A stretch of 64,000 nt of DNA from Desulfobacterales bacterium (GTDB taxonomy: Bacteria > Desulfobacterota > Desulfobacteria > Desulfobacterales > SpSt-501). Location of the stretch: contig JAUQXK010000097.1 of assembly GCA_030834695.1 (NCBI GenBank), positions 24,823-88,822 of the forward strand. Reading direction: 5' to 3'. Positions 1 through 64,000 of this stretch are shown here, one piece after another. Position numbers and translations under genes: made by a program. Each line of letters starts with the position of its first letter. Positions within the stretch are counted from its first letter, which is position 1. The notes beneath the pieces are model-generated. The model had not been told where the DNA came from, made no database searches, and saw only the letters and a program-made list of their open reading frames with translations.

Positions 1-116
1 TCGCACCAGGGAATCTCGCCGCTCGGCAATTGAGTCCTTGCAATCAGCGCCGCGGGCGCCTCGATGTCGATCGCACATTCCGGTTCAGGTCTGAGTCCGA
101 GGAAGTCCCGTTCCAT
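1..116 (-). CDS. hypothetical protein, N-terminal 38 codons only (gene continues past the window start)
   Basis: ATG at 116 (minus) lies directly after an in-frame stop at 122-120. It reads MERDFLGLRPEPECAIDIEAPAALIARTQLPSGEIPWC with mostly G/C third positions. It is absent from the ORF track because it is truncated. No function assignable. Confidence 0.3.
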   Translation of the reverse strand, partial: MERDFLGLRPEPECAIDIEAPAALIARTQLPSGEIPWC

Positions 117-591
117 GTTTCAGCGCACCTCTTGGCTGACGGCTCGAAGCTTGTTTTTATTACTCCGGCAATAAAACATATCCGATTGCGGCCATATCCG
201 TCATCGGCGAACCTCGGCTCCAGTTGAACCTGCTTTCTTGCCGGAGAAATAACATCCGCAGAGGTCATACAAAGGAACCGGCCGCGATGCAAGAGCACGA
301 ACGAGGTTGCATTCCGGTGCCGGCTTGACTTCACGGGCCGTTTCCGGGTAGGTAGGCATCTAACGCCCCTGCCGCCGATCCCTTCGGCGCGAATTGATTT
401 TCCTCGGCGGCTGATGCCATTCCGTCCATGTGCCCTGAACGGGCATGCTGAATCCGGCAGCCTGTTGTCAAAGACCATCGTCCACGCTTTGCGAAAGCCG
501 GTTGCATCTATTCTCCCCCGGAGGGACCGGGGATCGTCCCCGGTCGCCCCCGATGCTGCGATCACCCGTGATCATCAGAAAGGAGGACTCC

Positions 592-807
592 ATGGCCGAG
601 AGCATTTACAAAGTCGTTGAGCTGATTGGCACCAGCACCAAGTCTTGGGAGGATGCAGCGAAGAACGCGGTGGAAACCGCCTCCAAGAGCCTCAGAGACT
701 TGCGCGTAGCCGAAATCACCAAACTCGATCTGAAGATCGAGAAGGGCAAGGTGACAGCTTTCCGGACGCGGGTGAGCCTGTCCTTCAAGTACCAAAAGGG
801 AGACTAA
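592..807 (+). CDS. dodecin (small flavin-binding/storage protein)
   Basis: ORF 445..807 trimmed to ATG 592 with AGGAGG at 581-586. MAESIYKVVELIGTSTKSWEDAAKNAVETASKSLRDLRVAEI..., ~71 aa, fits the dodecin family pattern. Confidence 0.85.
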   Translation: MAESIYKVVELIGTSTKSWEDAAKNAVETASKSLRDLRVAEITKLDLKIEKGKVTAFRTRVSLSFKYQKGD

Positions 808-935
808 CCCGGATATTCCGGAAAGTCGGACGTATCGGATCTCGGGGCCGGCAGGGATGAGGCTCGCCGGCCTTTCTTATGAAAGGTATCGTCCATCTCG
901 TTTTAGCGACGTTTTTTCCTTCAGAAAGGCGCGCG

Positions 936-1421
936 ATGACTTCGAAAGCCTTCCAGGATTATTACCCGGACGACGTGAGTCACTGCTATGGATGCGGCCG
1001 CTTGAACCCGCACGGTCTTCAGATCAAGAGCCATTGGGATGGGGAGGAGAGCGTGTGCCGCTTTCAGCCGCGGCCTTACCATACGGCGATTCCCGGTTAT
1101 GTGTATGGCGGACTGATCGCCTCGCTCATCGATTGCCACGCCACCGGTACCGCCGCGGCCGCCAAATACCGAGAGGAAGGACGGGAACTCGGGACCGAAC
1201 CGCCGGTTCGTTTCGTCACCGGATCGCTGCATGTGGATTATCTCGCGCCGACACCGATCGATGCGGAACTGGAACTGCGGGCGCGCGTCGTGGAGATCAA
1301 GGGCCGCAAGGTAAAGATAAACATCAGCCTGTCGGCCAAAGGGGCAGTGTGCGCCCGTGGAGAGGTCGTTACCGTGCAGATGCCCGCGGACTGGGTGGAG
1401 AAGCTCAAGTCAAAAGATTAG
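936..1421 (+). CDS. PaaI/4HBT-type hotdog-fold thioesterase
   Basis: ORF 879..1421; likely start is ATG 936 (MTSKAFQDYY). HCYGCGRLNPHGL N-terminal motif plus hotdog core GYVYGGLIASLIDCH. Confidence 0.8.
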   Translation: MTSKAFQDYYPDDVSHCYGCGRLNPHGLQIKSHWDGEESVCRFQPRPYHTAIPGYVYGGLIASLIDCHATGTAAAAKYREEGRELGTEPPVRFVTGSLHVDYLAPTPIDAELELRARVVEIKGRKVKINISLSAKGAVCARGEVVTVQMPADWVEKLKSKD

Positions 1422-1538
1422 CTACCAACCGGCCATAGCCCCATTCACAACTGAATGTTGCCCAGGTATTACTCTGGACCGGTTGCGGAAAAGCCTGTTT
1501 TTTTTTGCCAGGTCGTTCAACCCAACGAGGGAACGACT

Positions 1539-1712
1539 ATGACATGCCACCTTCTTTTTGTGCGCTTTAGCTTATTCTTCCTCAACCTGATGGCATTTTC
1601 GGCCGCCGCCGGGCCGCAGACGCCATCAGGACTCCAATTTGACCGGCAAACCGAAAAAACACCAAACAACCGGACCCGAAATACCGCGGGAGGGGCCACG
1701 GCCAACCTTTAA
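1539..1712 (+). CDS. small putative secreted peptide (57 aa), unknown family
   Basis: Internal ATG 1539 of ORF 1455..1712 with GAGGGA about 8 nt upstream. MTCHLLFVRFSLFFLNLMAFSAAAG is signal-like and is followed by a polar tail. It lies just upstream of the secreted protease. Confidence 0.3.
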   Translation: MTCHLLFVRFSLFFLNLMAFSAAAGPQTPSGLQFDRQTEKTPNNRTRNTAGGATANL

Positions 1713-1884
1713 AGACCCGATTCGGGGTGCATCCAGAGGGAAGCCCCAAAATGGGAGCCACAATGCACCATGTGGAACCCCCGCTATTAAAGAAAGGGGG
1801 GGATGCGCCACTGCGGTTGGCTGAAAGCGGGGAATGGTCATTTTTTTGCTGATTGGCATCTACCTTCATGAAGGGAGGGCGGAG

Positions 1885-3069
1885 ATGAAACGATTGCTGA
1901 AGTCGGAGACAATTAGGGGCGTTGGATTGATTGTACGGGTGGTACTTGTTGTTATGATCGCATTTGCCGCTTTGGCTTCGCGTGTCGAAGCCGACCCGGC
2001 CGTCAAAAGCAGATCGTTTTCCAGAGTCGAACAGGAGTCCGCTTTAAAATACTGGACGCGCGATAGGATCGCTGCCGCACCGGCTATGGAGATACCGGTT
2101 GACCATAAGCCGGCCGGGGTCCATGCGCCTGCCCTTGATAAAGAGACTGCCATCCGTCCGGTGGGAAGTTCACCAGCGGGAATGGCCGATCCCGGTGCAC
2201 TCCGGATCGCCCGGACAGCCTTCGCGCAGGATTGGGAGGCGTCGGGAGATCAAACGGCCGACGCAGATTCTTCTTACGCCGCCAGTCAATCAGGGGCTTT
2301 CGGAGGGGAGGAGGCTGTCGACATGCAGGCCGGCACGGCAGGTGTTTACACCTATTACAATGTCGGCACACAAGATAATTTTTATAACGTTTACCCGCAT
2401 AAATGGGTTGGCAAGCTAACTGCTTCGACGCCCAGCGGCAGCATCTCCTGTTCGGCGACGGTCATTAGCGGCAACAACATCGTTACGGCTGCGCACTGCG
2501 TGTATGACACGGTCAACAACCAGTGGTATTCGAACATTGCCTTCTCGCCCGCCTTCCGAAACGGATCCACGCCCTACGGCACGTATCCGGGGCAAAACTC
2601 CTGGGTACTCACAAAGTATATCAACCTGAGCGGCAGCTACGATATCGACACCTGGGTGCGGCATGACGTAGCGGTCGTCAAGTTGGGAACCAACGCGGCC
2701 GGACAGACGATCAATTCGGCGGTCGGTTATGCCGGCCGGTTGTGGGACGCCGGCACAGCCCAACTGGTTTTCATTAGTGGCTACCCATCCCGAACCTATA
2801 CGGATGACCTTATTAGCAACGGCCCCTTGCAGTACCTGCGAGCTTGCACGGCTGAAACGTTCTACCAGGCTTCGAACACGCTGGGTAGCGGCTGCTATTG
2901 GGGCCGCGGCATGAGCGGCGGCTCGTGGCTCGTCAACTATAAGCCGTTCATCGTGAACGGCCAAATCAACAGCGTCAACTCCGGCCTGCGTATCGGAGAG
3001 TCGAACCTCTACGGCGCAAGGTTCACCAGCAACAACATTGTGCTGCTATGCAATGCGGCCGGATGCTGA
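1885..3069 (+). CDS. secreted trypsin-like (S1, V8/Glu-specific-type) serine peptidase
   Basis: ORF 1834..3069 trimmed to ATG 1885. Signal/TM segment, then catalytic triad motifs TAAHCV (His), HDVAVVKL (Asp) and GMSGGSW (Ser). Confidence 0.85.
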   Translation: MKRLLKSETIRGVGLIVRVVLVVMIAFAALASRVEADPAVKSRSFSRVEQESALKYWTRDRIAAAPAMEIPVDHKPAGVHAPALDKETAIRPVGSSPAGMADPGALRIARTAFAQDWEASGDQTADADSSYAASQSGAFGGEEAVDMQAGTAGVYTYYNVGTQDNFYNVYPHKWVGKLTASTPSGSISCSATVISGNNIVTAAHCVYDTVNNQWYSNIAFSPAFRNGSTPYGTYPGQNSWVLTKYINLSGSYDIDTWVRHDVAVVKLGTNAAGQTINSAVGYAGRLWDAGTAQLVFISGYPSRTYTDDLISNGPLQYLRACTAETFYQASNTLGSGCYWGRGMSGGSWLVNYKPFIVNGQINSVNSGLRIGESNLYGARFTSNNIVLLCNAAGC

Positions 3070-3154
3070 CCGCAGGCAATTTTTCAACGTTGACATGAAG
3101 AGTAGGGATTGGCTAAGCGGTCAGTTCCCGCGCCGTTCATGTAAAAGAAATTTG

Positions 3155-3868
3155 ATGATGAATACCGAGATGCAGCGCACCTTATTGGCGTTAATGGTTT
3201 CGGCGATGGTGTCGATAACAGGCCTCGCGACCACACCCGGCAGCGTTGATGCATCAGGGAATATAACCGGCCAGCCGGCCGGAAAGGGGTTGAACATGAA
3301 CGAGGCCCCACGAAAGCCTAAAACAGTGCGGGCGAATCATCCCGACGGCCAGTCAAAGACCGGTGCGGGCGAGTCCGAGGCTGGCGAAACCGCCAACGAG
3401 GCCCCACATTCCAGCCTGCCGGTTCCGCCGGCAGGCTGGACGGACTTCGTCGATCCGACCTTTGGTTTCAGCATTGGCTACCCGAATGGCTTTGTCGTTC
3501 AGTCACAGAACGTTTCCAAATTGGCTCAGTTCGCACCTGCGCCAACTGCCTCTATTTTTTTCATGAACCCGATCATGGCAAAGGGAGCTCTGGCCGGGGT
3601 CGAGCCGCCGGACCTGGAAGTTCGCGTCTATCAGGCAGGAGCGATGGATTCACTGAAGAGTTGGCTGGCTTCAGTTCGTTTTGACCACAGTGGCGCCGCC
3701 ATTCAGCCTTTCCGGAATGCCAGCATCGATGGCCTGAAGGTCTGTCAGGAGGCGTTGATTGCTCCCGGCTGCTCGGTATATGTCCTCCACAAAGCCCGCG
3801 TATACCAGCTAACTCCCGTCTCGCGGGAAGGCGAGGCCATGGTCGAGACGTTTGCGCTTCTTCCCTGA
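3155..3868 (+). CDS. secreted hypothetical protein
   Basis: ORF 3038..3868 trimmed to ATG 3155. Signal peptide MMNTEMQRTLLALMVSAMVSITGLATTPGSVDA, a low-complexity linker, and a C-terminal ~150-aa domain with no family recognised. Confidence 0.55.
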   Translation: MMNTEMQRTLLALMVSAMVSITGLATTPGSVDASGNITGQPAGKGLNMNEAPRKPKTVRANHPDGQSKTGAGESEAGETANEAPHSSLPVPPAGWTDFVDPTFGFSIGYPNGFVVQSQNVSKLAQFAPAPTASIFFMNPIMAKGALAGVEPPDLEVRVYQAGAMDSLKSWLASVRFDHSGAAIQPFRNASIDGLKVCQEALIAPGCSVYVLHKARVYQLTPVSREGEAMVETFALLP

Positions 3869-3939
3869 ATCGGCCACGCCGATAGACGAGCCGGGTTGAG
3901 CCTTGGCCTGGCTGTTCAGAATCGAAAAAAATTTCAGCC

Positions 3940-5376
3940 TTATAATTGCGACTTTGAATTTTTTGCCAGAATGTGGGTGGCACGGCCCAGGAACATCTCG
4001 GCCGCCTCGGATTCCGTCTCCGAGAGAGTCGGATGCGGATGCATCGTTGCAGCGACGTCCTCGGCCAGGGCCCCCATCTCGATGGCCAGAACCCCTTCCG
4101 AAATCAAGCCTTCCGTGTTCCGGCCGGCGATCCCCACCCCGAGAATCCGGCCGGATTCGGGGTCGACCAGAATTTTTGTCAGACCTTCCGAGGCCCCCAT
4201 GGTGGTCGCCCGCCCGGAGAATTTCCACGGAAAGCGCTGCACCTGAAAGGGGATGTGCTCCTGCCGCGCCTGCTCCTCGGTGAGCCCGCACCAGGCGATT
4301 TGAGGATCGGTGTAGACCACGGCCGGAATCGCCCGCACGTCAAATGCAGAAGGCCGGCCGGCGATGGCCTCCGCCGCCACCTTGCCCTCGTAACTCGCCT
4401 TGTGGGCGAGCATCATGCCGCCGACGGCATCCCCGACGGCGAAGATGCGCTGGTCGGCCGTGCGGCGTTGTTCATCCACGCGGATGAAGCCCTTCGCATC
4501 CGTCTGAACGCGCGTGTGCTCGAGTCCCAACCCCTGGGTCGCCGGCTTTCGCCCGATGGCCACCAGCACCCGCTCGAAGCGCTGTTCGGGAGAGACGCCT
4601 TCTCCTTCCAAATGCACCGAGACGCCGCCCTCATCCTCCCTCAGCTGCTTCACGCGGGTGTTCAGCCAGATGTCGGCGAAAATGGATTTCAACCGCCGCT
4701 GCAGCGGGTCCACCAGGTCCGGATCGACCCCCGGCAGGAGGCGATCCTGCAACTCCACGACGCTGACGCGGCTGCCGAGCGCGGCATAGACGGTTCCAAG
4801 CTCCAATCCGACATAGCCTCCTCCCAAAACGAGCATGGATGCCGGCACGTCCGCGAGGGCCAGAGCCCCGGTAGAGCTCATGATCCGGCGGCCGGCCACA
4901 AAATCGGTTCCCGGAAACGGGATCGGTTTCGAGCCGGTGGCGATAATGGCGTGCCGGAAGCGAATGCGGCTGATTTCGGCGTCGTGCACCCGCACGCTTT
5001 CCGAGGACTCGAATTCGGCCCGGCCGTTAATGAGCTGCACCCCCCGGCGTGTGGCCAGGCTCATCAGGCCGCCGGCCATCTTCTCGATGACCTCGGCCTT
5101 CCAGCGCCGCAGACCGTCCATATCGATCTTTGGAGGGCCGAAGGAGAGCCCCATGGCGCCGGCCCGCTCTGCATCGAAAATGAGCTCGGCCAGGAAGAGA
5201 AAGGTCTTGGAGGGGATGCACCCTTTGTATAGGCAGACCCCCCCCGGCCGCGGCGCCGGGTCCACCAGGCTCACGTCCATGCCGAGATCGGCCGCACGGA
5301 AAGCGGCGGCATAGCCTCCCGGTCCGCTGCCGATCACCAGCAACTCGGTGTCCTGCGCCAGTTCGCCCATCACCAT
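3940..5376 (-). CDS. lpdA: dihydrolipoyl dehydrogenase (E3)
   Basis: 478 aa. GSGPGGY FAD motif, redox disulfide GGVCLYKGCIPSK, GGGYVGLELG NAD motif, and C-terminal HPHPTLSE. Confidence 0.95.
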   Translation of the reverse strand: MVMGELAQDTELLVIGSGPGGYAAAFRAADLGMDVSLVDPAPRPGGVCLYKGCIPSKTFLFLAELIFDAERAGAMGLSFGPPKIDMDGLRRWKAEVIEKMAGGLMSLATRRGVQLINGRAEFESSESVRVHDAEISRIRFRHAIIATGSKPIPFPGTDFVAGRRIMSSTGALALADVPASMLVLGGGYVGLELGTVYAALGSRVSVVELQDRLLPGVDPDLVDPLQRRLKSIFADIWLNTRVKQLREDEGGVSVHLEGEGVSPEQRFERVLVAIGRKPATQGLGLEHTRVQTDAKGFIRVDEQRRTADQRIFAVGDAVGGMMLAHKASYEGKVAAEAIAGRPSAFDVRAIPAVVYTDPQIAWCGLTEEQARQEHIPFQVQRFPWKFSGRATTMGASEGLTKILVDPESGRILGVGIAGRNTEGLISEGVLAIEMGALAEDVAATMHPHPTLSETESEAAEMFLGRATHILAKNSKSQL

Positions 5377-5442
5377 GGCATGTTCTCCCGGTTTACTTCG
5401 CGATTGTCTCGTTTAGGTTATCTTTTCGGAGTTGGAGCGAAT

Positions 5443-5536
5443 GGCATAGAGCATCGGGCAAAGCGCATGGTGCAAAAGAAACAGCACAAAGCTTTTCGTT
5501 TTTTTGACCCTATGCCCCATACCCTATGCCCTATGC
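5443..5536. repeat. GCATAGGG-type intercistronic imperfect hairpin repeat (copy A)
   Basis: Lies immediately 3' of the E2 stop. In mRNA sense (minus) it reads GCATAGGGCATAGGGTATGGGGCATAGGG, then an A-rich loop (CAAAAAAACGAAAAGC...), then the partly complementary arm GCACCATGCGCTTTGCCCGATGCTCTATGCC. A related copy is at 32594-32682. Confidence 0.5.
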
Positions 5537-5538
5537 TT

Positions 5539-6828
5539 TCACGCTATCGACATCAGCAGCTCGTCCGGATCTTCCATGATCTGTTTGAAGAGTTTCAGGA
5601 AGTTCACCGCGTCGGCCCCGTCCAGCACGCGGTGGTCGATGCACAGCACCGTGGGCATGATCAGCCGCGGGGCGATCGCCAGGCCTTTTTCCCGTTTGAC
5701 GACCGCCGGCTGGAGTCGTCCCTGGCCGAGCCCGAGGATCGCGACCTGCGGATGGTTGATGATCGGCGCGAACGTCCAGCCCCCCAGCGCGCCGGCGTTG
5801 GTGATGGTAAAGGTCCCGCCCTGAAACTCTTCCAGGCCGATCTTGCGGGCATGCGTCCGCTGCACGAGGCTGTGGAGCTCGACCGCGAGCTCTTTGATGC
5901 TCTTGTTGTCGACATCGCGCACCACCGGTACGACAAGCCCCTCCTCGGTGTTGACGGCCACCCCGATGTGGTAATGCTTTTTCAGGACGATTTCGCCGGC
6001 GGCCGTATCCAGGCTGGCGTTGATCCGCGGGTGGGCCTTCAGGGCCGTTGCCACGGCTTTGAGCGCGAAAACGGTGAACGTCAGGCGCCCGCCGAGCGCT
6101 TCAACATCCTTCTTGTGCTTGCGGCGGAAGGCTTCGAGTCGCGTGACGTCCACGTAGTCCTGGCTGTTGACGTGGGGGATCTGCGCCCAGGCGAGGCTCA
6201 TCTGCTTGGCCGTGGCCCGGCGGATGGAGCGGAAAGGCACCCTCTCCACCGCGCCCCACTTGGAGAAATCGGGCAGCTCCGGGGGCCGGCCGGGAGAGAG
6301 TGCGGGGCTTTCCGCGGCCGGCGGCGCGGTTGCTGCCGCCGGGGCTTCCGCGGTCTTGCCGGCCGCGGCGAACGCACGCACGTCATCGGCGGTGACCAGA
6401 CCCGCCGAACCGCTCGCGGGCACCTGCGCCAGGTCCACCCCCAGTTCGCGGGCCAGACGGCGGGTAGCCGGCGAGGCCGGAACCGGGCCCTGGCGCGGAC
6501 CGGGGGCTGGGGGAGCTACAGCTGAATCCGGAAGAGGCGCCTCCCTTGCGACGGCTGCGGCCGGTTCGGTGGCCGGCTCGGGTTTCTCCCCGGGTTCGGA
6601 GAAGGCCATCAGCACCTGCCCGACCCGTACCGTTTCGCCGGGCTTGACATGGATCTCTAAAACGGTGCCGGTGTAAGGTGAGGGGATTTCGACCGCGGCT
6701 TTGTCGGTTTCGACCTCCAGAATGATGTCGCCCTCATTGACCGCCTGCCCCACGCTGACCCGCACGGCCAGCACCTCGCCTTCGTGGATGCCTTCCCCCA
6801 GGTCCGGGAGCTTGAACACCTTGGCCAT
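5539..6828 (-). CDS. dihydrolipoamide acyltransferase (E2) of a 2-oxoacid dehydrogenase complex
   Basis: ORF 5539..6933 trimmed to ATG 6828 (AGGAGG on minus at 6834-6839). Lipoyl domain VETDKAAVEIPSP, Ala/Pro linker, E3-binding PATRRLARELGVDL, catalytic DHRVLDG. Confidence 0.9.
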   Translation of the reverse strand: MAKVFKLPDLGEGIHEGEVLAVRVSVGQAVNEGDIILEVETDKAAVEIPSPYTGTVLEIHVKPGETVRVGQVLMAFSEPGEKPEPATEPAAAVAREAPLPDSAVAPPAPGPRQGPVPASPATRRLARELGVDLAQVPASGSAGLVTADDVRAFAAAGKTAEAPAAATAPPAAESPALSPGRPPELPDFSKWGAVERVPFRSIRRATAKQMSLAWAQIPHVNSQDYVDVTRLEAFRRKHKKDVEALGGRLTFTVFALKAVATALKAHPRINASLDTAAGEIVLKKHYHIGVAVNTEEGLVVPVVRDVDNKSIKELAVELHSLVQRTHARKIGLEEFQGGTFTITNAGALGGWTFAPIINHPQVAILGLGQGRLQPAVVKREKGLAIAPRLIMPTVLCIDHRVLDGADAVNFLKLFKQIMEDPDELLMSIA

Positions 6829-6838
6829 GTTCGCCTCC

Positions 6839-7822
6839 TTATTGCGCCGACAGCAGGCTGCGGGCCGCGTCGACGATGCGGGCCACACCGGGCAGGTAGT
6901 ATTTTTCGCGGCTGAACAGGGGGATGACGACATCGTAGCCGGTCACCCGCGCCACCGGTGCTTCGAGGTGATAAAACGCCTTCTCCACCAGACGGGCCAC
7001 CACTTCAGCCCCCGGGCCGAAACTGCGCGGCGCCTCGTGCACCACGGCCACTCGCCCGGTTTTGCGGGCGGATTCCACCAGGAGCGAGTCGTCCAGCGGC
7101 GAAATCGTCAGCAGATCGATGACCTCGGCCTCCACGCCGTGTTGGCGCTTCAACTCTTCGGCCGCTTCCAGCGTCGGCCGCATCATGGCGCCGTATGCGA
7201 TCAGGGTGAGATCCCGGCCTTCGCGCACGCGCTGGGAGCGTCCGATGGGAAGCGTTTCTTCTTCCTCGGGCACCTCTTCCCGAAAGGCGCGGTAAACGGC
7301 CTTGGGCTCGTAGAAGATGACGGGGTCCGGGTCCCGGATCGCGCTGACCAGAAGCGCCCGGGCATTTCGCGGGCTCGAGGGGATCACCATCTTGAGGCCC
7401 GGGATGTGGGCCCAGAAGGCTTCGCGGCTCTCGGAGTGATGTTCCAGCGCGCGCACACCGCCGCCGTAAGGCGCCCGCAGGACCATCGGAACATGGTGCC
7501 GCCCCTGGGAGCGCAGGCGCAGGCGCGAGGCGTGGGCTTCGATCTGGTGCATGGTGTAGTAGCTGAACCCGTCGAACTGCATCTCGCAGACCGGCTTCAG
7601 TCCGTAGACGGCCATACCGATGGACATGCCGGCGATGGCGGATTCCGCCAGCGGCGTGTCCACGACGCGGCGTTCCCCAAATGTCTCGATCAAGCCGTCG
7701 GTCACGCGGAAGACGCCGCCGTCCACGCCCACGTCTTCGCCCAGGACGATGACGCTTTCGTCCCGGGCCATCTCCTGACGCAAGGCCAGGTTCAGGGCCT
7801 GCACCATGGTCATCTTAGGCAT
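6839..7822 (-). CDS. 2-oxoacid dehydrogenase E1 component, beta subunit
   Basis: ORF 6839..7915 trimmed to ATG 7822 (MPKMTMVQALNLALRQEMARDE...). Typical E1-beta transketolase-like sequence throughout. Confidence 0.9.
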   Translation of the reverse strand: MPKMTMVQALNLALRQEMARDESVIVLGEDVGVDGGVFRVTDGLIETFGERRVVDTPLAESAIAGMSIGMAVYGLKPVCEMQFDGFSYYTMHQIEAHASRLRLRSQGRHHVPMVLRAPYGGGVRALEHHSESREAFWAHIPGLKMVIPSSPRNARALLVSAIRDPDPVIFYEPKAVYRAFREEVPEEEETLPIGRSQRVREGRDLTLIAYGAMMRPTLEAAEELKRQHGVEAEVIDLLTISPLDDSLLVESARKTGRVAVVHEAPRSFGPGAEVVARLVEKAFYHLEAPVARVTGYDVVIPLFSREKYYLPGVARIVDAARSLLSAQ

Positions 7823-8930
7823 GGTCCCCCTCCTTCTGCGTCGCATGCATGAACCGGATGAAATCCGCGCGCTGTTCACTGAGGTATTCGGGCATTTCGG
7901 CGTAGGCGTGCTCAAACATGAGCAACGGGTCTCCCAAGGCTTTCATCTCCTCCTCCGCGCGCGCCACCGCCGTCTGGATTTCCGCCGCAATCGCCTCCTC
8001 CTCGGCCTTGACGTTATCGACGGTCAACAGGCCCTTGGCGGCGAGGTATCCCTGGAAGCGGGTGAGCGGATCTTTGCGGCGCCATTCCTCCACCTCGGCA
8101 TCCGGCCGGTAGCGTTTGGGATCGTCGGCCGTGGTGTGGACGGCCATGCGGTAGGTGACGCACTCGATCAGGGTGGCCCCGCCGCCGGACCGGGCCCGCT
8201 CGACCGCCTCCCGGGCGGCGACATAAACCGCCAGGATGTCGTTGCCGTCCACCTGAATGCCCGGGATTCCGTAAGCGAACGCCTTTTGGGCCAGGGTCTG
8301 GGAGCGGGTCTGTTTGGAACGCGGAATCGATATGGCCCACTGGTTGTTCTGGCAGACGAGCACCACCGGCAGTTGGAACACGCCGGCGAAGTTGAGCCCC
8401 TCGTGAAAGTCACCCTGCGAGGTCGCGCCGTCTCCGAAAAAGGTCATCGCGACGTCGTCCGTGGCGCGGTACTTCATGCCCCAGGCGATGCCGACGGCAT
8501 GCAAGATTTGGGATCCCACCGGCACGGAGATGGGCATGTCGTTGCGCTCGGCGGGGATGCGACCGCCTTCGTTGAAGCCGTTGTTGTAAATGACGATGCT
8601 CTCCAGCGACCGGCCGCGCCAGAGATCCGCCGCCATTTCGCGGAAAGCCGGAACGACCCAGTCCGAGGCGCGCAACGGGGCGACGGCCCCCAGGTGGGCG
8701 GCCTCCTGACCGGCGATCGGCGGAAACGTCCCGATCCGGCCCTGGCGCTGCAGACTCAGCAAGCGCTCATCGAACCGGCGCGCCAGAAGCATCGTCCGAT
8801 GCAGTCTCAAAAGCAGGGAATTTTCGATGGTCGGTTCGAGATCGGTGTCAATCTTTCCGTGTTCATCGAGGATGGAAAGGTGATCGATTGAGTCCGGCAA
8901 GGCGATTCGCGTCTTCGGCATCGGGGCCAT
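7815..8930 (-). CDS. 2-oxoacid dehydrogenase E1 component, alpha subunit (TPP-dependent)
   Basis: ORF 7815..9083; probable start is ATG 8930 or 8921. TPP-binding motif FFGDGATSQGDFHEGLNFA. The stop overlaps the E1-beta start by 8 nt. Confidence 0.85.
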   Translation of the reverse strand: MAPMPKTRIALPDSIDHLSILDEHGKIDTDLEPTIENSLLLRLHRTMLLARRFDERLLSLQRQGRIGTFPPIAGQEAAHLGAVAPLRASDWVVPAFREMAADLWRGRSLESIVIYNNGFNEGGRIPAERNDMPISVPVGSQILHAVGIAWGMKYRATDDVAMTFFGDGATSQGDFHEGLNFAGVFQLPVVLVCQNNQWAISIPRSKQTRSQTLAQKAFAYGIPGIQVDGNDILAVYVAAREAVERARSGGGATLIECVTYRMAVHTTADDPKRYRPDAEVEEWRRKDPLTRFQGYLAAKGLLTVDNVKAEEEAIAAEIQTAVARAEEEMKALGDPLLMFEHAYAEMPEYLSEQRADFIRFMHATQKEGDHA

Positions 8931-9252
8931 CCTTCGTCTGGGAGTCGCGTGCAGAAGGTCGCTGGTTGGCGGCTCGACCAGTTTTGGAAAATATGCGACG
9001 CGATCAAACCGCGTCAAGGGTGTCCATTGTTGAAGAAGTCCCCAACCGGCGGCCGGATCCAGGGATTCCGACAGCAGGATCATTGCGAGCGAAGGTGCCC
9101 GCGGGCTTCAGGCGCATGCAACCGGGTTTTCCGTAGGCAAATGAGATGAACCCGCAACGGCGAAGGAAGGCATCGAAGGGCGCCTGCCTCCGTCGCAAGG
9201 AAGGCTGTTGAAGAAACGAAGAGGTAAAGATGCAAGCACCCCCGACAGGGCG

Positions 9253-9483
9253 TCATTCCAAAATTTCAAGTACCGCGCGTTTCTTATTCTTGGCGGAAGC
9301 CGCACCCAGGATCGTGCGGATGGCCTTGGCCGTCCGGCCCTGCTTCCCGATCACTTTGCCCAAGTCCATCTTGGCCACGTTCAGCTCCAGCACGGTCGCC
9401 TGACTGCCTTCCAGCACGTTGACGCTCACCTGTTCCGGACAATCGACCAGGGCTTTGGCTATGTATTCGATCAGCTCTTTCAT
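9253..9483 (-). CDS. KH-domain RNA-binding protein (KhpA/YlqC-like), copy 1
   Basis: 76 aa. [18 protein letters not shown] carries the KH GxxG core. It is a paralogue of 46558..46821. Confidence 0.8.
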
Positions 9484-9723
9484 GGCGGCCTCTCTTTTGC
9501 CTGCAGTTCGCGGTCATCGGACGAAATATCTTAAACCCACAGCACGCTGCTGGAACCATGCTCAAGAGACAGCAATGTTTTCATTTAGCATAAAGCCAAC
9601 CAGAATTGCAATAAGGCTATTAAAATAAAAAATATCATTCATATTATCTTGTGTTTTTAATCTGAAATACATAGTTTTAAAGTGTAAATCTAAAAAACCA
9701 TCGGCCCCAGGGTTTTGTATCGT

Positions 9724-9744
9724 ATGCCACCGACAGCGTGGCAT
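9724..9744. promoter_or_regulatory. inverted repeat ATGCCAC-N7-GTGGCAT upstream of the acyl-CoA dehydrogenase
   Basis: Perfect 7-bp arms (9724-9730 and 9738-9744), about 30 bp upstream of ATG 9773, at the edge of a markedly AT-rich ~170-bp stretch (9560-9720). Confidence 0.3.
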
Positions 9745-9772
9745 GCGGTCTGGATCGGCAGGGAGAGGAAAC

Positions 9773-10918
9773 ATGGATTTCTCATTCCCGGAAGAATTGT
9801 TGTCTGATATCGGACGGTTCAACGATTTCCTGAACGATGGATTCGAAACGAGATTGAACGCCTGGTACCGCCGGCGAGACCTTCCGAGGGAGTTTTTTGC
9901 AGAGCTGGGCCGGGCCGGTGGTTACGGTTTTACGTTCTCAGAGGAGAGCCTTGTGAAGCGATCGGCCTTTCAGGAAGCTCTCTTCGCCGAGGAGTTGGCT
10001 CGGCGTTCGCCGGGTGCGGCCATTGCGGCGCTCGCCCACGCCGATCTCGGCATGATGGGGCTTTACCTTTTTGGCTCGGACCAGCTTCAGCGCCGCTACG
10101 CGGAAAATGCCTTAAACGGCAAAACGATCATGTGCCTCGGCAACACAGAAGGCCATGCCGGAAGCGATGTGGCTGCCGTTGCCATGCAGGCCGAGGCCGC
10201 CACTGACGGCTGGAGGCTCACCGGCACGAAATCTTTCGTTACCAACGGCGCCCTCGCCGACTTGGCCGTGATCACGGCCGTCACGGATCCCGGCGCGGAT
10301 CGGGCCCATCGGCTTTCGATGTTCCTGGTCGATCTCGAACAGCCCGGAGCCCGCCGCACTCGTCTCAACAAACAGGTTTGGCTGCCTTCGGACTTGACCC
10401 GGTTGGAGCTGAAGGACGTGGCGGTGCCCGCGGATCACCTGCTCGGTCGACGGGGTCATGGATTGGCGCAAGTGCTGCAAATTTTCACCCACAGCCGCGT
10501 GGCAATCGCCGCCTTGACGCTCGGCACCGCCGCCGGTGCTTTCGACCTGGCCGTAAGGCACGCCGCAAGGCGCACCGCTTTCGGCCGGCGCATTGCCGAT
10601 CACCAAGCCAAGTCGTTTGAAATCGCCGAACGGCATGCCGAAATCGAGGCCGCCCGCCTGGCGCTCTGGAAGGCCTGCTGGACGGTGGACCGCGGCGAAG
10701 ACTTCCGCGAGCAGGCCTCGATCGCGAAACTGCTGGCGGTTGCAGCCGCCCGCAAGACCACTGCCTGGGCCGCGGATATCTTCGGCGCCGCATCCGTCAT
10801 GTTCGAGCATCCCATCCACAAGTTCCCGATGGATGCCTGGGGGGCTTCTTTGGGTGAAGGCACCCAGGATGTCCAGAAGCTCATCATTTTCCGCGAAGTC
10901 ATTAAGCGCTACCGCTAA
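9773..10918 (+). CDS. acyl-CoA dehydrogenase family protein
   Basis: ORF 9743..10918 trimmed to ATG 9773 (GGGAGAGGAAAC upstream). ACAD-type N/M/C domain sequence (GNTEGHAGSDVAA...; C-terminal GEGTQDVQKLIIFREV). Confidence 0.9.
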   Translation: MDFSFPEELLSDIGRFNDFLNDGFETRLNAWYRRRDLPREFFAELGRAGGYGFTFSEESLVKRSAFQEALFAEELARRSPGAAIAALAHADLGMMGLYLFGSDQLQRRYAENALNGKTIMCLGNTEGHAGSDVAAVAMQAEAATDGWRLTGTKSFVTNGALADLAVITAVTDPGADRAHRLSMFLVDLEQPGARRTRLNKQVWLPSDLTRLELKDVAVPADHLLGRRGHGLAQVLQIFTHSRVAIAALTLGTAAGAFDLAVRHAARRTAFGRRIADHQAKSFEIAERHAEIEAARLALWKACWTVDRGEDFREQASIAKLLAVAAARKTTAWAADIFGAASVMFEHPIHKFPMDAWGASLGEGTQDVQKLIIFREVIKRYR

Positions 10919-11018
10919 GATCGATCACGCTGCTTTTCTTCTTCGAATTGATGGCTCCGGCAAGCAAACCGGTGCAACTTGGGCTGAGGTCCGGCAACCA
11001 GACCGAATCAACCATTTG

Positions 11019-12047
11019 TTACGGCTGCAACAGGATCTTGCCGAAATGGCCGCCTGCTTCCATCCGCCGGTAGGCCTCAATCCCGTCGCGCAACGGAAAC
11101 ACCCGATCGATCACCGGTTCGAGCTTGCCCTTCCAGAGCAGGTCCGTTACGGTGAGAAAATCCTGGTGGCTGCCCATGGTGCTGCCGATGAGGCTGATCT
11201 GCTTTCCGAAGATGAAGCGGATGTCGATCTCGGCCTTGGGCCCGCTGGTGTTCCCCACGATCACGATGCGGCCGCCGCGCGCCACCGCCTGCATGCTGCC
11301 GGCCAGCGTTGCCCGGCCGACGTTGTCCACCACCACGTCGACGCCGCGCCGGCCCGTAGCCTTTAGAACCTCCCGAACCCAGTCCGTTTGGGAGCGGTCG
11401 ATGACCCAATCGGCGCCCAGCCGGACGGCCTTGGCGGACTTTTCCGCGCCGTCGGCCACGACCCACACCGTGGCCCCGGCGAGTTTGGCGACTTGAATCG
11501 CCATGCTGTTCACTCCGCCGCCGGCACCCACCACCAGCACCGTCTCGGCCGGCTGAAGGCCGGCGCGGTGGATCAGCATGCGCCAGGCCGTCAGGCCGAC
11601 CAGCAGCGGAGCGGCCGCAGCGGCGAAGTCCAGGCCGGCCGGCATCTCCGCCAGATTGGCGGCCGGAACCGCCACGTACTCGGCGGCTCCGCCGCGGATA
11701 TGCTCTCCCAAAATGCAATAACCCGGACTGACCGACGCCGCGCCGCGCCGGGTGAACTCGTCTTCGAACCGGTTGGTCCCGGGGTCGACGACCACCCGCT
11801 GCCCCGCCGCCCAGCCGGACACGCCCGGACCCACCGCGGCGATCTCGCCGGCCACGTCCGCACCGCACCAGTGCGGCATTTCAAGCTTCAGCCCCGGCCA
11901 GCCGCGCCGAACCCAGATATCGAGGAAATTCAGGGCGCAGGCCCGGACCCGCACCACCACCTGCCCGGCGGCCGGAATCGGATCGGGCACGCTGCCATAG
12001 CGTAGAACATCGATCTCTCCGTGCGTTTGGAAAAAAACGGCTTTCAT
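11019..12047 (-). CDS. MDR-superfamily NAD(P)H quinone oxidoreductase / zinc-type alcohol dehydrogenase-like
   Basis: 342 aa. GADVAGEIAAVGPGV and Rossmann motif VLVVGAGGGVNSMAIQVAK. Confidence 0.85.
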   Translation of the reverse strand: MKAVFFQTHGEIDVLRYGSVPDPIPAAGQVVVRVRACALNFLDIWVRRGWPGLKLEMPHWCGADVAGEIAAVGPGVSGWAAGQRVVVDPGTNRFEDEFTRRGAASVSPGYCILGEHIRGGAAEYVAVPAANLAEMPAGLDFAAAAAPLLVGLTAWRMLIHRAGLQPAETVLVVGAGGGVNSMAIQVAKLAGATVWVVADGAEKSAKAVRLGADWVIDRSQTDWVREVLKATGRRGVDVVVDNVGRATLAGSMQAVARGGRIVIVGNTSGPKAEIDIRFIFGKQISLIGSTMGSHQDFLTVTDLLWKGKLEPVIDRVFPLRDGIEAYRRMEAGGHFGKILLQP

Positions 12048-12370
12048 TTACGGCACCTCCTTGGAAGGGGGTTGAATCTTTGGAGCGAATTCCTACGTCA
12101 AGCTGAAGCAATCTACATTCCCAATAGCACGCGCCGCTATAAATTCGAAGCACGAAATCCGGACGACCCAATGGCCGAAACGAGCAGCGTCAGTTCCACC
12201 GAGCCGCACGGGACATCGCCGATGGGCGTGCTTGACATCGGGGGGAAGCTCATTACATACTGAATCATCCCTCGTTGCGGCCGCCCGACGGCATCGATTG
12301 AGTTCAGCCTTCCTCCGCACCGGTGCCGACCGATGGAGGCCCCATCCCATAGACGCCGGCAGGAGTTGCC

Positions 12371-12781
12371 GTGTCCACAAGGTTCGAAGAAGTCGAACAC
12401 ACCGCAGACCGGGCGTTGCGCATATACGGCCGGAATCTGACAGAACTGTTTGTGAACGCCGCAGCGGGCATGAACAGCCTGTTGGTGGCCGGGGTTTTCG
12501 GGGATGCGGGCCGCGTCGCGAAACGCATCGAGCTGGAAGCGGGCGATGCGGAAAGCCTGCTGGTGGCCTGGCTGAGCGAGCTGGCCTTCTGGGCGGAGAC
12601 CGAATCCCTGATCTTCAACTGGTTTGATTTCATGGAGCTGTCCCCCGCCCGACTCGTGGCCGTCGTCCGCGGTGCCCCGGTTCAGGCGTTGGACAAGCAC
12701 GTCAAGGCGGTCACCTTTCACAATCTGGCCATCGGCCGCCATCCGGAGGGTCTGGTGGTGACCGTGGTGTTTGACGTGTAA
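12371..12781 (+). CDS. archease (RtcB activator)
   Basis: GTG start 12371 with AGGAG at 12361. FEEVEHTADRALRIYG carries the archease EHTAD signature. It lies directly upstream of rtcB. Confidence 0.85.
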   Translation: MSTRFEEVEHTADRALRIYGRNLTELFVNAAAGMNSLLVAGVFGDAGRVAKRIELEAGDAESLLVAWLSELAFWAETESLIFNWFDFMELSPARLVAVVRGAPVQALDKHVKAVTFHNLAIGRHPEGLVVTVVFDV

Positions 12782-12811
12782 CCCGCCGTTCGTCAGCGCT
12801 CAGGAGGACCC

Positions 12812-14263
12812 GTGGTGCGCATCCGTGACCTACGCAGAATCGACGCCTACCTCTATGAAATCCCGCCGTCTTTTCGGCCGGACATGCGCGTGCCGGCCCG
12901 GTTTTATGCCGATGCGGCCCTGATCGACAACATTCTCGGCGACCGCAGCCTGGAACAGCTGGTCAATACCGCCACGCTTCCGGGCGTCGTCAACCATGTC
13001 CTGGCCATGCCGGACATGCACCAGGGCTATGGGTTTCCCATCGGCGGCGTGGTGGCCACGGCCCTGCCGGACGGCGTGATATCCCCGGGCGGCGTGGGCT
13101 ACGACATCAACTGCGGCGTCCGTCTGCTGGCCAGCCAAATTGACGTCGAAGCGATCAGGCCGCACTTGGATGATCTGGCGTCGATGCTATACGCCAACTG
13201 CCCCAGCGGCGTCGGCAAGGGCGGCCCGGTGAAGCTCGCCGCCGGCGAACTGGATCAGGTCATGGAAAAAGGCGCGCGGTGGGCGGTCCAGCGCGGATTT
13301 GGAAGCGCCGCCGACCTGGAGCGCACGGAGGAAGAGGGCTGCCTGGCCGGCGCGGATGCGCAGAAAGTCAGCACACGCGCCCGGGACCGCGGCAAGGGCC
13401 AGATCGGCACGCTGGGGGCCGGCAACCACTTCATTGAAGTGGATGTGGTCGATCGGGTGGCGGACGATGCGATCGCCCGGCGCCTCGGTCTCTTCGCCGG
13501 GCAGGTGGTGGTCCAGATTCATTGCGGGTCGCGGGGTCTCGGGCACCAGGTGTGCACCGACTATGTCGACCTCTTCCAGAAGGCCGTGCACAAATACGGC
13601 ATCGATCTGCCCGATCGCGAGCTGGTCTGTGCGCCGCTGAGCAGCCCGGAAGGCCGGGACTACCTCGCCGCCATGAAGGCCGCGGCCAATTATGCGTTTG
13701 CCAACCGCCAGGTGCTGGTCTACCATATCCGACACGCCTTCGAACAGGTGTTGGCCGGAAAGCTGAATCACCATCACCTCTTCCAGGTTTATGATATCGC
13801 CCACAACATGGCCAAGTTGGAATCCCATCGGGTGGGAGCGCGGATGGTCGAGGTGTGCGTGCATCGCAAGGGCGCCACGCGGGCCTTCGGGCCCGGATCG
13901 GACGTACTGCCGCCGGTCTACCGGGACATCGGGCAGCCCGTGCTGGTACCCGGCTCGATGGGCACCTCCAGCTGGGTGCTGGTCGGTACCGAAGGCGGCA
14001 TGTCCCAGGCTTTCGGCTCCACCTGCCACGGCGCGGGCCGCACCATGAGCCGGCACCAGGCCAAACGCTCGGTGCAGGGACCGGCCTTGCGCCGGGAGCT
14101 CGAAGCCGCCGGGATCCGGGTACGCGCCGGCAGCATGGCCGGCCTGGCCGAGGAAGCGCCGGCGGCGTACAAGGACGTCGATCGGGTCGTAGACGTCGTT
14201 CACGAAGCCGGTCTGGCCCGGCGGGTGGCCCGGCTGGCGCCCCTGGCGGTGATCAAGGGCTGA
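12812..14263 (+). CDS. rtcB: RNA 3'-phosphate ligase RtcB
   Basis: 483 aa, GTG start after AGGAGG. RtcB motifs [33 protein letters not shown]. Confidence 0.95.
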
Positions 14264-14292
14264 GTCTTTTTCTCTTAAAAAGGAGGTGTCGT

Positions 14293-15201
14293 ATGAGAAT
14301 GAATTTCCGAAGCATCATCTGCGCCACCGATTTTTCGGATTTTTCCAACCGCACCATCCCCTATGGGATCGCGATCGCACGGGAGTTCGACGCGAAGCTT
14401 TACGTCTGCCACGTCATCGACTTATCGGCGGTTACGATCTACGGCGAGTTCCAACTGGACCCGATCGGGCAGCAGGTGCGCATCCAGCAGGAGGCTCAGG
14501 CCCATCTGCCCAAAATACCGGGGCTCGATCGGGTGACGTGGGAGCCGTTGATCGCGGTCGGCCAGCCGGCGGCCGAAATCGCCCGCTTGGTCGAAGAAAA
14601 GGGCGTCGATCTCGTCATCACCTCCACCCGCGGCCACTCCGGCCTGAAACGCCTCATCCTGGGATCGGTGACCCAGCGCCTGATGCGGACCCTGAGCTGT
14701 CCGCTGCTTGCGGTGCAAAGCCCCGAGGACGGCTTCATCGGCAAGGACACCGCCGGCATCCGGCTGAAGAAAATCCTGGTCGGCTGCGACTTCTCGACGG
14801 ACTCGGTGCTCAGTCTGAACTACGGGCTCAGCCTGGCCCAGGAGTTCGAGGCCGAACTGCACCTCATTCATGTCAGCGAGCCGCCGGCCTACCGTGAATT
14901 CATGTCGCCCGCCGAACAAGCCCAGGACATGGTTCACACCGATGTGTTCAAAGAGAAGCTGGAAGAGCTGGTGCCGCCGGAGGCCCGCAACTGGTGCTCG
15001 CTGCAGGTGGTCGTCCTGCGGGGGCAGCCGCACGAGGAACTGGTCGCCTATTCCGTGACGCAGAACATGGACATGGTCGTGATGGGGGTGCGGGGATACG
15101 GCCTGATGAAATCCTTGCTGATGGGATCGACCACCGACCGGGTGGTGCGGCGCTCGCCCTGCCCGGTTCTGACGGTAAGCGCCCATACCGGCAGGACCTG
15201 A
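14293..15201 (+). CDS. tandem-domain universal stress protein (UspA family)
   Basis: ATG 14293 after AGGAGG (14281-14286), inside ORF 13855..15201. Two USP domains (GSVTQRLMR..., GSTTDRVVRRSPCPVLTV). Confidence 0.85.
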   Translation: MRMNFRSIICATDFSDFSNRTIPYGIAIAREFDAKLYVCHVIDLSAVTIYGEFQLDPIGQQVRIQQEAQAHLPKIPGLDRVTWEPLIAVGQPAAEIARLVEEKGVDLVITSTRGHSGLKRLILGSVTQRLMRTLSCPLLAVQSPEDGFIGKDTAGIRLKKILVGCDFSTDSVLSLNYGLSLAQEFEAELHLIHVSEPPAYREFMSPAEQAQDMVHTDVFKEKLEELVPPEARNWCSLQVVVLRGQPHEELVAYSVTQNMDMVVMGVRGYGLMKSLLMGSTTDRVVRRSPCPVLTVSAHTGRT

Positions 15202-15263
15202 CGGATGGGAGCTGTTTCTCCGCTCAATGCAGCGACATCATTCATCGCCAAGGCTGGCTGGAG

Positions 15264-16106
15264 TCAAACTGCAAAGCCCGCGTCGGCGAATATCGGTTTC
15301 AGGAAGGCCAGGCTCTCCCGCCCGGCCGCCTCGGGGGTATCGACGTAAGGGTAGAGTTCCAAGCTGATGTCTCCGGCGTAGCCGAGCAGCCGCATGCGTT
15401 TCAGGACGTCGGCGAATCGGATGGCACCCTGCCCGGCGATCAGATGCTGATGGATCCGCGTTGCGGCGATGTCTTCCAGGTGGACGTGCCCCACCCATTC
15501 GAAGAGCGTCTCAAAGGCCTCCTGCGGGTCTTCCCCGGCGCAGAAAAAATGACCGATGTCGAAATTCACTCCGACTGCCGGTGAACGCACGCCTCGCATG
15601 AATTCCTGGAACTGACGGGTGGTTTCAATCATCAAGCCGGGCTCCGGCTCCACCAGGAGCCGGACGTTTAACTCTTCGGCGAGGGCTGCGACCTGCTCGA
15701 TCCCCTCGTAAAACAACCGTGCGGCCTCACCCCGGGTGACGCCGGACAGCGGTCCGCCGGGCGGCACGGAGATGTTGGTGCAGCCCAGACGACGGGCCAG
15801 ACGCAGGCAATCGCGGGTGTGACGGATGCGGATCTCCCTGCGCGGACGCTCCGGTTCGATCCAGGAAGGCAGATACGTGTCGCCCACCGCGAACAGCGTG
15901 AAGCTGTTCAGATTGGTCACCTTGAGCCCGCCGGAGGCCAGCGCCTGTTGGAGGCGATCGAGCTCGGCCTCATCGGCATCCGGCGGATACAGGTGCGGCC
16001 GGTCGGCCATGATCTCAACGCCCTTGAACCCCAGCCGCGCGATACGCGCCACCGCGTCCACCAGTCGAAACTTCACGAACGCATTGGTGCTGTAACCGAA
16101 AACCAT
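15264..16106 (-). CDS. sugar phosphate isomerase/epimerase (xylose-isomerase-like TIM barrel)
   Basis: ORF 15264..16160; likely start is MVFGYSTNAF at 16106. GFKGVEIMADRPHLYPPD and HVHLEDI-type metal-site motifs. Confidence 0.75.
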   Translation of the reverse strand: MVFGYSTNAFVKFRLVDAVARIARLGFKGVEIMADRPHLYPPDADEAELDRLQQALASGGLKVTNLNSFTLFAVGDTYLPSWIEPERPRREIRIRHTRDCLRLARRLGCTNISVPPGGPLSGVTRGEAARLFYEGIEQVAALAEELNVRLLVEPEPGLMIETTRQFQEFMRGVRSPAVGVNFDIGHFFCAGEDPQEAFETLFEWVGHVHLEDIAATRIHQHLIAGQGAIRFADVLKRMRLLGYAGDISLELYPYVDTPEAAGRESLAFLKPIFADAGFAV

Positions 16107-16264
16107 AAGCTTCCCCCACTGCTTGAGGAATCGGAGCCTCCCCGGCGGATGATCGCTCACCGGTCGCGGTCAAATATACGATCGGACCGGAGGGTGTCAA
16201 GAAACGCCTCTGCCGCCGGTCGTCGGGGGCAGGATTCCACAGCCCCTTTCGCAGGTCCTCCGGC

Positions 16265-16972
16265 TTACGAAGCCCGCCGCAGGGCGGAAACGGCTGTTCG
16301 TCGGTCCGTTTTCAGCCGGCCGTCGCTCAGCCGCATGACGCGGCCGGCATAGCCGGAACATTCGGCGCTGTGGGTGACCATGATCACCGTCATGCCGGAA
16401 GCGTTCAGGCGCTGGAACATCCGCATGATCTCACGGCTGTTTCCGGAATCCAGGTTTCCCGTGGGTTCGTCGGCCAGCAGCACCGGCGGCTCGTTCACGA
16501 TCGCCCGCGCCACCGCCACGCGCTCCTTTTCGCCGCCGGAGATCTCTCCGGGAAGCCGGCCGGCTTTTCCGCCCAGGCCGACCTCGGCCAGGGCTTCCTG
16601 CGCGCGGCGGCGCTTTTCCGGGCTGCCCTGCCGGCTCACGGCCAGCGGCAGCATGACGTTTTCGATCACCGACAAATAGGGAATCAGATGGAAGCTCTGG
16701 AATACGAACCCAAGATATTCGCGCCGGAAATCGGCCAGTCGGTCCGGATTCAGCGCGTACACGTCGATGCCGTCCACGTGCAGCCGGCCCGTGGTCGGTG
16801 CGTTCATCGCCCCAAGCATCCCCAGCAGGGTCGATTTACCGGCGCCGGACTCGCCCATGATCGCGACGAACTCGCCCGGAGCGATCCGGAAATTCAGACC
16901 GGAAACGGCATGCACCGCCGCCGCTCCGGCTCCGAAGGACTTGCCCAATTGGTCTGCTACGATGTAGCTCAT
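16265..16972 (-). CDS. ABC transporter ATP-binding protein (MacB/LolD-type)
   Basis: ORF 16265..17125 trimmed to ATG 16972 (MSYIVADQLGKSFG). Walker A GESGAGKST, signature SGGEKERV, Walker B VLLADEPT. Confidence 0.9.
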   Translation of the reverse strand: MSYIVADQLGKSFGAGAAAVHAVSGLNFRIAPGEFVAIMGESGAGKSTLLGMLGAMNAPTTGRLHVDGIDVYALNPDRLADFRREYLGFVFQSFHLIPYLSVIENVMLPLAVSRQGSPEKRRRAQEALAEVGLGGKAGRLPGEISGGEKERVAVARAIVNEPPVLLADEPTGNLDSGNSREIMRMFQRLNASGMTVIMVTHSAECSGYAGRVMRLSDGRLKTDRRTAVSALRRAS

Positions 16973-16997
16973 GCGTCTTTCCTTTCCAAGCAGGGCG

Positions 16998-18155
16998 TTA
17001 AAGCGCTCGCAACGCTTCGTTCGGATCGAGGCGCGACGCCATCTGCGCCGGATAGACCGTGGCGACCAGCCCCAGGACCAGGGCGAGGACCACCGCCCCC
17101 AGCGCCAACGCGGGCGCAAAGGCAACGGGCCCCGAATGGCCGTCGCCGGACAGGGCGAGCGCCGCCGCCGCCGACGCCCATCCCAGGCCGTAGCCGAAGA
17201 CCCCGGCCAGCGCGGAAATGATCCCGGCCTCCAGAAAAACGACCTGCATGATGTGTGACCGCCGGAACCCGACGGCCCGGAAAATGCCGATCTCTTCGGT
17301 GCGCTCCCGAACGCTTCCCATCATGGTGACCAGCACCACCAACCCGCCGATGAAAAGAACGACGGCGGATATCCCGTAGGAGAACTTCTGGAACTGAGCC
17401 AGGGCCTCCATGCGGCTTTTGACCACCTGCTGGATGGCCATGACCTTGGCGCCGGGCAGCACCGCCGCTATCTGCCGGACCATGTCCTCGATCGGGCAGT
17501 CCTTGCACAAGGCCGCCACCTCGACCATGGAGATTTTCCCGGACTTGGCGAAGAGCTGCTGGGCCGTGGCAAGGGTGAGAAACGCCAGCTGATCATCCTG
17601 AGAGCCGGTGAGCTCGATCCGCCCGGAGACCACCAGGTTGCGGCCGTTCACGGACAGGCCCTGGCCGGTTTCCAAGCCCAGCGCCCGGGCGGCCTCGGCC
17701 CCCAGCAGTACTTCGTCGTCCTGCGGAAACCGGCCGCCCACCCGCCACCACGGTTTGAGTATCTCGGCCGCCTTGAAATCCACGCCGGCCAGCAGCATCC
17801 GGCGGCTCTCCACGGACGCAACCCCCAGCACGATGGGGCCCACGGCCGCGATGTTGCGGTGGTTGGGGATGGTGGCCAGCCGCGCCAGTTCAGATTCCCG
17901 GATTTCCTCGAGATCGAACGACACCCCGCCCAGCGAAAGCCCGCCGTAGCTTAAGGATAGGTTTTCGGTTTTAGGCACGATCAGGATATTGGCGCCGTAT
18001 TGCTCGAGCTTGTGGGCGATGTCGTGGGTGGTCGCCTCCACGAAGGTGAAGATGCCGACGACCGTAGCGACTCCGACCACGAGCCCGGCCAGGATGAAGG
18101 CCGCCTTGCCTTTGCGTCGCATCAAGTTGCGGATGGATATCAATTTCAGTGTCAT
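16998..18155 (-). CDS. ABC transporter permease, FtsX/MacB-type
   Basis: 385 aa. N-terminal TM, large periplasmic loop, and a C-terminal FtsX-like 3-TM bundle (FRAVGFRRSHIMQVVFLEAG...). Confidence 0.85.
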   Translation of the reverse strand: MTLKLISIRNLMRRKGKAAFILAGLVVGVATVVGIFTFVEATTHDIAHKLEQYGANILIVPKTENLSLSYGGLSLGGVSFDLEEIRESELARLATIPNHRNIAAVGPIVLGVASVESRRMLLAGVDFKAAEILKPWWRVGGRFPQDDEVLLGAEAARALGLETGQGLSVNGRNLVVSGRIELTGSQDDQLAFLTLATAQQLFAKSGKISMVEVAALCKDCPIEDMVRQIAAVLPGAKVMAIQQVVKSRMEALAQFQKFSYGISAVVLFIGGLVVLVTMMGSVRERTEEIGIFRAVGFRRSHIMQVVFLEAGIISALAGVFGYGLGWASAAAALALSGDGHSGPVAFAPALALGAVVLALVLGLVATVYPAQMASRLDPNEALRAL

Positions 18156-18158
18156 GGT

Positions 18159-18710
18159 TCAGGCCTTTCTGGAAAAGTCAAAGTAGGTTTTGCCTTCCAG
18201 GACGTCGCTCACCCGGATCAGCAGCATCCCGTTTTCCATGCGGCGCTCCAACGGCGCCGGATTGCAGCCGCCCTTGACCTCGTTGACTTTGGTCGAGTGG
18301 AAGCGCTGGCCGCAGTTCCGACAGACCATGAAATCGCCGTCCTGGGCATAGCCCTTGCCCGCCGGCCAGCAGACGTCGCAGGCATCGAACGCCGCCCGCA
18401 GGACCCCGTCGGCACTCTTCACCACGAAGTAACGGATCGTGATGCCGCCGAGTTTGTGATCGAAGTAGTGCGCCTGGCCGTCGTTGAAGGTGGCCGCCGG
18501 CATGGACACGACATCACCGGAGACCCGGGCGGCAGTCGCTGGGTTGAGGGGGTTTGACGAGGTGTTCGCATTGAAATACCAAAACGCTCCGCCGGCCAGC
18601 AGAACCAGAATGGCAAGGCCGGCAATCAGCGGCTTGCGGTCGGGGCGGGGGGTACCGAGAACAGCGGCTTTCTTGGCCGCCAGCTTGTTGTTGGCAGGTT
18701 TCTGCAACAT
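18159..18710 (-). CDS. DUF2318-type membrane-anchored Cys-rich metal-binding protein
   Basis: ORF 18159..18803 trimmed to ATG 18710. One TM, then CDVCWPAGKGY...CRNCGQRF...GGCNP, which I recognise as the DUF2318 pattern. Confidence 0.7.
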   Translation of the reverse strand: MLQKPANNKLAAKKAAVLGTPRPDRKPLIAGLAILVLLAGGAFWYFNANTSSNPLNPATAARVSGDVVSMPAATFNDGQAHYFDHKLGGITIRYFVVKSADGVLRAAFDACDVCWPAGKGYAQDGDFMVCRNCGQRFHSTKVNEVKGGCNPAPLERRMENGMLLIRVSDVLEGKTYFDFSRKA

Positions 18711-18845
18711 GGTTATGCTCCTTAGCGATATTCGAATGAGTGGTCGGACACGGGCAGCCGGTTTGCTGGCCGGGTGGCCATCAGCAGCCGCCGAAGGCAG
18801 CATCCCGATTCGGAACGGGAAAAAGCAAGTTTTTGGACGAGGGGG

Positions 18846-19247
18846 TCAGATCAACAGGGTTTGAAGCCGCAAGTGAAGCGGGGGGCCCGGCGGGCGCGAA
18901 TCCATAGAACAGATCGACGGTGTACCGGACGGCCGCTCGATCGGATTATCGAAAGCCACTGCGCCGACCGCAGCGGTCATCCCGGTGACGCTGCCAGCCC
19001 CGGACGGCAAGGCCGGGCTGGTTTTAACGAACCGGCAACCCGACATGTTGTCCGCAGAATCACCCGCCGCCTGGGTGCAGCATGATCGGCCGGGCACCAT
19101 ATCGGTTGGACGGGAGACTGGATTGGCCTTGTGCCGACAACAGGGCATGCTGCAGTTCTCCGAGCCGGCACAGGCAGGACCCAGAGCGGCGGCAAGGATA
19201 AACAGGGCCAGCAGGATATGAAGCGATTTGGCAACCGCTGATTTCAT
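18846..19247 (-). CDS. secreted Cys-rich hypothetical protein
   Basis: 133 aa. Signal peptide MKSAVAKSLHILLALFILAAALGPACAG followed by CSMPCCRHK...SCC...C motifs. No family recognised. Confidence 0.5.
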   Translation of the reverse strand: MKSAVAKSLHILLALFILAAALGPACAGSENCSMPCCRHKANPVSRPTDMVPGRSCCTQAAGDSADNMSGCRFVKTSPALPSGAGSVTGMTAAVGAVAFDNPIERPSGTPSICSMDSRPPGPPLHLRLQTLLI

Positions 19248-19320
19248 AGTTTATAACTATAGATGCTTCGGCGAGCGCATGTCAACACAAAAAATCAACC
19301 GGCATAAGGCGCCAACAGGC

Positions 19321-20007
19321 CTATAAACTCTTTCCCGATTGAGCCAGGTCCTTCAGGCCTTGCGCGTCAAGCAAGGCGATTTTCCGGCCTTCGACTTGAA
19401 TGAGCTGCTGGGAAGACAGCTTGGCGAAAATGCGCGAGAGGGTTTCGGGGATCGTGCCGAGGAGGCTGGCCAATTGGCCCTTGGATATGCTCAACGTGAC
19501 CTGATCGAAACAACCCTGTTCATCGGCCAGGTAAAGCAGATAGGTGGCCAGGCGCGCCGGAATCTCCTTGAGCGACAGGTTCTCGATTTGAATCGTGAAC
19601 TGCCGCAGCTTGAGGGATAGATCGGCCAGCAGCTTGAGGGACAACGCCGGGTTTTTTTCGAGCAAGGCGACGAAGGCCGAGCGGGGGAAAAACAGCACGC
19701 GCGCGTCATGAAGGGCTTCCGCATTCGCCGGGAAGTGCTCGCCGGCAAAAACGGGGACCTCCCCGAAGGTCTGCCCGACGGTGAAGATATGCAGGATGTG
19801 CTCCTTGCCGTCGGGGGAGACTTTGAAGATCTTTACGGTTCCCCTAAGAATGACGTAAAAGCCGCTGCCTTCGTCACCCTCGGAGAAAATCAACTCACCT
19901 CGGCCAAAGCTTTTTTCCAGGGCGATGTCCTGGAACTGGTCAAGCTGCGCCCGGCTCATGCCGCTGAAGAGCGGAATCCGCGCGATGACGTCGGCCGCTT
20001 TTTCCAT
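19321..20007 (-). CDS. hcpR: CRP/FNR-family transcriptional regulator, HcpR-like by context
   Basis: 228 aa. cNMP-binding-like beta-roll (GELIFSEGDEGSGFYVILRGTVKIF) plus a C-terminal HTH (SKGQLASLLGTIPETLSRIFAKL). It is divergent from hcp and shares an FNR-type box with it. Confidence 0.75.
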   Translation of the reverse strand: MEKAADVIARIPLFSGMSRAQLDQFQDIALEKSFGRGELIFSEGDEGSGFYVILRGTVKIFKVSPDGKEHILHIFTVGQTFGEVPVFAGEHFPANAEALHDARVLFFPRSAFVALLEKNPALSLKLLADLSLKLRQFTIQIENLSLKEIPARLATYLLYLADEQGCFDQVTLSISKGQLASLLGTIPETLSRIFAKLSSQQLIQVEGRKIALLDAQGLKDLAQSGKSL

Positions 20008-20216
20008 GCCGTCTCTTTTGGCAGCATTTGAAATTCAAGTCAAGGTATTCGGGCGGAGGCGAATCAACGCCGGAGCACCGGGCGTCCGCGGCGGGGCAGG
20101 CGGCGGATGGACAATGGCGCGATCCGGCCTTATTTTAGGACCTTAAAAAACCAGCCAGGTCGGCATTGGAGCGCGACACCTGCCGGGCGCTCCGCCCGAA
20201 CAAAAAGATAGCCTTT

Positions 20217-20230
20217 TTGATCTAGGTCAA
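20217..20230. promoter_or_regulatory. FNR/CRP-type box TTGATCTAGGTCAA upstream of hcp
   Basis: Palindromic half-sites TTGA...TCAA. The -10-like TAAGAT at 20253-20258 places the box centre near -41.5. It lies 110 bp upstream of hcp ATG. An identical 14-mer is at 22136. Confidence 0.6.
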
Positions 20231-20333
20231 GGCGCACACCTCCGGACGCGAATAAGATCCCGTCCATGTTCAACCCAACGAACCCGACTTCACCGAACAC
20301 GGAAACCGCATCATCAACGAAAGGAGCTGCATC

Positions 20334-21965
20334 ATGTTTTGTTATCAGTGCGAACAGACGTCCAAAGGCGAAGGCTGCACCAAAATCGGCGTTTGCGGCA
20401 AGACCGCCGAGGTCGCGGCCCTGCAGGATCTTCTCATCTATGGTTTGAAGGGGCTTTCCCTGGTGGCCGTCGAGGCCCGCAAACAGAAGCTCGACCTGGC
20501 CGATGTGAACCGCTTCACCCTGCAGGCCACTTTTTCAACGCTGACCAATGTCGATTTCGATCCCGCGCGTTTCGTGGAGCTGATCGGCCGCTGCACGGCG
20601 CTGCGCGAAGACCTGAAAAAGAAAGTGAAGCAAGCCGGGGGCCATGCCGATTTCAGTCAAGAGGCAGCCACATTCGCTCCGGCGGCATCGGTGGAGGCCC
20701 TGGTCGCCCAAGCCGAAAAAACCGGCGGCGTCAAGGCGCCGGCGGCGGATGCCGACGCCCAAGCCCTGCGGGAACTTCTGATCTATGGGCTCAAGGGCAT
20801 CGCGGCGTATGCCGACCACGCCTGGATCTTAGGGAAGAAGGACGACAGCGTCTACGCGTTCATCCAGGAAGCCTTCGCCGCCACCCTGAACCCGGCCCTG
20901 GGCGTGAACGACTACCTCGGTCTGGTGCTCAAGTGCGGCGAAGTCAATCTGAAGGCCATGGAGCTCCTGGATGCCGGCAACACCGGAACCTACGGCCACC
21001 CGGTACCGACCAAGGTTCCGCTCGGTCACAAGAGGGGCAAGGCCATCCTGGTGTCCGGCCACGATCTCAAAGACCTCGATGAAATTCTCAAGCAGAGCGC
21101 CGGCAAGGGGATCAATGTTTACACTCACGGCGAGATGCTGCCCTGTCACGGCTATCCGGAGCTGAAGCAGAAATACCCGCATTTCTTCGGCCACTACGGC
21201 ACGGCCTGGCAGAACCAGGCCAAGGAATTCGCCAAGTTCCCGGGCGCCATCGTCATGACCACCAACTGCATCCAGAAGCCGACCGACACGTACCGGGACA
21301 ACATTTTCACCGCCGGTCTGGTGGGTTGGCCCGGAGTGCAGCACATCGCCGGCGAGAACTTCAAGCCCGCCATCGACAAGGCCCTGGCCCTGCCCGGCTT
21401 CAGTGAAGATGAGGCCGGCAAGGAGGTCATGGTGGGTTTTGCCCGCAACACCGTCATGAGCGTGGCCGGGAAGGTGATCGAGTTGGTCAAGGCCGGCAAG
21501 ATCAAGCACTTCTTCCTGGTGGGCGGCTGCGACGGCGCCAAGCCGGGCCGCAGCTACTACACCGAGTTCGTCGAAAAAGTGCCCCAGGACTGCGTGGTGT
21601 TGACGCTGGCCTGCGGGAAATTCCGCTTCTTCGACCAGGACCTGGGCGCGATCGACGGCATCCCGCGCCTGCTCGATGTGGGCCAGTGCAACGATGCCTA
21701 CTCAGCTATTCAGATCGCCGTCGCGCTCGCCAATGCATTTAACTGCGGGGTCAATGATCTGCCGCTGTCGATGATCCTTTCCTGGTACGAACAGAAGGCG
21801 GTGGCGATCCTGCTGACGCTGCTGCACCTCGGCATCAAGAACATTCGGCTCGGCCCGAGCCTCCCGGCCTTCGTGAGCCCGAATGTGCTCAACGTCCTCG
21901 TGGAGAAGTTCAACATTGCTCCGATCAAAACCCCGGACGAGGACCTCAAGGCGATTCTGAAGTAG
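20334..21965 (+). CDS. hcp: hybrid cluster protein / hydroxylamine reductase
   Basis: 543 aa. N-terminal MFCYQCEQTSKGEGCTKIGVCGK cysteine cluster and Hcp-type sequence throughout. Confidence 0.95.
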   Translation: MFCYQCEQTSKGEGCTKIGVCGKTAEVAALQDLLIYGLKGLSLVAVEARKQKLDLADVNRFTLQATFSTLTNVDFDPARFVELIGRCTALREDLKKKVKQAGGHADFSQEAATFAPAASVEALVAQAEKTGGVKAPAADADAQALRELLIYGLKGIAAYADHAWILGKKDDSVYAFIQEAFAATLNPALGVNDYLGLVLKCGEVNLKAMELLDAGNTGTYGHPVPTKVPLGHKRGKAILVSGHDLKDLDEILKQSAGKGINVYTHGEMLPCHGYPELKQKYPHFFGHYGTAWQNQAKEFAKFPGAIVMTTNCIQKPTDTYRDNIFTAGLVGWPGVQHIAGENFKPAIDKALALPGFSEDEAGKEVMVGFARNTVMSVAGKVIELVKAGKIKHFFLVGGCDGAKPGRSYYTEFVEKVPQDCVVLTLACGKFRFFDQDLGAIDGIPRLLDVGQCNDAYSAIQIAVALANAFNCGVNDLPLSMILSWYEQKAVAILLTLLHLGIKNIRLGPSLPAFVSPNVLNVLVEKFNIAPIKTPDEDLKAILK

Positions 21966-21988
21966 CATCTTCCGTGCGGGGGAGACTC

Positions 21989-22015
21989 CCGGGGCTCCCC
22001 GTCGGGGAGCCCCGG
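21989..22015 (+). terminator. GC-rich hairpin after hcp
   Basis: Perfect 12-bp stem CCGGGGCTCCCC / GGGGAGCCCCGG with a 3-nt loop, 24 nt after the hcp stop. The T-tract is only short (CTCGTTTCGG), so intrinsic termination is plausible but not certain. Confidence 0.5.
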
Positions 22016-22135
22016 CTCGTTTCGGGAGCGAAAGGGATGATGACTTCGGCAGGCGCGCAACTTATGTTGAGGTCCGCCGCGGCGATGCGTGATGTGGACG
22101 AACGAGACATAGGTAATTGCCGGAGCGCTCACCTC

Positions 22136-22149
22136 TTGATCTAGGTCAA
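22136..22149. promoter_or_regulatory. second identical FNR/CRP-type box TTGATCTAGGTCAA
   Basis: Identical to 20217-20230. The -10-like TAGAAT at 22173-22178 places the centre near -42.5. It lies 76 bp upstream of ATG 22219. Confidence 0.6.
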
Positions 22150-22218
22150 AGACACGTTGAGTAGGGCTGCGATAGAATCGGCGTCAATGAGTTCAACCTG
22201 CCTCAAGGAGCTGTAGCC

Positions 22219-22896
22219 ATGCGATGCCCTGGCCAAGACATGCAATACTGGAAACCGGGCGCCATCTTCGAGTCCAATTGTCCGCAATGCGGAAATCCCG
22301 TGGAGTTTTTTAAGGACGACACGGCACGCAAATGCGGCCGGTGCGGCCATCGTTTCGTCAACCCGCAGATGGACTTCGGTTGCGCCGCCTATTGCCCCTA
22401 CGCCGAGCAGTGCCTCGGTACGATGCCGGAGGGGCTTGCCGCCCAAAAGGAAAACCTGCTGAAGGACCGCGTCGCCGTTGAGATGAAGCGCTACTTCCGG
22501 AACGACTTCAAGCGCATCGGCCGTGCCGGCCGGGTGGCCCGGTATGCGGAGCGCATCGGCAAGGCCGAAACGGGCAACCTGGCGGTCATCCTGACGGCGG
22601 CCTACCTGCTGGACATCGACGGCCCGGCCGCCGCGCGCGATATCCTCACCCGACTCGGCGCCCGCGAGGACCTGATCGCCGAGGTCTGTGACATCATCAT
22701 CCATCACCGGTCGTCGCAGACCGGCGACGCCGTCAATCTCCGGGCCGTGTATGACGCCGATGCGCTGGAGTTCCTGGAAGCGGAACACAAACAACATCCC
22801 ATCGATGCCGACGAACTGGCTGCGCGCATCGAACGTTCCTTTTTGACCGCGTCCGGCCGTCAGGCGGCACGGGAAACTCTCATCACTTCGAGGTGA
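22219..22896 (+). CDS. zinc-ribbon + degenerate HD-like domain protein (unknown function)
   Basis: 225 aa. The N-terminus CPG...CPQCG...KCGRCG is homologous to the 26110 ORF. The C-terminus resembles an HD phosphohydrolase scaffold, but reads AAYLLDID where AALLHDIG is expected. Confidence 0.7.
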   Translation: MRCPGQDMQYWKPGAIFESNCPQCGNPVEFFKDDTARKCGRCGHRFVNPQMDFGCAAYCPYAEQCLGTMPEGLAAQKENLLKDRVAVEMKRYFRNDFKRIGRAGRVARYAERIGKAETGNLAVILTAAYLLDIDGPAAARDILTRLGAREDLIAEVCDIIIHHRSSQTGDAVNLRAVYDADALEFLEAEHKQHPIDADELAARIERSFLTASGRQAARETLITSR

Positions 22897-22900
22897 TACC

Positions 22901-23656
22901 ATGAAAGTCATCCGCAAAATCATCAAGATCGACGAAGACCTGTGTAACGGATGCGGCAACTGCGTGCCGGCCTGCGCCGAAGGGGCTCTGGAGATCATCG
23001 ACGGCAAGGCGCGCGTGATCGCCGACATCTACTGCGACGGGCTGGGGGCCTGCCTGGGGGAATGCCCGACCGGCGCCCTGACCATCTCGGAACGGCAGGC
23101 CGACGAGTTTGACGAGCATGCCGTGGAAACGATGCTGGCGGCGAAAGAGAAGACCCCGGAGACTTCCAAGGTGCTGCCCATGGCCGCCGGCGGCTGCCCG
23201 TCGGCCCGCATGGTACAAAGCTTTGGGTCCGCTCCCGCGGCCGCCCCTGTTGCCGGAGAACCCGTTGAATCGGCGCTCAGCCATTGGCCCGTCCAGATCA
23301 TGCTGGTGCCGCCGACGGCGCCGTTTCTGAAGGGGGCGGACCTCCTGGTGCTTGCCGATTGTGTTCCCGTGGCCTTCCCGACCCTCCACCGCGATTTTCT
23401 GCAGGGCAAACGCGTGATGCTCGGCTGTCCCAAGTTCGACAATGCCGAGGCGTATATCGACAAGTTTACTCAAATCTGCAAACAGTCCGGCATCCGCAGC
23501 ATTACTTCGGTGGTCATGGAGGTGCCCTGCTGCGCCGCCCTGCCGGTGATCGTCCAAAAAGGCATGCAGCGTTCCGGCGTCAAGGTGCCGCTGGAGGAAG
23601 TGGTCATCAGCGTGCGCGGCAAAATTATGCAACGCCGCCAGATAGCGACGGCTTGA
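22901..23656 (+). CDS. 4Fe-4S ferredoxin-domain protein (FrdX-like partner of hcp)
   Basis: 251 aa. N-terminal CNGCGNCVPACAEGAL and CDGLGACLGECPTGAL dicluster motifs, plus a Cys-containing C-terminal domain. Confidence 0.75.
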   Translation: MKVIRKIIKIDEDLCNGCGNCVPACAEGALEIIDGKARVIADIYCDGLGACLGECPTGALTISERQADEFDEHAVETMLAAKEKTPETSKVLPMAAGGCPSARMVQSFGSAPAAAPVAGEPVESALSHWPVQIMLVPPTAPFLKGADLLVLADCVPVAFPTLHRDFLQGKRVMLGCPKFDNAEAYIDKFTQICKQSGIRSITSVVMEVPCCAALPVIVQKGMQRSGVKVPLEEVVISVRGKIMQRRQIATA

Positions 23657-23944
23657 TCCTGTCTTGTGAGACACGCCTGTTCCACAAATCAACCCGAGAC
23701 TAGATTGCATTGTCATTTTCGGTGTGATATTCAGAGATTGTTTGACGATATCCCTGATCACCGCCGGCATGGATCGATGCGGTTTTGTATCGGGTTCGCG
23801 TGGCGGGAATGGATCACGGTCTTGCCGCCCGGGCCTCACCGTGAGACCAAACATCTATAATTCAAGCTGTTACAGGCACCCGCCGCTCCTGTTCTCCTCT
23901 GGCATGAAATTTGATTAAGCCACCATGGCTCAAAGCACTTCGCT

Positions 23945-24187
23945 ATGCCGGAAGGAAACGCCGTGAGGCCCTGCAATCTTCATATCGTCAAAACGTTGAA
24001 GTTGACGGAAGAAATGATTCATTTGGCCGACCGCGGCGAGGCGGACCGTGAAGACAACGGATGCGGGATTCTCTACGGAGTCTTGCGGGATTCGGCTTAC
24101 AAGCTCAAGAAATTGGCTGAAGCGGAAAAGCAAAACCACATCCGGAAGGGCTGGTGGGCCCGAAAGGACGACGAAGCCGATCCGTAA
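23945..24187 (+). CDS. small conserved-looking hypothetical protein (80 aa)
   Basis: ATG 23945. MPEGNAVRPCNLHIVKTLKLTEEMIHLADRGEADREDNGCGILYGVLRDSAYKLKKLAE... No family named. It lies directly upstream of rbr. Confidence 0.5.
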   Translation: MPEGNAVRPCNLHIVKTLKLTEEMIHLADRGEADREDNGCGILYGVLRDSAYKLKKLAEAEKQNHIRKGWWARKDDEADP

Positions 24188-24248
24188 TGACACCCCCCAC
24201 GCAATAATGACACGAAGCAAATGATAAAAAAAAGGAGGACTGCAATCG

Positions 24249-24824
24249 ATGTCGAGGATTAAGGGTACGCGCACGGAGAAAAATCTGTTGGCGGCTTTCG
24301 CCGGAGAATCCCAGGCGCGCAACCGCTACACCTATTTCGCCGGCCAGGCCCGCAAAGACGGTCTGGTCCAGATCGCCGATATTTTCATCGAAACCGCCGA
24401 CCAGGAGAAAGAACACGCCAAACGGTTTTTCAAATTTCTGGAAGGCGGCGAAATCGAAATCGCCGGTATTTTCCCGGCCGGAGTCGTCGGAACGACGCTG
24501 GACAATCTGAAAACCGCTGCGGCCGGCGAACGCCACGAACATATCTCCGTGTATCCGGAGTTTGCCAAGGTCGCCGAGGAGGACGGTCTGAAGGATGCGG
24601 CCGCGGCCTTCCGGGCCATCGCGGTGGCCGAGAAGCAGCACGAGAAGCGCTATCGCGACCTGGCGGCCAACATCGAAGCCGGCCGCGTGTTCAAGCGCGA
24701 TGCGAACGTGACCTGGCGCTGCCGCAACTGCGGCTATCTGCACGAGGGCGTGAGCGCTCCCGAGCTTTGCCCGGCCTGTCTGCATCCCCAGGCCCATTTC
24801 GAACTGCTGGGCGAAAACTGGTAA
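24249..24824 (+). CDS. rbr: rubrerythrin
   Basis: 191 aa. Diiron four-helix motifs (ESQARNRY, EKEHAKRF) and a C-terminal rubredoxin-like WRCRNCGY...CPAC. Confidence 0.95.
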   Translation: MSRIKGTRTEKNLLAAFAGESQARNRYTYFAGQARKDGLVQIADIFIETADQEKEHAKRFFKFLEGGEIEIAGIFPAGVVGTTLDNLKTAAAGERHEHISVYPEFAKVAEEDGLKDAAAAFRAIAVAEKQHEKRYRDLAANIEAGRVFKRDANVTWRCRNCGYLHEGVSAPELCPACLHPQAHFELLGENW

Positions 24825-24863
24825 TCCATCACTCAACCCTTTTGCATGGAAAGGAGACCGATC

Positions 24864-25238
24864 ATGGCCGAACAGCTTCAAGTCTACAAATGCGATACCT
24901 GCGGAAACATCGTTGAGGTGCTGCACGGCGGTGGAGGCGAACTGGTATGCTGCGGACAGCCGATGAAACTCTTCAAAGAGAACACCGTGGACGCCGCCAA
25001 GGAAAAGCATGTGCCGGTCGTTGAAAAAACCGCCGACGGATTCAAGGTCAAAGTGGGAAGCGTCGCTCACCCGATGGAGGAGAAGCACTGGATCGAATGG
25101 GTCGAGCTGGTCGCCGACGGCAAGGTTTTTCGCCAGTTTTTGAAACCCGGCCAAGCGCCGGAGGCGACCTTCTGCATCAAGGCCGATAAGGTTGCCGCCC
25201 GCGAGTACTGCAACCTTCACGGCTTGTGGAAAGCGTAG
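24864..25238 (+). CDS. dfx: desulfoferrodoxin (2Fe superoxide reductase)
   Basis: ORF 24846..25238 trimmed to ATG 24864 (AAGGAG upstream). N-terminal desulforedoxin CDTCGN...VCCG and the C-terminal SOR centre (KHVPV..., [18 protein letters not shown]). Confidence 0.95.
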
Positions 25239-25400
25239 GCGCCCCGTCTTTACGGACGCCTGCATCGACTTCAAACCCCTCTCCCGATGGCCCGACGCGG
25301 ATGCCTCGCGGCGGCAACCGGGGGATTCCGGGAATCCCGAAATCGAAGCGGAGGTTCAGACCTCGAAATGATTGGCGGGACCCGGCAGGGAGAAAATGCC

Positions 25401-25568
25401 ATGCCAAGCTGGAAATGTTCTAAGTGCGGCTATACGTTCGAGGCGGACGCGTATCCCAACCAGTGCCCGTCCTGTAAGGAAAAATGTGAATTCCTGGACA
25501 CCACCTGCTATACGCCGGACTGCACCGCCACAGGGATAGATCCGCGCATTGCGAAACCCAAGCCCTGA
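25401..25568 (+). CDS. stand-alone rubredoxin-like zinc-ribbon protein (55 aa)
   Basis: ATG 25401 inside ORF 25287..25568. WKCSKCGYTFEADAYPNQCPSCKEKCEF closely mirrors the C-terminal Rd-like domain of the rubrerythrin above (WRCRNCGYLHEGVSAPELCPAC). Confidence 0.7.
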   Translation: MPSWKCSKCGYTFEADAYPNQCPSCKEKCEFLDTTCYTPDCTATGIDPRIAKPKP

Positions 25569-25643
25569 CCCGCTGCCCGGGTTGTCGGCCAATCAGTTTG
25601 GATGCGGTCCTCGTCACTTGGGCTGCAAAGGAGTGCCGTCGTT

Positions 25644-26081
25644 ATGGGAAAAGTGCTGATTGTATTCGCCAGCCGGACCGGTGAGACCCAAACCATGGCC
25701 GACCTGATCGGCGAGGGTGTTCGCATGGCCGGTCATCAGGCTGAAGTGGTCAATGTAAAGAACGTCAGAAGCGAGGCCGATCTGGCTGCATATGACGGCT
25801 ATGTGTTCGGATCCGCCACTTATCACGGCGACATGTTGCAGGCGATGAAGACCTTTCTGTTCATCGCTGAAAAGGCCCCGCTGGAGGGTAAAATCGGAGG
25901 GGCGTTCGGCTCTTTCGGTTGGAGCGGAGAGGCCAACGACCGAATTTTCCAAACCATGAAAAACATCTTCAAGATGAACATGGTTGCCGACTGCCTCCGG
26001 TTGAAGACGAGCAACCTCGGCGGCGGTGTCCAGATGGCCCAGGATTACGGCCGCCAATTGGCAAAAAAGCTAACCGAGTAG
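25644..26081 (+). CDS. flavodoxin (short-chain)
   Basis: ORF 25602..26081 trimmed to ATG 25644 (AAAGGAG upstream). MGKVLIVFASRTGETQ FMN-phosphate loop and FGSFGWSGEA. Confidence 0.9.
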   Translation: MGKVLIVFASRTGETQTMADLIGEGVRMAGHQAEVVNVKNVRSEADLAAYDGYVFGSATYHGDMLQAMKTFLFIAEKAPLEGKIGGAFGSFGWSGEANDRIFQTMKNIFKMNMVADCLRLKTSNLGGGVQMAQDYGRQLAKKLTE

Positions 26082-26109
26082 AAAATTTCTTTCAGAAAGA
26101 GAGGACGTC

Positions 26110-26325
26110 ATGGCCCCCGATACGACCACGCCTCAGCATTGCCCCGGCTACGCTAACTTTAAGTCGCTGAAGTCCTTCACGTGCAACTGTCCGAAATGCG
26201 GCACGGAAAAAGAGATTTTTTCCGACGAATTCGATCGACCCCACAAGTGCGGCAAATGTGGAGAGCCGATCGATTTCAGGCAGTGCCAGCTGGCGGGCGA
26301 GGGTAAGAGCCTGTCGCCGCGTTGA
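26110..26325 (+). CDS. stand-alone zinc-ribbon protein (71 aa), paralogous to the N-terminus of 22219
   Basis: CPGYANFKSLKSFTCNCPKCGTEKEIFSDEFDRPHKCGKCGEPI aligns with CPGQDMQYWKPGAIFESNCPQCGNPVEFFKDDTARKCGRCGHRF. GAGAGGA RBS upstream. Confidence 0.6.
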   Translation: MAPDTTTPQHCPGYANFKSLKSFTCNCPKCGTEKEIFSDEFDRPHKCGKCGEPIDFRQCQLAGEGKSLSPR

Positions 26326-26402
26326 GCCCTTGCAGCGCATCGCAGGGGTTCTCCCCGTGGGTTGCGGCCTGCTGAGACTCCCCCGCACGGATCCAGAGAC
26401 AA

Positions 26403-26771
26403 ATGACCATACGAATCATCACCCGCAAAAAGCTGATCGCGCTGCTTATAGCCATGCTAACCGCTGGGGGCTGGGCCTGGGCCTCGGGCGCGCCTCCGAA
26501 CCGGGGCGCGGCCGAGATCATCTTGGAAGGCGGAACGAGCGGCAAGGTCGCTTTCCCCCACCAGCGGCACCAGGAAAAGCTGACGGACTGCAACATCTGC
26601 CACGCGGCATTTCCGCAAAAAACCGGCATCATCGAAGAACTCAAGACCCAGGGCAAACTGGCCAAGAAGCAGATCATGAACGAGCAGTGCACCAAATGTC
26701 ACAAGGAAAAGAAACAGGCCGGCGAGAAGGCCGGTCCCACGACCTGTACGACCTGCCACGTCAAACCATGA
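26403..26771 (+). CDS. triheme c7-type (PpcA-like) periplasmic cytochrome c
   Basis: 122 aa. Signal peptide and three CxxCH motifs (CNICH, CTKCH, CTTCH). The FPHQRHQ...C layout and small Lys-rich mature part resemble Geobacter/Desulfuromonas c7. Confidence 0.8.
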   Translation: MTIRIITRKKLIALLIAMLTAGGWAWASGAPPNRGAAEIILEGGTSGKVAFPHQRHQEKLTDCNICHAAFPQKTGIIEELKTQGKLAKKQIMNEQCTKCHKEKKQAGEKAGPTTCTTCHVKP

Positions 26772-26784
26772 TCGGATCCAGACC

Positions 26785-27759
26785 ATGCTGATCCTCGGTT
26801 TACAGGGAAGTCCGCGCAGGAAGGGCAACACGAATTTTCTTCTTTCCACCTTCCTGCAGGCGGCGGAGCGGCGGGGCGCGGTAACGCAGACCATCCAGGT
26901 CGCGGAGCGCAACATTGTGCCCTGCAAGGAATATGTCGTCTGCGAGAAAAAGGGCACTTGCCCCATCAAAGACGACATGGCCAGCGAAATCTACGGGCTG
27001 CTGCGGCAGGCGGAAATCGTCGTGCTGGCCTCGCCCATCTTTTTCTACAACATGACCTCCCAGCTCAAGGCCCTGGTGGACCGCTGCCAGACTTTCTGGG
27101 CGCGCAAGTACCGGCTCAAACTCAGCGACCCGCTTAAGCATACGCGCCGAGGGATTCTGCTCGGCGTCGGAGCAACCCGTGGCAAGAACCTCTTCGAGGG
27201 GTTGCAGTTGACCGCCAAGTATTTTTTCGATGCCATCGATGCCCGCTATGAAGGCAGTCTGGTTTACCGGGGGATCGAGAGTGCGAAGGATCTGGTCAAC
27301 CACCCAACGGTTCGGGAGGAAGTGGAACAGTCGGTGGAGGCTCTGATGGCTCCGTATGCTGCGAGGAAAAAGGTGCTGTTCCTGTGCCGCCAGAACGCCG
27401 GCCGCAGCCAGATGGCCGGCGCCTTCGCCCAGCACCTTGCCGGTGACAAACTGGATGTGGCGACCGGCGGCAGCCGGCCGGCGGAAAAACTGAATCCCGA
27501 TATGGTGTCCGCCATGGCCGAGAAAATGATCGATCTGGCTTTTCGGACCCCTCAGGGGATCGAAGCGGCCCTGGCCAACGGTCAACCAGATGCGATTGTC
27601 ACCATGGGGTGCGGCGAAGAATGCCCGCTGGTTCCCGGAGCCCTGCACCAGGAATGGGACGTGCCGGATCCTTCCGGCCAACCGATAGGGGCCATGCGCC
27701 AGATCCGGGATGAGATCGAATCCCGCGTTAAAGAGTTGATAACCACCCTGTGCGGATGA
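26785..27759 (+). CDS. fusion: NADPH-dependent FMN reductase / iron-sulfur-flavoprotein-like domain + LMW-PTP/ArsC-type arsenate-reductase-like domain
   Basis: The N-terminus MLILGLQGSPRRKGNTNFL...ASPIFFYNMTSQLKALVDR is flavodoxin-like, with C-x5-C-x5-C. The C-terminus KKVLFLCRQNAGRSQMA carries the CX5R(S) P-loop plus GCGEECP and DPSG. Confidence 0.8.
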   Translation: MLILGLQGSPRRKGNTNFLLSTFLQAAERRGAVTQTIQVAERNIVPCKEYVVCEKKGTCPIKDDMASEIYGLLRQAEIVVLASPIFFYNMTSQLKALVDRCQTFWARKYRLKLSDPLKHTRRGILLGVGATRGKNLFEGLQLTAKYFFDAIDARYEGSLVYRGIESAKDLVNHPTVREEVEQSVEALMAPYAARKKVLFLCRQNAGRSQMAGAFAQHLAGDKLDVATGGSRPAEKLNPDMVSAMAEKMIDLAFRTPQGIEAALANGQPDAIVTMGCGEECPLVPGALHQEWDVPDPSGQPIGAMRQIRDEIESRVKELITTLCG

Positions 27760-27788
27760 TATGAACCTGTAACGTTGAGGGAGCGCCC

Positions 27789-27992
27789 GTGTCAAAACCC
27801 GAAGACATGTATCAGTGCCAGACCGTCAACTGCGGCTACATCTACGACCCCGATCGCGGGGACCGCAAGGGCAAAATTCCCAAAGGGGTCCAATTCAGGG
27901 ATCTTCCCGACCACTGGGTCTGCCCGATATGCGGCGCCGGCAAAAAGATGTTCAAACCCCTGGCCGGGCCGGGCTCGGCCCATGAGGCTTAG
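27789..27992 (+). CDS. rubredoxin with atypical C-x4-C first knuckle
   Basis: GTG start. [18 protein letters not shown]...[12 protein letters not shown]. The first pair is CQTVNC (C-x4-C) instead of CxxC. Confidence 0.85.
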
Positions 27993-28105
27993 GGGCAGAC
28001 GCCGGCCGCTGACAGAACGTCGACCATTTAGCCGAGCTTCGAGCGAAATCGGAATAGAAACTGAGAAGCAACACTCTGATTCCAAGATTCCAAAGGAGGA
28101 GAACG

Positions 28106-28267
28106 ATGGCGAAATATGTTTGTCAGGTGTGTGGTTACGTTTATGACCCGGCGCAGGGCGACCCGGACAACGGTGTTGCACCCGGAACCCCCTTCGAAAA
28201 ACTTCCGGACAGCTGGGAATGCCCGGTGTGCGGCGCTTCCAAGGCGGATTTTGCCAAAGAAGCCTGA
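28106..28267 (+). CDS. rub: rubredoxin (canonical, 53 aa; below the ORF-track size cut-off)
   Basis: Hand-translated: [53 protein letters not shown], stop TGA 28265-28267, AAGGAGGAG RBS at 28092-28100. Confidence 0.9.
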
Positions 28268-28294
28268 AGCCGTATTCTGGATCCGGCGACGGTT

Positions 28295-28344
28295 GATGCC
28301 CTTTGCTTTCAGCCTTGGAGCTGAAGAAAAGGGCATCGCCTTTT
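28295..28344 (+). terminator. rho-independent-type terminator after rubredoxin
   Basis: GATGCCCTTTGCTTTCAGC...GCTGAAGAAAAGGGCATC imperfect long stem followed by GCCTTTT. Confidence 0.55.
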
Positions 28345-28453
28345 GGCTCGCCCCGCGCAGGCAACCGCATTCGGCCGGCCGCGAGCGGACAGCCGTTGCC
28401 GACTGGTCTTTGATGATTAATTTCAACCGGAGTGAACCATCCGGATACACGCA

Positions 28454-29722
28454 ATGAGGAAAAAAATGGACCCTGTTCAAATTGCCCCCGGAGTATACAG
28501 CGTGGGTGTCAGAGATTGGAATATCCGGGACTTTCACGGCTATTCCACCGATTTGGGAAGCACTTACAACGCGTTTCTGATCGTGGATGAAAAAATCGCG
28601 CTGATCGACTCGGTCAAAAAGCAATTCGCCGACCAACTGATCGACAACATCGCCCGCATCGTCGATCCGCGCAAAATCGACGTGGTGATCAGCAATCACA
28701 CCGAGCTCGACCATTCCGGGAGCCTCGCCCGCATCATGCACCGGGTCGGTGAAGACAAACCGTTGTACTGCTCGAAAATGGGGGCGAAAAACCTGGCCCG
28801 CCATTTCCCTCAGCAGTGGAATTACCGCGCCGTCGGCTCGGGCGAAGAGCTGAAACTCGGCAGACGCACCCTGACTTTTCTGGAAACCCGCATGATCCAC
28901 TGGCCGGACAGCATGTTCTCCTACCTCCGGGAGGACGGCATCCTCTTTTCGAGCGACGGCTTCGGCCAGCACTACGCCGGCCCGGAGACCTTCGACGACG
29001 AGATCGGGGACCGGATCATGGTCCACGCCAAGAAATACTTCGCCAATATCCTGCTGCTCTATGCGACCCATATCGAAAAGCTGATCCGGCAGGTAGCCGA
29101 CATGAAGCTGAATCTGCGCATGATCTGCCCGGACCACGGGGTCATCTGGCGCCGCGATCCCGGCAGGATCGTCCAGGCCTATCTCGATTGGTGCCGCCAG
29201 GAGCCGGAGCGAAAGGCGGCTGTGATCTACGACACCATGTGGCACAGCACCGAGAAGATGGCCGAGGCCATCAACGCGGGGATCATGGCGGCGGGCGTGC
29301 CGTCCAAGCCGATGCATCTGCGGTCCTGGCATCGCAGCGAAGTGATGACCGAGGTTTTTGACGCTCGCGCCGTGGTCGTGGGTTCTCCCACCCTGAACAA
29401 CGGCTTGTTTCCCACGATCGCTGATTTTCTTTGCTACATGAAGGGCCTCAAACCGAAGAACAAGATCGGAGCGGCGTTCGGCTCTTACGGATGGAGCGGG
29501 GAGGCCGTCAAACTGATCGAGGGCGAGTTGACCGACATGAAGATCGAACTCGCCCAGCCGGGACTGCGAACTCAGTTCGTTCCCGAAAAAGCGATACTGG
29601 ACACCTGCCATGAATTCGGATTCAAGATCGGCCAGGCCGTAGCGGCAGCTCCCGGTGCCGGCGCGCGGGCGGCTGTCGGATCGCCCGGGCACAGCCGGAC
29701 GGCGCTGAATGAGCTGAAATGA
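28454..29722 (+). CDS. roo: flavodiiron protein (rubredoxin:oxygen oxidoreductase / NO reductase type)
   Basis: 422 aa (alternative start ATG 28466). Metallo-beta-lactamase-like diiron motif ISNHTELDHSGS and a C-terminal flavodoxin domain (GSPTLNNG, FGSYGWSGEA). Confidence 0.95.
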   Translation: MRKKMDPVQIAPGVYSVGVRDWNIRDFHGYSTDLGSTYNAFLIVDEKIALIDSVKKQFADQLIDNIARIVDPRKIDVVISNHTELDHSGSLARIMHRVGEDKPLYCSKMGAKNLARHFPQQWNYRAVGSGEELKLGRRTLTFLETRMIHWPDSMFSYLREDGILFSSDGFGQHYAGPETFDDEIGDRIMVHAKKYFANILLLYATHIEKLIRQVADMKLNLRMICPDHGVIWRRDPGRIVQAYLDWCRQEPERKAAVIYDTMWHSTEKMAEAINAGIMAAGVPSKPMHLRSWHRSEVMTEVFDARAVVVGSPTLNNGLFPTIADFLCYMKGLKPKNKIGAAFGSYGWSGEAVKLIEGELTDMKIELAQPGLRTQFVPEKAILDTCHEFGFKIGQAVAAAPGAGARAAVGSPGHSRTALNELK

Positions 29723-29913
29723 TGAAACGCCCCATTGTCGAACTGAGCGATTGCATACGCTGCGAGGTGTGCGTCGCGGCCTGTCCGGCGGCCTTTCGCA
29801 TGAACGATGCCGGATTCGTCGAAGTCATCGACCTGAGCGCCTACCCCGACGATGAGGTGAACGAGGCCATCCGAGACTGCCCGGCGGATTGCATCCGCTG
29901 GGAGGAAGAATAG
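29719..29913 (+). CDS. small single-cluster ferredoxin
   Basis: 64 aa. CIRCEVCVAACP...CPADCI. The ATGA overlaps the FDP stop. Confidence 0.85.
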   Translation: MMKRPIVELSDCIRCEVCVAACPAAFRMNDAGFVEVIDLSAYPDDEVNEAIRDCPADCIRWEEE

Positions 29914-29928
29914 TTTTCCAATCATCAC

Positions 29929-30669
29929 ATGGTAGAGGCGCGACAGCGAGCCGCATCGATGAAACCGGAACGTCCTGTCAGCGGGCGCGAGCTCAAACGG
30001 ATGCTGGCTGGCCTGCTGGTAGCCGATACCTTTCCGTCGTCCTTGGATGCCATTGACGGCCTGCCGGGCCGGCGGGTCGTCAATCCCTTGTTCGCGTTTT
30101 TCTGTGACACGGATGCGTTGCGGCGCTGGCGGGCCGTGACCGCGATGGGCCGGGTGGTATCCCGCCTGGCCGATGAGAACCTGGAATCCGCGCGGGTGGT
30201 CATGCGGCGCTTCATGTGGAACCTGAACGAGGAATCCGGCGGAATCGGCTGGGGCTGCCCGGAAGCCATGGGGGAATGCATGGCTCGCAGCGACCGGCTG
30301 GCCGACGAATACGGCTGCATCCTGTCGTCCTACCTGCACCCGGAGCGCAATTTCATCGAGCACCCGGCCCTGCAGGAAGGCGTGTTGTGGGGCATCGGAC
30401 GATTGGCGCAGTCACGGCCCGCATCGATGGCCGGCTGCGCGGAGTTTCTGGCGCCCTTTCTGGGATCGCCCGAGGCGGCGCTGCGAGGGCTGGCCGCCTG
30501 GGCCGGCGGACCTCTGGCCGATGCCCGCCTGACGCCGCTTCTGGGAAAACTGACGGGCGACCGCGCATCCTTCCGACTCTACCGCGGGGAACGCCTGGAG
30601 GTATGTTTCGTGGGCGAACTGGCCCTGCAGGCGCTGCGGTGGGCACCCATGAACTCTCCGGAGAAGTGA
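29929..30669 (+). CDS. helical-repeat (HEAT-like) hypothetical protein; I recall similar proteins named DVU0298 family
   Basis: 246 aa, Leu/Ala/Arg-rich helical repeats with a conserved-looking core WNLNEESGGIGWGCPEAMGE. The family name comes from memory only. Confidence 0.6.
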   Translation: MVEARQRAASMKPERPVSGRELKRMLAGLLVADTFPSSLDAIDGLPGRRVVNPLFAFFCDTDALRRWRAVTAMGRVVSRLADENLESARVVMRRFMWNLNEESGGIGWGCPEAMGECMARSDRLADEYGCILSSYLHPERNFIEHPALQEGVLWGIGRLAQSRPASMAGCAEFLAPFLGSPEAALRGLAAWAGGPLADARLTPLLGKLTGDRASFRLYRGERLEVCFVGELALQALRWAPMNSPEK

Positions 30670-30676
30670 ACCTGAT

Positions 30677-31486
30677 ATGAAATGGACCCCTGAAGCCGAA
30701 GCCGCTCTGAAACAGGTCCCTTTTTTCGTTCGCAAGCGGGTGCGGGCGCGCGTGGAGAACGAGGCGCACGATGCCGGGCGGGACAGCATCACCCTGGCCG
30801 ACGTCAAGGCCACGCAGGCACGCTACCTGTCCGGCATGCAATCCGAAATCAAGGGCTACCAGCTCGACACCTGCTTCGGCCCCAGCGGCTGCCCCAACCG
30901 GGCGGTGGTCAGCGAGTCGCTGCTGGCACGCGTCGAAACCGTGCTCAAAGCCGCCGATCTGCTGAGCTTTCTCAAATCCCGCGTGCCGGGCGATCTCAAG
31001 TTCCACCACGAATTCCGGGCCACCCTGGCCGACTGCCCGAACGCCTGCTCGCAGCCGCAAATCAAGGACATCGGCATCATCGGCGCCGCGGTTCCGGAAA
31101 CCACGAACGACGCCTGTTCCCAATGCGGCGCCTGCATCGAATCCTGCTCGGAGCAGGCGATCGCAACCGCCGATGGAGGCGGCCCGCCCCGCATCGACAC
31201 GCAGCGCTGCCTGAACTGCGGCCAGTGCGTCCGGGCCTGCCCCACCGGAACGATCGCCGAAGGCTGGAGCGGGTTCCGGGTTCAGCTCGGCGGGCGGCTC
31301 GGCCGCCATCCCCGGCTGGCGCGTGAACTGCCGGGCATCTTCAACGAAGATCAGACGATCGAGATCCTGCAGGCCTGTCTGGAGCTTTACAAGACGCGCA
31401 GCCGACACGGCGAACGTTTCGCCCATCTTTTCCAGGACAGCGACTTCGAGGATTTTTCGCACCGGTTTTGCGGCACCGATATTTGA
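30677..31486 (+). CDS. Fe-S protein: PCP-reductase-like N-terminal domain + sulfite/nitrite-reductase-like ferredoxin domain with 2x[4Fe-4S] motifs
   Basis: The WTPEAEAALKQVPFFVRKRVRARVENEA N-terminal module, then CSQCGACIESC and CLNCGQCVRACP. Confidence 0.7.
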   Translation: MKWTPEAEAALKQVPFFVRKRVRARVENEAHDAGRDSITLADVKATQARYLSGMQSEIKGYQLDTCFGPSGCPNRAVVSESLLARVETVLKAADLLSFLKSRVPGDLKFHHEFRATLADCPNACSQPQIKDIGIIGAAVPETTNDACSQCGACIESCSEQAIATADGGGPPRIDTQRCLNCGQCVRACPTGTIAEGWSGFRVQLGGRLGRHPRLARELPGIFNEDQTIEILQACLELYKTRSRHGERFAHLFQDSDFEDFSHRFCGTDI

Positions 31487-31548
31487 CACACCGATAGTCG
31501 GCGTTAGCATTTGAGCGTCACCTTCAACGACGAAAGGGGCTTTCGACC

Positions 31549-31755
31549 ATGGAGCGCAAAACGTTTTCAATCCCCAAGATCTCCTGCGGCCACTGCGTCA
31601 TGACCATCACCCGTGAGCTGAAAGAGCTGAAAGGCATTCACAAGGTGGAGGGCAACCCGCAGTTCAAGACCGTGGAGGTCGAGTGGGATCCGCCCGCAAC
31701 CGAGGCGCAGATCCGCGCGACCCTGAACGACATCAATTTCCCGGCGGCCGGATGA
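31549..31755 (+). CDS. heavy-metal-associated (CopZ-like) domain protein
   Basis: 68 aa. Ferredoxin-like HMA fold with a SCGHC metal site. Confidence 0.85.
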   Translation: MERKTFSIPKISCGHCVMTITRELKELKGIHKVEGNPQFKTVEVEWDPPATEAQIRATLNDINFPAAG

Positions 31756-32600
31756 TGGAACGCGACGACCTGCTCGTGACGGCGGCCCGGGCGTCGATCG
31801 TGGCGGGGCTGGCGACGCTCGATGTGTACCGATCCGAGATCGAAGTGGAGTACAAAGAAGATCGCTCGCCCCTCACCCTGGCGGACCGGCGATCCCACGA
31901 CATCATCGCCGGCCGCTTGAGCGCAACGGGAATCCCCGTCTTGAGCGAAGAGGGGAGGGACATCCCGCATGCGCAGCGCGGCCGCTGGCACCGGCTGTGG
32001 ATCGTCGACCCCCTGGATGGAACCAAGGAGTTCGTCAAGCGCCTGGGCGAGTTCACGATCAACATCGCCCTGGTCGAAGACCGGCGGCCCACTCTGGGCG
32101 CCATATACGTCCCCGTCAAAAACGTGCTCTATTTCGGCCGGCTCGAAGACGGGTCTTTTCGCCTGGACGATCCCGCCGTCATCGCCGCCCTGGCGGCGGA
32201 TGCCGGGCCAAGCGATGCCCAGGCCGTCCTCAAGCGGGTTCGGGCGCACTCACAAAAGCTGCCCGTCGACGTCGCAGCGCACACGCCCTACATCATCGTC
32301 GGCAGCCGCTCGCACGCGACGCCCGAACTGCACGCGTATGTCGACCGGAAGCGGAGCGAATTGGGCGACGTGTCCTTCATCTCCGCCGGCAGTTCGCTCA
32401 AGTACTGTCTGGTGGCCGAGGGCCGCGCCGACGTGTATCCGCGCCTGGGGCCGACCATGGAATGGGATACGGCCGCCGGCCAGGTGATTGCCGAGGCCGC
32501 CGGCGCCCGCGTCGCGCGGCACGACACCGGGCAGCCGCTGCTTTACAACAAAGAGGACCTGCTCAATCCCTGGCATGTCGTGACGAGAAAGACGGCATAG
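31752..32600 (+). CDS. cysQ: 3'(2'),5'-bisphosphate nucleotidase (CysQ / inositol monophosphatase family)
   Basis: Start ATG 31752 overlaps the copZ-like stop (ATGA). LSEEG and WIVDPLDGTKEFV motifs. Confidence 0.85.
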   Translation: MMERDDLLVTAARASIVAGLATLDVYRSEIEVEYKEDRSPLTLADRRSHDIIAGRLSATGIPVLSEEGRDIPHAQRGRWHRLWIVDPLDGTKEFVKRLGEFTINIALVEDRRPTLGAIYVPVKNVLYFGRLEDGSFRLDDPAVIAALAADAGPSDAQAVLKRVRAHSQKLPVDVAAHTPYIIVGSRSHATPELHAYVDRKRSELGDVSFISAGSSLKYCLVAEGRADVYPRLGPTMEWDTAAGQVIAEAAGARVARHDTGQPLLYNKEDLLNPWHVVTRKTA

Positions 32601-32682
32601 GGCAGAGAGCATGGCGCATAGAGCAAAAGAAAAATACGAAGGAAAAAGCAGCCTCCGATTATCTGGCCCAATGCTCTCGGCC
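32594..32682. repeat. GCATAGGG-type intercistronic hairpin repeat (copy B)
   Basis: GGCATAGGGCAGAGAGCATGGCGCATAGAGC, then the A-rich loop AAAAGAAAAATACGAAGGAAAAAGC..., then the partly complementary GGCCCAATGCTCTCGGCC. It starts on the cysQ stop codon. The layout relative to the mRNA matches copy A. Confidence 0.45.
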
Positions 32683-32699
32683 TCCCCTTGATTAAAGAT

Positions 32700-35150
32700 A
32701 TGTCCGACCAGACCATCACCCTGCCCATCACCGGCATGACCTGTGCCAACTGCGCGGCCACCGTCGAGCGGGTATTGAAAAAGCTTGCCGGCGTATCCGC
32801 GGCTCATGTCAATTTTGCGAGCGAACAGGCGGCGGTCAGCTACAACCCAAAGCAGACGCGCCTCACGCAGATCGTCGAGCAGGTCCGCGGCGCCGGCTTC
32901 GCCGTCCCGACCGCACGGGTCGACCTGGGGCTCACGGGTATGAGCTGCGCCAACTGCGCCGCCACCATCGAGCGCACGCTCAACCAGAAGGTGCCGGGCG
33001 TGCTTCAGGCGGCCGTGAACTTCGCCTCCGAGCGGGCGGCGGTCGAATATCTGCCCGGCGCGGTCTCGGTGCAGGACCTGATCACTGCGGTGGCCGGCGC
33101 CGGCTTCGGCGCGCTCGCACCGAGCGAATCCCCGGAGGCCGAGGATGCCGAAGCGGCGGCCCGCCGACGCGACATCGCCCAGCAGACCCGCAAGTTCATG
33201 GTCGGCCTGGTGTGCGCACTGCCGCTTTTCGGGTTGAGCATGGGGCGCGATTTCGGCCTGACCGGCGAGTGGAGCCACGCGGCCTGGGTGAACTGGCTCT
33301 TCTGGGCGCTCGCCACCCCGGTCCAGTTTTACACCGGCTGGGATTACTACACCGGCGGTTTCAAGAGCCTGCGCAACCGCAGCGCCAACATGGACGTGCT
33401 GGTGGCGATGGGCTCTTCGGTGGCCTACCTGTATTCGTTCGCCGTCCTGGTCGGGCCGAGCCTCGGCCACCACGTCTATTTTGAAACCTCGGCCGTCATC
33501 ATCACGCTCATCAAACTCGGCAAGATGCTCGAGTCGCGCAGCAAGGGCCGCACGGGCGGCGCCATCCGCAAGCTGATCGGGCTGCGGCCCCAGACGGCCC
33601 GGGTGCTCCGAAACGGCGTGGAAGCCGAAATTCCGCTGGCCCGGGTCAGCGTGGGGGACCGGGTTCTCGTCCGACCGGGCGAACGCATCCCGGTGGACGG
33701 GATCGTCCGGCAAGGCGAGTCGGCCGTGGATGAATCCATGTTAAGCGGCGAACCTCTTCCCGTGGACAAACGGCCGGGCGATGCCGTGGTCGGCGGCAGC
33801 ATCAACGGCGAAGGGCTGTTGGCCTTCGAGGCGCAGGCCGTCGGGCGGGACACGGTCCTATCCCAAATCATCCGCCTGGTCCAGGAGGCTCAGGGAAGCA
33901 AGGCGCCGATCCAGGCATTGGCCGACCGGGTGGCGGCGGTGTTTGTGCCGGCCATCATCGGGCTGGCGCTGGCCGTCTTTCTGCTGTGGTGGGCGCTGAG
34001 CGGCGATTGGGTCGCCGCGATGATCCGTCTCGTGGCGGTTTTGGTGATCGCCTGCCCCTGCGCGCTCGGGCTGGCCACTCCCACGGCCATTATGGCCGGC
34101 ACCGGCAAGGGGGCGGAGCGCGGCATTCTGTTCAAGACCAGTGAAGCGCTGGAGCTCGCGAGCAAGCTGACCACCATCGTGCTCGACAAAACCGGAACCA
34201 TCACCAGTGGAAAGCCGACGGTCACGGACCTGGTCGCGATCGCGCCGGCAGGCCTTTCAGAGAACGAACTGCTGCGCCGGGCCGCCTCCGTTGAAAAAGG
34301 ATCCGAGCACCCGTTGGGCAGGGCCATCGTCAAGGCGGCGGAGGATCGAGGGTTGGCCCTCCAGATGCCTTCCGAATTTCAATCCGCCGGCGGACGCGGG
34401 GTCCAGGGCCAAGTGGACAACAGGGCCATCGCGGTCGGCAAGGCCGCGTGGCTCGAAAGCGAGCTCGGCATTTCTATGGCGGACGCACGCGAGCGCATCC
34501 ATGCCCTTCAGTCGGAGAGCAAGACGGTGATCGCGGTGGCCTGCGACAAGGTGCCGGCCGGCTTGATCGCTGTCTCCGACTCGCTCAAAACCGATTCCGC
34601 GGAGGCGATCGGCCAGCTTCACGAGCTGGGTTTGAAGGTCGTCATGCTGACCGGCGACAATCTCGAAACGGCCCGCAGCATCGCCGCGCAGGTGGCGATT
34701 GATCACATCTTTGCCGAAGTTCGTCCGGATGAAAAGGCCGCCAAGGTCAGGGAGCTTCAAGCCATCGGGGAAAAAGTCGGAATGGTGGGCGACGGCATCA
34801 ACGACGCCCCGGCCCTGGCACAGGCCGATGTCGGCCTGGCCATCGGCACGGGCACCGACGTGGCCATCGAGAGCGCCGGCGTGATCCTCTCCAGCGGCAG
34901 CTTGAGCGGGATTCCGCGCGCCATCCGCCTCAGTCGAGCGACCCTGCGTACCATCGCCCAGAATCTGCTCTGGGCCTTCGGCTACAACCTGGTGTTGGTC
35001 CCGATTGCGGCCGGAGCGTTGTACCCCTTCGAATCCCTGCCGGTCATGCTGCGCCAGCTCCATCCGATCCTGGCCGCCCTCGCCATGGCCTTCAGCAGCG
35101 TTTCGGTCGTCACCAACAGCCTGCGCCTTTATCGGACGCCCCTGCGTTGA
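32700..35150 (+). CDS. copA: copper-translocating P1B-type ATPase
   Basis: ORF 32688..35150; likely ATG 32700. Two HMA domains ([16 protein letters not shown]), CPC motif [26 protein letters not shown]. Confidence 0.95.
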
Positions 35151-35299
35151 TCCTCATGATCTGTAACCGAACCCCGTCAATCGGATCATTAAGCGTGTCT
35201 TTCGGGACCGGATCCGTCACCACGGCGATAGGCGGCCGTCAACCATAAAAAAGTGGACATCCTCGCCGGACTTCACTATAAGCTCCATAGGAGATTGGA

Positions 35300-35389
35300 A
35301 TGAACGAGCTTCTCATCCTTCTGGTCGTGGTCGCCGTTTGGGTGTTTCTCCAGACCTACTTGCTGCCGAAGCTGGGAGTCGGCACCTGA
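35300..35389 (+). CDS. 29-aa hydrophobic micro-protein
   Basis: Hand-translated: MNELLILLVVVAVWVFLQTYLLPKLGVGT. GGAGA lies 5 nt upstream and third positions are G/C-rich like the host genes. Below the ORF-track cut-off. Confidence 0.4.
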   Translation: MNELLILLVVVAVWVFLQTYLLPKLGVGT

Positions 35390-35420
35390 ATGCGCGGCGC
35401 TTGTCAGGTGACAAGAAAAA

Positions 35421-36041
35421 ATGACGGCGGAACCGGATCCGAATCGCAAGAACGTCCTCGATGACGACACCGAACTGATCCAGGCGATCAATGCCGGAAA
35501 CACGCAGCGATTCCAGGAATTGGTCCAGCGCTATGAGCAGAAGCTGTACACCTTCGGCCGGCGCATGTGCCGGGACGAGTCCGATGCGGAGGACCTGGTC
35601 CAGGACACCTTTCTAAACGTCTACCGCTATCTCAAGGATTTCCGTTACGAAACCAAGTTCAAGAACTGGCTCTACCGGGTGGCCGCGAACACCGCGCTTA
35701 AAAAGCGCCGGCGCTCCAAGTTTGCGCGCGAACCGGAACTGCCGCTGGAAGAACTGATCGAGCGCGAGGAGATCGCCGCTCCCGAGGAAGCCCCGGAATG
35801 GGCGCGGATGCCCCTGCAGCAGTTGCTCAACGAGGAACTGCTGGGAATCCTGCACCAGGCGATCTGGTCGCTTCCGGAAAAATACCGGATCGTGGTGATC
35901 CTGCGCGACATCGAAGAGTTCAGCACCGAGGACACCGCTCAAATTTTGAATCTGTCGCCTGCCAACGTCAAGGTGCGCCTGCACCGGGCGCGGTTGTTCC
36001 TGAGAGACAAGCTGAAAGGATATTTTGACCGTGATGTGTGA
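35421..36041 (+). CDS. ECF-type RNA polymerase sigma factor
   Basis: 206 aa. Region 2 (DAEDLVQDTFLNVYRYL, NWLYRVAANTAL) and region 4 (ILRDIEEFSTEDTAQILNLSPANVKVRLHRAR). Confidence 0.9.
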   Translation: MTAEPDPNRKNVLDDDTELIQAINAGNTQRFQELVQRYEQKLYTFGRRMCRDESDAEDLVQDTFLNVYRYLKDFRYETKFKNWLYRVAANTALKKRRRSKFAREPELPLEELIEREEIAAPEEAPEWARMPLQQLLNEELLGILHQAIWSLPEKYRIVVILRDIEEFSTEDTAQILNLSPANVKVRLHRARLFLRDKLKGYFDRDV

Positions 36042-36288
36042 CCCCCGCAGCCCCTCGCATTGCCTGGATCTTTTCGACAAACTATCGGAGTACATCGACG
36101 GGGAGATGGATGAGGCCGAGCGCCGCGAAATCGAAATCCATATCTCCCAGTGCGTCGCCTGCTTCGGGTGCCTGGAATCCCTCAGACGAACCATTGCGCT
36201 GTGCAAACAGGCCGGCCCCCAGACGGTGCCCGCGGTATTCTCCGCAAAGCTGCAAACCATGATTCAGCATATCCAGAGCGCTCCCTGA
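36025..36288 (+). CDS. soluble ZAS-type (RsrA-like) anti-sigma factor
   Basis: 87 aa with no TM segment; overlaps the sigma stop. C13...H39-x3-C43-x2-C46 reproduces the ZAS H-x3-C-x2-C motif and the 26-residue Cys-to-His spacing of RsrA. Confidence 0.7.
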   Translation: MTVMCDPRSPSHCLDLFDKLSEYIDGEMDEAERREIEIHISQCVACFGCLESLRRTIALCKQAGPQTVPAVFSAKLQTMIQHIQSAP

Positions 36289-36443
36289 CACGGATCTTCC
36301 CTACCCTCGCCCTGAGAAGTTGCCGCGTGCCGATGCCGGCTCGGCCGGTTGACATTTCAAGACGCGGAGCTTAAATTCCCCCCCAGCGATGGACAATCAT
36401 CCGAACCCATTGATTTATCGGCATTATTTGGAAATGAGGCCCT

Positions 36444-36671
36444 ATGCGGCTCAGTGAGCTCAAGCAAGGCCAGGCAGCCACGATTGTGCGCGTCGGCGGC
36501 TCCGGCCTTCTCCGCCGGCGGATCCTCGAAATGGGGATCGTCAAAGGAACCGAGGTTTACGTCGAAAAATACGCCCCTTTGAAGGATCCGGTGGAGTTGA
36601 TCGTCAAGGGCTATCACGTCTCCCTGCGCGTGGAAGAAGCCTCCCAGATCGATGTGGTCAATGTGGCCTGA
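36444..36671 (+). CDS. feoA: ferrous iron transport protein A
   Basis: 75 aa, SH3-like FeoA (LSELKQGQAATIVRV...RRRILEMGIVKGTEV). Confidence 0.9.
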   Translation: MRLSELKQGQAATIVRVGGSGLLRRRILEMGIVKGTEVYVEKYAPLKDPVELIVKGYHVSLRVEEASQIDVVNVA

Positions 36672-36709
36672 ACGCCGATGCAAAACTGCCTTCCACGCCG
36701 GAAATCCCC

Positions 36710-38893
36710 GTGACGTCTAAACACCTCACCATTGCCCTGGCCGGCAATCCCAATTCGGGCAAGACCACCATCTTCAACAACCTGACCGGCACCCGCCAGA
36801 AGGTGGGCAACTGGCCGGGGGTCACCGTCGAGAAAAAGGAGGGCCGCATCAACCGATTCGGCTACGACCTTACGGTGGTGGATCTGCCGGGCACTTACAG
36901 CCTGACCCCCTTCTCCATCGAAGAGGTGATCGCCCGCAACTTCCTTCTGGACGAAACCCCCGACGTCGTCATCGATATCATCGATGCCTCGAATCTGGAA
37001 CGCAGCCTCTACCTGGCCACTCAGATCCGGGAACTGGACTGCAAGGTGCTCTTCGCCCTCAACATGGCGGACATGGCCCAGGCGCGCGGCACGAAGATCG
37101 ACGCCCGCAAAATGTCCGAGTTGCTGGACGTGCCGGTGATGTTCACCGTGGGCAACCGCAATGAAGGCATGGACGATCTGCTGCGGGCGGCGATCGACCT
37201 GGCCGAGTCCGCCGCCCCGCTGCCGCGCAGCCGGCGGGTGAAGTACACGCATGACATCGAGGAAGCCATCGGCCGCCTGCGCGATTTCATGCTGAACCGG
37301 ACCGACGGGGACCTGCCTTATCCGCCGCGATGGACCGCCATCAAGCTGATCGAGGACGACCAGATCGTCAAGGAGCGCCTGGTCGCCGCCGCGCCCGCAG
37401 CCGGCAGCGCGCTCCTGGAGGCCGGCCGGGCCGAGCGCCGGCACCTATCCGCGCGTTACGACGAGGATCCGCAGATCGTCATGACCGACGAGCGCTACGG
37501 TTTCATCGCCGGCATCGTGCGCGAGGTGCAGGCTTCCGGCACCCGCCAGCGCGTGGACCTCTCGCGCACGATCGACCTGGTGCTCACTCACCGCATCTTC
37601 GGTTTCCCGCTTTTCGTTTTCTTCATCTGGGCCATGTTTCAGCTCACGTTCACGTTGGGCGAGTACCCCGTGCAGTGGATCGAAGCCGGCGTGAAGCTGC
37701 TCACCGAGGCGGTCGGCGGTTTTCTACCGCAGGGGGAGCTGCGCGGCCTGGTCTTGGACGGGGTCATCGCAGGGGTCGGCAGCGTGATCGTTTTCCTGCC
37801 CAACATCCTGATCCTCTTCCTGTGCATCGCCATCTTCGAGGACACCGGCTACATGGCGCGCTCGGCCTTCCTGATGGACCGGATCATGCATCTGATCGGG
37901 CTGCACGGCAAGTCTTTCATTCCGATGCTCATGGGGTTCGGCTGCAATGTGCCGGCCATCATGGCCGCGCGCACCCTGGAAAGCGAGAAGGACCGCATCC
38001 TGACCATCCTGATCACCCCGTTCATGTCCTGCTCCGCCAAGCTGCCGGTCTACGTCGTGCTGGCCGGCGCCTTTTTCGGCGCGCGCGCCGGCACGGTGAT
38101 CTTCGGCCTTTACCTGTTGGGGATCGCACTGTCGATCCTCACCGGGCGGCTTTTCCGCTCCACCCTGCTCAAAGGCGCGGATGCTCCCTTCGTCATGGAA
38201 CTACCCCCTTACCGCATGCCCATGGCCAAAAGCCTCCTGATCCACATGTGGGACCGCAGCAAAATCTTTTTGCGCAAGATGGGCCAAATCATTCTGCTCG
38301 GGTCGGTGATCATCTGGGCCCTTTCCACATTCCCCCGCGAGGGTTCCCTCAAGCGGGACTACGCGGCGGAGATCCGGCAGGCGGCTGCCGTCGCGGAAGC
38401 CCGCCGGGCAGTGGCCGGCGACGCCGAGAGCCGCGAAATCGAAGAAGTCTATGCGGAAACCGTGGCGGCCCTTCGGCGTCTGGAAAAATCCGACCGGACC
38501 GAGAATTCCTTGATCGGCCGCATCGGCCGCTTCGTCGAGCCGGCCTTCGCCCCGCTCGGGATCGACTGGCGCGGCGGCGTGGCCCTGCTTTCCGGCTTCG
38601 TGGCCAAGGAGATCGTTGTCAGCACCCTGGGGGTGCTGCATGCGGTGGGCGACAGCGAGGAAGAGGGCGCGCTCGAAAAAGCCCTGGCGGAAGCCGGCAT
38701 GACGCCGCTCTCGGCCCTGTCCATGATGGTCTTCGTGCTGCTCTACCTGCCCTGTCTCGCCACCACGGCCGCCATCCGCCGGGAGACCGGATCCTACCGT
38801 TGGATGTTCTTCAGCATCGGCTACAGCACCTCGGTGGCCTGGCTGGCCGCATTCCTGATATACCAGGCAGGCCGTCTGCTCGGCTTCAGTTGA
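36710..38893 (+). CDS. feoB: ferrous iron transporter FeoB
   Basis: 727 aa. N-terminal G-domain (GNPNSGKTT, DLPGTYSL) and a polytopic membrane domain. Confidence 0.95.
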   Translation: MTSKHLTIALAGNPNSGKTTIFNNLTGTRQKVGNWPGVTVEKKEGRINRFGYDLTVVDLPGTYSLTPFSIEEVIARNFLLDETPDVVIDIIDASNLERSLYLATQIRELDCKVLFALNMADMAQARGTKIDARKMSELLDVPVMFTVGNRNEGMDDLLRAAIDLAESAAPLPRSRRVKYTHDIEEAIGRLRDFMLNRTDGDLPYPPRWTAIKLIEDDQIVKERLVAAAPAAGSALLEAGRAERRHLSARYDEDPQIVMTDERYGFIAGIVREVQASGTRQRVDLSRTIDLVLTHRIFGFPLFVFFIWAMFQLTFTLGEYPVQWIEAGVKLLTEAVGGFLPQGELRGLVLDGVIAGVGSVIVFLPNILILFLCIAIFEDTGYMARSAFLMDRIMHLIGLHGKSFIPMLMGFGCNVPAIMAARTLESEKDRILTILITPFMSCSAKLPVYVVLAGAFFGARAGTVIFGLYLLGIALSILTGRLFRSTLLKGADAPFVMELPPYRMPMAKSLLIHMWDRSKIFLRKMGQIILLGSVIIWALSTFPREGSLKRDYAAEIRQAAAVAEARRAVAGDAESREIEEVYAETVAALRRLEKSDRTENSLIGRIGRFVEPAFAPLGIDWRGGVALLSGFVAKEIVVSTLGVLHAVGDSEEEGALEKALAEAGMTPLSALSMMVFVLLYLPCLATTAAIRRETGSYRWMFFSIGYSTSVAWLAAFLIYQAGRLLGFS

Positions 38894-39015
38894 ACCGCAC
38901 GGCACGCTCCTCTTAGGCTTTCCCTTTCTGATGGGTAGCCCTGCAGGGTCGATCGGACGATCCGAAGCAGGCAGAGCTCGCACCAACCTTCGATTTCGGC
39001 ATGAATTTCCGGTTG

Positions 39016-39036
39016 AAAATACATGATCGACCGTAT
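39016..39036. promoter_or_regulatory. shared 21-nt motif AAAATACATGATCGACCGTAT (site 1)
   Basis: 19/21 identical to 40535-40555. It contains TAC-N10-GTA (7-2-7-like geometry). It lies ~225 bp upstream of the LuxR-type gene. Confidence 0.35.
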
Positions 39037-39260
39037 TCAAACGGCCATCGCCCAATGATAGAGTGCCGACAATCGAGGTGACCACCCCGCTGCTTGGTCT
39101 TAACTGAGCCAACTCACATCCGGTGTTGGTTTCAAAAATAATAGGATCGTTCCACATCAACAACCACGCATTCCATGCGGTGAACGCAAGCGGAAATGTC
39201 AATTTCGAAAAACCGGCGGATACACCGCCGCGGACGGCTACGGTGATGGGAGAGGCTTAT

Positions 39261-39935
39261 ATGTTAATCGAGATGCATCCCAATCCACCCGGGGATTCGG
39301 GCGAAGGAATAATCGCTCCCGTCGCCCGCGAGTTCACCCAAACCCGCCCGCCGGGAAATTCGGAACCGCTGGAATCGGCACTTAGAATGATGGCGCGGAA
39401 GGAGGAGGAAATCCATCGCTACAAGACCCAACTCGAGCGGGTAAACCGGGAGTTGGTCCAGACGAACCAGGCGCTTTCCGTGATGGCCCGGAACATGGAC
39501 AATAAGCGCCATCAACTTGTCCAGCAGATCACCCACACCGTATCGTCGCGGATCCTGCCGGCCATCGAGGAGATGCAACATATCAAAATGCCAGAAAAAT
39601 ATCGGGTCCAGCTGGATGTCATCCGCACCTGCCTGAATGAATTGATTCCCGACGCTGCCGTGAGCTCCGGGGTGACGGCCGCACTTTCCAAAACGGAGCT
39701 GCGCGTGGCCGTTATGATCCGGAACGGCTTCAGCACGCTTGAAATCAGCCGAATGCTCAATTTATCGGATCTCACCGTAAAGACCCACCGCAGAAACATT
39801 CGCCGGAAATTGAAAATGAGCAACTCCAAAATCAACCTGTCCACCTATCTCAAATTAAAGCTGGGGAACCCCCGGCTTTTTATTCGCGCGACACGCGAGG
39901 CGGGCCTTGGGGAATTAAAGGCTGATATTCGTTAG
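39261..39935 (+). CDS. LuxR/NarL-type HTH transcriptional regulator with coiled-coil N-terminal region
   Basis: ORF 39123..39935; ATG 39261 is preferred (GGGAGAGG 5 nt upstream). C-terminal LSKTELRVAVMIRNGFSTLEISRMLNLSDLTVKTHRRNIRRKL. There is no receiver domain. Confidence 0.75.
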   Translation: MLIEMHPNPPGDSGEGIIAPVAREFTQTRPPGNSEPLESALRMMARKEEEIHRYKTQLERVNRELVQTNQALSVMARNMDNKRHQLVQQITHTVSSRILPAIEEMQHIKMPEKYRVQLDVIRTCLNELIPDAAVSSGVTAALSKTELRVAVMIRNGFSTLEISRMLNLSDLTVKTHRRNIRRKLKMSNSKINLSTYLKLKLGNPRLFIRATREAGLGELKADIR

Positions 39936-40072
39936 ATCGCTTTCCCTGAATCGTAAACCAAAACACCGCAACGCCGGTTGCGGCGCCTGCATTCAAAACA
40001 CGGACCTCCCGGTTGAACATCTTCACATCGCGCTACGAGGGTGGACCTTTTCTGCATCATTCGTGACGCCCT

Positions 40073-40447
40073 ATGATCTCAGAACGGAGACGGCATCCCC
40101 GCCATTTCTTGAATCAAGAAGCATTTGCAGCACTTGGCAGTGAGTACAGCCGGGTCGGCAAAATCCTCAATATCAGCCTGGGAGGATTGGCCTTCGAGTA
40201 CATCGTCTTTCAGGAAATCGATGGGGACAATTCAACCGTAGAGATTTTTTTAACCTCCGGTGAAATTTATCTCAACCAGGTTCCGTGTCGGGTGGTTTCC
40301 GATCAAGGGATCATTGTCAATCACGATCGGGTCAGGAATTTAAAGCGTCTTTCCACAAGGGTCTGCCGAATCCAATTCACTTCACTATCCGGCACGCAGA
40401 AAGACGAAATCGAACAATTTATCGACACCTACGCCGGCGACGCGTAG
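40073..40447 (+). CDS. PilZ-domain protein (putative c-di-GMP receptor)
   Basis: 124 aa. RRRHPR (RxxxR) and NISLGGLAF (D/NxSxxG) motifs. Confidence 0.75.
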   Translation: MISERRRHPRHFLNQEAFAALGSEYSRVGKILNISLGGLAFEYIVFQEIDGDNSTVEIFLTSGEIYLNQVPCRVVSDQGIIVNHDRVRNLKRLSTRVCRIQFTSLSGTQKDEIEQFIDTYAGDA

Positions 40448-40534
40448 CGCCTGCACGATTTCACCGGCCTCCCGGCCCGGCACGGGGGCAAAGGCCGTCG
40501 TGCGGCCGAGGACCCGACCTCGTGTCGGACTTGC

Positions 40535-40555
40535 AAAATACATGATCGGCTGTAT
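40535..40555. promoter_or_regulatory. shared 21-nt motif AAAATACATGATCGGCTGTAT (site 2)
   Basis: Perfect ATACA-N8-TGTAT palindrome, 85 bp upstream of the OsmC-like gene. 19/21 identical to site 1. Confidence 0.35.
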
Positions 40556-40639
40556 GGGCAGGCGGGCTGGTTCTGATTAGTTTCAATTGGCGCATGCAGA
40601 GCATGCCGTCAGCCAGGCCAACACGAAAGGAACATAATA

Positions 40640-41218
40640 ATGGGACAAACAGCAAAAAAGGCAGATGACCCCAAAGCGGTCAACGGCGTCAACGTCGATG
40701 AGTTGTTCAGAACCATCGACGCCGTTAAAAAGACACCGGTCATAGCCAAATTCAAATTTCGGGCCAGCAACAAATGGATCGGCGGCGGACACAACCGAAC
40801 CACGATTCGAAATTTCTACGGAACCCAGCAGGAACACGCACGCAGCCAGCCCTTTGTTCTGGATGCGGATGAGCCGCCCGTTCTGTTGGGGGAGGACCGC
40901 GCACCCAATCCGGTGGAATACGCCCTGACCGCTTTGGCGGCCTGCGTGACCTCCTCCATCGTCTATCACGCGGCCGCCAAGGGCATTAAGATCCATTCGA
41001 TGGAATCGCGGCTGGAGGGAGATATCGATCTGCAGGGCTTCCTGGGGCTCCGGGACGACGTTCCGAGAGGTTACAAGGAAATCCGGATGTACTTCAAAAT
41101 CGATGCGGATGCCCCTCCGGAGAAACTGGAGGAGATCGTGCGCCTGGGCCCCACGTATTCACCGGTTTATGACACCATCACACGGGCAGTGCCCGTCAAG
41201 GTGCAGTTGGAGAACTGA
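40640..41218 (+). CDS. OsmC-family peroxiredoxin-like protein
   Basis: 192 aa. OsmC-fold motifs (PNPVEYALTALAACVTSS, SPVYDTI). GAAAGGA RBS. Confidence 0.85.
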   Translation: MGQTAKKADDPKAVNGVNVDELFRTIDAVKKTPVIAKFKFRASNKWIGGGHNRTTIRNFYGTQQEHARSQPFVLDADEPPVLLGEDRAPNPVEYALTALAACVTSSIVYHAAAKGIKIHSMESRLEGDIDLQGFLGLRDDVPRGYKEIRMYFKIDADAPPEKLEEIVRLGPTYSPVYDTITRAVPVKVQLEN

Positions 41219-41947
41219 CTGCTCCGCATTCCTGCTTGAAAGCGAGGAATCCAATGAAACACATGCCGAAAAGAGACACGACGGGTCGATGCCGCGGCAC
41301 CTGCCGCGACCGCGTACTCGAAGGACAGAAGAAACGCCAGAAAAGCATAAGCGCACAACCTTACAGCACGCCGTGCGAGACCAGCCCGCCTTGGACCTGG
41401 CAGAGAACCGAACAGCCGGAGGTTTGGGGCGGCCGCGTTTGATCGCCGCTCACAATCGGCAAGAGCCAAACGCGAAAGCCGTAGGCGCATTGCAGAACGA
41501 ACCGATGGATGGAGGGGGCGGCATTTGTCGCCCTCTCCATTCTTACGCAATTTGGCGGAATGGCGCCCGATTTTACGGTTTCAGGCCCGACCGGTTCGGG
41601 CGCCGAAATTCGAGCGCGCCTCGCGGATGGGGGGGCTATGTGAGGCCGTCCGGGGCGCATGCGCCGGCCGAGGGGGAGATCCGCTATCACCCAGGGCACC
41701 CCAAAAATATTTTAGGCTTTTAGGTTGAAGTGCCCGGGGTGTAGGGAGGAGGAAGAACAGATGAAGTTGGTTCGTTTCTGTTCGCCCCTTTTTTATCCCA
41801 CGGGATCAAGAGGTGTATATAGGGTCTGCACTGTATTTTTAGCGGTATGGAATTTCGCAGGACTCCGGTTGGCACTTAATAACAAACCCATCCGCCGGTA
41901 GGCTGATCGGGGAAATGGTGATGGCGGAATCGGGCAGGAGGCAGGCA

Positions 41948-42154
41948 ATGGCGACCAAATTGACAAGCCCGTCCTTGAAAAAGGCCGGGGAGCAGGAAGA
42001 AATTTTCGTTTTGAGAGCGCAGGATGCATCGGCGCCGCGCAGTGTGATCCTCTGGATCGCGGACAACCTGCATGCCCCGGACGACAAACTGAGGGACGCA
42101 TTCGAGTGTGCCCTCCGAATGCGCCGGCACCCCCAGACCAAGGCCGCCGATTGA
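41948..42154 (+). CDS. small hypothetical protein (68 aa)
   Basis: ORF 41915..42154 trimmed to ATG 41948, with AGGAGG 6 nt upstream. MATKLTSPSLKKAGEQEEIFVLRAQDASAPRSVILWIADNL... No family recognised. Confidence 0.4.
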   Translation: MATKLTSPSLKKAGEQEEIFVLRAQDASAPRSVILWIADNLHAPDDKLRDAFECALRMRRHPQTKAAD

Positions 42155-42278
42155 ACCCGCCAGAGGCGATCCAAGTGTGGAAGCCCAAAAGGGGGCGGGA
42201 CTGGCGGTACTGGCTGATCGGGTTCGTGGCCGGAGCCGCCGTATACGCGCTGGGATATTGGATCCTCGATCAATATTT

Positions 42279-45200
42279 CTAATCGGGGGAAGCTGCGGTG
42301 AACGGGAGGCTGACTTTCACGGACGTGCCCGCGCTGGGCCGGGTGCGGAGATTCAAGGTGCCGCCGCAGATTTCGGCCCGCTCCTGCATGCTTTTCAAAC
42401 CGTAGCCGCTCAATCGGTCCGGTCCGCCGAAGACGTTGCTCGTATCGAAACCGCACCCATTGTCTTCCACCTCGAATTCGAAATGAGTAGCGCTCTTTGT
42501 CAGGCGGATGGTGACCGCATCGGCTTGGCTGTGTCTGGCAACGTTGGTCAGCGCTTCCTGCATGACGCGGTAAAGCACGATTTTGAATTCCTCGGGGATG
42601 TCCTGCTCTTCGACGCCGATTTTACAAACGACCCGGATGTTTCCGAAGCGCTGGCAGAACTGCCGGGTGTACCACTCGATCGTGGCCAGAAACCCGAGGT
42701 CGTCAATCGTCAACGGGCGCAGATTGGCCGAGATGCGCTTGGTTTCCTTGATGGTGTCTGTCAGGTGGGAAATGAGGGCACCCATCGATTGCGCCCCGCA
42801 CGCCGGGTCCTGCTGCACCCGCTCGGCCCACTCCTCCAGGCCGAATTTAATGGCCGCCAGACTGCCTCCGATGCTGTCGTGCAGCTCCCGCGATACGGTC
42901 CGCCGGTCTGCCTCCAAGGCCTCCAGGCTCTTACGCGACAATTGGTGCAGCTGGGTCTGGATCTTTTTGCGGACCAGGATTTCGTTCCTCAAGGTCGACA
43001 CGGTGTCTTCCAGCTCCAGGGTACGGAGACGGACCATTTCCTCAAGCCTTTCGTTGGCCTCCTGCAGAGCGTCCGCGCTGCGCTGCAGGTCCCGTTCGTT
43101 CTGCATGCGCAGCAACGCCACGGTCACCTGGTCGGCCGCCGCCTTCATCAGGGTGAGGGCTTCCGGGCTGAACGTCTCACGGCTGCGGGTGCCGAAGGAC
43201 AGCGTGCCCAGCATACGGCCGTCCACGCCCGCCAGCGGGTGGCAGGCATATGCCTTGATCCCGTAGGATTTTACCAGTTCGGTGCGAACGTCAGCGGTGG
43301 TGGGGATGTGCTCCGCCACGATGCGCTTGCCGTCACGGGCCACGCAGCCGGAGACGGCGACGCCGTAGTCCAGCCACTCGATCCGGCGGGCCTCTTGTTC
43401 AGGGATGCCCGCCCAGGCGTTCAGCTGGAGTCGGCCCGGTTGTCCGTCGGCCACCAGAAAATTGAAAAAACAGTGGCAGTCCAAGTGGTTCATGACCCGA
43501 GCAGCTATGACCTTGATATGGTCCTGGGGGTTGCTCGCAGCCAACAGTTCCGCCGCCGTTTCGGCAAGCAGCCGGAAGCGCGCCTCGCTCGCGCGCAGGG
43601 CATCGTCGGCCTGCTTGTGCTCGGTGATGTCCTGGGTGATGCCGAACCCTCCCAGGAGCTTTCCATCGGCGTCAAACTCCAGCTCGGCCCGCTCGCGCAC
43701 CCATTTTACGGTGTCGCCGACGACGATGCGGTGTACGATGTTATAAGGCTCGCCGCGCAGGCCGGCCGACCATTTTCGATGCACGTAATCGCGGTCGTCC
43801 GGGTGAACGATCCCCAGAAACGTTTCATAGGACATGGGGTGCCCTTTGGGGACGCCGAAGATCCGATGATTCTCCTCGGACCACCGCAGCTCGTTGCGCT
43901 GCACATTCAAACGCCAGCTCCCGATCCGACCGACGGCCTGTGCCCAGTTCAGATCGGCCTGGCTTTCCCGCAGCCGCTGCTCCGCCGACTTCAGCTCGGT
44001 GATATCCAGCCCGTAGATGCGGACGCTCCGGGATTCCGGTATAAAGTGCAGCATCTGATGGTACCATCGATCGCCGATGGTGACCTCCCGTTCGAACTGG
44101 TACGAGCCGTGCACGGCGACGCCCCGTCTCACGGCATCCCAGCCAGCGAGCCATGGATGCTCCAGCCCGCGCTGCAGGAGATCCGGGAACAACCGCTGCG
44201 CGGAAGGGTTGCAGAACCGCACCTGCCCGTCCAGGTCCATTTCCGCAATCGGATTGGGGTTGAGGCGCGGAAAGCTGGCCAGATGGATGACCCTTTCTCG
44301 CGAGGTTTCCCGTTCGGTGACGTCGGTGGAGATACCGGTCATCAGACTTAGGCATTGCCCCGCGTCGAAGAAGCCAATGCCGGTTTCCTCAAGGATGACG
44401 AGACTTCCATCGGGCCGCACGAGCCGGTACCTCGTGGTGTAGGACGGGCGGTCCGGTGTCAGCGTTTTCAGCGTGGCGACGAAACGCTCTCGGTCCTCCG
44501 GGTGGACCCGCTGGAAAAACCCCCGGCCGGTGTCATGAACGGCTTCGTCTCCGTGCAATCCGAGCAGCGGCCCAGACTCCACCGAGCGCGTGACCTGATC
44601 GGTGGCCGGGTTCCATTCGAAAGCAAAGGAGCGGCTGACCTGGAGGGCCTGCCGCAGGCGCAACTCTCGTTTGCGCAGCTCCTCAACGGCATTTTTGCGC
44701 TCGGTGATATCCGTTTCCGAGCCAGCCATGCGCACGACCCGGCCGGCGACGTCACGCAGCGCGAGGCCGCGGTCGAAAATCCATTTCCATGATCCGTCTT
44801 TACAGCGGACCCGGTATTCTTCGGAAAAAACCGGGGTCCGGCCCTCGAAGTGTTCCTGGACCGCGTTCAGAACGCGTGCGACGTCTTCTGGATGGATGCG
44901 GCTGCGCCACTCCACCTCGCTGTCACTTAATTCATCCGGGGCATAGCCGCGCAGCGCTTTCCACTGCGGAGAGAAATAGACGCGCTGGCCGACCACGTCC
45001 CAATCCCAGATGGCGCCCTGCGCGCCGGCAACAACAAGTTCGTAACGCAGGTGGCTCTCGCGCAGCACATTCTCTGCCTGCCGCCGGTCCGAAATATCTC
45101 TGATGACCAGGTTCGTCCATTGAGCCGAACCGGGGCCGATCCCGAAAACGAGCGCTTCCGCCGGGAACCCCCTCCCGTCCTTGCGGCGCAAGGCTAACTC

Positions 45201-46277
45201 CTGGTACCGGCCCGACCGTTCCTCAAGCAGGTCTTGAAAAGCCTTTCGCTCGCCCCCCTCGGGTACAATTAGATCTGTCAGCAGCCTGCCGGCGGCTTCG
45301 CCATGGCCGTACCCGAACAGGATTTCCGCCCGAAGGTTCCACAAAACCACTCGTCCCTTGTAATCGAGGGAAATAACGGCGGCGCGGAGCGCATTTACCA
45401 GTGCCCGGTAATGGTCTTCGGACTCGAGAAAGTAGTCGGCGGCCGCCGCGTTAACATCCAGGCCTTTCCGAACCGCCGTGCGGATGGCAACCGTGAAAGC
45501 CGCCAGGAGATAAACGTGGCCGAAGCTCTGGGACAGGCGCCCGATCCAGCTGAGAATGCTACCCGGAACCGCAATCGACACATCGATCAGACCGATGGCG
45601 ATGAGGCCGAGTCCCAGACTGTATAAACGCAGTGCCAAACTGCCTCGCCGCACGGCATGGCTCATGAGGAAGGCTGCGGCCATGGCCAGAAAGGCAGTCG
45701 CAAGGGTAAGGACCAGCTGCCGAACCGGGGTCGTCCCCTCTCCGGCAACATAAAAAACCGGGGCCAGGTCGTACCGCGCTGCGGCCCAGAAAAGCCCGAT
45801 GAGAGCCAGAACCCCGAGGCAGGCGAAGACAGCCTTAACCGCTCCCGGGTCCTCCCGGCCGGATCGCGGCTGTCCGGCCCGCACCGCCGCCACCAGATGC
45901 AGCAAGGCCGCCAGAAAAATGCCGAGGTTGTGCACGGTAACTGCGTCGTTTGGGCCCTCGGCGCTCCCGATGACCAGGCTTGAAATGAGGAAGCAGGATC
46001 CCGTGGCGACGAGCCCGCAGCCGGCATACAGAAGCTCGGGCAGGCCGCTGGCCAGGTAGCCGTTCACCGCGAGCCATGCCCCCCCGGCCGATACCCCTGT
46101 GACCAGCAGCGTGTTGACGAGCATCGTCATCAAGGGGTTTTCATAGCTGACCTCCACCAGTCCGCTGAACCAGATGAAGACCAAGGTGGATGCGGCAAAT
46201 ACGTAAACCGGCAGGGTCGCCGCTCTGCCGGCCCAAGTGGGCACTATGCTCCGAGCCGGGCCAGTATCGATGCTCAC
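42279..46277 (-). CDS. 7TM-sensor / multi-PAS / GAF hybrid-free histidine kinase (HisKA_3 + HATPase_c)
   Basis: ORF 42279..46382; I prefer GTG 46277 (GGGGAGG 4 nt upstream). N-terminal polytopic membrane domain, several PAS/PAC repeats (WDWDV..., RHRDGS-like), GAF, LHDSIGGSLAAIKF (HisKA_3), and EDNGCGFD...GYGLKSMQERAE. Confidence 0.9.
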   Translation of the reverse strand: MSIDTGPARSIVPTWAGRAATLPVYVFAASTLVFIWFSGLVEVSYENPLMTMLVNTLLVTGVSAGGAWLAVNGYLASGLPELLYAGCGLVATGSCFLISSLVIGSAEGPNDAVTVHNLGIFLAALLHLVAAVRAGQPRSGREDPGAVKAVFACLGVLALIGLFWAAARYDLAPVFYVAGEGTTPVRQLVLTLATAFLAMAAAFLMSHAVRRGSLALRLYSLGLGLIAIGLIDVSIAVPGSILSWIGRLSQSFGHVYLLAAFTVAIRTAVRKGLDVNAAAADYFLESEDHYRALVNALRAAVISLDYKGRVVLWNLRAEILFGYGHGEAAGRLLTDLIVPEGGERKAFQDLLEERSGRYQELALRRKDGRGFPAEALVFGIGPGSAQWTNLVIRDISDRRQAENVLRESHLRYELVVAGAQGAIWDWDVVGQRVYFSPQWKALRGYAPDELSDSEVEWRSRIHPEDVARVLNAVQEHFEGRTPVFSEEYRVRCKDGSWKWIFDRGLALRDVAGRVVRMAGSETDITERKNAVEELRKRELRLRQALQVSRSFAFEWNPATDQVTRSVESGPLLGLHGDEAVHDTGRGFFQRVHPEDRERFVATLKTLTPDRPSYTTRYRLVRPDGSLVILEETGIGFFDAGQCLSLMTGISTDVTERETSRERVIHLASFPRLNPNPIAEMDLDGQVRFCNPSAQRLFPDLLQRGLEHPWLAGWDAVRRGVAVHGSYQFEREVTIGDRWYHQMLHFIPESRSVRIYGLDITELKSAEQRLRESQADLNWAQAVGRIGSWRLNVQRNELRWSEENHRIFGVPKGHPMSYETFLGIVHPDDRDYVHRKWSAGLRGEPYNIVHRIVVGDTVKWVRERAELEFDADGKLLGGFGITQDITEHKQADDALRASEARFRLLAETAAELLAASNPQDHIKVIAARVMNHLDCHCFFNFLVADGQPGRLQLNAWAGIPEQEARRIEWLDYGVAVSGCVARDGKRIVAEHIPTTADVRTELVKSYGIKAYACHPLAGVDGRMLGTLSFGTRSRETFSPEALTLMKAAADQVTVALLRMQNERDLQRSADALQEANERLEEMVRLRTLELEDTVSTLRNEILVRKKIQTQLHQLSRKSLEALEADRRTVSRELHDSIGGSLAAIKFGLEEWAERVQQDPACGAQSMGALISHLTDTIKETKRISANLRPLTIDDLGFLATIEWYTRQFCQRFGNIRVVCKIGVEEQDIPEEFKIVLYRVMQEALTNVARHSQADAVTIRLTKSATHFEFEVEDNGCGFDTSNVFGGPDRLSGYGLKSMQERAEICGGTLNLRTRPSAGTSVKVSLPFTAASPD

Positions 46278-46557
46278 TATGCCTCCCCGGCCGCAGGGTC
46301 TTCCTGCGGCCGCGTTCTGTCGAAGTGGTGCGCAGCCATCACCGGCATCTGCGAACGAGAGATGCCTTCTTTTTGCGCCCAAAATACAGTCTGAACCTTA
46401 TATCAATGCCTCGTTTTTCAATGGTATGGATCCGCCGTAGGCGCCGGCCGATCTTCGGAATTTCCGCATAAGCTCACCGGTTCCTGAAACACCAGCCGAC
46501 GAGAGATAACGTCGGAGCGATGCAACCATCAACAGTTGGGCAGTACACGGAGGGCAT

Positions 46558-46821
46558 ATGCAAACGGTGCAGGTGGAGACAACGGGTTCGGTGAGGGATC
46601 TGGTAACGGTCATTGCGCAGCGCCTGGTGGACAACCCCGATTCAGTCTCGGTGGGTGAAGTTTCTTCCGGCCAGACCATGGTGCTGGAACTGCGCGTAGC
46701 CAAGACGGATATCGGCAAAATAATCGGCCGCCAGGGCCGTACCGCGCAGGCCCTCCGTACCATTATCAACGCCGCTTCGGCAAGGGATAAAAAAAGGGCG
46801 GTCCTTGAAATCATGGAATGA
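46558..46821 (+). CDS. KH-domain RNA-binding protein (KhpA/YlqC-like), copy 2
   Basis: 87 aa. [20 protein letters not shown] core. By eye, about half the aligned residues match copy 1 (9253..9483), including the C-terminal KKRAVLEI. Confidence 0.8.
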
Positions 46822-46854
46822 GGCCGAAGCGCGCGGTACCGCCGGTTTGATCCT

Positions 46855-47358
46855 CTACTCCAGCATCGGCTCCGCCGATTGGCGATCCGCACCGGGTTTC
46901 AGCTCGGGATGGCGCTGCAGCAGCCGGGCGCAGGCGTTCCATCGCAGGATGGCGTCGTCGTTGCCGGCTAATCGCAAAGCCGTGGCGTCTTCGTAGTGCC
47001 GCATGGCTTGGTGCAGCCACTCGTAGGCCAGGCTGCCCGAGCCGGGTTCGCCCCGGTCCAGGTGGGTCTTGGCCCGGCGCTCGCAGACCACCCCCTCGTA
47101 ATATCGGCGGCAGTGCTCGCTTTTCAGGCGGGACAGGACGCCGCGCGCCTCGGAAAAGTGAGGCTCCAGCTCCCGGCCGAACTGGTCGGTCAGGGCCAGC
47201 AACAAGGTGGTCAGGGCCGCTTCATTGTCGGGCTCGACTTCCAGCACGTCCCGGCAGATGCTTTCCGCCTCGACCGGTTCTTTCAGGTACCGATAGCAGC
47301 GCGCCTTATCAAGGGCAGCCGGAACGGCGTCTTTCGAAATCCTTTTCAATGCGTCCAT
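46855..47358 (-). CDS. helical (TPR-like) hypothetical protein, last gene of the sdh operon
   Basis: 167 aa, starts 18 nt after the sdhB stop. Helical, with conserved-looking Cys/His/Trp. No family recognised. Confidence 0.55.
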   Translation of the reverse strand: MDALKRISKDAVPAALDKARCYRYLKEPVEAESICRDVLEVEPDNEAALTTLLLALTDQFGRELEPHFSEARGVLSRLKSEHCRRYYEGVVCERRAKTHLDRGEPGSGSLAYEWLHQAMRHYEDATALRLAGNDDAILRWNACARLLQRHPELKPGADRQSAEPMLE

Positions 47359-47376
47359 CGCAACCTCCCGCTTCGC

Positions 47377-48087
47377 TCAGTCAGACGAGTCTTCCTTCTT
47401 GAGAAGCCGTTTGATCTGCCCGAGACACTTGGTGACCGGGATGCCCTTCGGGCATACTTCAGTGCACCACCACATCGTTTCGCAGCCCCAGATCCCGTCT
47501 TCGTCGTCCAGTTTTCGCAACCGCTCGAGCGTGATGGCGTCGCGCGCGTCGCAGATGTAGCGAAAGGCGCGCAGCAGGGCGGCCGGCCCCAGGTAATTCG
47601 GGTTGACGCGCGTAATGGGGCAGGATGCCGTGCACGCGGCGCACAGGATGCAGCGCAGCGCCGGTTCGATGAACTGCTGGTTTTCGGCGCTTTGCCGGCG
47701 CTCCTTTTCTGGGTGGGCGCCGTTGGTCACCAGATGCGGCCTCACCGCGCGGTGCTTTTCGAAGAACGGCCGCAAATCGACGACCAGGTCTTTGATCACT
47801 TGGAAAACGGGCAGCGGCTCGATGACGAAGTGGTTGGCCGTGTTGAAATCCCGGACCAGCTTCTGGCAGGCCAGCGCCACGCGGCCGTTGATGACCATGG
47901 CGTCCGAACCGCAGATGCCGTGAGCGCAGGAGGCGCGGAAGGCCAAGGTGGGGTCCTGCTCCCAGCGGATGCGGTTCAGGCAGTCCAGCACCTTGTCGCC
48001 GGACTCGGCCGGAACGACGTAGCGCTGATACCGGCCTTTCCGGTCGACCGCCGGGTCGAAGCGGTAGACGGCAAACGTGCAATCCAT
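47377..48087 (-). CDS. sdhB: succinate dehydrogenase / fumarate reductase iron-sulfur subunit
   Basis: 236 aa. 2Fe-2S (SCAHGICGSDAMVINGRVALAC), 4Fe-4S (CILCAACTASCP) and 3Fe-4S (CTEVCPKGI) motifs. Confidence 0.9.
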   Translation of the reverse strand: MDCTFAVYRFDPAVDRKGRYQRYVVPAESGDKVLDCLNRIRWEQDPTLAFRASCAHGICGSDAMVINGRVALACQKLVRDFNTANHFVIEPLPVFQVIKDLVVDLRPFFEKHRAVRPHLVTNGAHPEKERRQSAENQQFIEPALRCILCAACTASCPITRVNPNYLGPAALLRAFRYICDARDAITLERLRKLDDEDGIWGCETMWWCTEVCPKGIPVTKCLGQIKRLLKKEDSSD

Positions 48088-48088
48088 C

Positions 48089-49796
<1,708 letters not shown>

Positions 49797-49813
<17 letters not shown>

Positions 49814-50135
49814 GGCACCCCCCTCCGCCGCGGTTCTCGGCCGGCTGTTGCCGGCCGCCGGCAACAGCTGCTCGAGCGACGAATTTGCGCAAGGTCACCA
49901 GTCGGCGCCGGTTGCACCACACCCAGTGCGCACCGTGCCGTCTGGCCCATTCACCCGCCTGCACGCGCTCGGTCGACGGATCGAGGAGCGGGCGAACCAG
50001 CTCCCCGCGCAGGCGACCGTACAAATCCAGGGGGTCCTGCCAGTCGGCCGGAAATTTTTCGCCCCGGCTCTCCGGCCTTACGGTGCCCCATGCCCTGAAC
50101 CACTTGGAGCCTGTGCCAGCACACCTTAACCGCAC
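49797..50135 (-). CDS. hypothetical 112-aa Trp/Arg-rich protein preceding sdhA
   Basis: GTG 50135 with GAGGAGG 5 nt upstream. The stop overlaps the sdhA start by 17 nt. The central part has host-like G/C third positions. It has no TM helices, so it is not a membrane anchor. Confidence 0.35.
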
Positions 50136-50247
50136 GGTACCTCCTCGATGGCCGGCCGCCTCACGATCCGCCCGGCCTTGCCCGGGAGCCGCTACCGGTC
50201 CAACCCCTTGCCCGCCGGCCTCATGTGCAGGATCCCGGCTGCATTCG

Positions 50248-50637
50248 TCATCCTGCCTCCAGCACTCCCATGCGCCCGGACTCGAAAGCTCTTTCCCGGG
50301 CTTCCATGCGGGTCTTGCAATCGAGACAGTAGTCGGTAACCGGCCGGGCCTTCAATCGGGCGATCGGGATATCCTCGCCGCAACCCTGGCAGATGCCGAA
50401 GGTCCCTTCTTCGATGCGGACCAGTGCACGTTTGATTTTCCGGCTGAGCAACCTTTCCCGCTCGCGCATTCTAAAAGCGAAGTTGATGCGTTCTTCGAGA
50501 GCCGCCTTGTCGATGATATCGGAGGCCGTTTCGGCGTCACCCGCCAGCCGCATCTCCGCCATCGCTTGGTTTAGAGAAAGTCGCGCGATCTCGTTCACCA
50601 ACTGTTTCCTGAAGGAATTGATCTGTTTTGCGTTCAT
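50248..50637 (-). CDS. DksA/TraR-family C4 zinc-finger protein
   Basis: 129 aa. Coiled-coil region plus CQGCGEDIPIARLKARPVTDYCLDC. Confidence 0.85.
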   Translation of the reverse strand: MNAKQINSFRKQLVNEIARLSLNQAMAEMRLAGDAETASDIIDKAALEERINFAFRMRERERLLSRKIKRALVRIEEGTFGICQGCGEDIPIARLKARPVTDYCLDCKTRMEARERAFESGRMGVLEAG

Positions 50638-50895
50638 CCCGGATGTCCTTTCCTTGCGGTAGAGTAGGATGTGGATGCCGCTCGGCGTATCAGCAGCCCG
50701 AACTTACTCCGGTGCGGACGAGGGAATAAATGGGGTTGATGCTGTATTTTTCCATGGGGGTCGCTGAGCCCGGCAATAGCTATTTGCCTGTTGCAGCCCA
50801 TTGTGCTAAAAATATGCAATCGGCCGGGGCTTGTGCCGGAGCGGCCGATTCACGCGCCTCAGGTTGCCTGCATCCCTTGAAGAGAGGTTTCCGCC

Positions 50896-51555
50896 ATGGA
50901 AACGAAGAAGATCTTCATCGTCGAGGACCACCGGCTGTTCCGGGAAGGGCTCAAGGCCATGCTGTCGCCCCACCCCGAGTACGAAATCATCGGCGAGGCC
51001 GAAGACGGGCTGGAAGCCATCCGGCTGATCCGGAAACACAAGCCCGACCTCGTGCTGCTGGACCTCTCCATGCCCCGGTTGAACGGCTTCTCGGTCATGC
51101 GCGAAATCAAGGCGGAAATGCCCGACGTCAAGATCCTGGTTCTCAGCATCCATGAATCCGACCAGTACGTTCTGCAGGCGTTCGAGTCCAAGGCGAACGG
51201 ATACGCCATCAAGGACTGCAGCCGCGACGAATTGCGGATCGCCATCCGCAGCGTGCTGGATGGCAAGAAATACATCAGTCCGGGAATTGCCGGCAGCGTG
51301 CTGGAGGGCTACCTGAACGGGCACAAGACGCTTAAAAGCAAAAGCTCGCTCGACCTGGTGACCCAGCGCGAGAAAGAGGTCCTGAAGCTGCTGGCCGAGG
51401 GCTATCAAAACAAGGAAATCGCCGACCTGCTTTGCATCAGCGTCAAGACCGTCGAAAAACACCGCTCCAACCTGATCAGCAAGCTGGATCTCCACAACGC
51501 CGCCGCGCTCACCGCATTCGCAATCGAGCACGACCTAATTACTCGAAAAACCTGA
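50896..51555 (+). CDS. NarL/FixJ-family response regulator
   Basis: 219 aa. Receiver domain ([22 protein letters not shown]) and LuxR HTH ([39 protein letters not shown]). Confidence 0.9.
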
Positions 51556-51715
51556 TCCCGAGAGACACCCCACCGGCACCCGGCTTCCCTGTATCGCTCC
51601 GGGTCTCTATTCCCCGTCTTTGTTACTTCTCCGGCAAGCTGATCGCCGTGGACACCAGCGGGTAATTCACCGCGGCCAGCGTGGAATCGGCTCCGTCTTT
51701 CCGACACCATGGCGG

Positions 51716-52009
51716 TTAGGATGTCGCCCTTGCGTTTCCCACGGATAGCTGGGAGACCCGATGACCCGTGAACACGATTTTGGCGGATCGGCCGTTTAGG
51801 GACCGCATAAACCTGTGGAAAACATCAATCCCAAAAGGGTAAATGTTTTTCAGGCCGCTCGTGTGAATGGCGATCTTGGCGGCTTCTGCGGGCAATTTCT
51901 TGATGGCATATATCAGCTCATATGCGGAGGTCGCGTCGAAGTCGCCCTCCAATTTCAACACATAGACATCGCTGGTTCTGTCGACTGCGATTCCGAAATT
52001 GGATGCCAT
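51716..52009 (-). CDS. STAS-domain-like small protein (anti-sigma-antagonist fold, no phosphorylatable Ser seen)
   Basis: 97 aa, GGAGAAGG RBS. VYVLKLEGDFDATSAYEL...KIAIHTSGLKNIYPFGIDVF...KIVFTG follows the SpoIIAA/STAS layout, with YPFG where DSSG is expected. Confidence 0.5.
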   Translation of the reverse strand: MASNFGIAVDRTSDVYVLKLEGDFDATSAYELIYAIKKLPAEAAKIAIHTSGLKNIYPFGIDVFHRFMRSLNGRSAKIVFTGHRVSQLSVGNARATS

Positions 52010-52376
52010 AACCTGCCTTCTCCTTCTCGCCGGGTAGTTGTGCTCGTTAAGCGATCATGCCGACGGAACGTTTCCCTCAACGGCATGAGCGCTCCCCCCG
52101 TTCGATTCAATGCGGGGCCTGCCGATTAAATGCCCACGCCATCCGTGGTGCGATTAATGATGTTGCTTTGATAATTTTAAAAACGGCCGGCGTAAATACA
52201 GTCAATCATGCATTTCGAAAATACAGGATTCACCCCATCCCCACTGCCAACCGGCTGAATTAGAATCTTCGCACCACCCAACGTGATATCCGACAACCCG
52301 ATATCCCCATGATTGAATTCCATTAAATCCATCGTCATCGACCGTCGGATTTTCATAGAACCTTTGGAAGCGAGGG

Positions 52377-53768
52377 ATGAGCGCCATGAATACACGACCG
52401 AATCAACCGATTGAAGCCCTGAAGGGCCGGGTGAAAGGCAAGGTGATGCTGCCCGGCGACCCGGGCTATGATGACGCCCGCAGGATTTGGAACGCCATGA
52501 TCGACCGCAGGCCGGCCGTCATTGTGCAGTGCGCTGAGGCAGCGGACGTGCCGCACGCCGTTTCGTTTGCGCGGGCCCAGGAGTTGGAAATCTCCATACG
52601 CGGCGCCGGACACAACATCGCCGGCAATGCCGTGTGCGACAACGGCATGATGATCGATTTTTCAGGAATGCGGACGGTCCGGGTCGACGTCGAAAGCCGG
52701 CGGGCGCGGGTTGAGCCCGGTGCGACCCTGAGTGACGTCGACCGCGCCACCCAGCAGCACGGGCTGGCCACTCCCCTGGGGATCAATTCCACCACCGGCA
52801 TCGCCGGCCTCACGCTGGGCGGCGGTTTCGGCTGGCTGACCCGCAAATACGGAATGACGATCGACAATTTGGTCTCCGTCGATATGGTCACCGCCGACGG
52901 GGCGCAGATACGGGCCAGCGACCGCGAGAACACCGATCTGTACTGGGCCGTCCGGGGCGGCGGGGGCAACTTCGGCATCGCGACCCGGTTCGAATTCAGC
53001 CTTCATCCGGTGGGGCCCGAGGTCATCGCCGGCCTGCTCGTGTTCCCATTCGCCCAGGCCCGGCAGGTGTTGGCGAAATACCGTGAATTCGTGAAGTCGG
53101 CCCCCGAAGACATGAATGTGTGGGTGGTGTTGCGCAAGGCGCCTCCCCTGCCGTTTCTGCCGGCCAGCGTGCACGGCAAGGAGATCGCGGCGCTGGCCGT
53201 CTTCTATGCGGGCAGCGATCCGGGAGGCCAAAGGCTCATCGAACCCCTGCGCCGTTTCGGTGACGCGCACGGCGAGCATATCGGCGCCCAGCCCTACGCG
53301 CAGTGGCAGCAGGCCTTTGACCCGCTGCTGACGCCGGGTGCACGAAATTATTGGAAATCCCACAATTTCACGGAAATCAGCGACGGGGCCCTGGATGCGA
53401 TCCTGGAGTTCGCCGGCCGCCTGCCCACCGCGCAATGCGAGATCTTCCTGGGGTTGATCGCCGGAGCCGCCAACCGGATCCCGGCGGATGCCACCGCGTA
53501 TGGCCATCGGGGTACGAAGTTCGTTCTCAACGTGCACGGACGCTGGGATGACCCGGCGGACGACGGAAGATGCATCGCCTGGGCCCGCGATTTTTTCAAG
53601 GCATCGGCCCCTTATGCATCCCCCGGGGCCTATGTGAACTTCATGACGGAGGAGGAGACCGACCGCATCGCCGCCGCCTACGGGTCAAGCTATGCGCGGC
53701 TGGTCCAGATCAAGAGGAGGTACGACCCTGAGAACATTTTCCACATGAACCAGAACATCAAACCGTGA
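52377..53768 (+). CDS. FAD-linked oxidase (PCMH-type FAD_binding_4 + C-terminal BBE-like domain)
   Basis: 463 aa. RGAGHNIAGNAV, GGGFGWLTRKYG, and C-terminal YVNFM...YARLVQIKRRYDPENIFHMNQNI. Confidence 0.9.
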   Translation: MSAMNTRPNQPIEALKGRVKGKVMLPGDPGYDDARRIWNAMIDRRPAVIVQCAEAADVPHAVSFARAQELEISIRGAGHNIAGNAVCDNGMMIDFSGMRTVRVDVESRRARVEPGATLSDVDRATQQHGLATPLGINSTTGIAGLTLGGGFGWLTRKYGMTIDNLVSVDMVTADGAQIRASDRENTDLYWAVRGGGGNFGIATRFEFSLHPVGPEVIAGLLVFPFAQARQVLAKYREFVKSAPEDMNVWVVLRKAPPLPFLPASVHGKEIAALAVFYAGSDPGGQRLIEPLRRFGDAHGEHIGAQPYAQWQQAFDPLLTPGARNYWKSHNFTEISDGALDAILEFAGRLPTAQCEIFLGLIAGAANRIPADATAYGHRGTKFVLNVHGRWDDPADDGRCIAWARDFFKASAPYASPGAYVNFMTEEETDRIAAAYGSSYARLVQIKRRYDPENIFHMNQNIKP

Positions 53769-54022
53769 GGCCGCTAGGTCGATTGGAAGCGCGGGCAGGC
53801 TCAAGAGGAAGTTCCTCGAACCCGCTGCCGGCTGGCGATTCCGTGATCCGGGATCAACCGTCTCGAACCGGCGAAAAGGAAGCGGGGATCGCCCGGTTCG
53901 AGTACATAGGTCGTCTGGATGGAAACTGGGGCGGGTGGGCGCAGCACAAAATAAGCCGCATCCGCCAGAAGATGCTTCTTCAACCGGATCCGACCCACAG
54001 AGGGTCTTCGTAGAGCGTCGTC

Positions 54023-54883
54023 ATGTATCTTCAATTTTATGAATTGAAAGCGCACCCTTTTAAAACGAACCCCGATCCCAAGTTCCTGTGGTTGGGAGAG
54101 AAACACAATGAAGCCTTCGCGACGCTTGAATATGGGATACTCATGAGGAATGGTTTTATCCTTTTGACAGGCGGCATCGGTACCGGCAAAACCACTCTGA
54201 TCCGGCACCTTATGAACAAAATCAGCAAGCAATTCCGGGTGGCGACCATTTTTGACCCGGACATGCCCTTTTTGGGGTTCTTCAATTATTTGTCGGAAGA
54301 ACTCGGGATGAACGGCAAGTTTGACAACAAATCCGATTTCCTCATTGGTTTCAGGGAGTTCTTGGTCAAGGCCAACATGGAGGGGCGAAGCGTCTTCATC
54401 ATCATCGACGAGGCTCAACGACTTAGCCAGGAACTCCTTGAACAGATTCGACTTTTGTCAAACATCGAGTTGGATGATGAAAAATTAATAAACATCTTCT
54501 TCGTCGGGCAAAGCGAATTCAGAGAAACCTTGATGAAGAAGGGGAATGAATCCATCAGCCAGAGAATGACCTTGAGCTACCATATTCAACCCCTGAATGA
54601 ATCCGAAACTATAAATTATATCGAACACCGGGTGAAAGTCGCCGGTTCGCGGAGGAGCATATTCACCATTCAGGCATCCAAGACCGTTCATTCCCTCTCC
54701 GGCGGAATACCCCGATTGATTAATTCGATTTGTGACTGCGCTTTATTGAACGGCTTTATATCGGATCGGGAAGTCATCACCCAAGCGCTCATAAACGCTT
54801 GCCAGGCGGATCTGCGCATCCCTTTGGCGACGGTCGCCAAACAGAGGCAGGCGATCGAAGACGCAAAATCGACCGCGATATGA
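54023..54883 (+). CDS. ExeA/GspA-type AAA ATPase (AAA_22), orphan
   Basis: 286 aa. MYLQFYELKAHPFKTNPDPKFLW, Walker A GGIGTGKTT, Walker B FIIIDEAQ. G+C is visibly lower than in the flanks. Confidence 0.85.
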   Translation: MYLQFYELKAHPFKTNPDPKFLWLGEKHNEAFATLEYGILMRNGFILLTGGIGTGKTTLIRHLMNKISKQFRVATIFDPDMPFLGFFNYLSEELGMNGKFDNKSDFLIGFREFLVKANMEGRSVFIIIDEAQRLSQELLEQIRLLSNIELDDEKLINIFFVGQSEFRETLMKKGNESISQRMTLSYHIQPLNESETINYIEHRVKVAGSRRSIFTIQASKTVHSLSGGIPRLINSICDCALLNGFISDREVITQALINACQADLRIPLATVAKQRQAIEDAKSTAI

Positions 54884-55074
54884 TCACGCAAAATCCAATC
54901 TTTGACTCTCCTGATCCGCCCTGTCTCAACACCACGGCGGCCAGCCGAACGGCATGGCGCCGGTCGCGGCATGGACCGCCAGCCCCCCCCGGAAGATGAA
55001 ACCGACGACGCGATCTTCCCGATCCATTGATGAAATAAGCCATTATTGCTTCGGCAATTAAATATGCCAATATT

Positions 55075-55165
55075 TGTCATTCCGGCGAAAGCCGGAATCC
55101 AGAGCGGGAGTGGATGCCCCCGTATCGTGTGGTACGGGGCAGGCTTATCAAGTCCGGCATGACGG
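55075..55165. repeat. intergenic repeat unit of the type whose spurious translations read ...IPAFAGMT.../...RRKPESR...
   Basis: TGTCATTCCGGCGAAAGCCGGAATCCAGAG contains the GNRA hairpin CCGGC-GAAA-GCCGG (55082-55095). A second hairpin is CCCCGTA...TACGGGG (55128-55149), and the unit ends in ...AGTCCGGCATGACGG. I recall this unit from many environmental bacterial genomes. Confidence 0.5.
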
Positions 55166-55515
55166 TCTTTGCGTATTTCGCTGCCGGTTTCGTAATTCGT
55201 CCGACCCGTCGAGAGCGCCATCTTGGTCTTTTGTTCCGGCCCGATTCGGGATAACATGCAATTGACTCCAGGGGTCGCTTTCAGTTTCAGAGTTCCTGCT
55301 CATTTGGCCCTGCAAAACACCATTCGACGAGTTCCACCGAAACCGTATTTGGGAGGCCCCTGCATGGGAAGGCACTTCACCGTGCCCGGCGACATGACGG
55401 TTCCCCACTCCAATTTTGAAGTCGGCCGCCGGGAACTGCTTGCGCTCATTGCGCAGTTGATCGGGTGGCCGGCAGCGCTAACCCCATTTCAAAAACCTAT
55501 GACTCAGGAGGGGCC

Positions 55516-56001
55516 ATGACCGACCGACGGAATGCCATCGCAACCGAGCTTGAACGCAACCTGTCCGAAACCGTGTCCCTTTTCCAGTCCCTGGGCCCGG
55601 ATGAGCTTCGCACCCAACTCTACTCCGACGGAGCCCAGTGGACGGTGCGGCAGGTGCTGGCCCACTTCATCGCCATCGAAGGCTCCATGCAATGGCTCTT
55701 TAAAAACATGCTGGCCGGCGGCCCGGGCGCGCCGCCGGACTTCGACTTCGAACGCTTCAACCGCACTCAGACCCCCAAATTCGACGGCTTGGCCCTGGAT
55801 GAGCTGATCGAACGCTTCACGGCCGTGCGGCAGGAGACCCTCCGCATCCTCCGCGAGATGAAGGAAGAGGACCTCGACCGCGAGGGCCTGCACGCCTTTC
55901 ACGGGAAAGGAAAACTCGACCGCTTCATCCGCTGGGCCTACGAACACGTCCGCCTGCATGAAGAGGATGTCAGGAAGGTGTTGCGCAAAACGGGCGGGTA
56001 A
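55516..56001 (+). CDS. DinB-family (four-helix-bundle, metal-dependent) protein
   Basis: ORF 55465..56001 trimmed to ATG 55516 (CAGGAGG upstream). VRQVLAHFIAIE...WAYEHVRLHEEDV gives the His triad pattern. Confidence 0.8.
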   Translation: MTDRRNAIATELERNLSETVSLFQSLGPDELRTQLYSDGAQWTVRQVLAHFIAIEGSMQWLFKNMLAGGPGAPPDFDFERFNRTQTPKFDGLALDELIERFTAVRQETLRILREMKEEDLDREGLHAFHGKGKLDRFIRWAYEHVRLHEEDVRKVLRKTGG

Positions 56002-56479
56002 AAGCAAAAGGCTCTCTGCCAACCGCAGAAAGCCTCATTCAAATTGCAGACGGTCCCATCAATCGTCTGCTCCCCCAAAAAAAGATGTTTCTCGGAATGC
56101 CGTTATTTTACCAGACCGCCGACCCCGAAGGGGGGCCAAACGGCGGAAAAGATGCACGCACATTCGAGAGACATCCTGCAAAGCCACCTCCAACCTTCCT
56201 TTTTTTAAGGTAACCCGCGGACGGCACAGGCCGCCCTGGGTTCTGTTGTAAGTGTTGAAGCCGGGTGGCTCTTTGCATTTAAGAACAAACTAATTCGAAA
56301 CTCCCCAAAAAGCAAGATTCGCGCAGGAGACTTTATGAAAATTCCAGCGCAGCTCATCGACACCCGTTAAACCGAGGCTGGCGGCACTCGACAGGTAATC
56401 CCGCACCGACCCCGCGCATCATCCGGCCGGCTCCCAGCAACCTGTTGACAATCATTATTTTTTCAAGGATCATCCGGGC

Positions 56480-56902
56480 ATGCCAACTTCAAAAAGCGAT
56501 CTTGCGAACCTGACTCTCTTGGGCCGCCAAGCGCAGCCCAGCAAAAAACTGGAGGTGTTCCCAAACCGCCATCCGGGGCGACGCTATACCGTCACCCTCA
56601 GCACCGCTGAATTCACCTGCCTGTGCCCGGCCACCGGACAACCGGACGTTGCCTCGATCACCATCAAATACATCCCCGCCAAGTGCATCCTGGAGTCCAA
56701 GTCGCTCAAACTGTATTTATGGTCCTACCGCAACGAGGGGGTTTTTCATGAACATGTGATTAATACGATCTGCGACGACCTTCTGAAGGTGCTCGATCCG
56801 CACTGGATTGAAGTAACCGGAACGTTCGGCGTACGCGGCGGAATCGGGATTACGGTGGTCGCCGCGCATGCAAGGAAATCCAGGCAAAAAATCAAACGAT
56901 AG
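56480..56902 (+). CDS. queF: NADPH-dependent 7-cyano-7-deazaguanine (preQ0) reductase
   Basis: 140 aa. FTCLCPATGQPD catalytic Cys and the QueF motif ESKSLKLYLWSY. Confidence 0.9.
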   Translation: MPTSKSDLANLTLLGRQAQPSKKLEVFPNRHPGRRYTVTLSTAEFTCLCPATGQPDVASITIKYIPAKCILESKSLKLYLWSYRNEGVFHEHVINTICDDLLKVLDPHWIEVTGTFGVRGGIGITVVAAHARKSRQKIKR

Positions 56903-56991
56903 AATCGATATGGGCGTTCCGTCTCCGCCTTTCCCGATCGCTGCCCCCAGCCGGTAATCGCAACTCGCCAAATCCCCCGGGAGCTTTCTCA

Positions 56992-57708
56992 ATGGTGAAC
57001 GACCGTTTTCTTCCGCTGATAACTGCAATCTTTGTTACGTGTTTGCTCATCTCCAACATAATTGCCGTTAAACTCGCGGCATTCGGAACCCTGCCGATAT
57101 CTGGGCCACTGGTTCTGCCGGCCGCCGTAATCATCTTTCCCCTTTCCTATGTTTTCGGTGATGTGCTGACCGAGGTCTATGGTTATGCACGGGCGCGGCA
57201 GGTCATTTGGATGGGTTTCGGCTGCAACTTATTAGCGGTTACTGCAATTTGGATGGGCGGCGTCCTGCCGGCCGCTCCGTTCTGGGATGCCGGCATATAC
57301 GGCTCCCCGGACGCGGCCCAGCAGGCATACGATTCCATCTTGGGTTTCACACCGCGACTGCTGGCGGCATCCTTTACCGCTTACCTATTCGGGGAGTTTC
57401 TGAACTCGTTCGTGCTGGCGAAGCTAAAGATCGCCACCGCGGGTAAATGGCTCTGGATGCGCACGATTTCATCTACCGTGGCGGGCCAGTTGGTCGACTC
57501 CGGCCTTTTCATCGCCATCGCTTTTGCAGGCGCTTTGCCGCTGCCGGCGCTGGGCCAACTGATGGTGACTCAATGGCTCTTTAAATCGACCTACGAGATT
57601 CTCGCAACCCCTCTCACCTATATCGTGGTCAATTTCCTTAAACGGGTCGAAAAACGGGACCACTATGACCGGGAAACAAACTTCAACCCGTTGGTGATGA
57701 GAAGCTAA
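56992..57708 (+). CDS. yhhQ: queuosine-precursor transporter (YhhQ/DUF165, VUT family)
   Basis: 238 aa, polytopic. FPLSYVFGDVLTEVYGYARARQVIW is typical of YhhQ. Confidence 0.85.
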   Translation: MVNDRFLPLITAIFVTCLLISNIIAVKLAAFGTLPISGPLVLPAAVIIFPLSYVFGDVLTEVYGYARARQVIWMGFGCNLLAVTAIWMGGVLPAAPFWDAGIYGSPDAAQQAYDSILGFTPRLLAASFTAYLFGEFLNSFVLAKLKIATAGKWLWMRTISSTVAGQLVDSGLFIAIAFAGALPLPALGQLMVTQWLFKSTYEILATPLTYIVVNFLKRVEKRDHYDRETNFNPLVMRS

Positions 57709-57721
57709 AAAAGGTGGAGCC

Positions 57722-58162
57722 ATGAAGACAAGACGCAGGTACTTGGCGGAGGCGTTAAAGCACCCGGCCGAAAGCCGTCAATCAAAGAAAGCATCCCGGA
57801 AACGAAGCATGAGTCTGCTGAGCATGGCCCTGCTGGGTGCGGTTTTATTCTGCGGAACGGCTGCTCATTCGGCCATGACCGGAGCCGATTTCCTGCAAGC
57901 CCCCCAATCGTACCAGAGTGGTTTCGTCAATGGATTCGTTAGAGGCATGTATTCGACCTGCCTGGACCATCTCGAGACCAGGAAAGAAATCTGTTCCTTT
58001 GCTCCTCAACTCGATGCCGCCTTCGACATGACCCCTGAACAGGTCCTGGATCTTTTCTTGAGCTACATCAAAAAGAATAGTGCGCTCCAGCAAAAAGAAG
58101 CATCCGAGTTGCTCGTCGACTGCCTGAAAGAGACTGCCAATAAACCAGCCAATCCCCAGTAA
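57722..58162 (+). CDS. secreted hypothetical protein
   Basis: 146 aa (alternative start at 57809, MSLLSMALLG...). Signal peptide LLGAVLFCGTAAHSA. No family recognised. Confidence 0.5.
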   Translation: MKTRRRYLAEALKHPAESRQSKKASRKRSMSLLSMALLGAVLFCGTAAHSAMTGADFLQAPQSYQSGFVNGFVRGMYSTCLDHLETRKEICSFAPQLDAAFDMTPEQVLDLFLSYIKKNSALQQKEASELLVDCLKETANKPANPQ

Positions 58163-58329
58163 GCCGATGAAAATCTTGAGCCCCGCCAAGCCGGTCTGAA
58201 AGAAAAAAGCTCTGGGGACGTTCGTGCAGAACATGCATTGGTATCCCCGAGCCGCCGCAGCCCGTGTGCGCCGGCATCATTCAAGCCGGCCGGCGAGTCA
58301 GTCTCTCCCGGCTCCGCCGGTGGGCGCGA

Positions 58330-58806
58330 TCACTGCGAACGGCACAGAAGAAAGTTGACCGCCTTCATGCTCATGACCACCTCCCGGTTTTGATTCAGCA
58401 CCTCGATGAAGGAATGCACCAGGCCGCGGTCGGGCTTCGAGCGCGATCGATCGGTCTTCGTGACGGTTACGCGCATCGTGAGGGTGTCCCCGGGCCGCAC
58501 CGGCAGGTTCCAGCGCAGCGCGTCGACCCCCGGTGAACCGAGACTGGCGGCCTTGGGAAGGTAAAACCGCACGAACTCGCGCATCATCAGCCCGGCGGTA
58601 TGCCACCCCGAGGCGATCAGCCCGCCGTAGATGCTTTCCCTGGCGGCCTGCGGGTCGGTGTGAAACGTCTGGGGATCAAACTGCCGGCCGAAGGCGATGA
58701 TGTCTTCCTCCGCCACCGTGACCGCGCCGAATTCATGAACGGCGCCGGGCTGGTAATCTTCGAAATAGCGCTCTTCCCTCGGAACGACGAAGCCATGCAA
58801 ATCCAT
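58330..58806 (-). CDS. MaoC-like (R)-specific enoyl-CoA hydratase / dehydratase
   Basis: 158 aa. FGRQFDPQTFHTDPQAARESIYGGLIASGWHT hot-dog MaoC signature. Confidence 0.85.
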   Translation of the reverse strand: MDLHGFVVPREERYFEDYQPGAVHEFGAVTVAEEDIIAFGRQFDPQTFHTDPQAARESIYGGLIASGWHTAGLMMREFVRFYLPKAASLGSPGVDALRWNLPVRPGDTLTMRVTVTKTDRSRSKPDRGLVHSFIEVLNQNREVVMSMKAVNFLLCRSQ

Positions 58807-58990
58807 GCAGTTCCCCCTATCTCAATCGCAGGCGCGGTGCCGGATCGAATCGGCTGCCATCGGCCCCCCTCTATCGCACAAAAGCCGGAGCATGCCAAAT
58901 GTGCGGCGCGGCCGGAGGAGTGACCCTGTGACCCACGACCGCGTTTTTCAGCGTCTCGTGCGAACGGCGGTTGCGGCCGCCCCAAACGGA

Positions 58991-59028
58991 ACAGCTCTTC
59001 GCGGTTGCAGAAAACCGCGAAGAGCTGT
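58991..59028. terminator. perfect 16-bp hairpin between the cytochrome operon and maoC
   Basis: ACAGCTCTTCGCGGTT-GCAGAA-AACCGCGAAGAGCTGT. No adjacent T-tract, so its function (terminator, RNA stabiliser or protein site) is open. Confidence 0.35.
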
Positions 59029-59072
59029 GGGGGGATGAGGGCGATTCGGCTCTACGAGCCGGTCAAACATGC

Positions 59073-59106
59073 GAAAGCCGCGGGCGCGGCTTTCCCTCGT
59101 TTTTTA
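59073..59106. terminator. hairpin plus T/A-tract immediately 3' of the cytochrome b gene
   Basis: GAAAGCCGCG-GG-CGCGGCTTTC followed on plus by CCTCGTTTTTTA. The geometry is bidirectional. It lies 1 nt beyond the stop of 59107..59778 (minus). Confidence 0.45.
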
Positions 59107-59778
59107 TCAGACCCGGCTTTTGACGCGTGACTTGATTTCCCATTCCTCGATGCCTTCACGTTCCTCGACCTCCTCCCAGCCGCAGATCATGGCCCGCGTG
59201 TGGGCGCCGAGGCTGTGACCGGTCGTGATCATGTATAGGTGCACGACGAGGAACGAAAGAATGGCGAATCCGCCGGCCAGATGTATGCCCGCCACCACTT
59301 TCAGCGACATCCAGCCAAGCCCCCAGGCGCTCCAGGAGTTGTAGCTCCAGTAGAGCAGCCCGCTCAGCATCTGCACCGGCAGCAGAAATGCCGCCAGGCT
59401 CAGGTAGACCAGGCGCTGCAGGGGGTTGTGTTTGGCGTCCTCCCGTTTGGGAACCGGGTGGGGTTCCCCGCGGAAAATCCCGTACATGTAATAGCGGACC
59501 ACCAGCAGCATCTTCTTGGTGGTGGGAATGTATTGCCGCCACTCGCCGGTTGTGAATATCCAGAACACGAAGAAGGCGAAGGCGATCAACCAGGTGATGC
59601 CGACGAAGTTGTGAACGTCGAAGGCGTTCTTGAATCCGAACAGAGCGTAGACCCCGTTGGTTTCAAAACCGGTGGCCAGCAGAATGACGATCAGCGCGCT
59701 CTGCAACCAGTGCCAGAATCGTTCGTAGCGGGAGTAAAGGTAGATGTTCACCATCTTGCAGGTGTCGTTTGCGTTCAT
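59107..59778 (-). CDS. membrane b-type cytochrome (PhsC / Ni-Fe-hydrogenase cytochrome b family)
   Basis: 223 aa with 4-5 TM. RYERFWHWLQSALIVILLATG and conserved His in TM helices. It starts 4 nt after the octaheme gene. Confidence 0.8.
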   Translation of the reverse strand: MNANDTCKMVNIYLYSRYERFWHWLQSALIVILLATGFETNGVYALFGFKNAFDVHNFVGITWLIAFAFFVFWIFTTGEWRQYIPTTKKMLLVVRYYMYGIFRGEPHPVPKREDAKHNPLQRLVYLSLAAFLLPVQMLSGLLYWSYNSWSAWGLGWMSLKVVAGIHLAGGFAILSFLVVHLYMITTGHSLGAHTRAMICGWEEVEEREGIEEWEIKSRVKSRV

Positions 59779-59781
59779 GGA

Positions 59782-61431
59782 TCAGCCCTCCTTCCTGCGG
59801 CTGCTGACCGCACGGCCGAGCGCATGCAGCAGGACGCCGGCGAACGAGCCCAGCACCGCCGCCCATCCCAGGATTTCGATCACCTTGTTGCCGTCGCGGC
59901 CCGGCAGGTAGACGCCCTGGATATTCGCCATGCGGCTGTTGTCCCGGGTGTGGCATTCGTTGCAGCTCACGGATTTTTCCTTCGGCGCCACCATGTGGGT
60001 CGTCGGGAACACATAGCTGGTCTCGACGAAATCAAACTGGCCGCTGAAGGGCAGGCCCGCCTTCTTCATGCCGCTTTCAAAGGCGAGCTTCCAGTCGTAT
60101 TTCGCCCAGTAGGCGTCGGAGTCGGGCGGCCCGAACAGATGCGGGACGAGCATGGTCTTGTTGACCGTATCGTATGGCTGCTTGCCGGTGTGGACCTTGA
60201 ACGGCGCGATGCGGGCGTTGGGGTCGTCGGAGCGGCCCACCGGCCAGTTGAGCGCCACCGGCCGGGTCGGATCGATCGAATCCTTTAACGACACGGCGTC
60301 GATGCGGCCGCTGTACCAGAAGTACTGCGGCTTGACATTTTTCTCCCAGGTGAAATTGCCCTTCTGGGTATCGTACACCGGCGTGCCCAGAGGCCCTTTC
60401 TCTTTGTAAGGCTTGCCGTCTTTTTTCTGGCCGGCCGTGGACCAGTCCCAACGCATCTTGGTGGGCAGCGCGCGGGCGAATTCCGAGATGTGGCAGGTCT
60501 GGCAGGCCACCTTGTCCGTGTGGTCGTTGGCCTTCGCACCCGGTTTGTGCGGGGTGGCGGTGTGGCAGGACTCGCAAGTGATCCGCGGCGTCAGGTCGTC
60601 CTGAGCCAGAGTCTTGCGCTCGGTGGCGGCCGGGGTCGAATAAATTCGGCCGGACACCTGGTGGGCGGTCGTGGTATGGCAGCGCGTGCAGTCAAAATTC
60701 TTGCCGTCGATCCCCATGTGGACGTCCAGGGCCTTGTTCGGCTTGGTCATGGAGGAGTCCAGATCGCCGTGCTTCACCATGTCCCCGCCGCCGCCGTAGA
60801 AGTGGCACACGCCGCAGTTCTCTCGGGTGGGCCGGCCCACGCTCTGGGCCACCTGATTCCATTCGGGCGGCAGGTATTTTTGACCGTCGCCAGGGAACAC
60901 GACGGGCTCCTTCGCCGGGTTGCCCGCACCGGCGGGGTGTTTTTTATAGGTACCGGTCTGTTCGTGGCAGACGAGACAGTCCACCTTGCTCGCGTCGCTG
61001 AAATCGAAGCTTTTGTCCTTCCAGCCGTAGCCGATGTGGCAGGAAGTGCAGCGCGGCTCATTGCCGTGAATGCTGACGCAATAGTTGTTGACCGTCAGCG
61101 CCCCCTTGCCCATGGGCTTGTCCTTGGGCGAGGCGGGGTCGACCCAGGTCCAGTGGATGGTCTTGTGGATCTGGGTGGCGGCCTCCGAATGGCAGCTCAG
61201 GCAGGCCTTGGTCACTTCCGGCCCGGACGTGAACGGCTGCTTCAGGGCCTCGTGCTTGGTATGGTCGGCCGTGATCCATCGTTTGGCCCCCTTGGTCGCC
61301 TGCTGGGCCATTCCCCGCCCGGGAGCCTGCTCGCCTTCGGCCGCACCCGGGTTGGCACCTAACGGATGCACGTAAAAACCGAGCATCCACAGGGCCAGAA
61401 GAATGAAACCCGCAATTTTCACCCTCTTCAT
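59782..61431 (-). CDS. octaheme c-type cytochrome, tetrathionate-reductase (Otr) family, with C-terminal TM anchor
   Basis: 549 aa. Signal peptide and eight CxxCH motifs (CLSCH, CTSCH, CLVCH, CGVCH, CTRCH, CESCH, CQTCH, CNECH). C-terminal hydrophobic helix ILGWAAVLGSFAGVLLHAL. Confidence 0.9.
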   Translation of the reverse strand: MKRVKIAGFILLALWMLGFYVHPLGANPGAAEGEQAPGRGMAQQATKGAKRWITADHTKHEALKQPFTSGPEVTKACLSCHSEAATQIHKTIHWTWVDPASPKDKPMGKGALTVNNYCVSIHGNEPRCTSCHIGYGWKDKSFDFSDASKVDCLVCHEQTGTYKKHPAGAGNPAKEPVVFPGDGQKYLPPEWNQVAQSVGRPTRENCGVCHFYGGGGDMVKHGDLDSSMTKPNKALDVHMGIDGKNFDCTRCHTTTAHQVSGRIYSTPAATERKTLAQDDLTPRITCESCHTATPHKPGAKANDHTDKVACQTCHISEFARALPTKMRWDWSTAGQKKDGKPYKEKGPLGTPVYDTQKGNFTWEKNVKPQYFWYSGRIDAVSLKDSIDPTRPVALNWPVGRSDDPNARIAPFKVHTGKQPYDTVNKTMLVPHLFGPPDSDAYWAKYDWKLAFESGMKKAGLPFSGQFDFVETSYVFPTTHMVAPKEKSVSCNECHTRDNSRMANIQGVYLPGRDGNKVIEILGWAAVLGSFAGVLLHALGRAVSSRRKEG

Positions 61432-61607
61432 ACTGCCCTCCCGTTAATGGATTTATATGGTCAACCGACCTGCGGTTGATGAATGGCTCAACGACTGTGG
61501 ACAGCGAGACCGACTTGCCGAAGCAAGTTCTGAAAAGCGAAAGCAATGAGCATACCAGCCCTCGGCAGCCGACGATGACTCTGCAATTTTGGTCTTCACC
61601 AGCCCGG

Positions 61608-61641
61608 ATTAATCTTTAACTATATAATTTTAAAGATTAAT
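61608..61641. promoter_or_regulatory. 12-bp perfect inverted repeat ATTAATCTTTAA-N10-TTAAAGATTAAT
   Basis: Arms at 61608-61619 and 61630-61641. The spacer CTATATAATT contains a TATAAT-like hexamer. It lies 177 bp upstream of the octaheme cytochrome start in an AT-rich intergenic region. Confidence 0.4.
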
Positions 61642-61772
61642 TTTGCTTGCGGATGAACGCGAGAAAATTATTGGCTGGTAACCTGCGCGCCGGGATATGA
61701 GCGGAGAAGCGTTAATACAGGAAACAGGTGTAAATTAACAGTTAAGCTCAGATAAACACGCCTGCGACAGCT

Positions 61773-62171
61773 CTATTGGCTGAATTGCATGAACGGCGTG
61801 GCGCTCTGGCCGTCGACTCCCGGCCGATTCTTCTGCCAATCAAGAATCCGGCAGCCGTCACCTTCGCCGGAAGGCGCCTGGCAGCTGATAATCGGCATGA
61901 CAGGATCCCCCGCCACGGACTGAAAGTTAAACATTTTGGCACGGTCCGATGGCACTTCCTCCATCTCCAGCATATGGATCAGGTATACAAGCGAATCGCC
62001 CTCGAAGAAGCCCGTCGACGCTCGGGCGTCGTCGATGCGTTTCTTGAAATTTTCCAGAGCGGCGTTCTTGTCCTTCGCGGAAACAAGCAAATTGAATTCA
62101 CCATGCCGGCGCCGGGTTTCGTCTTTCACCTGCTGATTGGTGGTATACAAGAATTTGCCGATATAAATCAT
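61773..62171 (-). CDS. hypothetical protein (132 aa)
   Basis: MIYIGKFLYTTNQQVKDETRRRHGEFNLLVSAKDKNAALENFKKRIDDA... No family recognised. G+C is lower than the average for the window. Confidence 0.5.
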   Translation of the reverse strand: MIYIGKFLYTTNQQVKDETRRRHGEFNLLVSAKDKNAALENFKKRIDDARASTGFFEGDSLVYLIHMLEMEEVPSDRAKMFNFQSVAGDPVMPIISCQAPSGEGDGCRILDWQKNRPGVDGQSATPFMQFSQ

Positions 62172-62298
62172 CGCGCTGCCTTTCTGGTTTGCATGCCAAC
62201 CGCATCCGTAGTCATTTTAGCCGGTCGACCGTCGTTTGTCCAGCCGTCTCGAAAAGAATGAAGCGCCCCGGCGCGCCGCTTCTTCGGCTGCGGGCGCA

Positions 62299-62796
62299 TC
62301 ATCCGTCCTTGAGGATCTGATTGACCAGCTTGCCGTCGGCGGTCTTACCGAAGTGTTTCATGATGGCGCCCATCGCCTGCATCCGATTCTTATACTGCCC
62401 GAGGTCGAGATTGGCCTTGATCCATGCCACGATCTCCTCCCGGGACGCCTGCCGGGGCAGGTAGGACTCAAGGATCCGAAGGTATTCGGAACTGGCCTCC
62501 TTTTTGGCCTCCAGCACGATGCGCTCGGATTTGATCAGGCCCTGGATGATGCCGATGATGTCGTCGTTGGTGATCTCATCGGGCTTCTTGGGCCGGGTGG
62601 ATTTCTTGCCGCCTTCCAGCGTGACCGGCAGCGTCAGCTTGAAGAACTCCGACATGATCTGGCGGATCGTGTTCTTCAAGGCGTCATGCTTGGAGCGCAG
62701 TGCCAGTTTCAAGTCCTCCCTGAGCTTGTCCTGCAGGGACAGCGGCAGGTCCGGGTTCCAGCCGTGAACGGATGGGGTCTCGGTCATTGCGTTCAT
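62299..62796 (-). CDS. GatB/YqeY-domain protein
   Basis: 165 aa. LKLALRSKHDALKNTIRQIMSE...ESYLPRQASREEIVAWIK...GKTADGKLVNQILKD follows the YqeY layout. Confidence 0.8.
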   Translation of the reverse strand: MNAMTETPSVHGWNPDLPLSLQDKLREDLKLALRSKHDALKNTIRQIMSEFFKLTLPVTLEGGKKSTRPKKPDEITNDDIIGIIQGLIKSERIVLEAKKEASSEYLRILESYLPRQASREEIVAWIKANLDLGQYKNRMQAMGAIMKHFGKTADGKLVNQILKDG

Positions 62797-62841
62797 CTCC
62801 TCCAGTTCGAAAGGAAGCCGGCCGGGGTCCGCGGTTTGCGC

Positions 62842-64000
<1,159 letters not shown>

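Follow-up and report, generated by a model that had tools for sequence, protein, structure and literature searches.

The window, the 64-kb stretch of DNA analysed here, carries a run of 17 consecutive plus-strand genes (~12 kb) that opens with hcp (20334) and closes with a gene for an Fe-S protein (ending at 31486), and this block appears to consist of at least three separately controlled units, not one. We read the locus as a composite stress-defence region, probably from a member of the Desulfobacterales that resembles Desulfatibacillum, in which separately controlled modules with predicted nitrosative and oxidative roles stand head to tail; we give this reading a probability of about 0.68. 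ORF listing and Pfam/NCBIfam scans gave the gene order Hcp, ORF 22219, an FrdX-like Fer4 protein, ORF 23945, rubrerythrin, desulfoferrodoxin, ORF 25401, flavodoxin, ORF 26110, a triheme c7 cytochrome, an FMN_red–LMWPc fusion, two rubredoxins, a flavodiiron protein, a ferredoxin, ORF 29929 and ORF 30677. They bore out the first-pass annotation on content: 17 consecutive plus-strand genes behind a divergent Crp/Fnr regulator, with 11 known defence or redox proteins (each assignment upheld by Pfam) and six others, a correct tally. The O2/NO toolkit is, as it had proposed, concentrated at one locus, and the set of anaerobe O2/ROS/NO-defence genes there is unusually complete. Its description of the six others as ORFs of no known function holds for 23945 and 26110, which had no Pfam/NCBIfam match, but not for 22219, 25401, 29929 and 30677, which match named families or domains. 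Gaps of 13–77 nt over most of the block are operon-like. The plus-strand run extends beyond 31486 into copZ-cysQ-copA, where copZ has a sigma-70-like match of its own (31483–31510).

To place the block among relatives, we gathered 80 species-level genomes through the 71-aa ORF 26110 family and scored the block as present where at least four block genes occurred at the locus. The block was found at 61 of the 80 loci, in related species of sulfate reducers that include Desulfatitalea alkaliphila, and the window's gene order was kept in 60 of these 61, an arrangement that is not due to chance; because loci were chosen by similarity to 26110 and are nearly all from Desulfobacterales, these figures favour relatives and owe something to common descent. 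The six extra ORFs are real, conserved genes. The first-pass annotation had held that its proposal would fail if they were not syntenic with detoxification genes in related genomes; all six are syntenic with such genes in many.

Gene order might instead be inherited within the clade, with no functional coupling and the small ORFs as passengers, so that guilt by association would be uninformative. The nearly exclusive occurrence in Desulfobacterales fits this, as do unrelated flanks shared by the closest relatives (RtcB/Usp/ABC transporter on the left, CopZ/CysQ/CopA on the right) and a 26110 homologue standing alone, in unrelated contexts, in ~20 more distant genomes. However, core block genes were present at 95–100% of assessable loci, compared with ~50–70% for flank genes (FtrD-like and CopZ/CopA 58–70%, CysQ 48%), and the right flank is replaced in two loci (L009 and L010). 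Order and strand persist despite protein identities down to 47–60%, one promoter appears to serve many short-gap genes, and the invariant Cys/His residues of the small proteins are arranged as is typical for redox metal sites. In addition, L045 has rubrerythrin and the 23945 homologue joined in one reading frame, and L088 retains desulfoferrodoxin and 26110 as an isolated pair. We therefore consider inheritance without coupling unlikely.

The first module of the composite region comprises the regulator, its boxes and the genes next to them:

19321–20007, minus strand: HcpR-like Crp/Fnr-family regulator (cNMP_binding and HTH_Crp_2), divergent from hcp
20217–20230, no strand assigned: HcpR/FNR-type box 1, TTGATCTAGGTCAA, ~30 nt 5' of a -10-like TAAGAT and ahead of hcp
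20334–21965, plus strand: hybrid cluster protein Hcp (Prismane, 572 bits, full length)
21989–22015, plus strand: 12-bp G+C hairpin right after the hcp stop codon, terminator-like with a weak U tract
22136–22149, no strand assigned: HcpR/FNR-type box 2, the identical 14-mer, ~30 nt 5' of TAGAAT and ahead of ORF 22219
22219–22896, plus strand: Cys-rich zinc-ribbon and HD-domain protein (family of 5,201 matches, many with PF01966)
22901–23656, plus strand: FrdX-like polyferredoxin (Fer4 families; 2x[4Fe-4S] N terminus and Cys-rich C-terminal domain)

The regulator's recognition helix (TIPETLSR) has Pro-Glu at CRP positions 180/181, as does HcpR1 of non-Desulfovibrio deltaproteobacteria (PMC1274295), and no FNR-type N-terminal Cys cluster was found in its sequence. 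Both 14-mers match the published HcpR1 motif, wyTTGACnnnnGTCAArw, which the Pro at position 180 fits (PMC1274295). Exact matches to the 14-mer occur in the window at 20217 and 22136 only. Among relatives, a TTGAY-N4-RTCAA box precedes hcp in all 22 of 22 loci, and an exact HcpR box precedes the HD gene in 26/40. The regulator would bind the two boxes at class-II positions and activate both a monocistronic hcp, followed by the strong hairpin (region at -41 kcal/mol, z = -2.5), and a two-gene unit of the zinc-ribbon/HD protein and the polyferredoxin, the latter being the presumed electron donor to Hcp. The gap within this pair is 4 nt. By its alignment, the 22219 product is a Cys-rich zinc ribbon with an HD domain, degenerate in the window's copy: its eight N-terminal Cys are invariant, and the window's lineage has lost the metal ligands of the HD domain (RIGRAG and YLLDID versus RIGHAS and YLHDIG). 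FrdX-like orthologues are annotated PF27217 AF_0155, and their Cys pattern is conserved. The terminator after frdX is weak in the window (z = -1.4), which counts against a modular reading.

The oxidative module opens with a promoter of a different type:

23723–23792, no strand assigned: candidate upstream activator sites, TGATATTC (23725), CGATATCC (23746) and TGTATCG (23786)
23900–23914, plus strand: sigma-54-type promoter TGGCAT-GAAAT-TTGA (-24 GG, -12 TTGA), preceding ORF 23945
23963–24187, plus strand: 74-aa helical-hairpin protein (ORF 23945), no Pfam/NCBIfam match

The motif has a single match within the window. TGGCAY-N5-TTGA was present in 46/46 distinct regions upstream of the 23945 family, 58–166 nt 5' of the GTG start, with the GG, the TTG and the 5-nt spacer invariant; the loci, 1.34 Mb in total, held just 49 strict matches, and the motif was absent from 13/13 assessable loci lacking a 23945 homologue. 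Upstream, TG[AT]TAT[CT] occurred 50 times in the 46 regions versus 5.3 in shuffles (~10-fold enrichment), clustering 120–180 nt 5' of the promoter, and the four closest relatives have a perfect IHF consensus at -40. The -12 element, TTGA rather than the canonical TTGC, counts against a sigma-54 assignment. Neither the window nor the 10 kb around 89 of 90 loci was found to encode an enhancer-binding protein with a GAFTGA motif, and the sole GAFTGA-bearing locus (L071) does not carry the block; the activator would presumably be encoded elsewhere. Desulfobacteria are the class richest in enhancer-binding proteins (PMC12316311). In three loci that have the block without the hairpin protein (L009, L050 and L061), a perfect 8-1-8 Fur/PerR-like palindrome adjoining a sigma-70-like promoter takes the same position, a replacement that points to peroxide control.

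The likeliest start codon of the hairpin protein is the GTG at 23963, giving 74 aa; conservation in relatives begins at V/M-[KR]-P-C-N and a ribosome-binding site precedes it. C4, C34, H59 and a GWW motif are invariant, and H7 nearly so (at least 90% of sequences). Its AlphaFold model (pLDDT 88) has two long helices with no significant PDB fold match, and its family forms 560 representative clusters, all of short proteins. The protein may be linked with rubrerythrin or, alternatively, with the circuit for sigma-54 control.

These findings bear on the first-pass annotation's model, a single co-regulated 17-gene supercluster or operon under the divergent HcpR-like regulator, induced by NO and O2 together. 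The 17 genes do share one direction, follow directly on the regulator and are for the most part closely spaced, deltaproteobacterial HcpR regulons are known to be extended with ferredoxin- and cytochrome-like genes (PMC1274295), and read-through from upstream units is possible. Against this, the boxes are limited to hcp and the 22219–22901 pair, none being found upstream of 23945 or any later block gene; a strong hairpin follows hcp; and the O2 part has a separate, invariant sigma-54-type promoter. Furthermore, the O2 part stands alone in five loci (L033, L042, L045, L059 and L083), where the upstream part of the locus yielded no homologue of HcpR, Hcp, HD or FrdX, and at 17 loci HD-FrdX, with its box, is the regulator's immediate divergent neighbour, no hcp lying between them. 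A single HcpR-controlled unit thus appears very improbable, and we retain the composite reading.

From its promoter, the oxidative module would be transcribed as a ~10-gene unit from the hairpin protein through two rubredoxins:

24249–24824, plus strand: rubrerythrin (Rubrerythrin and RUBY_RBDX)
24864–25238, plus strand: desulfoferrodoxin, 2Fe superoxide reductase (Desulfoferrod_N and Desulfoferrodox)
25401–25568, plus strand: 55-aa rubredoxin-like protein with seven conserved Cys (RUBY_RBDX, 34.9 bits, cut-off 26.5)
25602–26081, plus strand: flavodoxin (Flavodoxin_1 and Flavodoxin_5)
26110–26325, plus strand: 71-aa zinc-ribbon protein, no Pfam/NCBIfam match
26403–26771, plus strand: triheme c7-type cytochrome with signal peptide (Cytochrome_C7, Cytochrom_CIII; three CxxCH, hydrophobic N terminus)
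26785–27759, plus strand: fusion of an Isf-like FMN reductase with three conserved Cys and an ArsC/LMW-phosphatase with CX5RS (FMN_red and LMWPc)
27789–27992, plus strand: rubredoxin with a C-X4-C first knuckle, CQTVNCG, Rdl/Rd-2 type (Rubredoxin, 72 bits)
28106–28267, plus strand: canonical rubredoxin (Rubredoxin, 90.6 bits)

Desulfoferrodoxin most likely starts at 24864, being annotated as 124 aa in relatives, and flavodoxin may start at 25644 instead of 25602. ORF 25401, present in 57/59 assessable loci, scored 32.4 bits against the RCKP-type NCBIfam model, under its cut-off of 45. ORF 26110 has invariant TPQHCPG, C25, C27, C30, EIFSDEF, H45, C47, C50 and C59 and belongs to a family found in >556 species genomes; its model (pLDDT 76) matched generic zinc ribbons, none significantly. 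Several products of the block are predicted small metal-binding proteins; the likeliest role of the small Cys/His proteins is that of additional electron carriers with metal centres or of metal-handling/repair partners. The C-X4-C rubredoxin, which we take to be the Rdl type, was present in 19/52 assessable loci and the canonical one in 51/52. ArsC models scored the fusion under their cut-offs. Against the composite reading, a broader metal/metalloid role could be read from the ArsC domain together with the Cu genes nearby.

As the families are known, a chemistry can be proposed. Superoxide reductase would yield H2O2, which rubrerythrin would turn into water, and the flavodiiron protein would reduce O2 or NO. 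The rubredoxins would be the immediate electron donors, with electron input through flavodoxin, FMN reductase, ferredoxin and c7. Alternatively, the sigma-54-driven block might serve chiefly metal/metalloid or redox homeostasis, or form a cytoplasmic electron-transport chain that reduces O2, and not be a ROS-defence operon. Its purpose would then be set by the ArsC fusion, c7 cytochrome and sulfite-reductase-like protein, along with the adjacent genes for Cu and FtrD-like transport. Consistent with this, the CX5RS domain is fused to FMN reductase in 52/53 assessable loci, a periplasmic c7 cytochrome sits amid an otherwise cytoplasmic set, the siroheme/[4Fe-4S]-type Cys motif of the sulfite-reductase-like protein is complete, and the block is flanked by CopZ and CopA and by an FtrD-like/ABC unit. 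The best-conserved members, however, are classical ROS/O2 enzymes and their rubredoxin donor (desulfoferrodoxin in 56/58, rubredoxin in 51/52 and flavodiiron protein in 45/51 assessable loci). The Cu genes come with a separate promoter-like site and are missing from many loci, the sigma-54 cassette gives way to a Fur/PerR-like operator in some genomes, and the block lacks an arsenite efflux gene. We regard this alternative as quite improbable and keep the oxidative-defence reading of this module.

Beyond the second rubredoxin, a conserved hairpin precedes what would be a second sub-unit:

28295–28347, plus strand: RNA hairpin with base GATGCCCTTT/AAAGGGCATC, a variable top with pairing kept and a short U-rich tail
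28454–29722, plus strand: class-A flavodiiron protein, ROO-type O2/NO reductase (ODP and Flavodoxin_1)
29719–29913, plus strand: small [4Fe-4S] ferredoxin (Fer4_13, Fer4_15), 4-nt overlap with the flavodiiron gene
29929–30669, plus strand: DVU0298-family HEAT-repeat protein (NF045662, 235.9 bits, cut-off 75; HEAT_EZ)
30677–31486, plus strand: small sulfite/nitrite-reductase-like Fe-S protein (PCP_red and NIR_SIR)

The hairpin (z = -4.4) had no Rfam match. Its core motif was present in 37/48 distinct regions upstream of the flavodiiron gene, and the full structure was found and folded in 38 distinct rubredoxin-to-flavodiiron spacers, the window included (-16 to -40 kcal/mol). Against the modular reading, no conserved promoter was found between hairpin and flavodiiron gene. 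In L030 they are just 14 nt apart, so read-through must occur there. The hairpin may attenuate or process the transcript. ORF 29929 (37/41 assessable loci) has a conserved ESGGIGWGxPE motif and no conserved Cys, and its PDB matches were HEAT/alphaRep repeat proteins only. ORF 30677 (24/38) combines a PCP_red domain, a CX5C...CX3C motif and an inserted 2x[4Fe-4S] ferredoxin, with all Cys motifs conserved in 23 orthologues.

The oxidative module resembles the Desulfovibrio dfx(sor)-rub-roo operon in enzyme families and logic, with desulfoferrodoxin, rubredoxin and flavodiiron O2 reductase on one strand. Compared with those three genes, there are 14 here, adding electron-input components (flavodoxin, FMN reductase/ArsC fusion, ferredoxin and c7) and five conserved accessory proteins; a sigma-54-type promoter stands in place of PerR/sigma-70, and the locus lacks any Fur-family gene. 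Pairing of rubrerythrin with a C-X4-C rubredoxin-like protein recalls the Desulfovibrio rbr/perR/rdl cluster. For another sulfate reducer, the arrangement of such defence genes has been described (PMC6491731).

The nitrosative module shares with the HcpR1 regulon of Rodionov et al. (2005; PMC1274295) a divergently transcribed Crp/Fnr regulator carrying Pro at CRP position 180 and an FNR-like TTGAC-N4-GTCAA-type box ahead of hcp and of an frdX-like gene. In contrast, the window's frdX unit opens with a conserved Cys-rich zinc-ribbon/HD protein that the available part of that paper does not mention; many relatives have the regulator beside HD-frdX with no hcp, and in the window's lineage the HD domain no longer has its metal ligands.

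Genes that detoxify reactive oxygen or nitrogen species are also known to lie behind a -24/-12 promoter with upstream repeats in NorR/sigma-54 norVW (flavorubredoxin) of E. coli and in PexR/sigma-54 ahpC/katB of Myxococcus xanthus (PMC12754779). Unlike both, the window's operon has no adjoining activator gene and a TTGA -12 element, and its promoter type always travels with the hairpin protein as first gene; the upstream repeat is TGATATYC-like rather than the PexR palindrome CACCG-N6-CGGTG (PMC12754779). Finally, the siroheme/[4Fe-4S]-type motif and inserted two-cluster ferredoxin domain of ORF 30677 resemble small dissimilatory-sulfite-reductase-like proteins and the C-terminal half of F420-dependent sulfite reductase (Fsr), its best solved relative (7npa, E = 4.6e-19). 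It is, however, just 269 aa, lacks the N-terminal NIR_SIR_ferr domain and F420 module, has an N-terminal PCP_red domain and is always paired with the DVU0298-family HEAT protein downstream of the flavodiiron protein.

The ORF map and the Pfam and NCBIfam scans bear out the first-pass annotation's list of 17 consecutive plus-strand genes, running from hcp (20334) to the end of ORF 30677 (31486) behind a divergent regulator:

19321-20007, minus: Crp/Fnr regulator (Pfam cNMP_binding and HTH_Crp_2)
20334-21965, plus: Hcp
22219-22896, plus: ORF 22219
22901, plus: FrdX-like polyferredoxin
23945, plus: ORF 23945, GTG start at 23963
24249, plus: rubrerythrin (Rbr)
24864, plus: desulfoferrodoxin (Dfx)
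25401, plus: ORF 25401
25602, plus: flavodoxin
26110, plus: ORF 26110
26403, plus: triheme c7 cytochrome with signal peptide
26785, plus: FMN-reductase/ArsC (Isf-ArsC) fusion
27789, plus: C-X4-C rubredoxin
28106, plus: canonical rubredoxin
28454, plus: class-A flavodiiron protein
29719, plus: ferredoxin
29929, plus: ORF 29929
30677, plus: ORF 30677

The observation is real and conserved, and its earlier interpretation is partly right. Genes for a superoxide reductase, rubredoxin and flavodiiron protein lie co-directionally in one locus, as in the dfx-rub-roo type, and are found together in most loci that carry the block. Beyond 30677 the plus-strand run goes on into copZ, cysQ and copA, with a sigma-70-like site of its own at copZ. 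The spacer between dfx and 25401 (25239-25400) is 162 nt long in the window, 10-13 nt in the loci of two close relatives (L001, L002) and 140-177 nt in two further loci (L004, L005). In the left flank (~12000-19250, both strands), ABC, FtsX-type and FtrD-like ORFs are visible in the ORF list, and a small secreted Cys-rich ORF occupies 18846-19247. Gene calls on close relatives (L001, 1-6904) lead us to expect two units here by analogy, archease-RtcB-Usp and ABC/FtsX/FtrD-like; sigma-54 dependence is a classic trait of RtcB operons.

On metagenomic contigs, 22219 orthologues showed the identical full arrangement down to ~69% identity, at which unrelated flanks were still syntenic. For wider sampling, the family of the 71-aa ORF 26110 was aligned and used in a scan with one genome per species, which placed it in more than 556 species. 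The best 80 loci, almost all from Desulfobacterales metagenome-assembled genomes (MAGs), included an uncultured Desulfatibacillum as the closest (94%) and one cultured organism, Desulfatitalea alkaliphila. All window proteins were compared with these loci by tblastn, and a locus was scored as block-bearing if it had at least 4 block genes. Sixty-one of the 80 were block-bearing and 60 of the 61 kept the window gene order, although part of this signal is shared ancestry, because the loci were picked through one block gene and from one order. The extra ORFs are syntenic with detoxification genes in related genomes, and the loss of synteny that the first-pass annotation named as evidence to the contrary was not seen.

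Presence of block genes and one flanking gene in assessable loci (present/assessable).
Hcp: 16/42
22219: 36/45
FrdX: 40/49
23945: 42/52
Rbr: 39/56
Dfx: 56/58
25401: 57/59
Flavodoxin: 59/61
c7: 50/60
Isf-ArsC: 52/53
Rubredoxin: 51/52
Flavodiiron protein: 45/51
Ferredoxin: 42/44
29929: 37/41
30677: 24/38
CopZ (flank): 23/36

The right flank was replaced in two loci (L009, L010). In five others (L033, L042, L045, L059 and L083) the oxygen part of the block stood by itself, and the locus upstream of it showed no homologue of HcpR, Hcp, HD or FrdX.

PMC1274295 characterises HcpR1-type proteins as Crp/Fnr regulators that lack the FNR Cys cluster, carry Ser or Pro at CRP position 180 and are encoded beside hcp or frdX. 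The window regulator is of this type: its N-terminus has no Cys cluster, and its recognition helix, TIPETLSR, has Pro-Glu at CRP positions 180/181. The same paper gives wyTTGACnnnnGTCAArw as the HcpR1 motif of non-Desulfovibrio deltaproteobacteria and predicts that motif for a Pro-Glu helix. An identical 14-mer, TTGATCTAGGTCAA, with one mismatch per site to the palindrome, occurs at 20217 and 22136, the only exact matches in the 64 kb, each ~30 nt 5' of a -10-like hexamer. This box precedes hcp in 22 of 22 loci and the 22219 orthologue in 26 of 40. Seventeen loci have the regulator immediately next to, and divergent from, 22219-frdX, with the box but without an intervening hcp; direct divergence, with a gap of 133-402 nt, is seen in L014, L018, L021, L023, L024, L027, L028, L030, L036-L038, L040, L048, L051 and L053, among others. 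Since the regulator so often adjoins this pair without hcp, hcp looks like an optional insertion at the locus. From the boxes, their conservation, the divergent layout and a 12-bp G+C hairpin 3' of hcp, we expect the regulator to act on hcp and on the 22219-frdX pair but on no gene beyond these; a terminator after frdX was non-significant in the window. The Desulfovibrio-type HcpR motif, TTGTGA-N6-TCACAA, matched the window no more than expected by chance, and the FNR-like motif was used instead. The earlier view of a single unit behind an HcpR-like regulator therefore fits hcp and 22219-frdX, which have its boxes, but not the oxygen part, which has a sigma-54-type element of its own.

This TGGCAY-N5-TTGA element, at 23900-23914 in the window, emerged from an alignment of the regions upstream of the 23945 family (46 distinct sequences). 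It is invariant in 46/46, as are its GG, TTG and spacing, and lies 58-166 nt 5' of the 23945-family start. It is the sole -24/-12 match in the window, and 1.34 Mb of loci contain the strict motif just 49 times. Compared with the sigma-54 consensus quoted in PMC12754779 (yTGGCACGrnnnTTGCw), position -12+1 is A instead of C in 43 of 46 sequences. TGATATYC-like repeats and a TGTATCG motif, 120-180 nt upstream of the element, are ~10-fold enriched relative to shuffles, and a perfect IHF consensus at -40, present only in the four closest relatives, lends the sigma-54 reading weak support. A GAFTGA-type enhancer-binding protein was encoded neither in the window nor near the block, the one exception in 90 loci being L071, which lacks the block; an activator, if any, would be encoded elsewhere. 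Given the A for C at -12 and the lack of such an activator near the block, we consider the sigma-54 assignment strong but not proven.

Peroxide-defence genes of anaerobes are typically under PerR control. In the window, the 20 proteins scanned included no Fur-family domain, and an 8-1-8 Fur/PerR-like palindrome had no match, so neither the regulator gene nor the inverted repeat of a PerR regulon was found there. The sigma-54-type element strictly co-occurs with the 23945 gene, and 0 of 13 assessable block-bearing loci without 23945 have it. Three of these 13 loci (L009, at ~8600-8700, L050 and L061) instead have a perfect 8-1-8 Fur/PerR-box-like palindrome, TTGAGAATGATTCTCAA, beside a sigma-70-like TTTACA-N17-AATATG promoter upstream of dfx, in the same position as the sigma-54-type element. 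This pattern suggests that the block responds to peroxide or oxygen and that its regulation has been swapped between lineages.

The 74-aa protein encoded behind this element starts, according to the upstream alignment, at the GTG at 23963, preceded by a ribosome-binding site. Its family (959 hits at 90% clustering, 560 representatives at 50%) consists entirely of short proteins and has no Pfam match. The protein is modelled with confidence (pLDDT 88) as a hairpin of two helices. Cys4, Glu55 and His59 are invariant in the family alignment and His7 nearly so, and in our reading of the model these four residues cluster at the open end. A fold search of the model against the PDB gave no significant match, only generic helical hairpins and half-ferritins, and we do not claim an encapsulated-ferritin-like or other specific fold. 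In one MAG of an uncultured Desulfobacteraceae (L045:7753-8682), the 23945-family protein and rubrerythrin share one reading frame with a linker of ~30 residues. This single case may reflect either a genuine gene fusion or faulty assembly, and no such fusion occurred among the best 150 family representatives.

Within the oxygen part, a long hairpin (28295-28347; z = -4.4) lies 3' of the second rubredoxin gene and before the flavodiiron gene. Its base is conserved in sequence (GATGCCCTTT/AAAGGGCATC; RATGCCCTTTT/AAAAGGGCATY across species), and its top is variable with pairing kept by compensating changes in the upper stem, followed by a short U-rich tail. The core motif was present in 37 of 48 distinct regions upstream of the flavodiiron gene, and 38 distinct rubredoxin-to-flavodiiron spacers, the window's included, yielded the complete hairpin on folding (further examples are L035:6501-6559 and L043:6104-6160). 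An Rfam scan of 19-33 kb gave nothing credible and no match for this hairpin. A sequence-conserved lower stem with a covarying upper stem is unusual for a plain terminator, and in one locus the hairpin cannot be a complete terminator because the flavodiiron gene is only 14 nt away. We interpret it as a putative attenuator, or as an element of transcript processing or stability, which would set off a flavodiiron-ferredoxin-29929-30677 sub-unit.

The description of six ORFs as having no known function still applies to 23945 and 26110, which have no Pfam or NCBIfam match, but is too strong for 22219, 25401, 29929 and 30677, which match named families or domains. The 22219 family (5,201 hits) combines an HD domain with an N-terminal region of eight invariant Cys, four beyond those of a zinc ribbon. 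Pfam HD (PF01966) hits many homologues but not the window copy, in which R and LD replace the H and HD of relatives, leaving the H...HD...D ligand set incomplete, and which has a 19-residue deletion. The loss of ligands and of ~19 residues, seen in a comparison with P0050, P0093 and P0117, is shared with the closest relatives. Loss of the HD ligands alongside an invariant 8-Cys domain suggests that the Cys-rich domain carries the conserved function; a sequence search of 22219 against the PDB gave nothing useful. ORF 25401 is rubredoxin-like (Pfam RUBY_RBDX, 34.9 against a cut-off of 26.5), with seven conserved Cys comprising four knuckle Cys (two CxxC) and three more, and scores 32.4 with the NCBIfam RCKP model, under the cut-off of 45. 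ORF 29929, a HEAT protein with no conserved Cys, belongs to the DVU0298 family (NCBIfam NF045662, 235.9 bits, cut-off 75, model positions 5-212 of 213), to which no function is assigned. Its sequence search against the PDB returned designed HEAT repeats only, an exact-sequence look-up found nothing on record, and the only literature trace of DVU0298 itself was an entry in a CO-dehydrogenase table, apparently a locus-tag typo. ORF 30677 joins a PCP_red domain to a region resembling the C-terminal half of a sulfite reductase: NIR_SIR scores 59 bits, the N-terminal NIR_SIR_ferr is absent, and the CX5C...CX3C cluster/siroheme-type motif and both ferredoxin motifs are conserved. Among solved structures Fsr (7npa) is its closest relative (E = 4.6e-19), aligning over the C-terminal half only.

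Our observations are of gene content, conservation and regulatory motifs only. By established family chemistry, Dfx would convert superoxide to H2O2, Rbr would convert H2O2 to water and the flavodiiron protein would reduce O2 or NO. The rubredoxins would be the proximal electron donors, with flavodoxin, the FMN reductase, ferredoxin and c7 as plausible electron inputs, and Hcp and FrdX would deal with NO or hydroxylamine. The small Cys/His proteins may be best explained as further metal-centre carriers or metal-repair partners, and the hairpin protein may be associated with Rbr or, alternatively, with the sigma-54 circuit.

Oxygen tolerance of sulfate reducers is known mostly from Desulfovibrio, in which the genes are scattered in 2-3-gene units, and bears on sediments, microbial mats, corrosion and gut ecology. 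Parts of the block are of known kinds (the dfx-rub-roo operon, rbr with rdl, the HcpR regulon). In the literature searched for Desulfobacterales and Desulfatibacillum, we found no description of the ~14-gene conserved unit or its apparent sigma-54 control; nor did the literature searched describe the promoter and hairpin-protein cassette, the conserved internal RNA hairpin or the accessory proteins. The locus suggests that the large, environmentally dominant Desulfobacterales use one such unit, apparently sigma-54-controlled. Sigma-54 control of peroxide defence was only recently shown in any bacterium, with PexR of Myxococcus, described in 2025 as the first H2O2-sensing enhancer-binding protein (PMC12754779), and Desulfobacteria have the largest enhancer-binding-protein sets of any class (PMC12316311).

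A more speculative reading, to which we give about one chance in five, is that the 74-aa hairpin protein together with the sigma-54-type promoter makes up a portable regulatory cassette which, in some Desulfobacterales, has displaced a sigma-70/PerR-type promoter from control of the oxygen-defence operon. The hairpin protein would then be a redox- or metal-sensing partner of an enhancer-binding protein, and the 7-Cys rubredoxin-like protein, the 71-aa zinc ribbon and the HEAT/sulfite-reductase-like pair would be previously unrecognised parts of reductive O2/ROS detoxification. The candidate role of the hairpin protein would resemble that of PspA, a regulator of PspF that is encoded at the head of its own sigma-54 operon.

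The locus also offers a short, well-defined list of candidate new players: the two small metal-binding families without a Pfam or NCBIfam match, the 7-Cys rubredoxin-like protein, the HEAT and mini-sulfite-reductase pair and, on the nitrosative side, the Cys-rich HD protein, always paired with FrdX and under HcpR. All are open to direct test in cultured carriers such as D. alkaliphila.

The 71-aa protein has six invariant Cys and two invariant His, and its model is a generic zinc ribbon with non-significant fold matches (ribosomal and MCM zinc ribbons). In ~20 more distant genomes its homologue occurs alone in unrelated contexts, and these neighbourhoods are heterogeneous and uninformative except for two. 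In Desulfobacula toluolica (L007:10001-11006) the homologue lies upstream of a c3/c7-type cytochrome, and in a Thermodesulfobacteriota MAG (L088:9498-10177) it lies directly 3' of desulfoferrodoxin.

Follow-up and report, generated by a model that had tools for sequence, protein, structure and literature searches.

The locus analysed here raises the question of whether two letter-identical 14-mers ahead of neighbouring anaerobic stress genes are operators of the CRP/FNR-type regulator encoded beside them and, if so, which promoters that regulator serves and in which direction. The whole stretch of DNA that was analysed (64,000 nucleotides) is referred to below as the window. The boxes, their conservation, the constant distance between box and -10 hexamer, the one regulator with its helix residues and the content of the regulon were computed directly. 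The features on which the argument draws are as follows.

19321..20007, minus strand: hcpR, CRP/FNR-family regulator, 228 aa (cNMP_binding and HTH_Crp_2 domains)
20217..20230, plus strand: HcpR box 1, exact match to TTGATCTAGGTCAA, in the divergent hcpR-hcp intergenic region
20253..20258, plus strand: TAAGAT, predicted -10 hexamer for hcp, 22 nt beyond box 1
20334..21965, plus strand: hcp, hybrid cluster protein (hydroxylamine reductase family), 543 aa (Prismane, E 1e-171)
21990..22014, plus strand: GC-rich hairpin after hcp with an 11-bp stem followed by a weak U tract (RNA fold)
22136..22149, plus strand: HcpR box 2, exact match to TTGATCTAGGTCAA, upstream of the Zn-ribbon/FrdX-like pair
22173..22178, plus strand: predicted -10 hexamer TAGAAT of the Zn-ribbon promoter, 23 nt after box 2
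22219..22896, plus strand: Zn-ribbon protein, 225 aa, in no curated family, at the head of the putative second HcpR-controlled unit
22901..23656, plus strand: FrdX-like ferredoxin-domain protein, 251 aa (Fer4 matches, residues 7-60)

Boxes, promoters and their conservation

A sequence-only reading of this DNA had reported two identical 14-mers, and the window search indeed located TTGATCTAGGTCAA at 20217-20230 and 22136-22149 with both copies letter-identical. The whole genome of 5,647,560 bases (5.65 Mb) contains no other exact copy, and a first-order Markov model expects 0.006. The 14-mer is an imperfect palindrome, self-complementary at 12 of its 14 positions, with arms TTGAT and GTCAA. No further credible box was found in the window upstream of rbr, dfx, the rubredoxin genes or the FDP gene, in line with the earlier claim that the rest of the oxidative-stress island goes without one, and a search for a second control element yielded no convincing inverted repeats before rbr, dfx or the flavodoxin gene. 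One near-match, TTGATGTAGCTCAA (58058-58071, 22.5 bits), lies inside a coding frame and was treated as chance. Profile searches returned the gene content stated earlier, namely a CRP/FNR regulator, hcp, a Zn-ribbon protein and a Fer4 protein. Hcp scores 825.8 bits against NF003658 (cut-off 367), the Zn-ribbon protein has just a sub-threshold Zn_ribbon_NUD match and no NCBIfam match, and its neighbour, called FrdX-like from its context only, carries N-terminal 2x[4Fe-4S] motifs. Between the two units, nucleotides 21960-22050 fold at -45.7 kcal/mol (z = -2.05); the hairpin at 21990-22014, which a simple terminator scan did not call, is a possible terminator or attenuator parting two transcription units.

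At the hcp promoter, TAAGAT agrees with the -10 consensus at four of six positions, the -35 position shows no match (GGCGCA), and a consensus scan calls no promoter. At the Zn-ribbon promoter a -35-like AAGACA (4/6) overlaps the end of box 2, and the sigma-70 consensus scan reports a promoter, AAGACA-18-TAGAAT (22149-22178). Both promoters have a poor -35 element or none, and the box lies in its place, a trait of class II promoters. Since the boxes end 22-23 nt before their -10 hexamers, their centres come to about -41.5 or -42.5: the hcp start is predicted near 20265, which would place the centre of box 1 at about -41.5, and that of the Zn-ribbon unit near 22184-22185, which would place the centre of box 2 at about -42.5. 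As can be seen from 34 non-redundant sites in relatives, a TAnnnT hexamer follows the box at a gap of 22 nt in 26 and of 23 nt in five, and is nearly absent at other gaps (counts of 0-4). The class II spacing to the predicted -10 hexamers proposed in the sequence-only reading is supported, 22-23 nt being kept in 31 of these 34 sites.

The orthologous box is present at 27 of 30 regulator loci of relatives (57-94% protein identity) with diverged flanks, as a single TTGAY-N4-RTCAA between the regulator and either hcp or the Zn-ribbon gene; the regulator is divergent from hcp in most relatives and from the Zn-ribbon/frdX pair in some. A counterpart of box 2 lies 67-114 nt before the start of the Zn-ribbon gene in about 17 of 30 relative loci, and the Zn-ribbon gene itself occurs in 35 of 41 related genomes, always with the FrdX-like gene next to it. 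Two relatives (G006 and G016, assemblies 84% and 91% complete) have boxes and no regulator match, and relatives of the regulator in Desulfobulbales genomes share about 60-64% identity with it. The identity of the two window copies, to which the earlier reading gave weight, carries no special meaning: in relatives the orthologous boxes vary at positions 5, 6 and 9, and the sequences flanking box 1 and box 2 are unrelated. On sequence grounds, the boxes are real and conserved, of HcpR type, and so placed that they would switch on hybrid-cluster-protein genes.

A single regulator and its predicted wider regulon

The product of hcpR combines a cNMP_binding domain (PF00027, E 6e-25) with HTH_Crp_2 (PF13545, E 2e-17), and its gene is the divergent neighbour of hcp. 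The genome, rated 100% complete, encodes no other CRP/FNR-type regulator: a six-frame search gave no second HTH_Crp_2 match above the cut-off and none to PF00325, and the other cNMP-binding frames of the genome differ from hcpR in length. Sub-threshold HTH_Crp_2 matches in C52, C128, C14, C34 and C129 were set aside as not of CRP/FNR type in frame or sequence; they look like GntR/FadR-like or other regulators. The hcpR protein has one Cys in 228 residues, within EQGCFDQ, and therefore cannot hold an FNR-type cluster; FNR proper requires four Cys ligands (three N-terminal and one central), and the NCBIfam Fnr model scores 67.7 bits, below its cut-off of 228. The recognition helix, GTIPETLSRIF, reads P-E-T-L-S-R and aligns with QPETFSRIM (P-E-T-F-S-R) of DNR, an FNR-box binder that is also the closest solved relative (PDB 3dkw, E 8e-30, residues 13-218). 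No haem ligand was identified in the hcpR protein sequence. With CRP numbering placed by eye rather than by a computed alignment to CRP, position 180 is Pro and not Arg and Glu181 is kept, in agreement with the HcpR1 rule. According to this rule of Rodionov et al., a motif with T at position 3 goes with S or P, not R, at position 180 (PMC1274295). The divergently encoded HcpR-like CRP/FNR regulator claimed earlier is supported by its being the only such protein in the genome, its one Cys and its P-E-T-x-S-R helix, and it probably binds the boxes.

Genome-wide, the loose pattern TTGAYNNNNRTCAA occurs 29 times against about 17 expected, a mild enrichment, with nine copies intergenic and 20 coding. 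The refined pattern TTGAYNTANRTCAA, whose central TA was taken from sites in relatives, occurs six times against 0.34 expected (both expectations being analytic, first-order Markov), and all six copies are intergenic in a genome of which 15.5% is non-coding. Downstream of them lie two hcp genes (that of the window and a second, hcp2), narGH, nrfHA, the Zn-ribbon/FrdX pair and an hdrCB-like pair. Scored with a matrix built from relatives only, box 1 (hcp1, 33.5 bits) is the best and box 2 (Zn-ribbon, 31.3 bits) the second-best match in the genome, the hdrCB-like (29.2 bits) and hcp2 (26.3 bits) sites completing the top four intergenic ones, and the narG site scores 20.6 bits. Because this 20-nt matrix includes flanks and penalises the nrfH box for its own, the regulon was delimited by the 14-nt refined pattern. 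Two sub-classes of box can be told apart: the perfect palindrome TTGACTTAAGTCAA at the respiratory operons, before narG (TIGR01580, 1802 bits) and nrfH-nrfA (TIGR03153; PF02335), and the asymmetric TTGATnTAGGTCAA at the detoxification operons. The hdrCB-like pair is apparently leaderless.

The two-promoter regulon first claimed is therefore too narrow, there being four more high-quality boxes (hcp2, narGH, nrfHA and hdrCB-like). Three of these four, all outside the window, were checked in relatives and all proved conserved: the nrfH box is kept in 17 of 20 relative loci, the narG box in 15 of 18 and the hdrC box in all four true hdrC orthologues, each with a TA-starting hexamer at a gap of 22-23. 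From these sequences, at least six promoters of the genome would be under one regulator. Prismane-family genes in C25 and C128 encode 633-661-aa proteins of CooS type, have no box upstream and were not counted as hcp. Weaker intergenic boxes before nrdD (TTGATGAAAGTCAA, without the central TA), a SpoIIE-type phosphatase gene (C68), msrAB (C85, one arm mismatch) and in C114 were left out of the regulon because either the central TA or a correctly spaced -10 hexamer is missing, if not the two together.

Sign and signal of regulation

The explanation that we consider highly probable as a whole is that the boxes are HcpR-type operators acting in class II activation, within a six-promoter regulon of a single regulator. 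A dimer of the regulator would bind each TTGAT-N4-GTCAA box via its E/S/R recognition helix; centred near -41.5 or -42.5, the box would overlap the missing or weak -35 element, and the bound dimer would recruit sigma-70 RNA polymerase. Switched on in this way would be hcp and, behind the hairpin, the Zn-ribbon/FrdX-like pair, and the same regulator would serve at least the four further promoters of hcp2, narGH, nrfHA and the hdrCB-like pair. The regulon would couple nitrate/nitrite ammonification to detoxification of its by-products NO and hydroxylamine. We infer activation rather than repression. Analogy to DNR and to HcpR proteins of two other bacteria makes NO, or NO derived from nitrite, the most likely signal, sensed via haem; D. 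desulfuricans HcpR1 binds haem (PMC5701242), and P. gingivalis HcpR is reported to do so as well (PMC12750200).

Other explanations were weighed against this one. That the two 14-mers recur by chance, or as the remnant of a local duplication, and play no regulatory part might be argued from the loose pattern, enriched just 1.7-fold genome-wide and with 20 of its 29 copies in coding sequence. Chance, however, would hardly supply the exact 14-mer twice (0.006 expected), nor keep orthologous boxes at 57-94% regulator identity while their surroundings diverged, nor place the refined motif between genes six times out of six, ahead of nitrogen-oxide genes; the unrelated flanks of the two copies speak against duplication. 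The conservation data thus contradict this explanation, and we give it practically no credence.

The sign of regulation is not fixed by family membership alone, since HcpR2, one of the D. desulfuricans HcpR paralogues, has been modelled as a repressor (PMC5701242). A repressor or dual regulator here would block RNA polymerase at -35, a position that the box overlaps, until NO inactivates it. We hold this to be quite improbable: the hcp promoter has no usable -35 element (GGCGCA) and looks activator-dependent, and the phasing of 22-23 nt to the -10 hexamer, which recruitment needs to be exact and occlusion does not, is shared by promoters of six types in dozens of genomes. Moreover, the D. desulfuricans HcpR2 model needs Fe-S clusters (PMC5701242), which the single-Cys protein here cannot hold, and Rodionov et al. 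predicted activation for such site positions (PMC545781, PMC1274295). The boxes and the activation geometry could also be right and the signal be something other than NO: anoxia or redox in the manner of FNR, nitrate or nitrite directly, or a nucleotide. The regulator is after all the genome's only CRP/FNR protein, narGH and nrfHA serve respiration and not detoxification, and a weaker box precedes nrdD, a classical FNR target. That box, however, lacks the conserved central TA, the regulator has no FNR Cys cluster, the solved structure closest to it is that of DNR, which senses NO, and hcp, the hallmark target of the family, has responded to nitrite and NO wherever it was studied (PMC1274295, PMC5701242). 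A signal other than NO is accordingly judged unlikely.

Returning to the HcpR-type activator, a broader reading can be offered tentatively: the one HcpR-type protein, as sole CRP/FNR regulator, might be master of both ammonification (narGH, nrfHA) and detoxification (two hcp, Zn-ribbon/FrdX, hdrCB-like), the two box sub-classes might set a graded order of induction, and the Zn-ribbon protein and the hdrCB-like pair might be unrecognised partners of Hcp. The regulatory map, in which one regulator and six promoters would join nitrate/nitrite respiration to Hcp-based detoxification in uncultured relatives of sulfate reducers, points to two uncharacterised pairs of genes, Zn-ribbon/FrdX-like and hdrCB-like, as likely components of the Hcp system. 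It leaves the understanding of HcpR unchanged, as motif, regulator type and regulon content were already predicted twenty years ago (2004-2005) for neighbouring lineages; the locus is a further example of the known HcpR regulon, new in an uncultured Desulfobacterales genome.

Comparison with known systems

In class II FNR/CRP-dependent promoters of E. coli the site is centred at -41.5. The promoters here are alike in that 22 nt separate the 14-bp TTGA-N6-TCAA box from the predicted -10 hexamer, the -35 element is weak or absent and the spacing is that given by a -41.5 centre, on starts that are predicted only; they differ from those of E. coli FNR in having a regulator without [4Fe-4S] ligands, which is therefore not an FNR-type O2 sensor. 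DNR of Pseudomonas aeruginosa is a haem-based, NO-responsive activator of denitrification genes that controls nir, nor and nos. It shares P-E-T-x-S-R with the regulator here and binds an FNR-type box, TTGATnnnnATCAA, whereas here, in a lineage of sulfate reducers, the targets would be hcp, frdX, nar and nrf, and the similarity of the two proteins is at family level only, haem binding being known for DNR.

Among HcpR proteins, that of Desulfovibrio has R180 and a CRP-like motif, TGTGA-N6-TCACA, and HcpR2/HcpR of Clostridia, Bacteroidetes and Porphyromonas gingivalis recognise GTAAC-N4-GTTAC and variants, with P181 in HcpR2 (PMC1274295). The boxes here do not fit these motifs and the helix residues differ, but the role would be the same: in anaerobes that meet nitrosative stress, these regulators control hcp and, in many cases, frdX. 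The HcpR1 regulon predicted by Rodionov et al. for delta-proteobacteria other than Desulfovibrio (Geobacter, Desulfuromonas, Desulfotalea) places wyTTGACnnnnGTCAArw ahead of hcp and of frdX paralogues, takes in nar and nrfHA as well, and has sites at or just upstream of -35, for which activation was predicted (PMC545781, PMC1274295). Here, too, the gene beside hcp encodes a CRP/FNR regulator that lacks the FNR Cys motif and has Pro at helix position 180 with Glu181 kept; FNR-like palindromes at or just upstream of -35 precede both hcp genes and the Zn-ribbon/FrdX-like pair; and the regulon reaches nar and nrfHA, as in Geobacter and Desulfuromonas. Differences lie in the host, an uncultured Desulfobacterales lineage that the Rodionov et al. 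papers do not cover, in the asymmetry that the hcp and Zn-ribbon boxes of this genus show (TTGAT...GGTCAA) with their conserved central TA, in the Zn-ribbon protein that precedes frdX as a conserved member of the regulon, and in the hdrCB-like pair as an additional target. Likened by these shared sequence features rather than by direct orthology to the Desulfotalea or Geobacter proteins, the locus matches the HcpR1 regulon.

Two boxes in the window and the genes around them

The window spans positions 24823-88822 of contig C30, and the 14-mer TTGATCTAGGTCAA lies in it at 20217-20230 (box 1, before hcp) and at 22136-22149 (box 2, before a Zn-ribbon/FrdX-like gene pair). These are its only exact copies in the 5.65-Mb assembly (149 contigs, 59.7% G+C, rated 100% complete), with 0.006 expected under a first-order Markov model, and the letter-for-letter repeat described in the sequence-only reading was thereby confirmed in the window and genome-wide. 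The flanks of the two boxes are unrelated, and the boxes are therefore not part of a duplicated segment. The -10-like hexamer that the same reading placed 3' of each box is likewise present, with the spacings listed below.

Features around the boxes (window coordinates, strand where applicable, description)
19321-20007, minus, CRP/FNR-type regulator (HcpR-like), 228 aa, cNMP_binding and HTH_Crp_2 domains
20253-20258, predicted -10 TAAGAT, 22 nt 3' of box 1
20334-21965, plus, hcp (NF003658, 825.8 bits)
21990-22014, hairpin with 11-bp all-G+C stem and 3-nt loop, between hcp and box 2, directly past the hcp stop codon
22173-22178, predicted -10 TAGAAT, 23 nt 3' of box 2
22219-22896, plus, Zn-ribbon protein without curated family
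22901-23656, plus, ferredoxin-domain protein (FrdX-like, named from gene context)

At class II promoters, a site centred at -41.5 corresponds to a 22-nt gap between box and -10 hexamer when the latter spans -12 to -7. A consensus promoter scan calls promoter 2 as AAGACA-18-TAGAAT and calls nothing at promoter 1 (hcp), where the -35 position reads GGCGCA. The hairpin past hcp has a weak U tract (CUCGUUUC) and may act as a partial terminator separating two HcpR-controlled units.

Downstream of the ferredoxin-domain gene follow rubrerythrin, desulfoferrodoxin and a flavodoxin gene. Within the window no credible box precedes rbr, dfx, the rubredoxins or the FDP gene, and the earlier statement that the island is split therefore holds. 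A minus-strand near-match, TTGATGTAGCTCAA at 58058-58071 (22.5 bits with the relatives-built matrix), lies inside a coding frame and is probably a chance occurrence. Just 5' of rubrerythrin is an 80-aa ORF (23945-24187; no NCBIfam family match) with an exact TATAAT ahead of it at 23856-23861; neither an HcpR box nor a clear inverted repeat was found in the stretch 23856-24187.

Six promoters genome-wide and their conservation

The loose pattern of the sequence-only reading is weak on its own, because it occurs 29 times genome-wide against about 17 expected, with 20 copies in coding sequence. With a scoring matrix built from relatives' sites only, the top four genome sites, all intergenic, precede hcp (33.5 bits), the Zn-ribbon gene (31.3), an hdrCB-like pair (29.2) and a second hcp (26.3), and the narG site scores 20.6 bits. 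The refined pattern TTGAYNTANRTCAA has six copies against 0.34 expected, all intergenic; non-coding sequence makes up 15.5% of the genome.

Genomic copies of the refined pattern (contig:position, downstream genes)
C30:45039 (window 20217), hcp
C30:46958 (window 22136), Zn-ribbon/FrdX pair
C39:27667, hcp2
C39:25201, narGH
C62:38731, nrfHA
C14:9304, hdrCB-like pair

The targets include narG (1802 bits), narH (754), NrfH (141.7), cytochrome c552 (500.8) and hcp2 (811), and the hdrCB-like pair carries Fer4 and CCG domains. A TA-starting hexamer lies 22-23 nt past the box at each of the six promoters. The two other Prismane genes of the genome are CooS-type and have no box upstream. The kind of system proposed earlier stands, and its extent of two promoters proved too narrow. 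Outside the window, TTGATGAAAGTCAA, which lacks the central TA, is found at C30:148479-148492, 175 nt 5' of nrdD (PF13597, 643.6 bits); this gene, for the anaerobic ribonucleotide reductase, is among the classical targets of FNR in E. coli.

Among public records, the closest are MAGs with the labels uncultured Desulfatibacillum sp., Desulfobacterales bacterium or delta proteobacterium, with Desulfonema, Desulfosarcina, Desulforhopalus and Desulfopila more distant. The regulator is present in 36 of 41 related genomes, and a single TTGAY-N4-RTCAA box separates it from hcp or from the Zn-ribbon/FrdX pair in 27 of 30 fetched loci, the Zn-ribbon gene also being preceded by a box in about 17 of the 30. 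Several relatives (loci L019, L030-L034, L036) have the regulator divergent from this pair, not from hcp, and the pair is therefore tied to HcpR as tightly as hcp. Across 34 non-redundant sites from relatives the TTGA and TCAA arms are invariant, the central TA is kept in 31-34, and a TAnnnT hexamer follows at a gap of 22 in 26 sites and 23 in 5 (other gaps, 0-4). The box is also kept at nrfH (17/20 relative loci), narG (15/18) and hdrC (4/4 true orthologues).

The boxes form two sub-classes, asymmetric and perfectly palindromic. Those of the hcp and Zn-ribbon promoters are mostly asymmetric, TTGATnTAGGTCAA, with T at position 5 in 24 of the 34 relatives' sites, and those of narG and nrfH (L204, L103) are the perfect palindrome TTGACTTAAGTCAA, with C at position 5 in 14/15 and 16/17 sites, these counts being non-independent because the genomes are related. 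At the hdrCB-like operon (L073:1451-1503; C14:9304-9356) the order is box, 22 nt, TAAATT, 8 nt, ATG; this operon has no Shine-Dalgarno sequence and no alternative in-frame start ahead of the first Cys motif, and in each of the five orthologous loci (L073-L077) 36 nt separate the box from the ATG. This layout suggests a leaderless mRNA from an HcpR class II promoter.

The regulator and its probable signal

No second CRP/FNR-type regulator was found by six-frame PF13545 and PF00325 searches or by phmmer against our own ORF set, the remaining cNMP-binding frames in the genome being domain-only proteins or other architectures. The regulator has one Cys and therefore cannot hold an FNR-type cluster. 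Among solved structures it is closest to the NO sensor DNR (3dkw, E 8e-30), whose recognition helix reads P-E-T-F-S-R against P-E-T-L-S-R here; a TTGA-type motif, not a TGTGA-type one, goes with Ser/Pro at CRP position 180 and an unchanged Glu181 (Rodionov et al., PMC1274295). In our best reading a DNR-like HcpR dimer would bind at about -41.5 and exert class II activation at the six promoters; binding, regulation sign, start sites and effector are what we infer. By analogy, the signal is likely NO or nitrite-derived NO: DNR activates in response to NO (PMC1274295), D. desulfuricans HcpR1 is a haem-binding protein with an NO-induced operon (PMC5701242), and P. gingivalis HcpR is described as haem-dependent (abstract of PMC12750200).

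The genome also encodes several stand-alone cNMP-binding proteins. One, of 169 aa with a cNMP-binding domain only, is encoded on the minus strand 5' of the nrfHA box (L103:2500-3858 and beyond; C62:39108-40972), in a stretch that on the same strand holds a 344-aa radical-SAM-like gene and a 101-aa small winged-helix-like gene, both labelled from our own reading of their sequences.

Comparison with the described HcpR regulon

Rodionov et al. (2004, 2005; PMC545781, PMC1274295) described HcpR adjoining hcp in Desulfotalea, Desulfuromonas and Geobacter, with the motif atTTGAccnnggTCAAat, alternatively wyTTGACnnnnGTCAArw, before hcp and frdX paralogues, a regulon reaching nrfHA, ndh and nar, and sites at -35 from which activation was predicted. 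The system found here is exactly the one they described, with all its sequence-level defining features, and the result is useful mainly for annotation, its general interest being low. Particular to this case are the lineage of the host, an asymmetric TTGAT...GGTCAA box at the hcp and Zn-ribbon promoters where nar and nrf have a perfect palindrome, and the Zn-ribbon gene and hdrCB-like pair as conserved targets.

Follow-up and report, generated by a model that had tools for sequence, protein, structure and literature searches.

The window analyzed here, a stretch of 64,000 nucleotides from a Desulfobacterales genome, contains a single open reading frame in which an Isf-like flavoprotein domain is followed by a domain of the arsenate reductase type, and which lies among genes identified by their Pfam matches as rubrerythrin, desulfoferrodoxin, rubredoxins, flavodoxin, a c7-type cytochrome and a flavodiiron protein (Table 1). 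The cytochrome gene stops 13 nt before the start of the fusion, and the gene for the 67-aa rubredoxin begins 29 nt past its stop. The gene order Dfx–Rd-like–Fld–ZnR–(Cytc7)–fusion–Rd–FDP–Fd–HEAT is preserved, at 55-91% identity, across 80 loci: the cytochrome is immediately upstream in 48 of the 72 loci having upstream sequence, a rubredoxin is the first downstream gene in 70 of 76 (median gap 73 nt), and the flavodiiron protein is present in 60 of 80. Spacing and synteny together suggest that the fusion is co-transcribed with the rubredoxin. The palindrome TTGATCTAGGTCAA ahead of the co-directional block has an identical copy at 20217-20230, ahead of hcp; these two exact copies compare with 0.16 chance matches expected when up to two mismatches are allowed.

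Table 1. Coordinates of the fusion gene, its domains and motifs, and the neighboring features, numbered from the first nucleotide of the window.
Feature	Position	Strand	Basis or remark
FNR/CRP-type palindrome TTGATCTAGGTCAA	22136..22149	+	precedes the leading gene of the co-directional block
Conserved upstream block: rubrerythrin, desulfoferrodoxin, rubredoxin-like protein, flavodoxin, 71-aa zinc-ribbon protein	24249..26325	+	
c7-type cytochrome gene, upstream neighbor	26403..26771	+	Pfam Cytochrome_C7
Whole fusion ORF, Isf-like flavoprotein + ArsC1'-type domain	26785..27759	+	ATG to TGA, 324 aa plus stop
N-terminal flavodoxin-fold FMN_red/Isf-like domain, residues 1-190	26785..27354	+	Pfam, PDB profile search, Foldseek, invariant residues
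GSPRRKGNT loop after strand 1, residues 8-16	26806..26832	+	sequence; G8-S9-P10-R11 invariant
Compact Cys loop C47-KEYVV-C53-EKKGT-C59	26923..26961	+	Isf CX2CX2CX5C with Tyr50 for the second Cys
Cys101 within the invariant D99-R100-C-Q102 motif	27085..27087	+	conservation pattern among orthologs
C-terminal LMW-PTP-fold ArsC1'-type domain, residues 195-322	27367..27750	+	Pfam LMWPc, PDB 3t38, Foldseek
P-loop C201-RQNAG-R207-S208 (CX5R-S)	27385..27408	+	3t38 alignment, conservation
G-C276-GEE-C280-P resolving cysteine pair	27607..27627	+	3t38 alignment
D295-P296, 'DP' general-acid motif	27667..27672	+	D295 aligns to D181 of 3t38
Rubredoxin, 67 aa, downstream neighbor	27789..27992	+	Pfam Rubredoxin, 3e-20
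Second rubredoxin, 53 aa	28106..28267	+	ortholog in 74/80 loci, no more than 7 kb from the fusion
Flavodiiron protein (ROO/FDP type)	28454..29722	+	Pfam ODP + Flavodoxin_1

Outside this group, adjacency to a rubredoxin is retained in 5 of 14 fusion loci from other families. Among 20 loci of stand-alone Isf-like homologs from other families, a rubredoxin-like or flavodoxin gene is directly adjacent in six, and rubredoxin-type genes occur within ~5 kb in three more. Fusions of distant lineages have solute-binding proteins, FKBP, OmpA and topoisomerase as neighbors, as well as CoA_binding_2 and DUF166 (twice each), and no neighbor theme besides rubredoxin and O2 defense is common to them.

All three Pfam matches of the 324-aa protein exceed their gathering cut-offs: FMN_red (PF03358) over residues 1-108 (E 7e-19, 68.3 bits against a cut-off of 24), Flavodoxin_2 (PF02525) over residues 2-186 (E 2.8e-8, 34.2 bits against 27) and LMWPc (PF01451) over residues 197-318 (E 5.8e-16, 59.4 bits against 23.2). 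Together with the fold and PDB matches, these bear out the first-pass annotation of the window, which had read the protein as an Isf/FMN-reductase domain joined to an LMW-PTP/ArsC domain, and the motifs it quoted are all in place (GSPRRKGNT at residues 8-16, C47-x5-C53-x5-C59, CRQNAGRS at 201-208 and GCGEECP at 275-281). The two domains are separated by a linker of about four residues, and AlphaFold2 returns one compact two-domain model (mean pLDDT 93, pTM 0.92). PDB matches span one domain or the other, with no solved structure containing both, and full-text literature searches found no published description of the fusion.

The search for this domain architecture that the first-pass annotation had proposed shows that it recurs: more than 120 protein clusters hold it as one ORF, a relative is encoded in 247 species-level genomes, and the best 120 protein clusters in the database are identical throughout in fusion length and in the three Pfam domains. 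The 80 loci examined are a subset of these 247 genomes; they are labeled as delta-proteobacterial or Desulfobacterales MAGs, with one exception that is probably a mis-bin, and the fusion is a single frame in all of them except for one truncated copy (L047). Of 300 genomes sampled from the phylum, about 40 have a full-length fusion, and of 61 related genomes about 45 have it in one ORF. Both domains are under purifying selection: omega (dN/dS) among close relatives is 0.10 in the N-domain and 0.21 in the C-domain. The same annotation had worried that an assembly or frameshift artifact might have united two neighboring genes, a reading to which we now assign a vanishingly small probability. No support for it was found, and two relatives do have broken copies (a frameshift in G027, an internal TGA in G014), but the uninterrupted frame recurs in hundreds of independent assemblies and both halves are under purifying selection. 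We therefore reject a chimera, and the fusion is confirmed as a genuine, widely conserved gene of sulfate-reducing Desulfobacterales.

The N-domain matches 7d38 and 1rli in a PDB profile search and FMN azoreductases, 1rli and 1sqs in Foldseek, and strand-helix units alternate in its AlphaFold2 model. Across 51 sequences G8, S9, P10, R11, D99, R100, Q102 and W105 are invariant, as are S9 and P10 in a further set of 37. The GSPRxxGNT loop, invariant or nearly so across fusion sequences, corresponds to the usual FMN-phosphate loop of the fold, and by analogy with the family the domain is predicted to bind FMN. At the level of sequence and fold, the protein thus has the FMN-type flavodoxin-like core and post-strand-1 loop of the Isf family. 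It departs from the CX2CX2CX4-7C motif that supplies the [4Fe-4S] ligands, having Tyr50 and three Cys rather than four. The C-x5-C-x5-C motif of the first-pass annotation therefore stands as a motif, but as an Isf cluster set it is incomplete. C47, C53 and C59 are present in 81 of 81 orthologs, while position 50 is variable (Y in 45, L in 22, F in 7, C in 7), and a four-Cys loop is found in more distant fusion members. Cys101 occurs in 59 of 81 sequences, namely 58 of 73 three-Cys orthologs and one of seven four-Cys ones, and could, speculatively, be a substitute cluster ligand. With three Cys in the cluster motif, the cofactors of the domain are putative. The state of position 50 shows no clear pattern with the integrity of the C-domain among fusion sequences. 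Weak NCBIfam matches of the N-domain are confined to SsuE, KefF, WrbA, MsuE, KefG and one FMN-dependent azoreductase model; no ArsH model appears even to E 1, and an identification as ArsH was rejected on this ground.

The C-domain aligns to PDB 3t38 over 125 residues (E 8e-24, 34% identity), with C201, R207, C276, C280 and D295 corresponding to C88, R94, C162, C166 and D181, and Foldseek places it close to pI258 ArsC and Cg_ArsC2 (TM 0.85-0.88, rmsd 1.6-2.6 A). Conservation among the 81 sequences is high in the P-loop (C201, N204 and S208 in 78 each, R207 in 72), at the resolving cysteines (C276 in 69, C280 in 73) and in the DP motif (D295 in 74, P296 in 78). The least confident stretch of the AlphaFold2 model, block 271-280 (pLDDT 76), holds C276 and C280. 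Profile score, CX5R(S/T) P-loop and DP motif all place the domain in the LMW-PTP superfamily, and the nucleophile and two resolving cysteines of thioredoxin-coupled ArsC are present in register. Scores against the NCBIfam equivalog or subfamily models of ArsC (TIGR02691, NF010053 and TIGR02689) stay at 64-77 bits, far below cut-offs of 157.6-215; equivalog models, for instance, give 74-77 bits where 157.6 is required. In sequence, the ArsC-like domain belongs with Cg_ArsC1' (C88/C162/C166). The LMWPc match, the CX5R(S) loop and the DP motif would suit an LMW-PTP-type tyrosine or arginine phosphatase acting on a stress-signaling target, but we regard this as highly improbable: by sequence as by structure the domain matches arsenate reductases best, phosphatases have no need of the conserved Cys276/Cys280 pair, a feature of ArsC, and kinase or signaling genes were not found among the neighbors examined.

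Of the 81 sequences, 66 retain all four residues of the tetrad C201/R207/C276/C280, which has been lost at least eight to nine times independently, with the domain and the operon slot retained; orthologs with a dead active site lie in an identical operon. In the G037 lineage an N-domain-only ortholog occupies the slot of the fusion, and the P-loop Cys or Arg is missing from about half of the more distant fusions when these are represented at 50% identity. Such repeated loss implies that the chemistry of the C-domain is dispensable in some lineages. Since the catalytic residues are repeatedly lost while the slot is kept, and since an N-domain-only ortholog exists, evolution argues that the C-domain is accessory, its ArsC chemistry an add-on and not the reason for the operon slot. 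Its sequence is nonetheless still under selection, as seen in the intact tetrads, in N204, S208 and D295 (74-78 of 81) and in its omega, and the domain is probably an active thiol-cascade reductase.

A different role for the C-domain would be mainly regulatory or structural, with no substrate of its own: a thiol redox switch gating the flavoprotein when oxidized, or a scaffold for oligomerization or docking. The domain is indeed kept under selection even where Cys201, Arg207, Cys276 or Cys280 is missing, the distant representatives show the same losses, and the compact model and short linker would fit. We consider this role doubtful, as a pure thiol switch needs none of Arg207, Asn204, Ser208 and Asp295, which are kept in 72-78 of 81 sequences, most orthologs have the whole catalytic tetrad, and the N-domain-only ortholog implies that the module is not structurally essential.

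An arsenic-related function has little footing in the genomic context. The first-pass annotation had seen no ars genes nearby, and this holds for the 12 kb around the fusion and for every one of the 94 loci examined (80 + 14), in none of which an ars gene adjoins it; the location in an ars operon, with arsR and arsB or ACR3, that is characteristic of ArsC is thus missing from all of them. The source genome carries an ArsR-ACR3 pair on another contig, without an arsC beside it, and elsewhere a stand-alone ArsC-like gene, which recurs within the genus in at least 15 genomes. On these grounds membership of an arsenic-resistance operon was rejected. Automatic names of the fusion conflict ('arsenate reductase', 'arsenite transporter/arsenate reductase', 'NAD(P)H-dependent oxidoreductase', 'WrbA/protein-tyrosine-phosphatase'), and the arsenic-related ones may distort metagenomic tallies of arsenic-resistance genes. 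The first-pass annotation had also entertained a substrate relevant to oxidative stress, and this idea fits strongly with the position of the gene in an O2-defense operon in 80 of 80 related loci.

Our preferred explanation, in which we place slightly less than even confidence, is that of a two-domain cytoplasmic redox protein, an electron-transfer flavoprotein that works with rubredoxin in O2/ROS(/NO) defense and carries an accessory ArsC-type reductase domain, rather than a protein of arsenic resistance. The N-domain, with a predicted FMN and a putative three-Cys Fe-S cluster, would provide the core function; it is also the constant part of the protein, as its three Cys and its GSPR and DR-Q motifs show. 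It might trade electrons with the adjacent rubredoxin and so supply the flavodiiron protein, desulfoferrodoxin and rubrerythrin, or alternatively might itself reduce O2 and H2O2, as the Isf of Methanosarcina is reported to do. The strongest candidate for the point at which electrons enter the block would be the fusion, because Pfam detects no NAD(P)H-binding domain among ten scanned neighboring proteins and because no other protein of the block comes from a family with NAD(P)H oxidizers. Methanosarcina Isf reportedly uses ferredoxin and not NAD(P)H, which counts against assuming NAD(P)H as the donor.

In the C-domain, Cys201 of the CX5R loop would attack a tetrahedral oxyanion (e.g., arsenate) or another oxidized substrate, and the resulting Cys201-Cys276 disulfide could then pass to Cys276-Cys280 on the flexible loop, to be re-reduced either by thioredoxin or by the flavoprotein half, perhaps that of another subunit. 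From the topology of the flavodoxin fold, the helix entering the C-domain should end opposite the FMN site, so that transfer from flavin to disulfide within the same chain is not obviously favored. If the flavin/Fe-S domain directly re-reduced Cys276-Cys280, it would probably do so between subunits in an oligomer; an FTR-like part might fall to the three-Cys, site-differentiated cluster, and the protein would be a thioredoxin-independent ArsC-fold reductase drawing on low-potential carriers or NAD(P)H. Its substrate would be one of oxygen stress, such as an oxidized thiol, a peroxide-derived species or arsenate arising from oxidation, and not a resistance target. We judge such direct recycling to be rather unlikely; were it true, it would represent a new enzyme class made from two known folds, and would fill the place of both electron entry and thiol link in the oxygen defense of the Desulfobacterales.

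It is about equally improbable, in our estimate, that the halves are independent, with an ordinary thioredoxin-dependent arsenate reductase and a separate flavoprotein between which no electrons are passed. An arsenate reductase would suit an O2-induced operon, given that oxygen intrusion oxidizes sediment arsenite to arsenate. The complete Cg_ArsC1' catalytic set, the tetrad kept in most sequences, a sporadic loss typical of an environment-dependent resistance function and the ArsR-ACR3 pair lacking its own arsC are all consistent with this, and the topology argument against electron transfer within one chain fits it too. Against it stand the 94 loci devoid of an adjacent ars gene, the redundancy with the stand-alone ArsC-like gene of this and related genomes, and signs of structural integration, namely the rigid linker, the prediction as a single body and the retention of dead domains.

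Under the preferred reading of an oxygen-defense flavoprotein, the fusion bears on a wider question. In marine and freshwater sediments, sulfate reducers of the Desulfobacterales are the dominant agents of carbon turnover and live through regular pulses of oxygen, and their rubredoxin-based defense (flavodiiron protein, desulfoferrodoxin, rubrerythrin) requires an electron entry point. The fusion is also a naturally occurring case in which to ask whether an ArsC-type cysteine cascade can be recycled by a flavoprotein joined to it rather than by thioredoxin, and, its ArsC-like site being optional in evolution, it offers a clear example of an enzyme domain drifting toward a pseudo-enzyme.

Among known systems, the NADH:rubredoxin oxidoreductases (NROR) of clostridia, Pyrococcus and Desulfovibrio gigas offer a likeness that is functional only, in the proposed entry of electrons through rubredoxin to flavodiiron protein, SOR and rubrerythrin. 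The clostridial and Pyrococcus enzymes are FAD proteins with the pyridine-nucleotide-disulfide oxidoreductase fold, that of D. gigas being described only as an FAD/FMN protein, whereas Pfam finds no such oxidoreductase domain in the fusion. The idea of linking ArsC genetically to a flavoprotein or to a reductant of its own is also embodied in ArsH and in ArsT/ArsX (thioredoxin reductase/thioredoxin), which are separate genes inside some ars operons. ArsH is a member of the broad FMN_red superfamily; the N-domain differs from it in its Isf-type Cys loop and in matching no ArsH model.

The thioredoxin-coupled ArsC proteins of Staphylococcus aureus pI258 and Bacillus subtilis share with the C-domain the fold (TM 0.82-0.88, rmsd 1.6-2.0 A), the CX5R-S loop, the DP motif and the logic of a three-cysteine relay. 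The spacing of its resolving cysteines is instead of the actinobacterial GCGxxCP type and not C82/C89, and position 206, a Gly in this fusion, is a Cys in 64 of 81 orthologs, as in pI258. The best sequence match is Cg_ArsC1' from Corynebacterium glutamicum (PDB 3t38). This arsenate reductase, which uses three cysteines and is coupled to thioredoxin, has the same fold, with nucleophile Cys, Arg, GCGxxCP pair and Asp placed identically. The Cg_ArsC1' gene resides in an ars operon, and the protein has an unrelated N-terminal stretch of ~80 residues, the match starting at residue 82 of the 213-residue chain. The C-domain of the fusion, in contrast, is joined to a flavoprotein, is without ars context and falls below every NCBIfam ArsC cut-off.

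The closest counterpart of the N-domain is the Isf of Methanosarcina thermophila, which is said to have been described by Latimer in 1996, Zhao in 2001, Andrade in 2005 and Cruz and Ferry in 2006. It is the prototype of the Isf family (PMC3164229). Both proteins have a flavodoxin-like FMN domain of ~190 aa and a compact Cys loop equal in position and spacing, both belong to strict anaerobes with a link to O2/H2O2 stress, and the four-Cys loop of the more distant fusion members adds to the resemblance. The fusion differs in having Tyr for the second Cys, which leaves three ligands, in its extra C-terminal ArsC-type domain of 130 aa and in the setting of its gene among those for rubredoxin and flavodiiron protein. 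What appears to be new here is the combination of Isf-like and ArsC1'-type halves, each of known fold, in one putative oxygen-defense protein.

The first-pass annotation had proposed that one reading frame joins an iron-sulfur flavoprotein (Isf)/FMN reductase-like domain to a low-molecular-weight phosphatase/arsenate reductase (ArsC)-type domain, and this is borne out by Pfam, with FMN_red (residues 1-108, 7e-19), Flavodoxin_2 (residues 2-186, 2.8e-8) and LMWPc (residues 197-318, 5.8e-16) all above gathering score within a single 324-codon frame. The motifs it listed are likewise present, namely GSPRRKGNT (residues 8-16), C47-x5-C53-x5-C59, the P-loop CRQNAGRS (residues 201-208) and GCGEECP (residues 275-281). 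A long antisense ORF (26800-27795) is an ordinary shadow frame of G+C-rich coding DNA. In an AlphaFold2 model built from a 51-sequence alignment (mean pLDDT 93.2, pTM 0.92), the last helix of the N-domain (residues 176-191) leads through 3-4 residues into the first strand of the C-domain (residues 195-201), and the block of lowest confidence is the Cys276/Cys280 loop (residues 271-280, pLDDT 76). Profile searches of the PDB and Foldseek searches found no solved structure containing both domains.

The fusion is genuine and ancient. Searching 5.8 billion proteins by a word index returned 3474 relatives, the best 120 clusters of which show 70-91% identity, measure 301-330 aa (nearly all 323-325 aa) and without exception share these three Pfam domains. 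A relative is encoded in 247 genomes of a scan with one genome per species; matches occur in 59 of 61 related genomes (about 45 of them full-length), including 24 of the 26 other congeneric genomes. Of 300 genomes drawn from across the phylum, about 40 from several families carry the full-length fusion and about 100 a stand-alone N-domain homologue (about 200 aa) alone; HMMER, run exhaustively against 1.84 billion representatives, places full-length fusions in about 30 distinct 50%-identity clusters. By the Nei-Gojobori method, median dN/dS among close relatives is 0.10 (N-domain) and 0.21 (C-domain); selection therefore maintains both halves. Two broken copies, in genomes G027 (frameshift near residue 100, P-loop Cys and Cys pair missing) and G014 (contig C16, internal TGA), could represent pseudogenes or errors in the MAGs.

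Between 22219 and 31486 every gene is on the + strand and the gaps are short; 13 nt separate the c7-type cytochrome gene from the fusion, a rubredoxin gene follows 29 nt past the end of the fusion, and no convincing + strand terminator was found between the fusion and the adjoining genes. When window proteins were compared with 80 loci by BLASTP, the order small protein – rubrerythrin – desulfoferrodoxin – rubredoxin-like – flavodoxin – 71-aa Zn-ribbon – (cytochrome c7) – fusion – (67-aa rubredoxin, Rd67) – 53-aa rubredoxin (Rd53) – flavodiiron protein – ferredoxin – HEAT protein was kept down to 55% identity (see table). Rubredoxin is the immediate downstream gene in 70 of the 76 loci with downstream sequence (median gap 73 nt), and the cytochrome gene lies directly upstream in 48/72. 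The kept loci are labelled Desulfobacterales or unclassified delta-proteobacterial MAGs in 79 of 80 cases; the other, a Hyphomicrobiales-labelled MAG (L024, JBLMXM010000127.1), has the operon from hcp through to ferredoxin, with proteins 71-92% identical to those of the window, and its contig is probably mis-binned. Cytochrome c7 is probably a periplasmic haem protein, yet it is encoded inside a cytoplasmic defence operon with a cytoplasmic fusion. The Cys-rich Zn-ribbon protein has no Pfam match; its gene closely precedes that of the cytochrome or the fusion, and in another family (L122) it neighbours a stand-alone Isf-like gene.

Features of the fusion locus and related loci; neighbours were counted up to 7 kb from the fusion
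Feature	Position	Strand	Loci	Remark
Fusion ORF	26785-27759	+		ATG to TGA, 324 codons
Cys-loop forms, illustrative loci	26923-26961 (window); L002 (own genome, C128); L124-L127, L134
Rd53			74/80
Zn-ribbon	26110-26325	+	65/80	71 aa
Flavodoxin			64/80
Rubredoxin-like			63/80
Flavodiiron protein			60/80
Desulfoferrodoxin			55/80
Cytochrome c7	26403-26771	+	50/80
FNR/CRP-type palindrome TTGATCTAGGTCAA	20217-20230			14-mer, ahead of hcp
FNR/CRP-type palindrome TTGATCTAGGTCAA	22136-22149			exact second copy, ahead of first gene of co-directional block
CRP-family regulator	19321-20007			divergent
N-domain-only orthologue (G037)	L100 4097-4696			199 aa
Broken fusion copy (G027)	L102 3665-4643
DUF166 gene	L115 7200-7892; L119 5366-6058			just upstream of fusion
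CoA_binding_2 gene	L110 5579-6004; L112 5529-5945			just upstream of fusion
ArsR-ACR3 pair	L104 981-2514 (own genome, C127)
pI258-like ArsC candidate	L003 about 1486-1944 (own genome, C68)

For the palindrome, 0.16 matches at up to two mismatches are expected by chance, and a two-mismatch copy lies at 58058; this pattern fits a putative HcpR/FNR-type regulon of the divergent regulator.

Elsewhere in the phylum, rubredoxin adjoins the fusion in 5 and oxygen-defence genes lie near it in 7 of 14 loci belonging to other families, the rest having unrelated neighbours. Stand-alone Isf-like homologues in other families directly adjoin a rubredoxin-like or flavodoxin gene in 6 of 20 loci, and 3 more loci have rubredoxin-type genes no further than about 5 kb away. 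In distant families the fusion is immediately preceded twice by a gene for a DUF166 protein and twice by one for a CoA_binding_2 protein, and a SufBD gene lies nearby in L119.

The N-domain is the constant half of the fusion, because its motifs are invariant (C47, C53 and C59 in 81/81 orthologues), an N-domain-only orthologue occupies the slot, and orthologues with a dead C-domain site keep the operon. The N-only protein of genome G037, with a four-Cys loop, takes exactly the fusion's place, flanked by cytochrome c7 on one side and rubredoxin on the other, the remaining operon being the same, and dead-site orthologues such as P0069 (R207L, C276G, C280E) have an identical operon. A maximum-likelihood tree built from 80 orthologues requires 9 changes to account for the degenerate C-domain state, at least 8 of them forced by well-supported branches; the four trait columns were kept in the alignment and, being 4 of 324, therefore carry small weight on the tree. 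The P-loop Cys or Arg is missing in about half of the more divergent 50%-identity fusion representatives, and these losses together indicate that ArsC chemistry is an optional addition to a domain that is integrated structurally.

The best PDB matches of the N-domain, searched with a 21-sequence profile, are flavone reductase 7d38 and Bacillus subtilis 1rli (both about 5e-11), followed by weak matches to azoreductases, NQO2 and SsuE; an ArsH identity was ruled out, no NCBIfam ArsH model matching. Its Isf-type loop has two recurrent forms, four-Cys CxxCxxCx5C and three-Cys C-x5-C-x5-C-P-I, the latter with Y, L or F for the second Cys and Pro after the last ('CPI'); both are seen in fused and stand-alone proteins, the three-Cys form also in stand-alone paralogues. 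The full four-Cys loop is found in fusions at greater distance and in many of the stand-alone homologues. Position 50 among the 81 orthologues is Y45/L22/F7/C7. Cys101 (DRCQ) occurs in 58/73 orthologues with the three-Cys loop versus 1/7 with the four-Cys loop, a skew by which it might be a substitute ligand.

Around this observed core of architecture, catalytic residues in register, operon slot, rubredoxin adjacency and optional C-domain site, we envisage that the N-domain would bind FMN and a three-Cys Fe-S cluster and exchange electrons with the adjoining rubredoxin. Alternatively, it might reduce O2 and H2O2 directly, as Isf has been reported to do. A Pfam scan of ten neighbouring proteins found an NAD(P)H-binding domain in none of them, which makes the fusion the leading candidate for the point of electron entry. 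Judged from fold topology, the helix joining the domains ends on the side away from the FMN edge, and any direct recycling of Cys276-Cys280 would therefore be more plausible between subunits.

Public annotations conflict ('NAD(P)H-dependent oxidoreductase', 'multimeric flavodoxin WrbA/protein-tyrosine-phosphatase', 'arsenate reductase', 'arsenite transporter/arsenate reductase'), and the finding helps to correct arsenic-gene annotation. No ars genes were found beside it in the 14 loci from other families. The organism's own arsenic genes lie elsewhere, as an ArsR-ACR3 pair without adjoining arsC and a stand-alone ArsC candidate (CRHNSGRSQ ... CSDTEQQCP) adjoining PhoH-like and acetyltransferase-like ORFs.

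The closest solved relative of the C-domain is Corynebacterium glutamicum Cg_ArsC1' (3t38, E 8e-24; 34% identity over 125 residues), followed by Cg_ArsC2, Synechocystis ArsC and the pI258 and Bacillus enzymes; in the HMMER alignment C201/R207/C276/C280/D295 fall on C88/R94/C162/C166/D181 of 3t38. NCBIfam ArsC models score 64-77 bits against cut-offs of 157.6-215, which points to a divergent ArsC-branch member and not an equivalog. The tetrad C201/R207/C276/C280 is complete in 66/81 orthologues, and N204, S208 and D295 are kept in 74-78/81, so that in most lineages selection still acts on the site. Conservation of Arg, Asn, Ser and Asp argues for real oxyanion-type catalysis over a bare thiol switch, and the conserved Cys pair for a reductase over a phosphatase. 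Nearest non-fusion relatives include tandem-ArsC-domain proteins (among P0168, P0179, P0183, P0187, P0202 and P0236 of the representative search), several with one GCGDxCP-type domain and another lacking the Cys pair, and some with an ArsR-type helix-turn-helix N-terminus; P0236 is a truncated ArsR–ArsC protein.

A literature search found no description of the fusion, which combines two known folds in a widespread but uncharacterised way and has a clear physiological setting; as a candidate open to testing, it could supply both electron entry and a thiol link in the oxygen defence of Desulfobacterales. Its C-domain model superposes on pI258 ArsC and Cg_ArsC2 (TM 0.85-0.88, rmsd 1.6-2.6 Å), and its N-domain Cys loop matches the Isf motif CX2CX2CX5-7C (PMC3164229) in position and spacing, but with Tyr in place of the second Cys.
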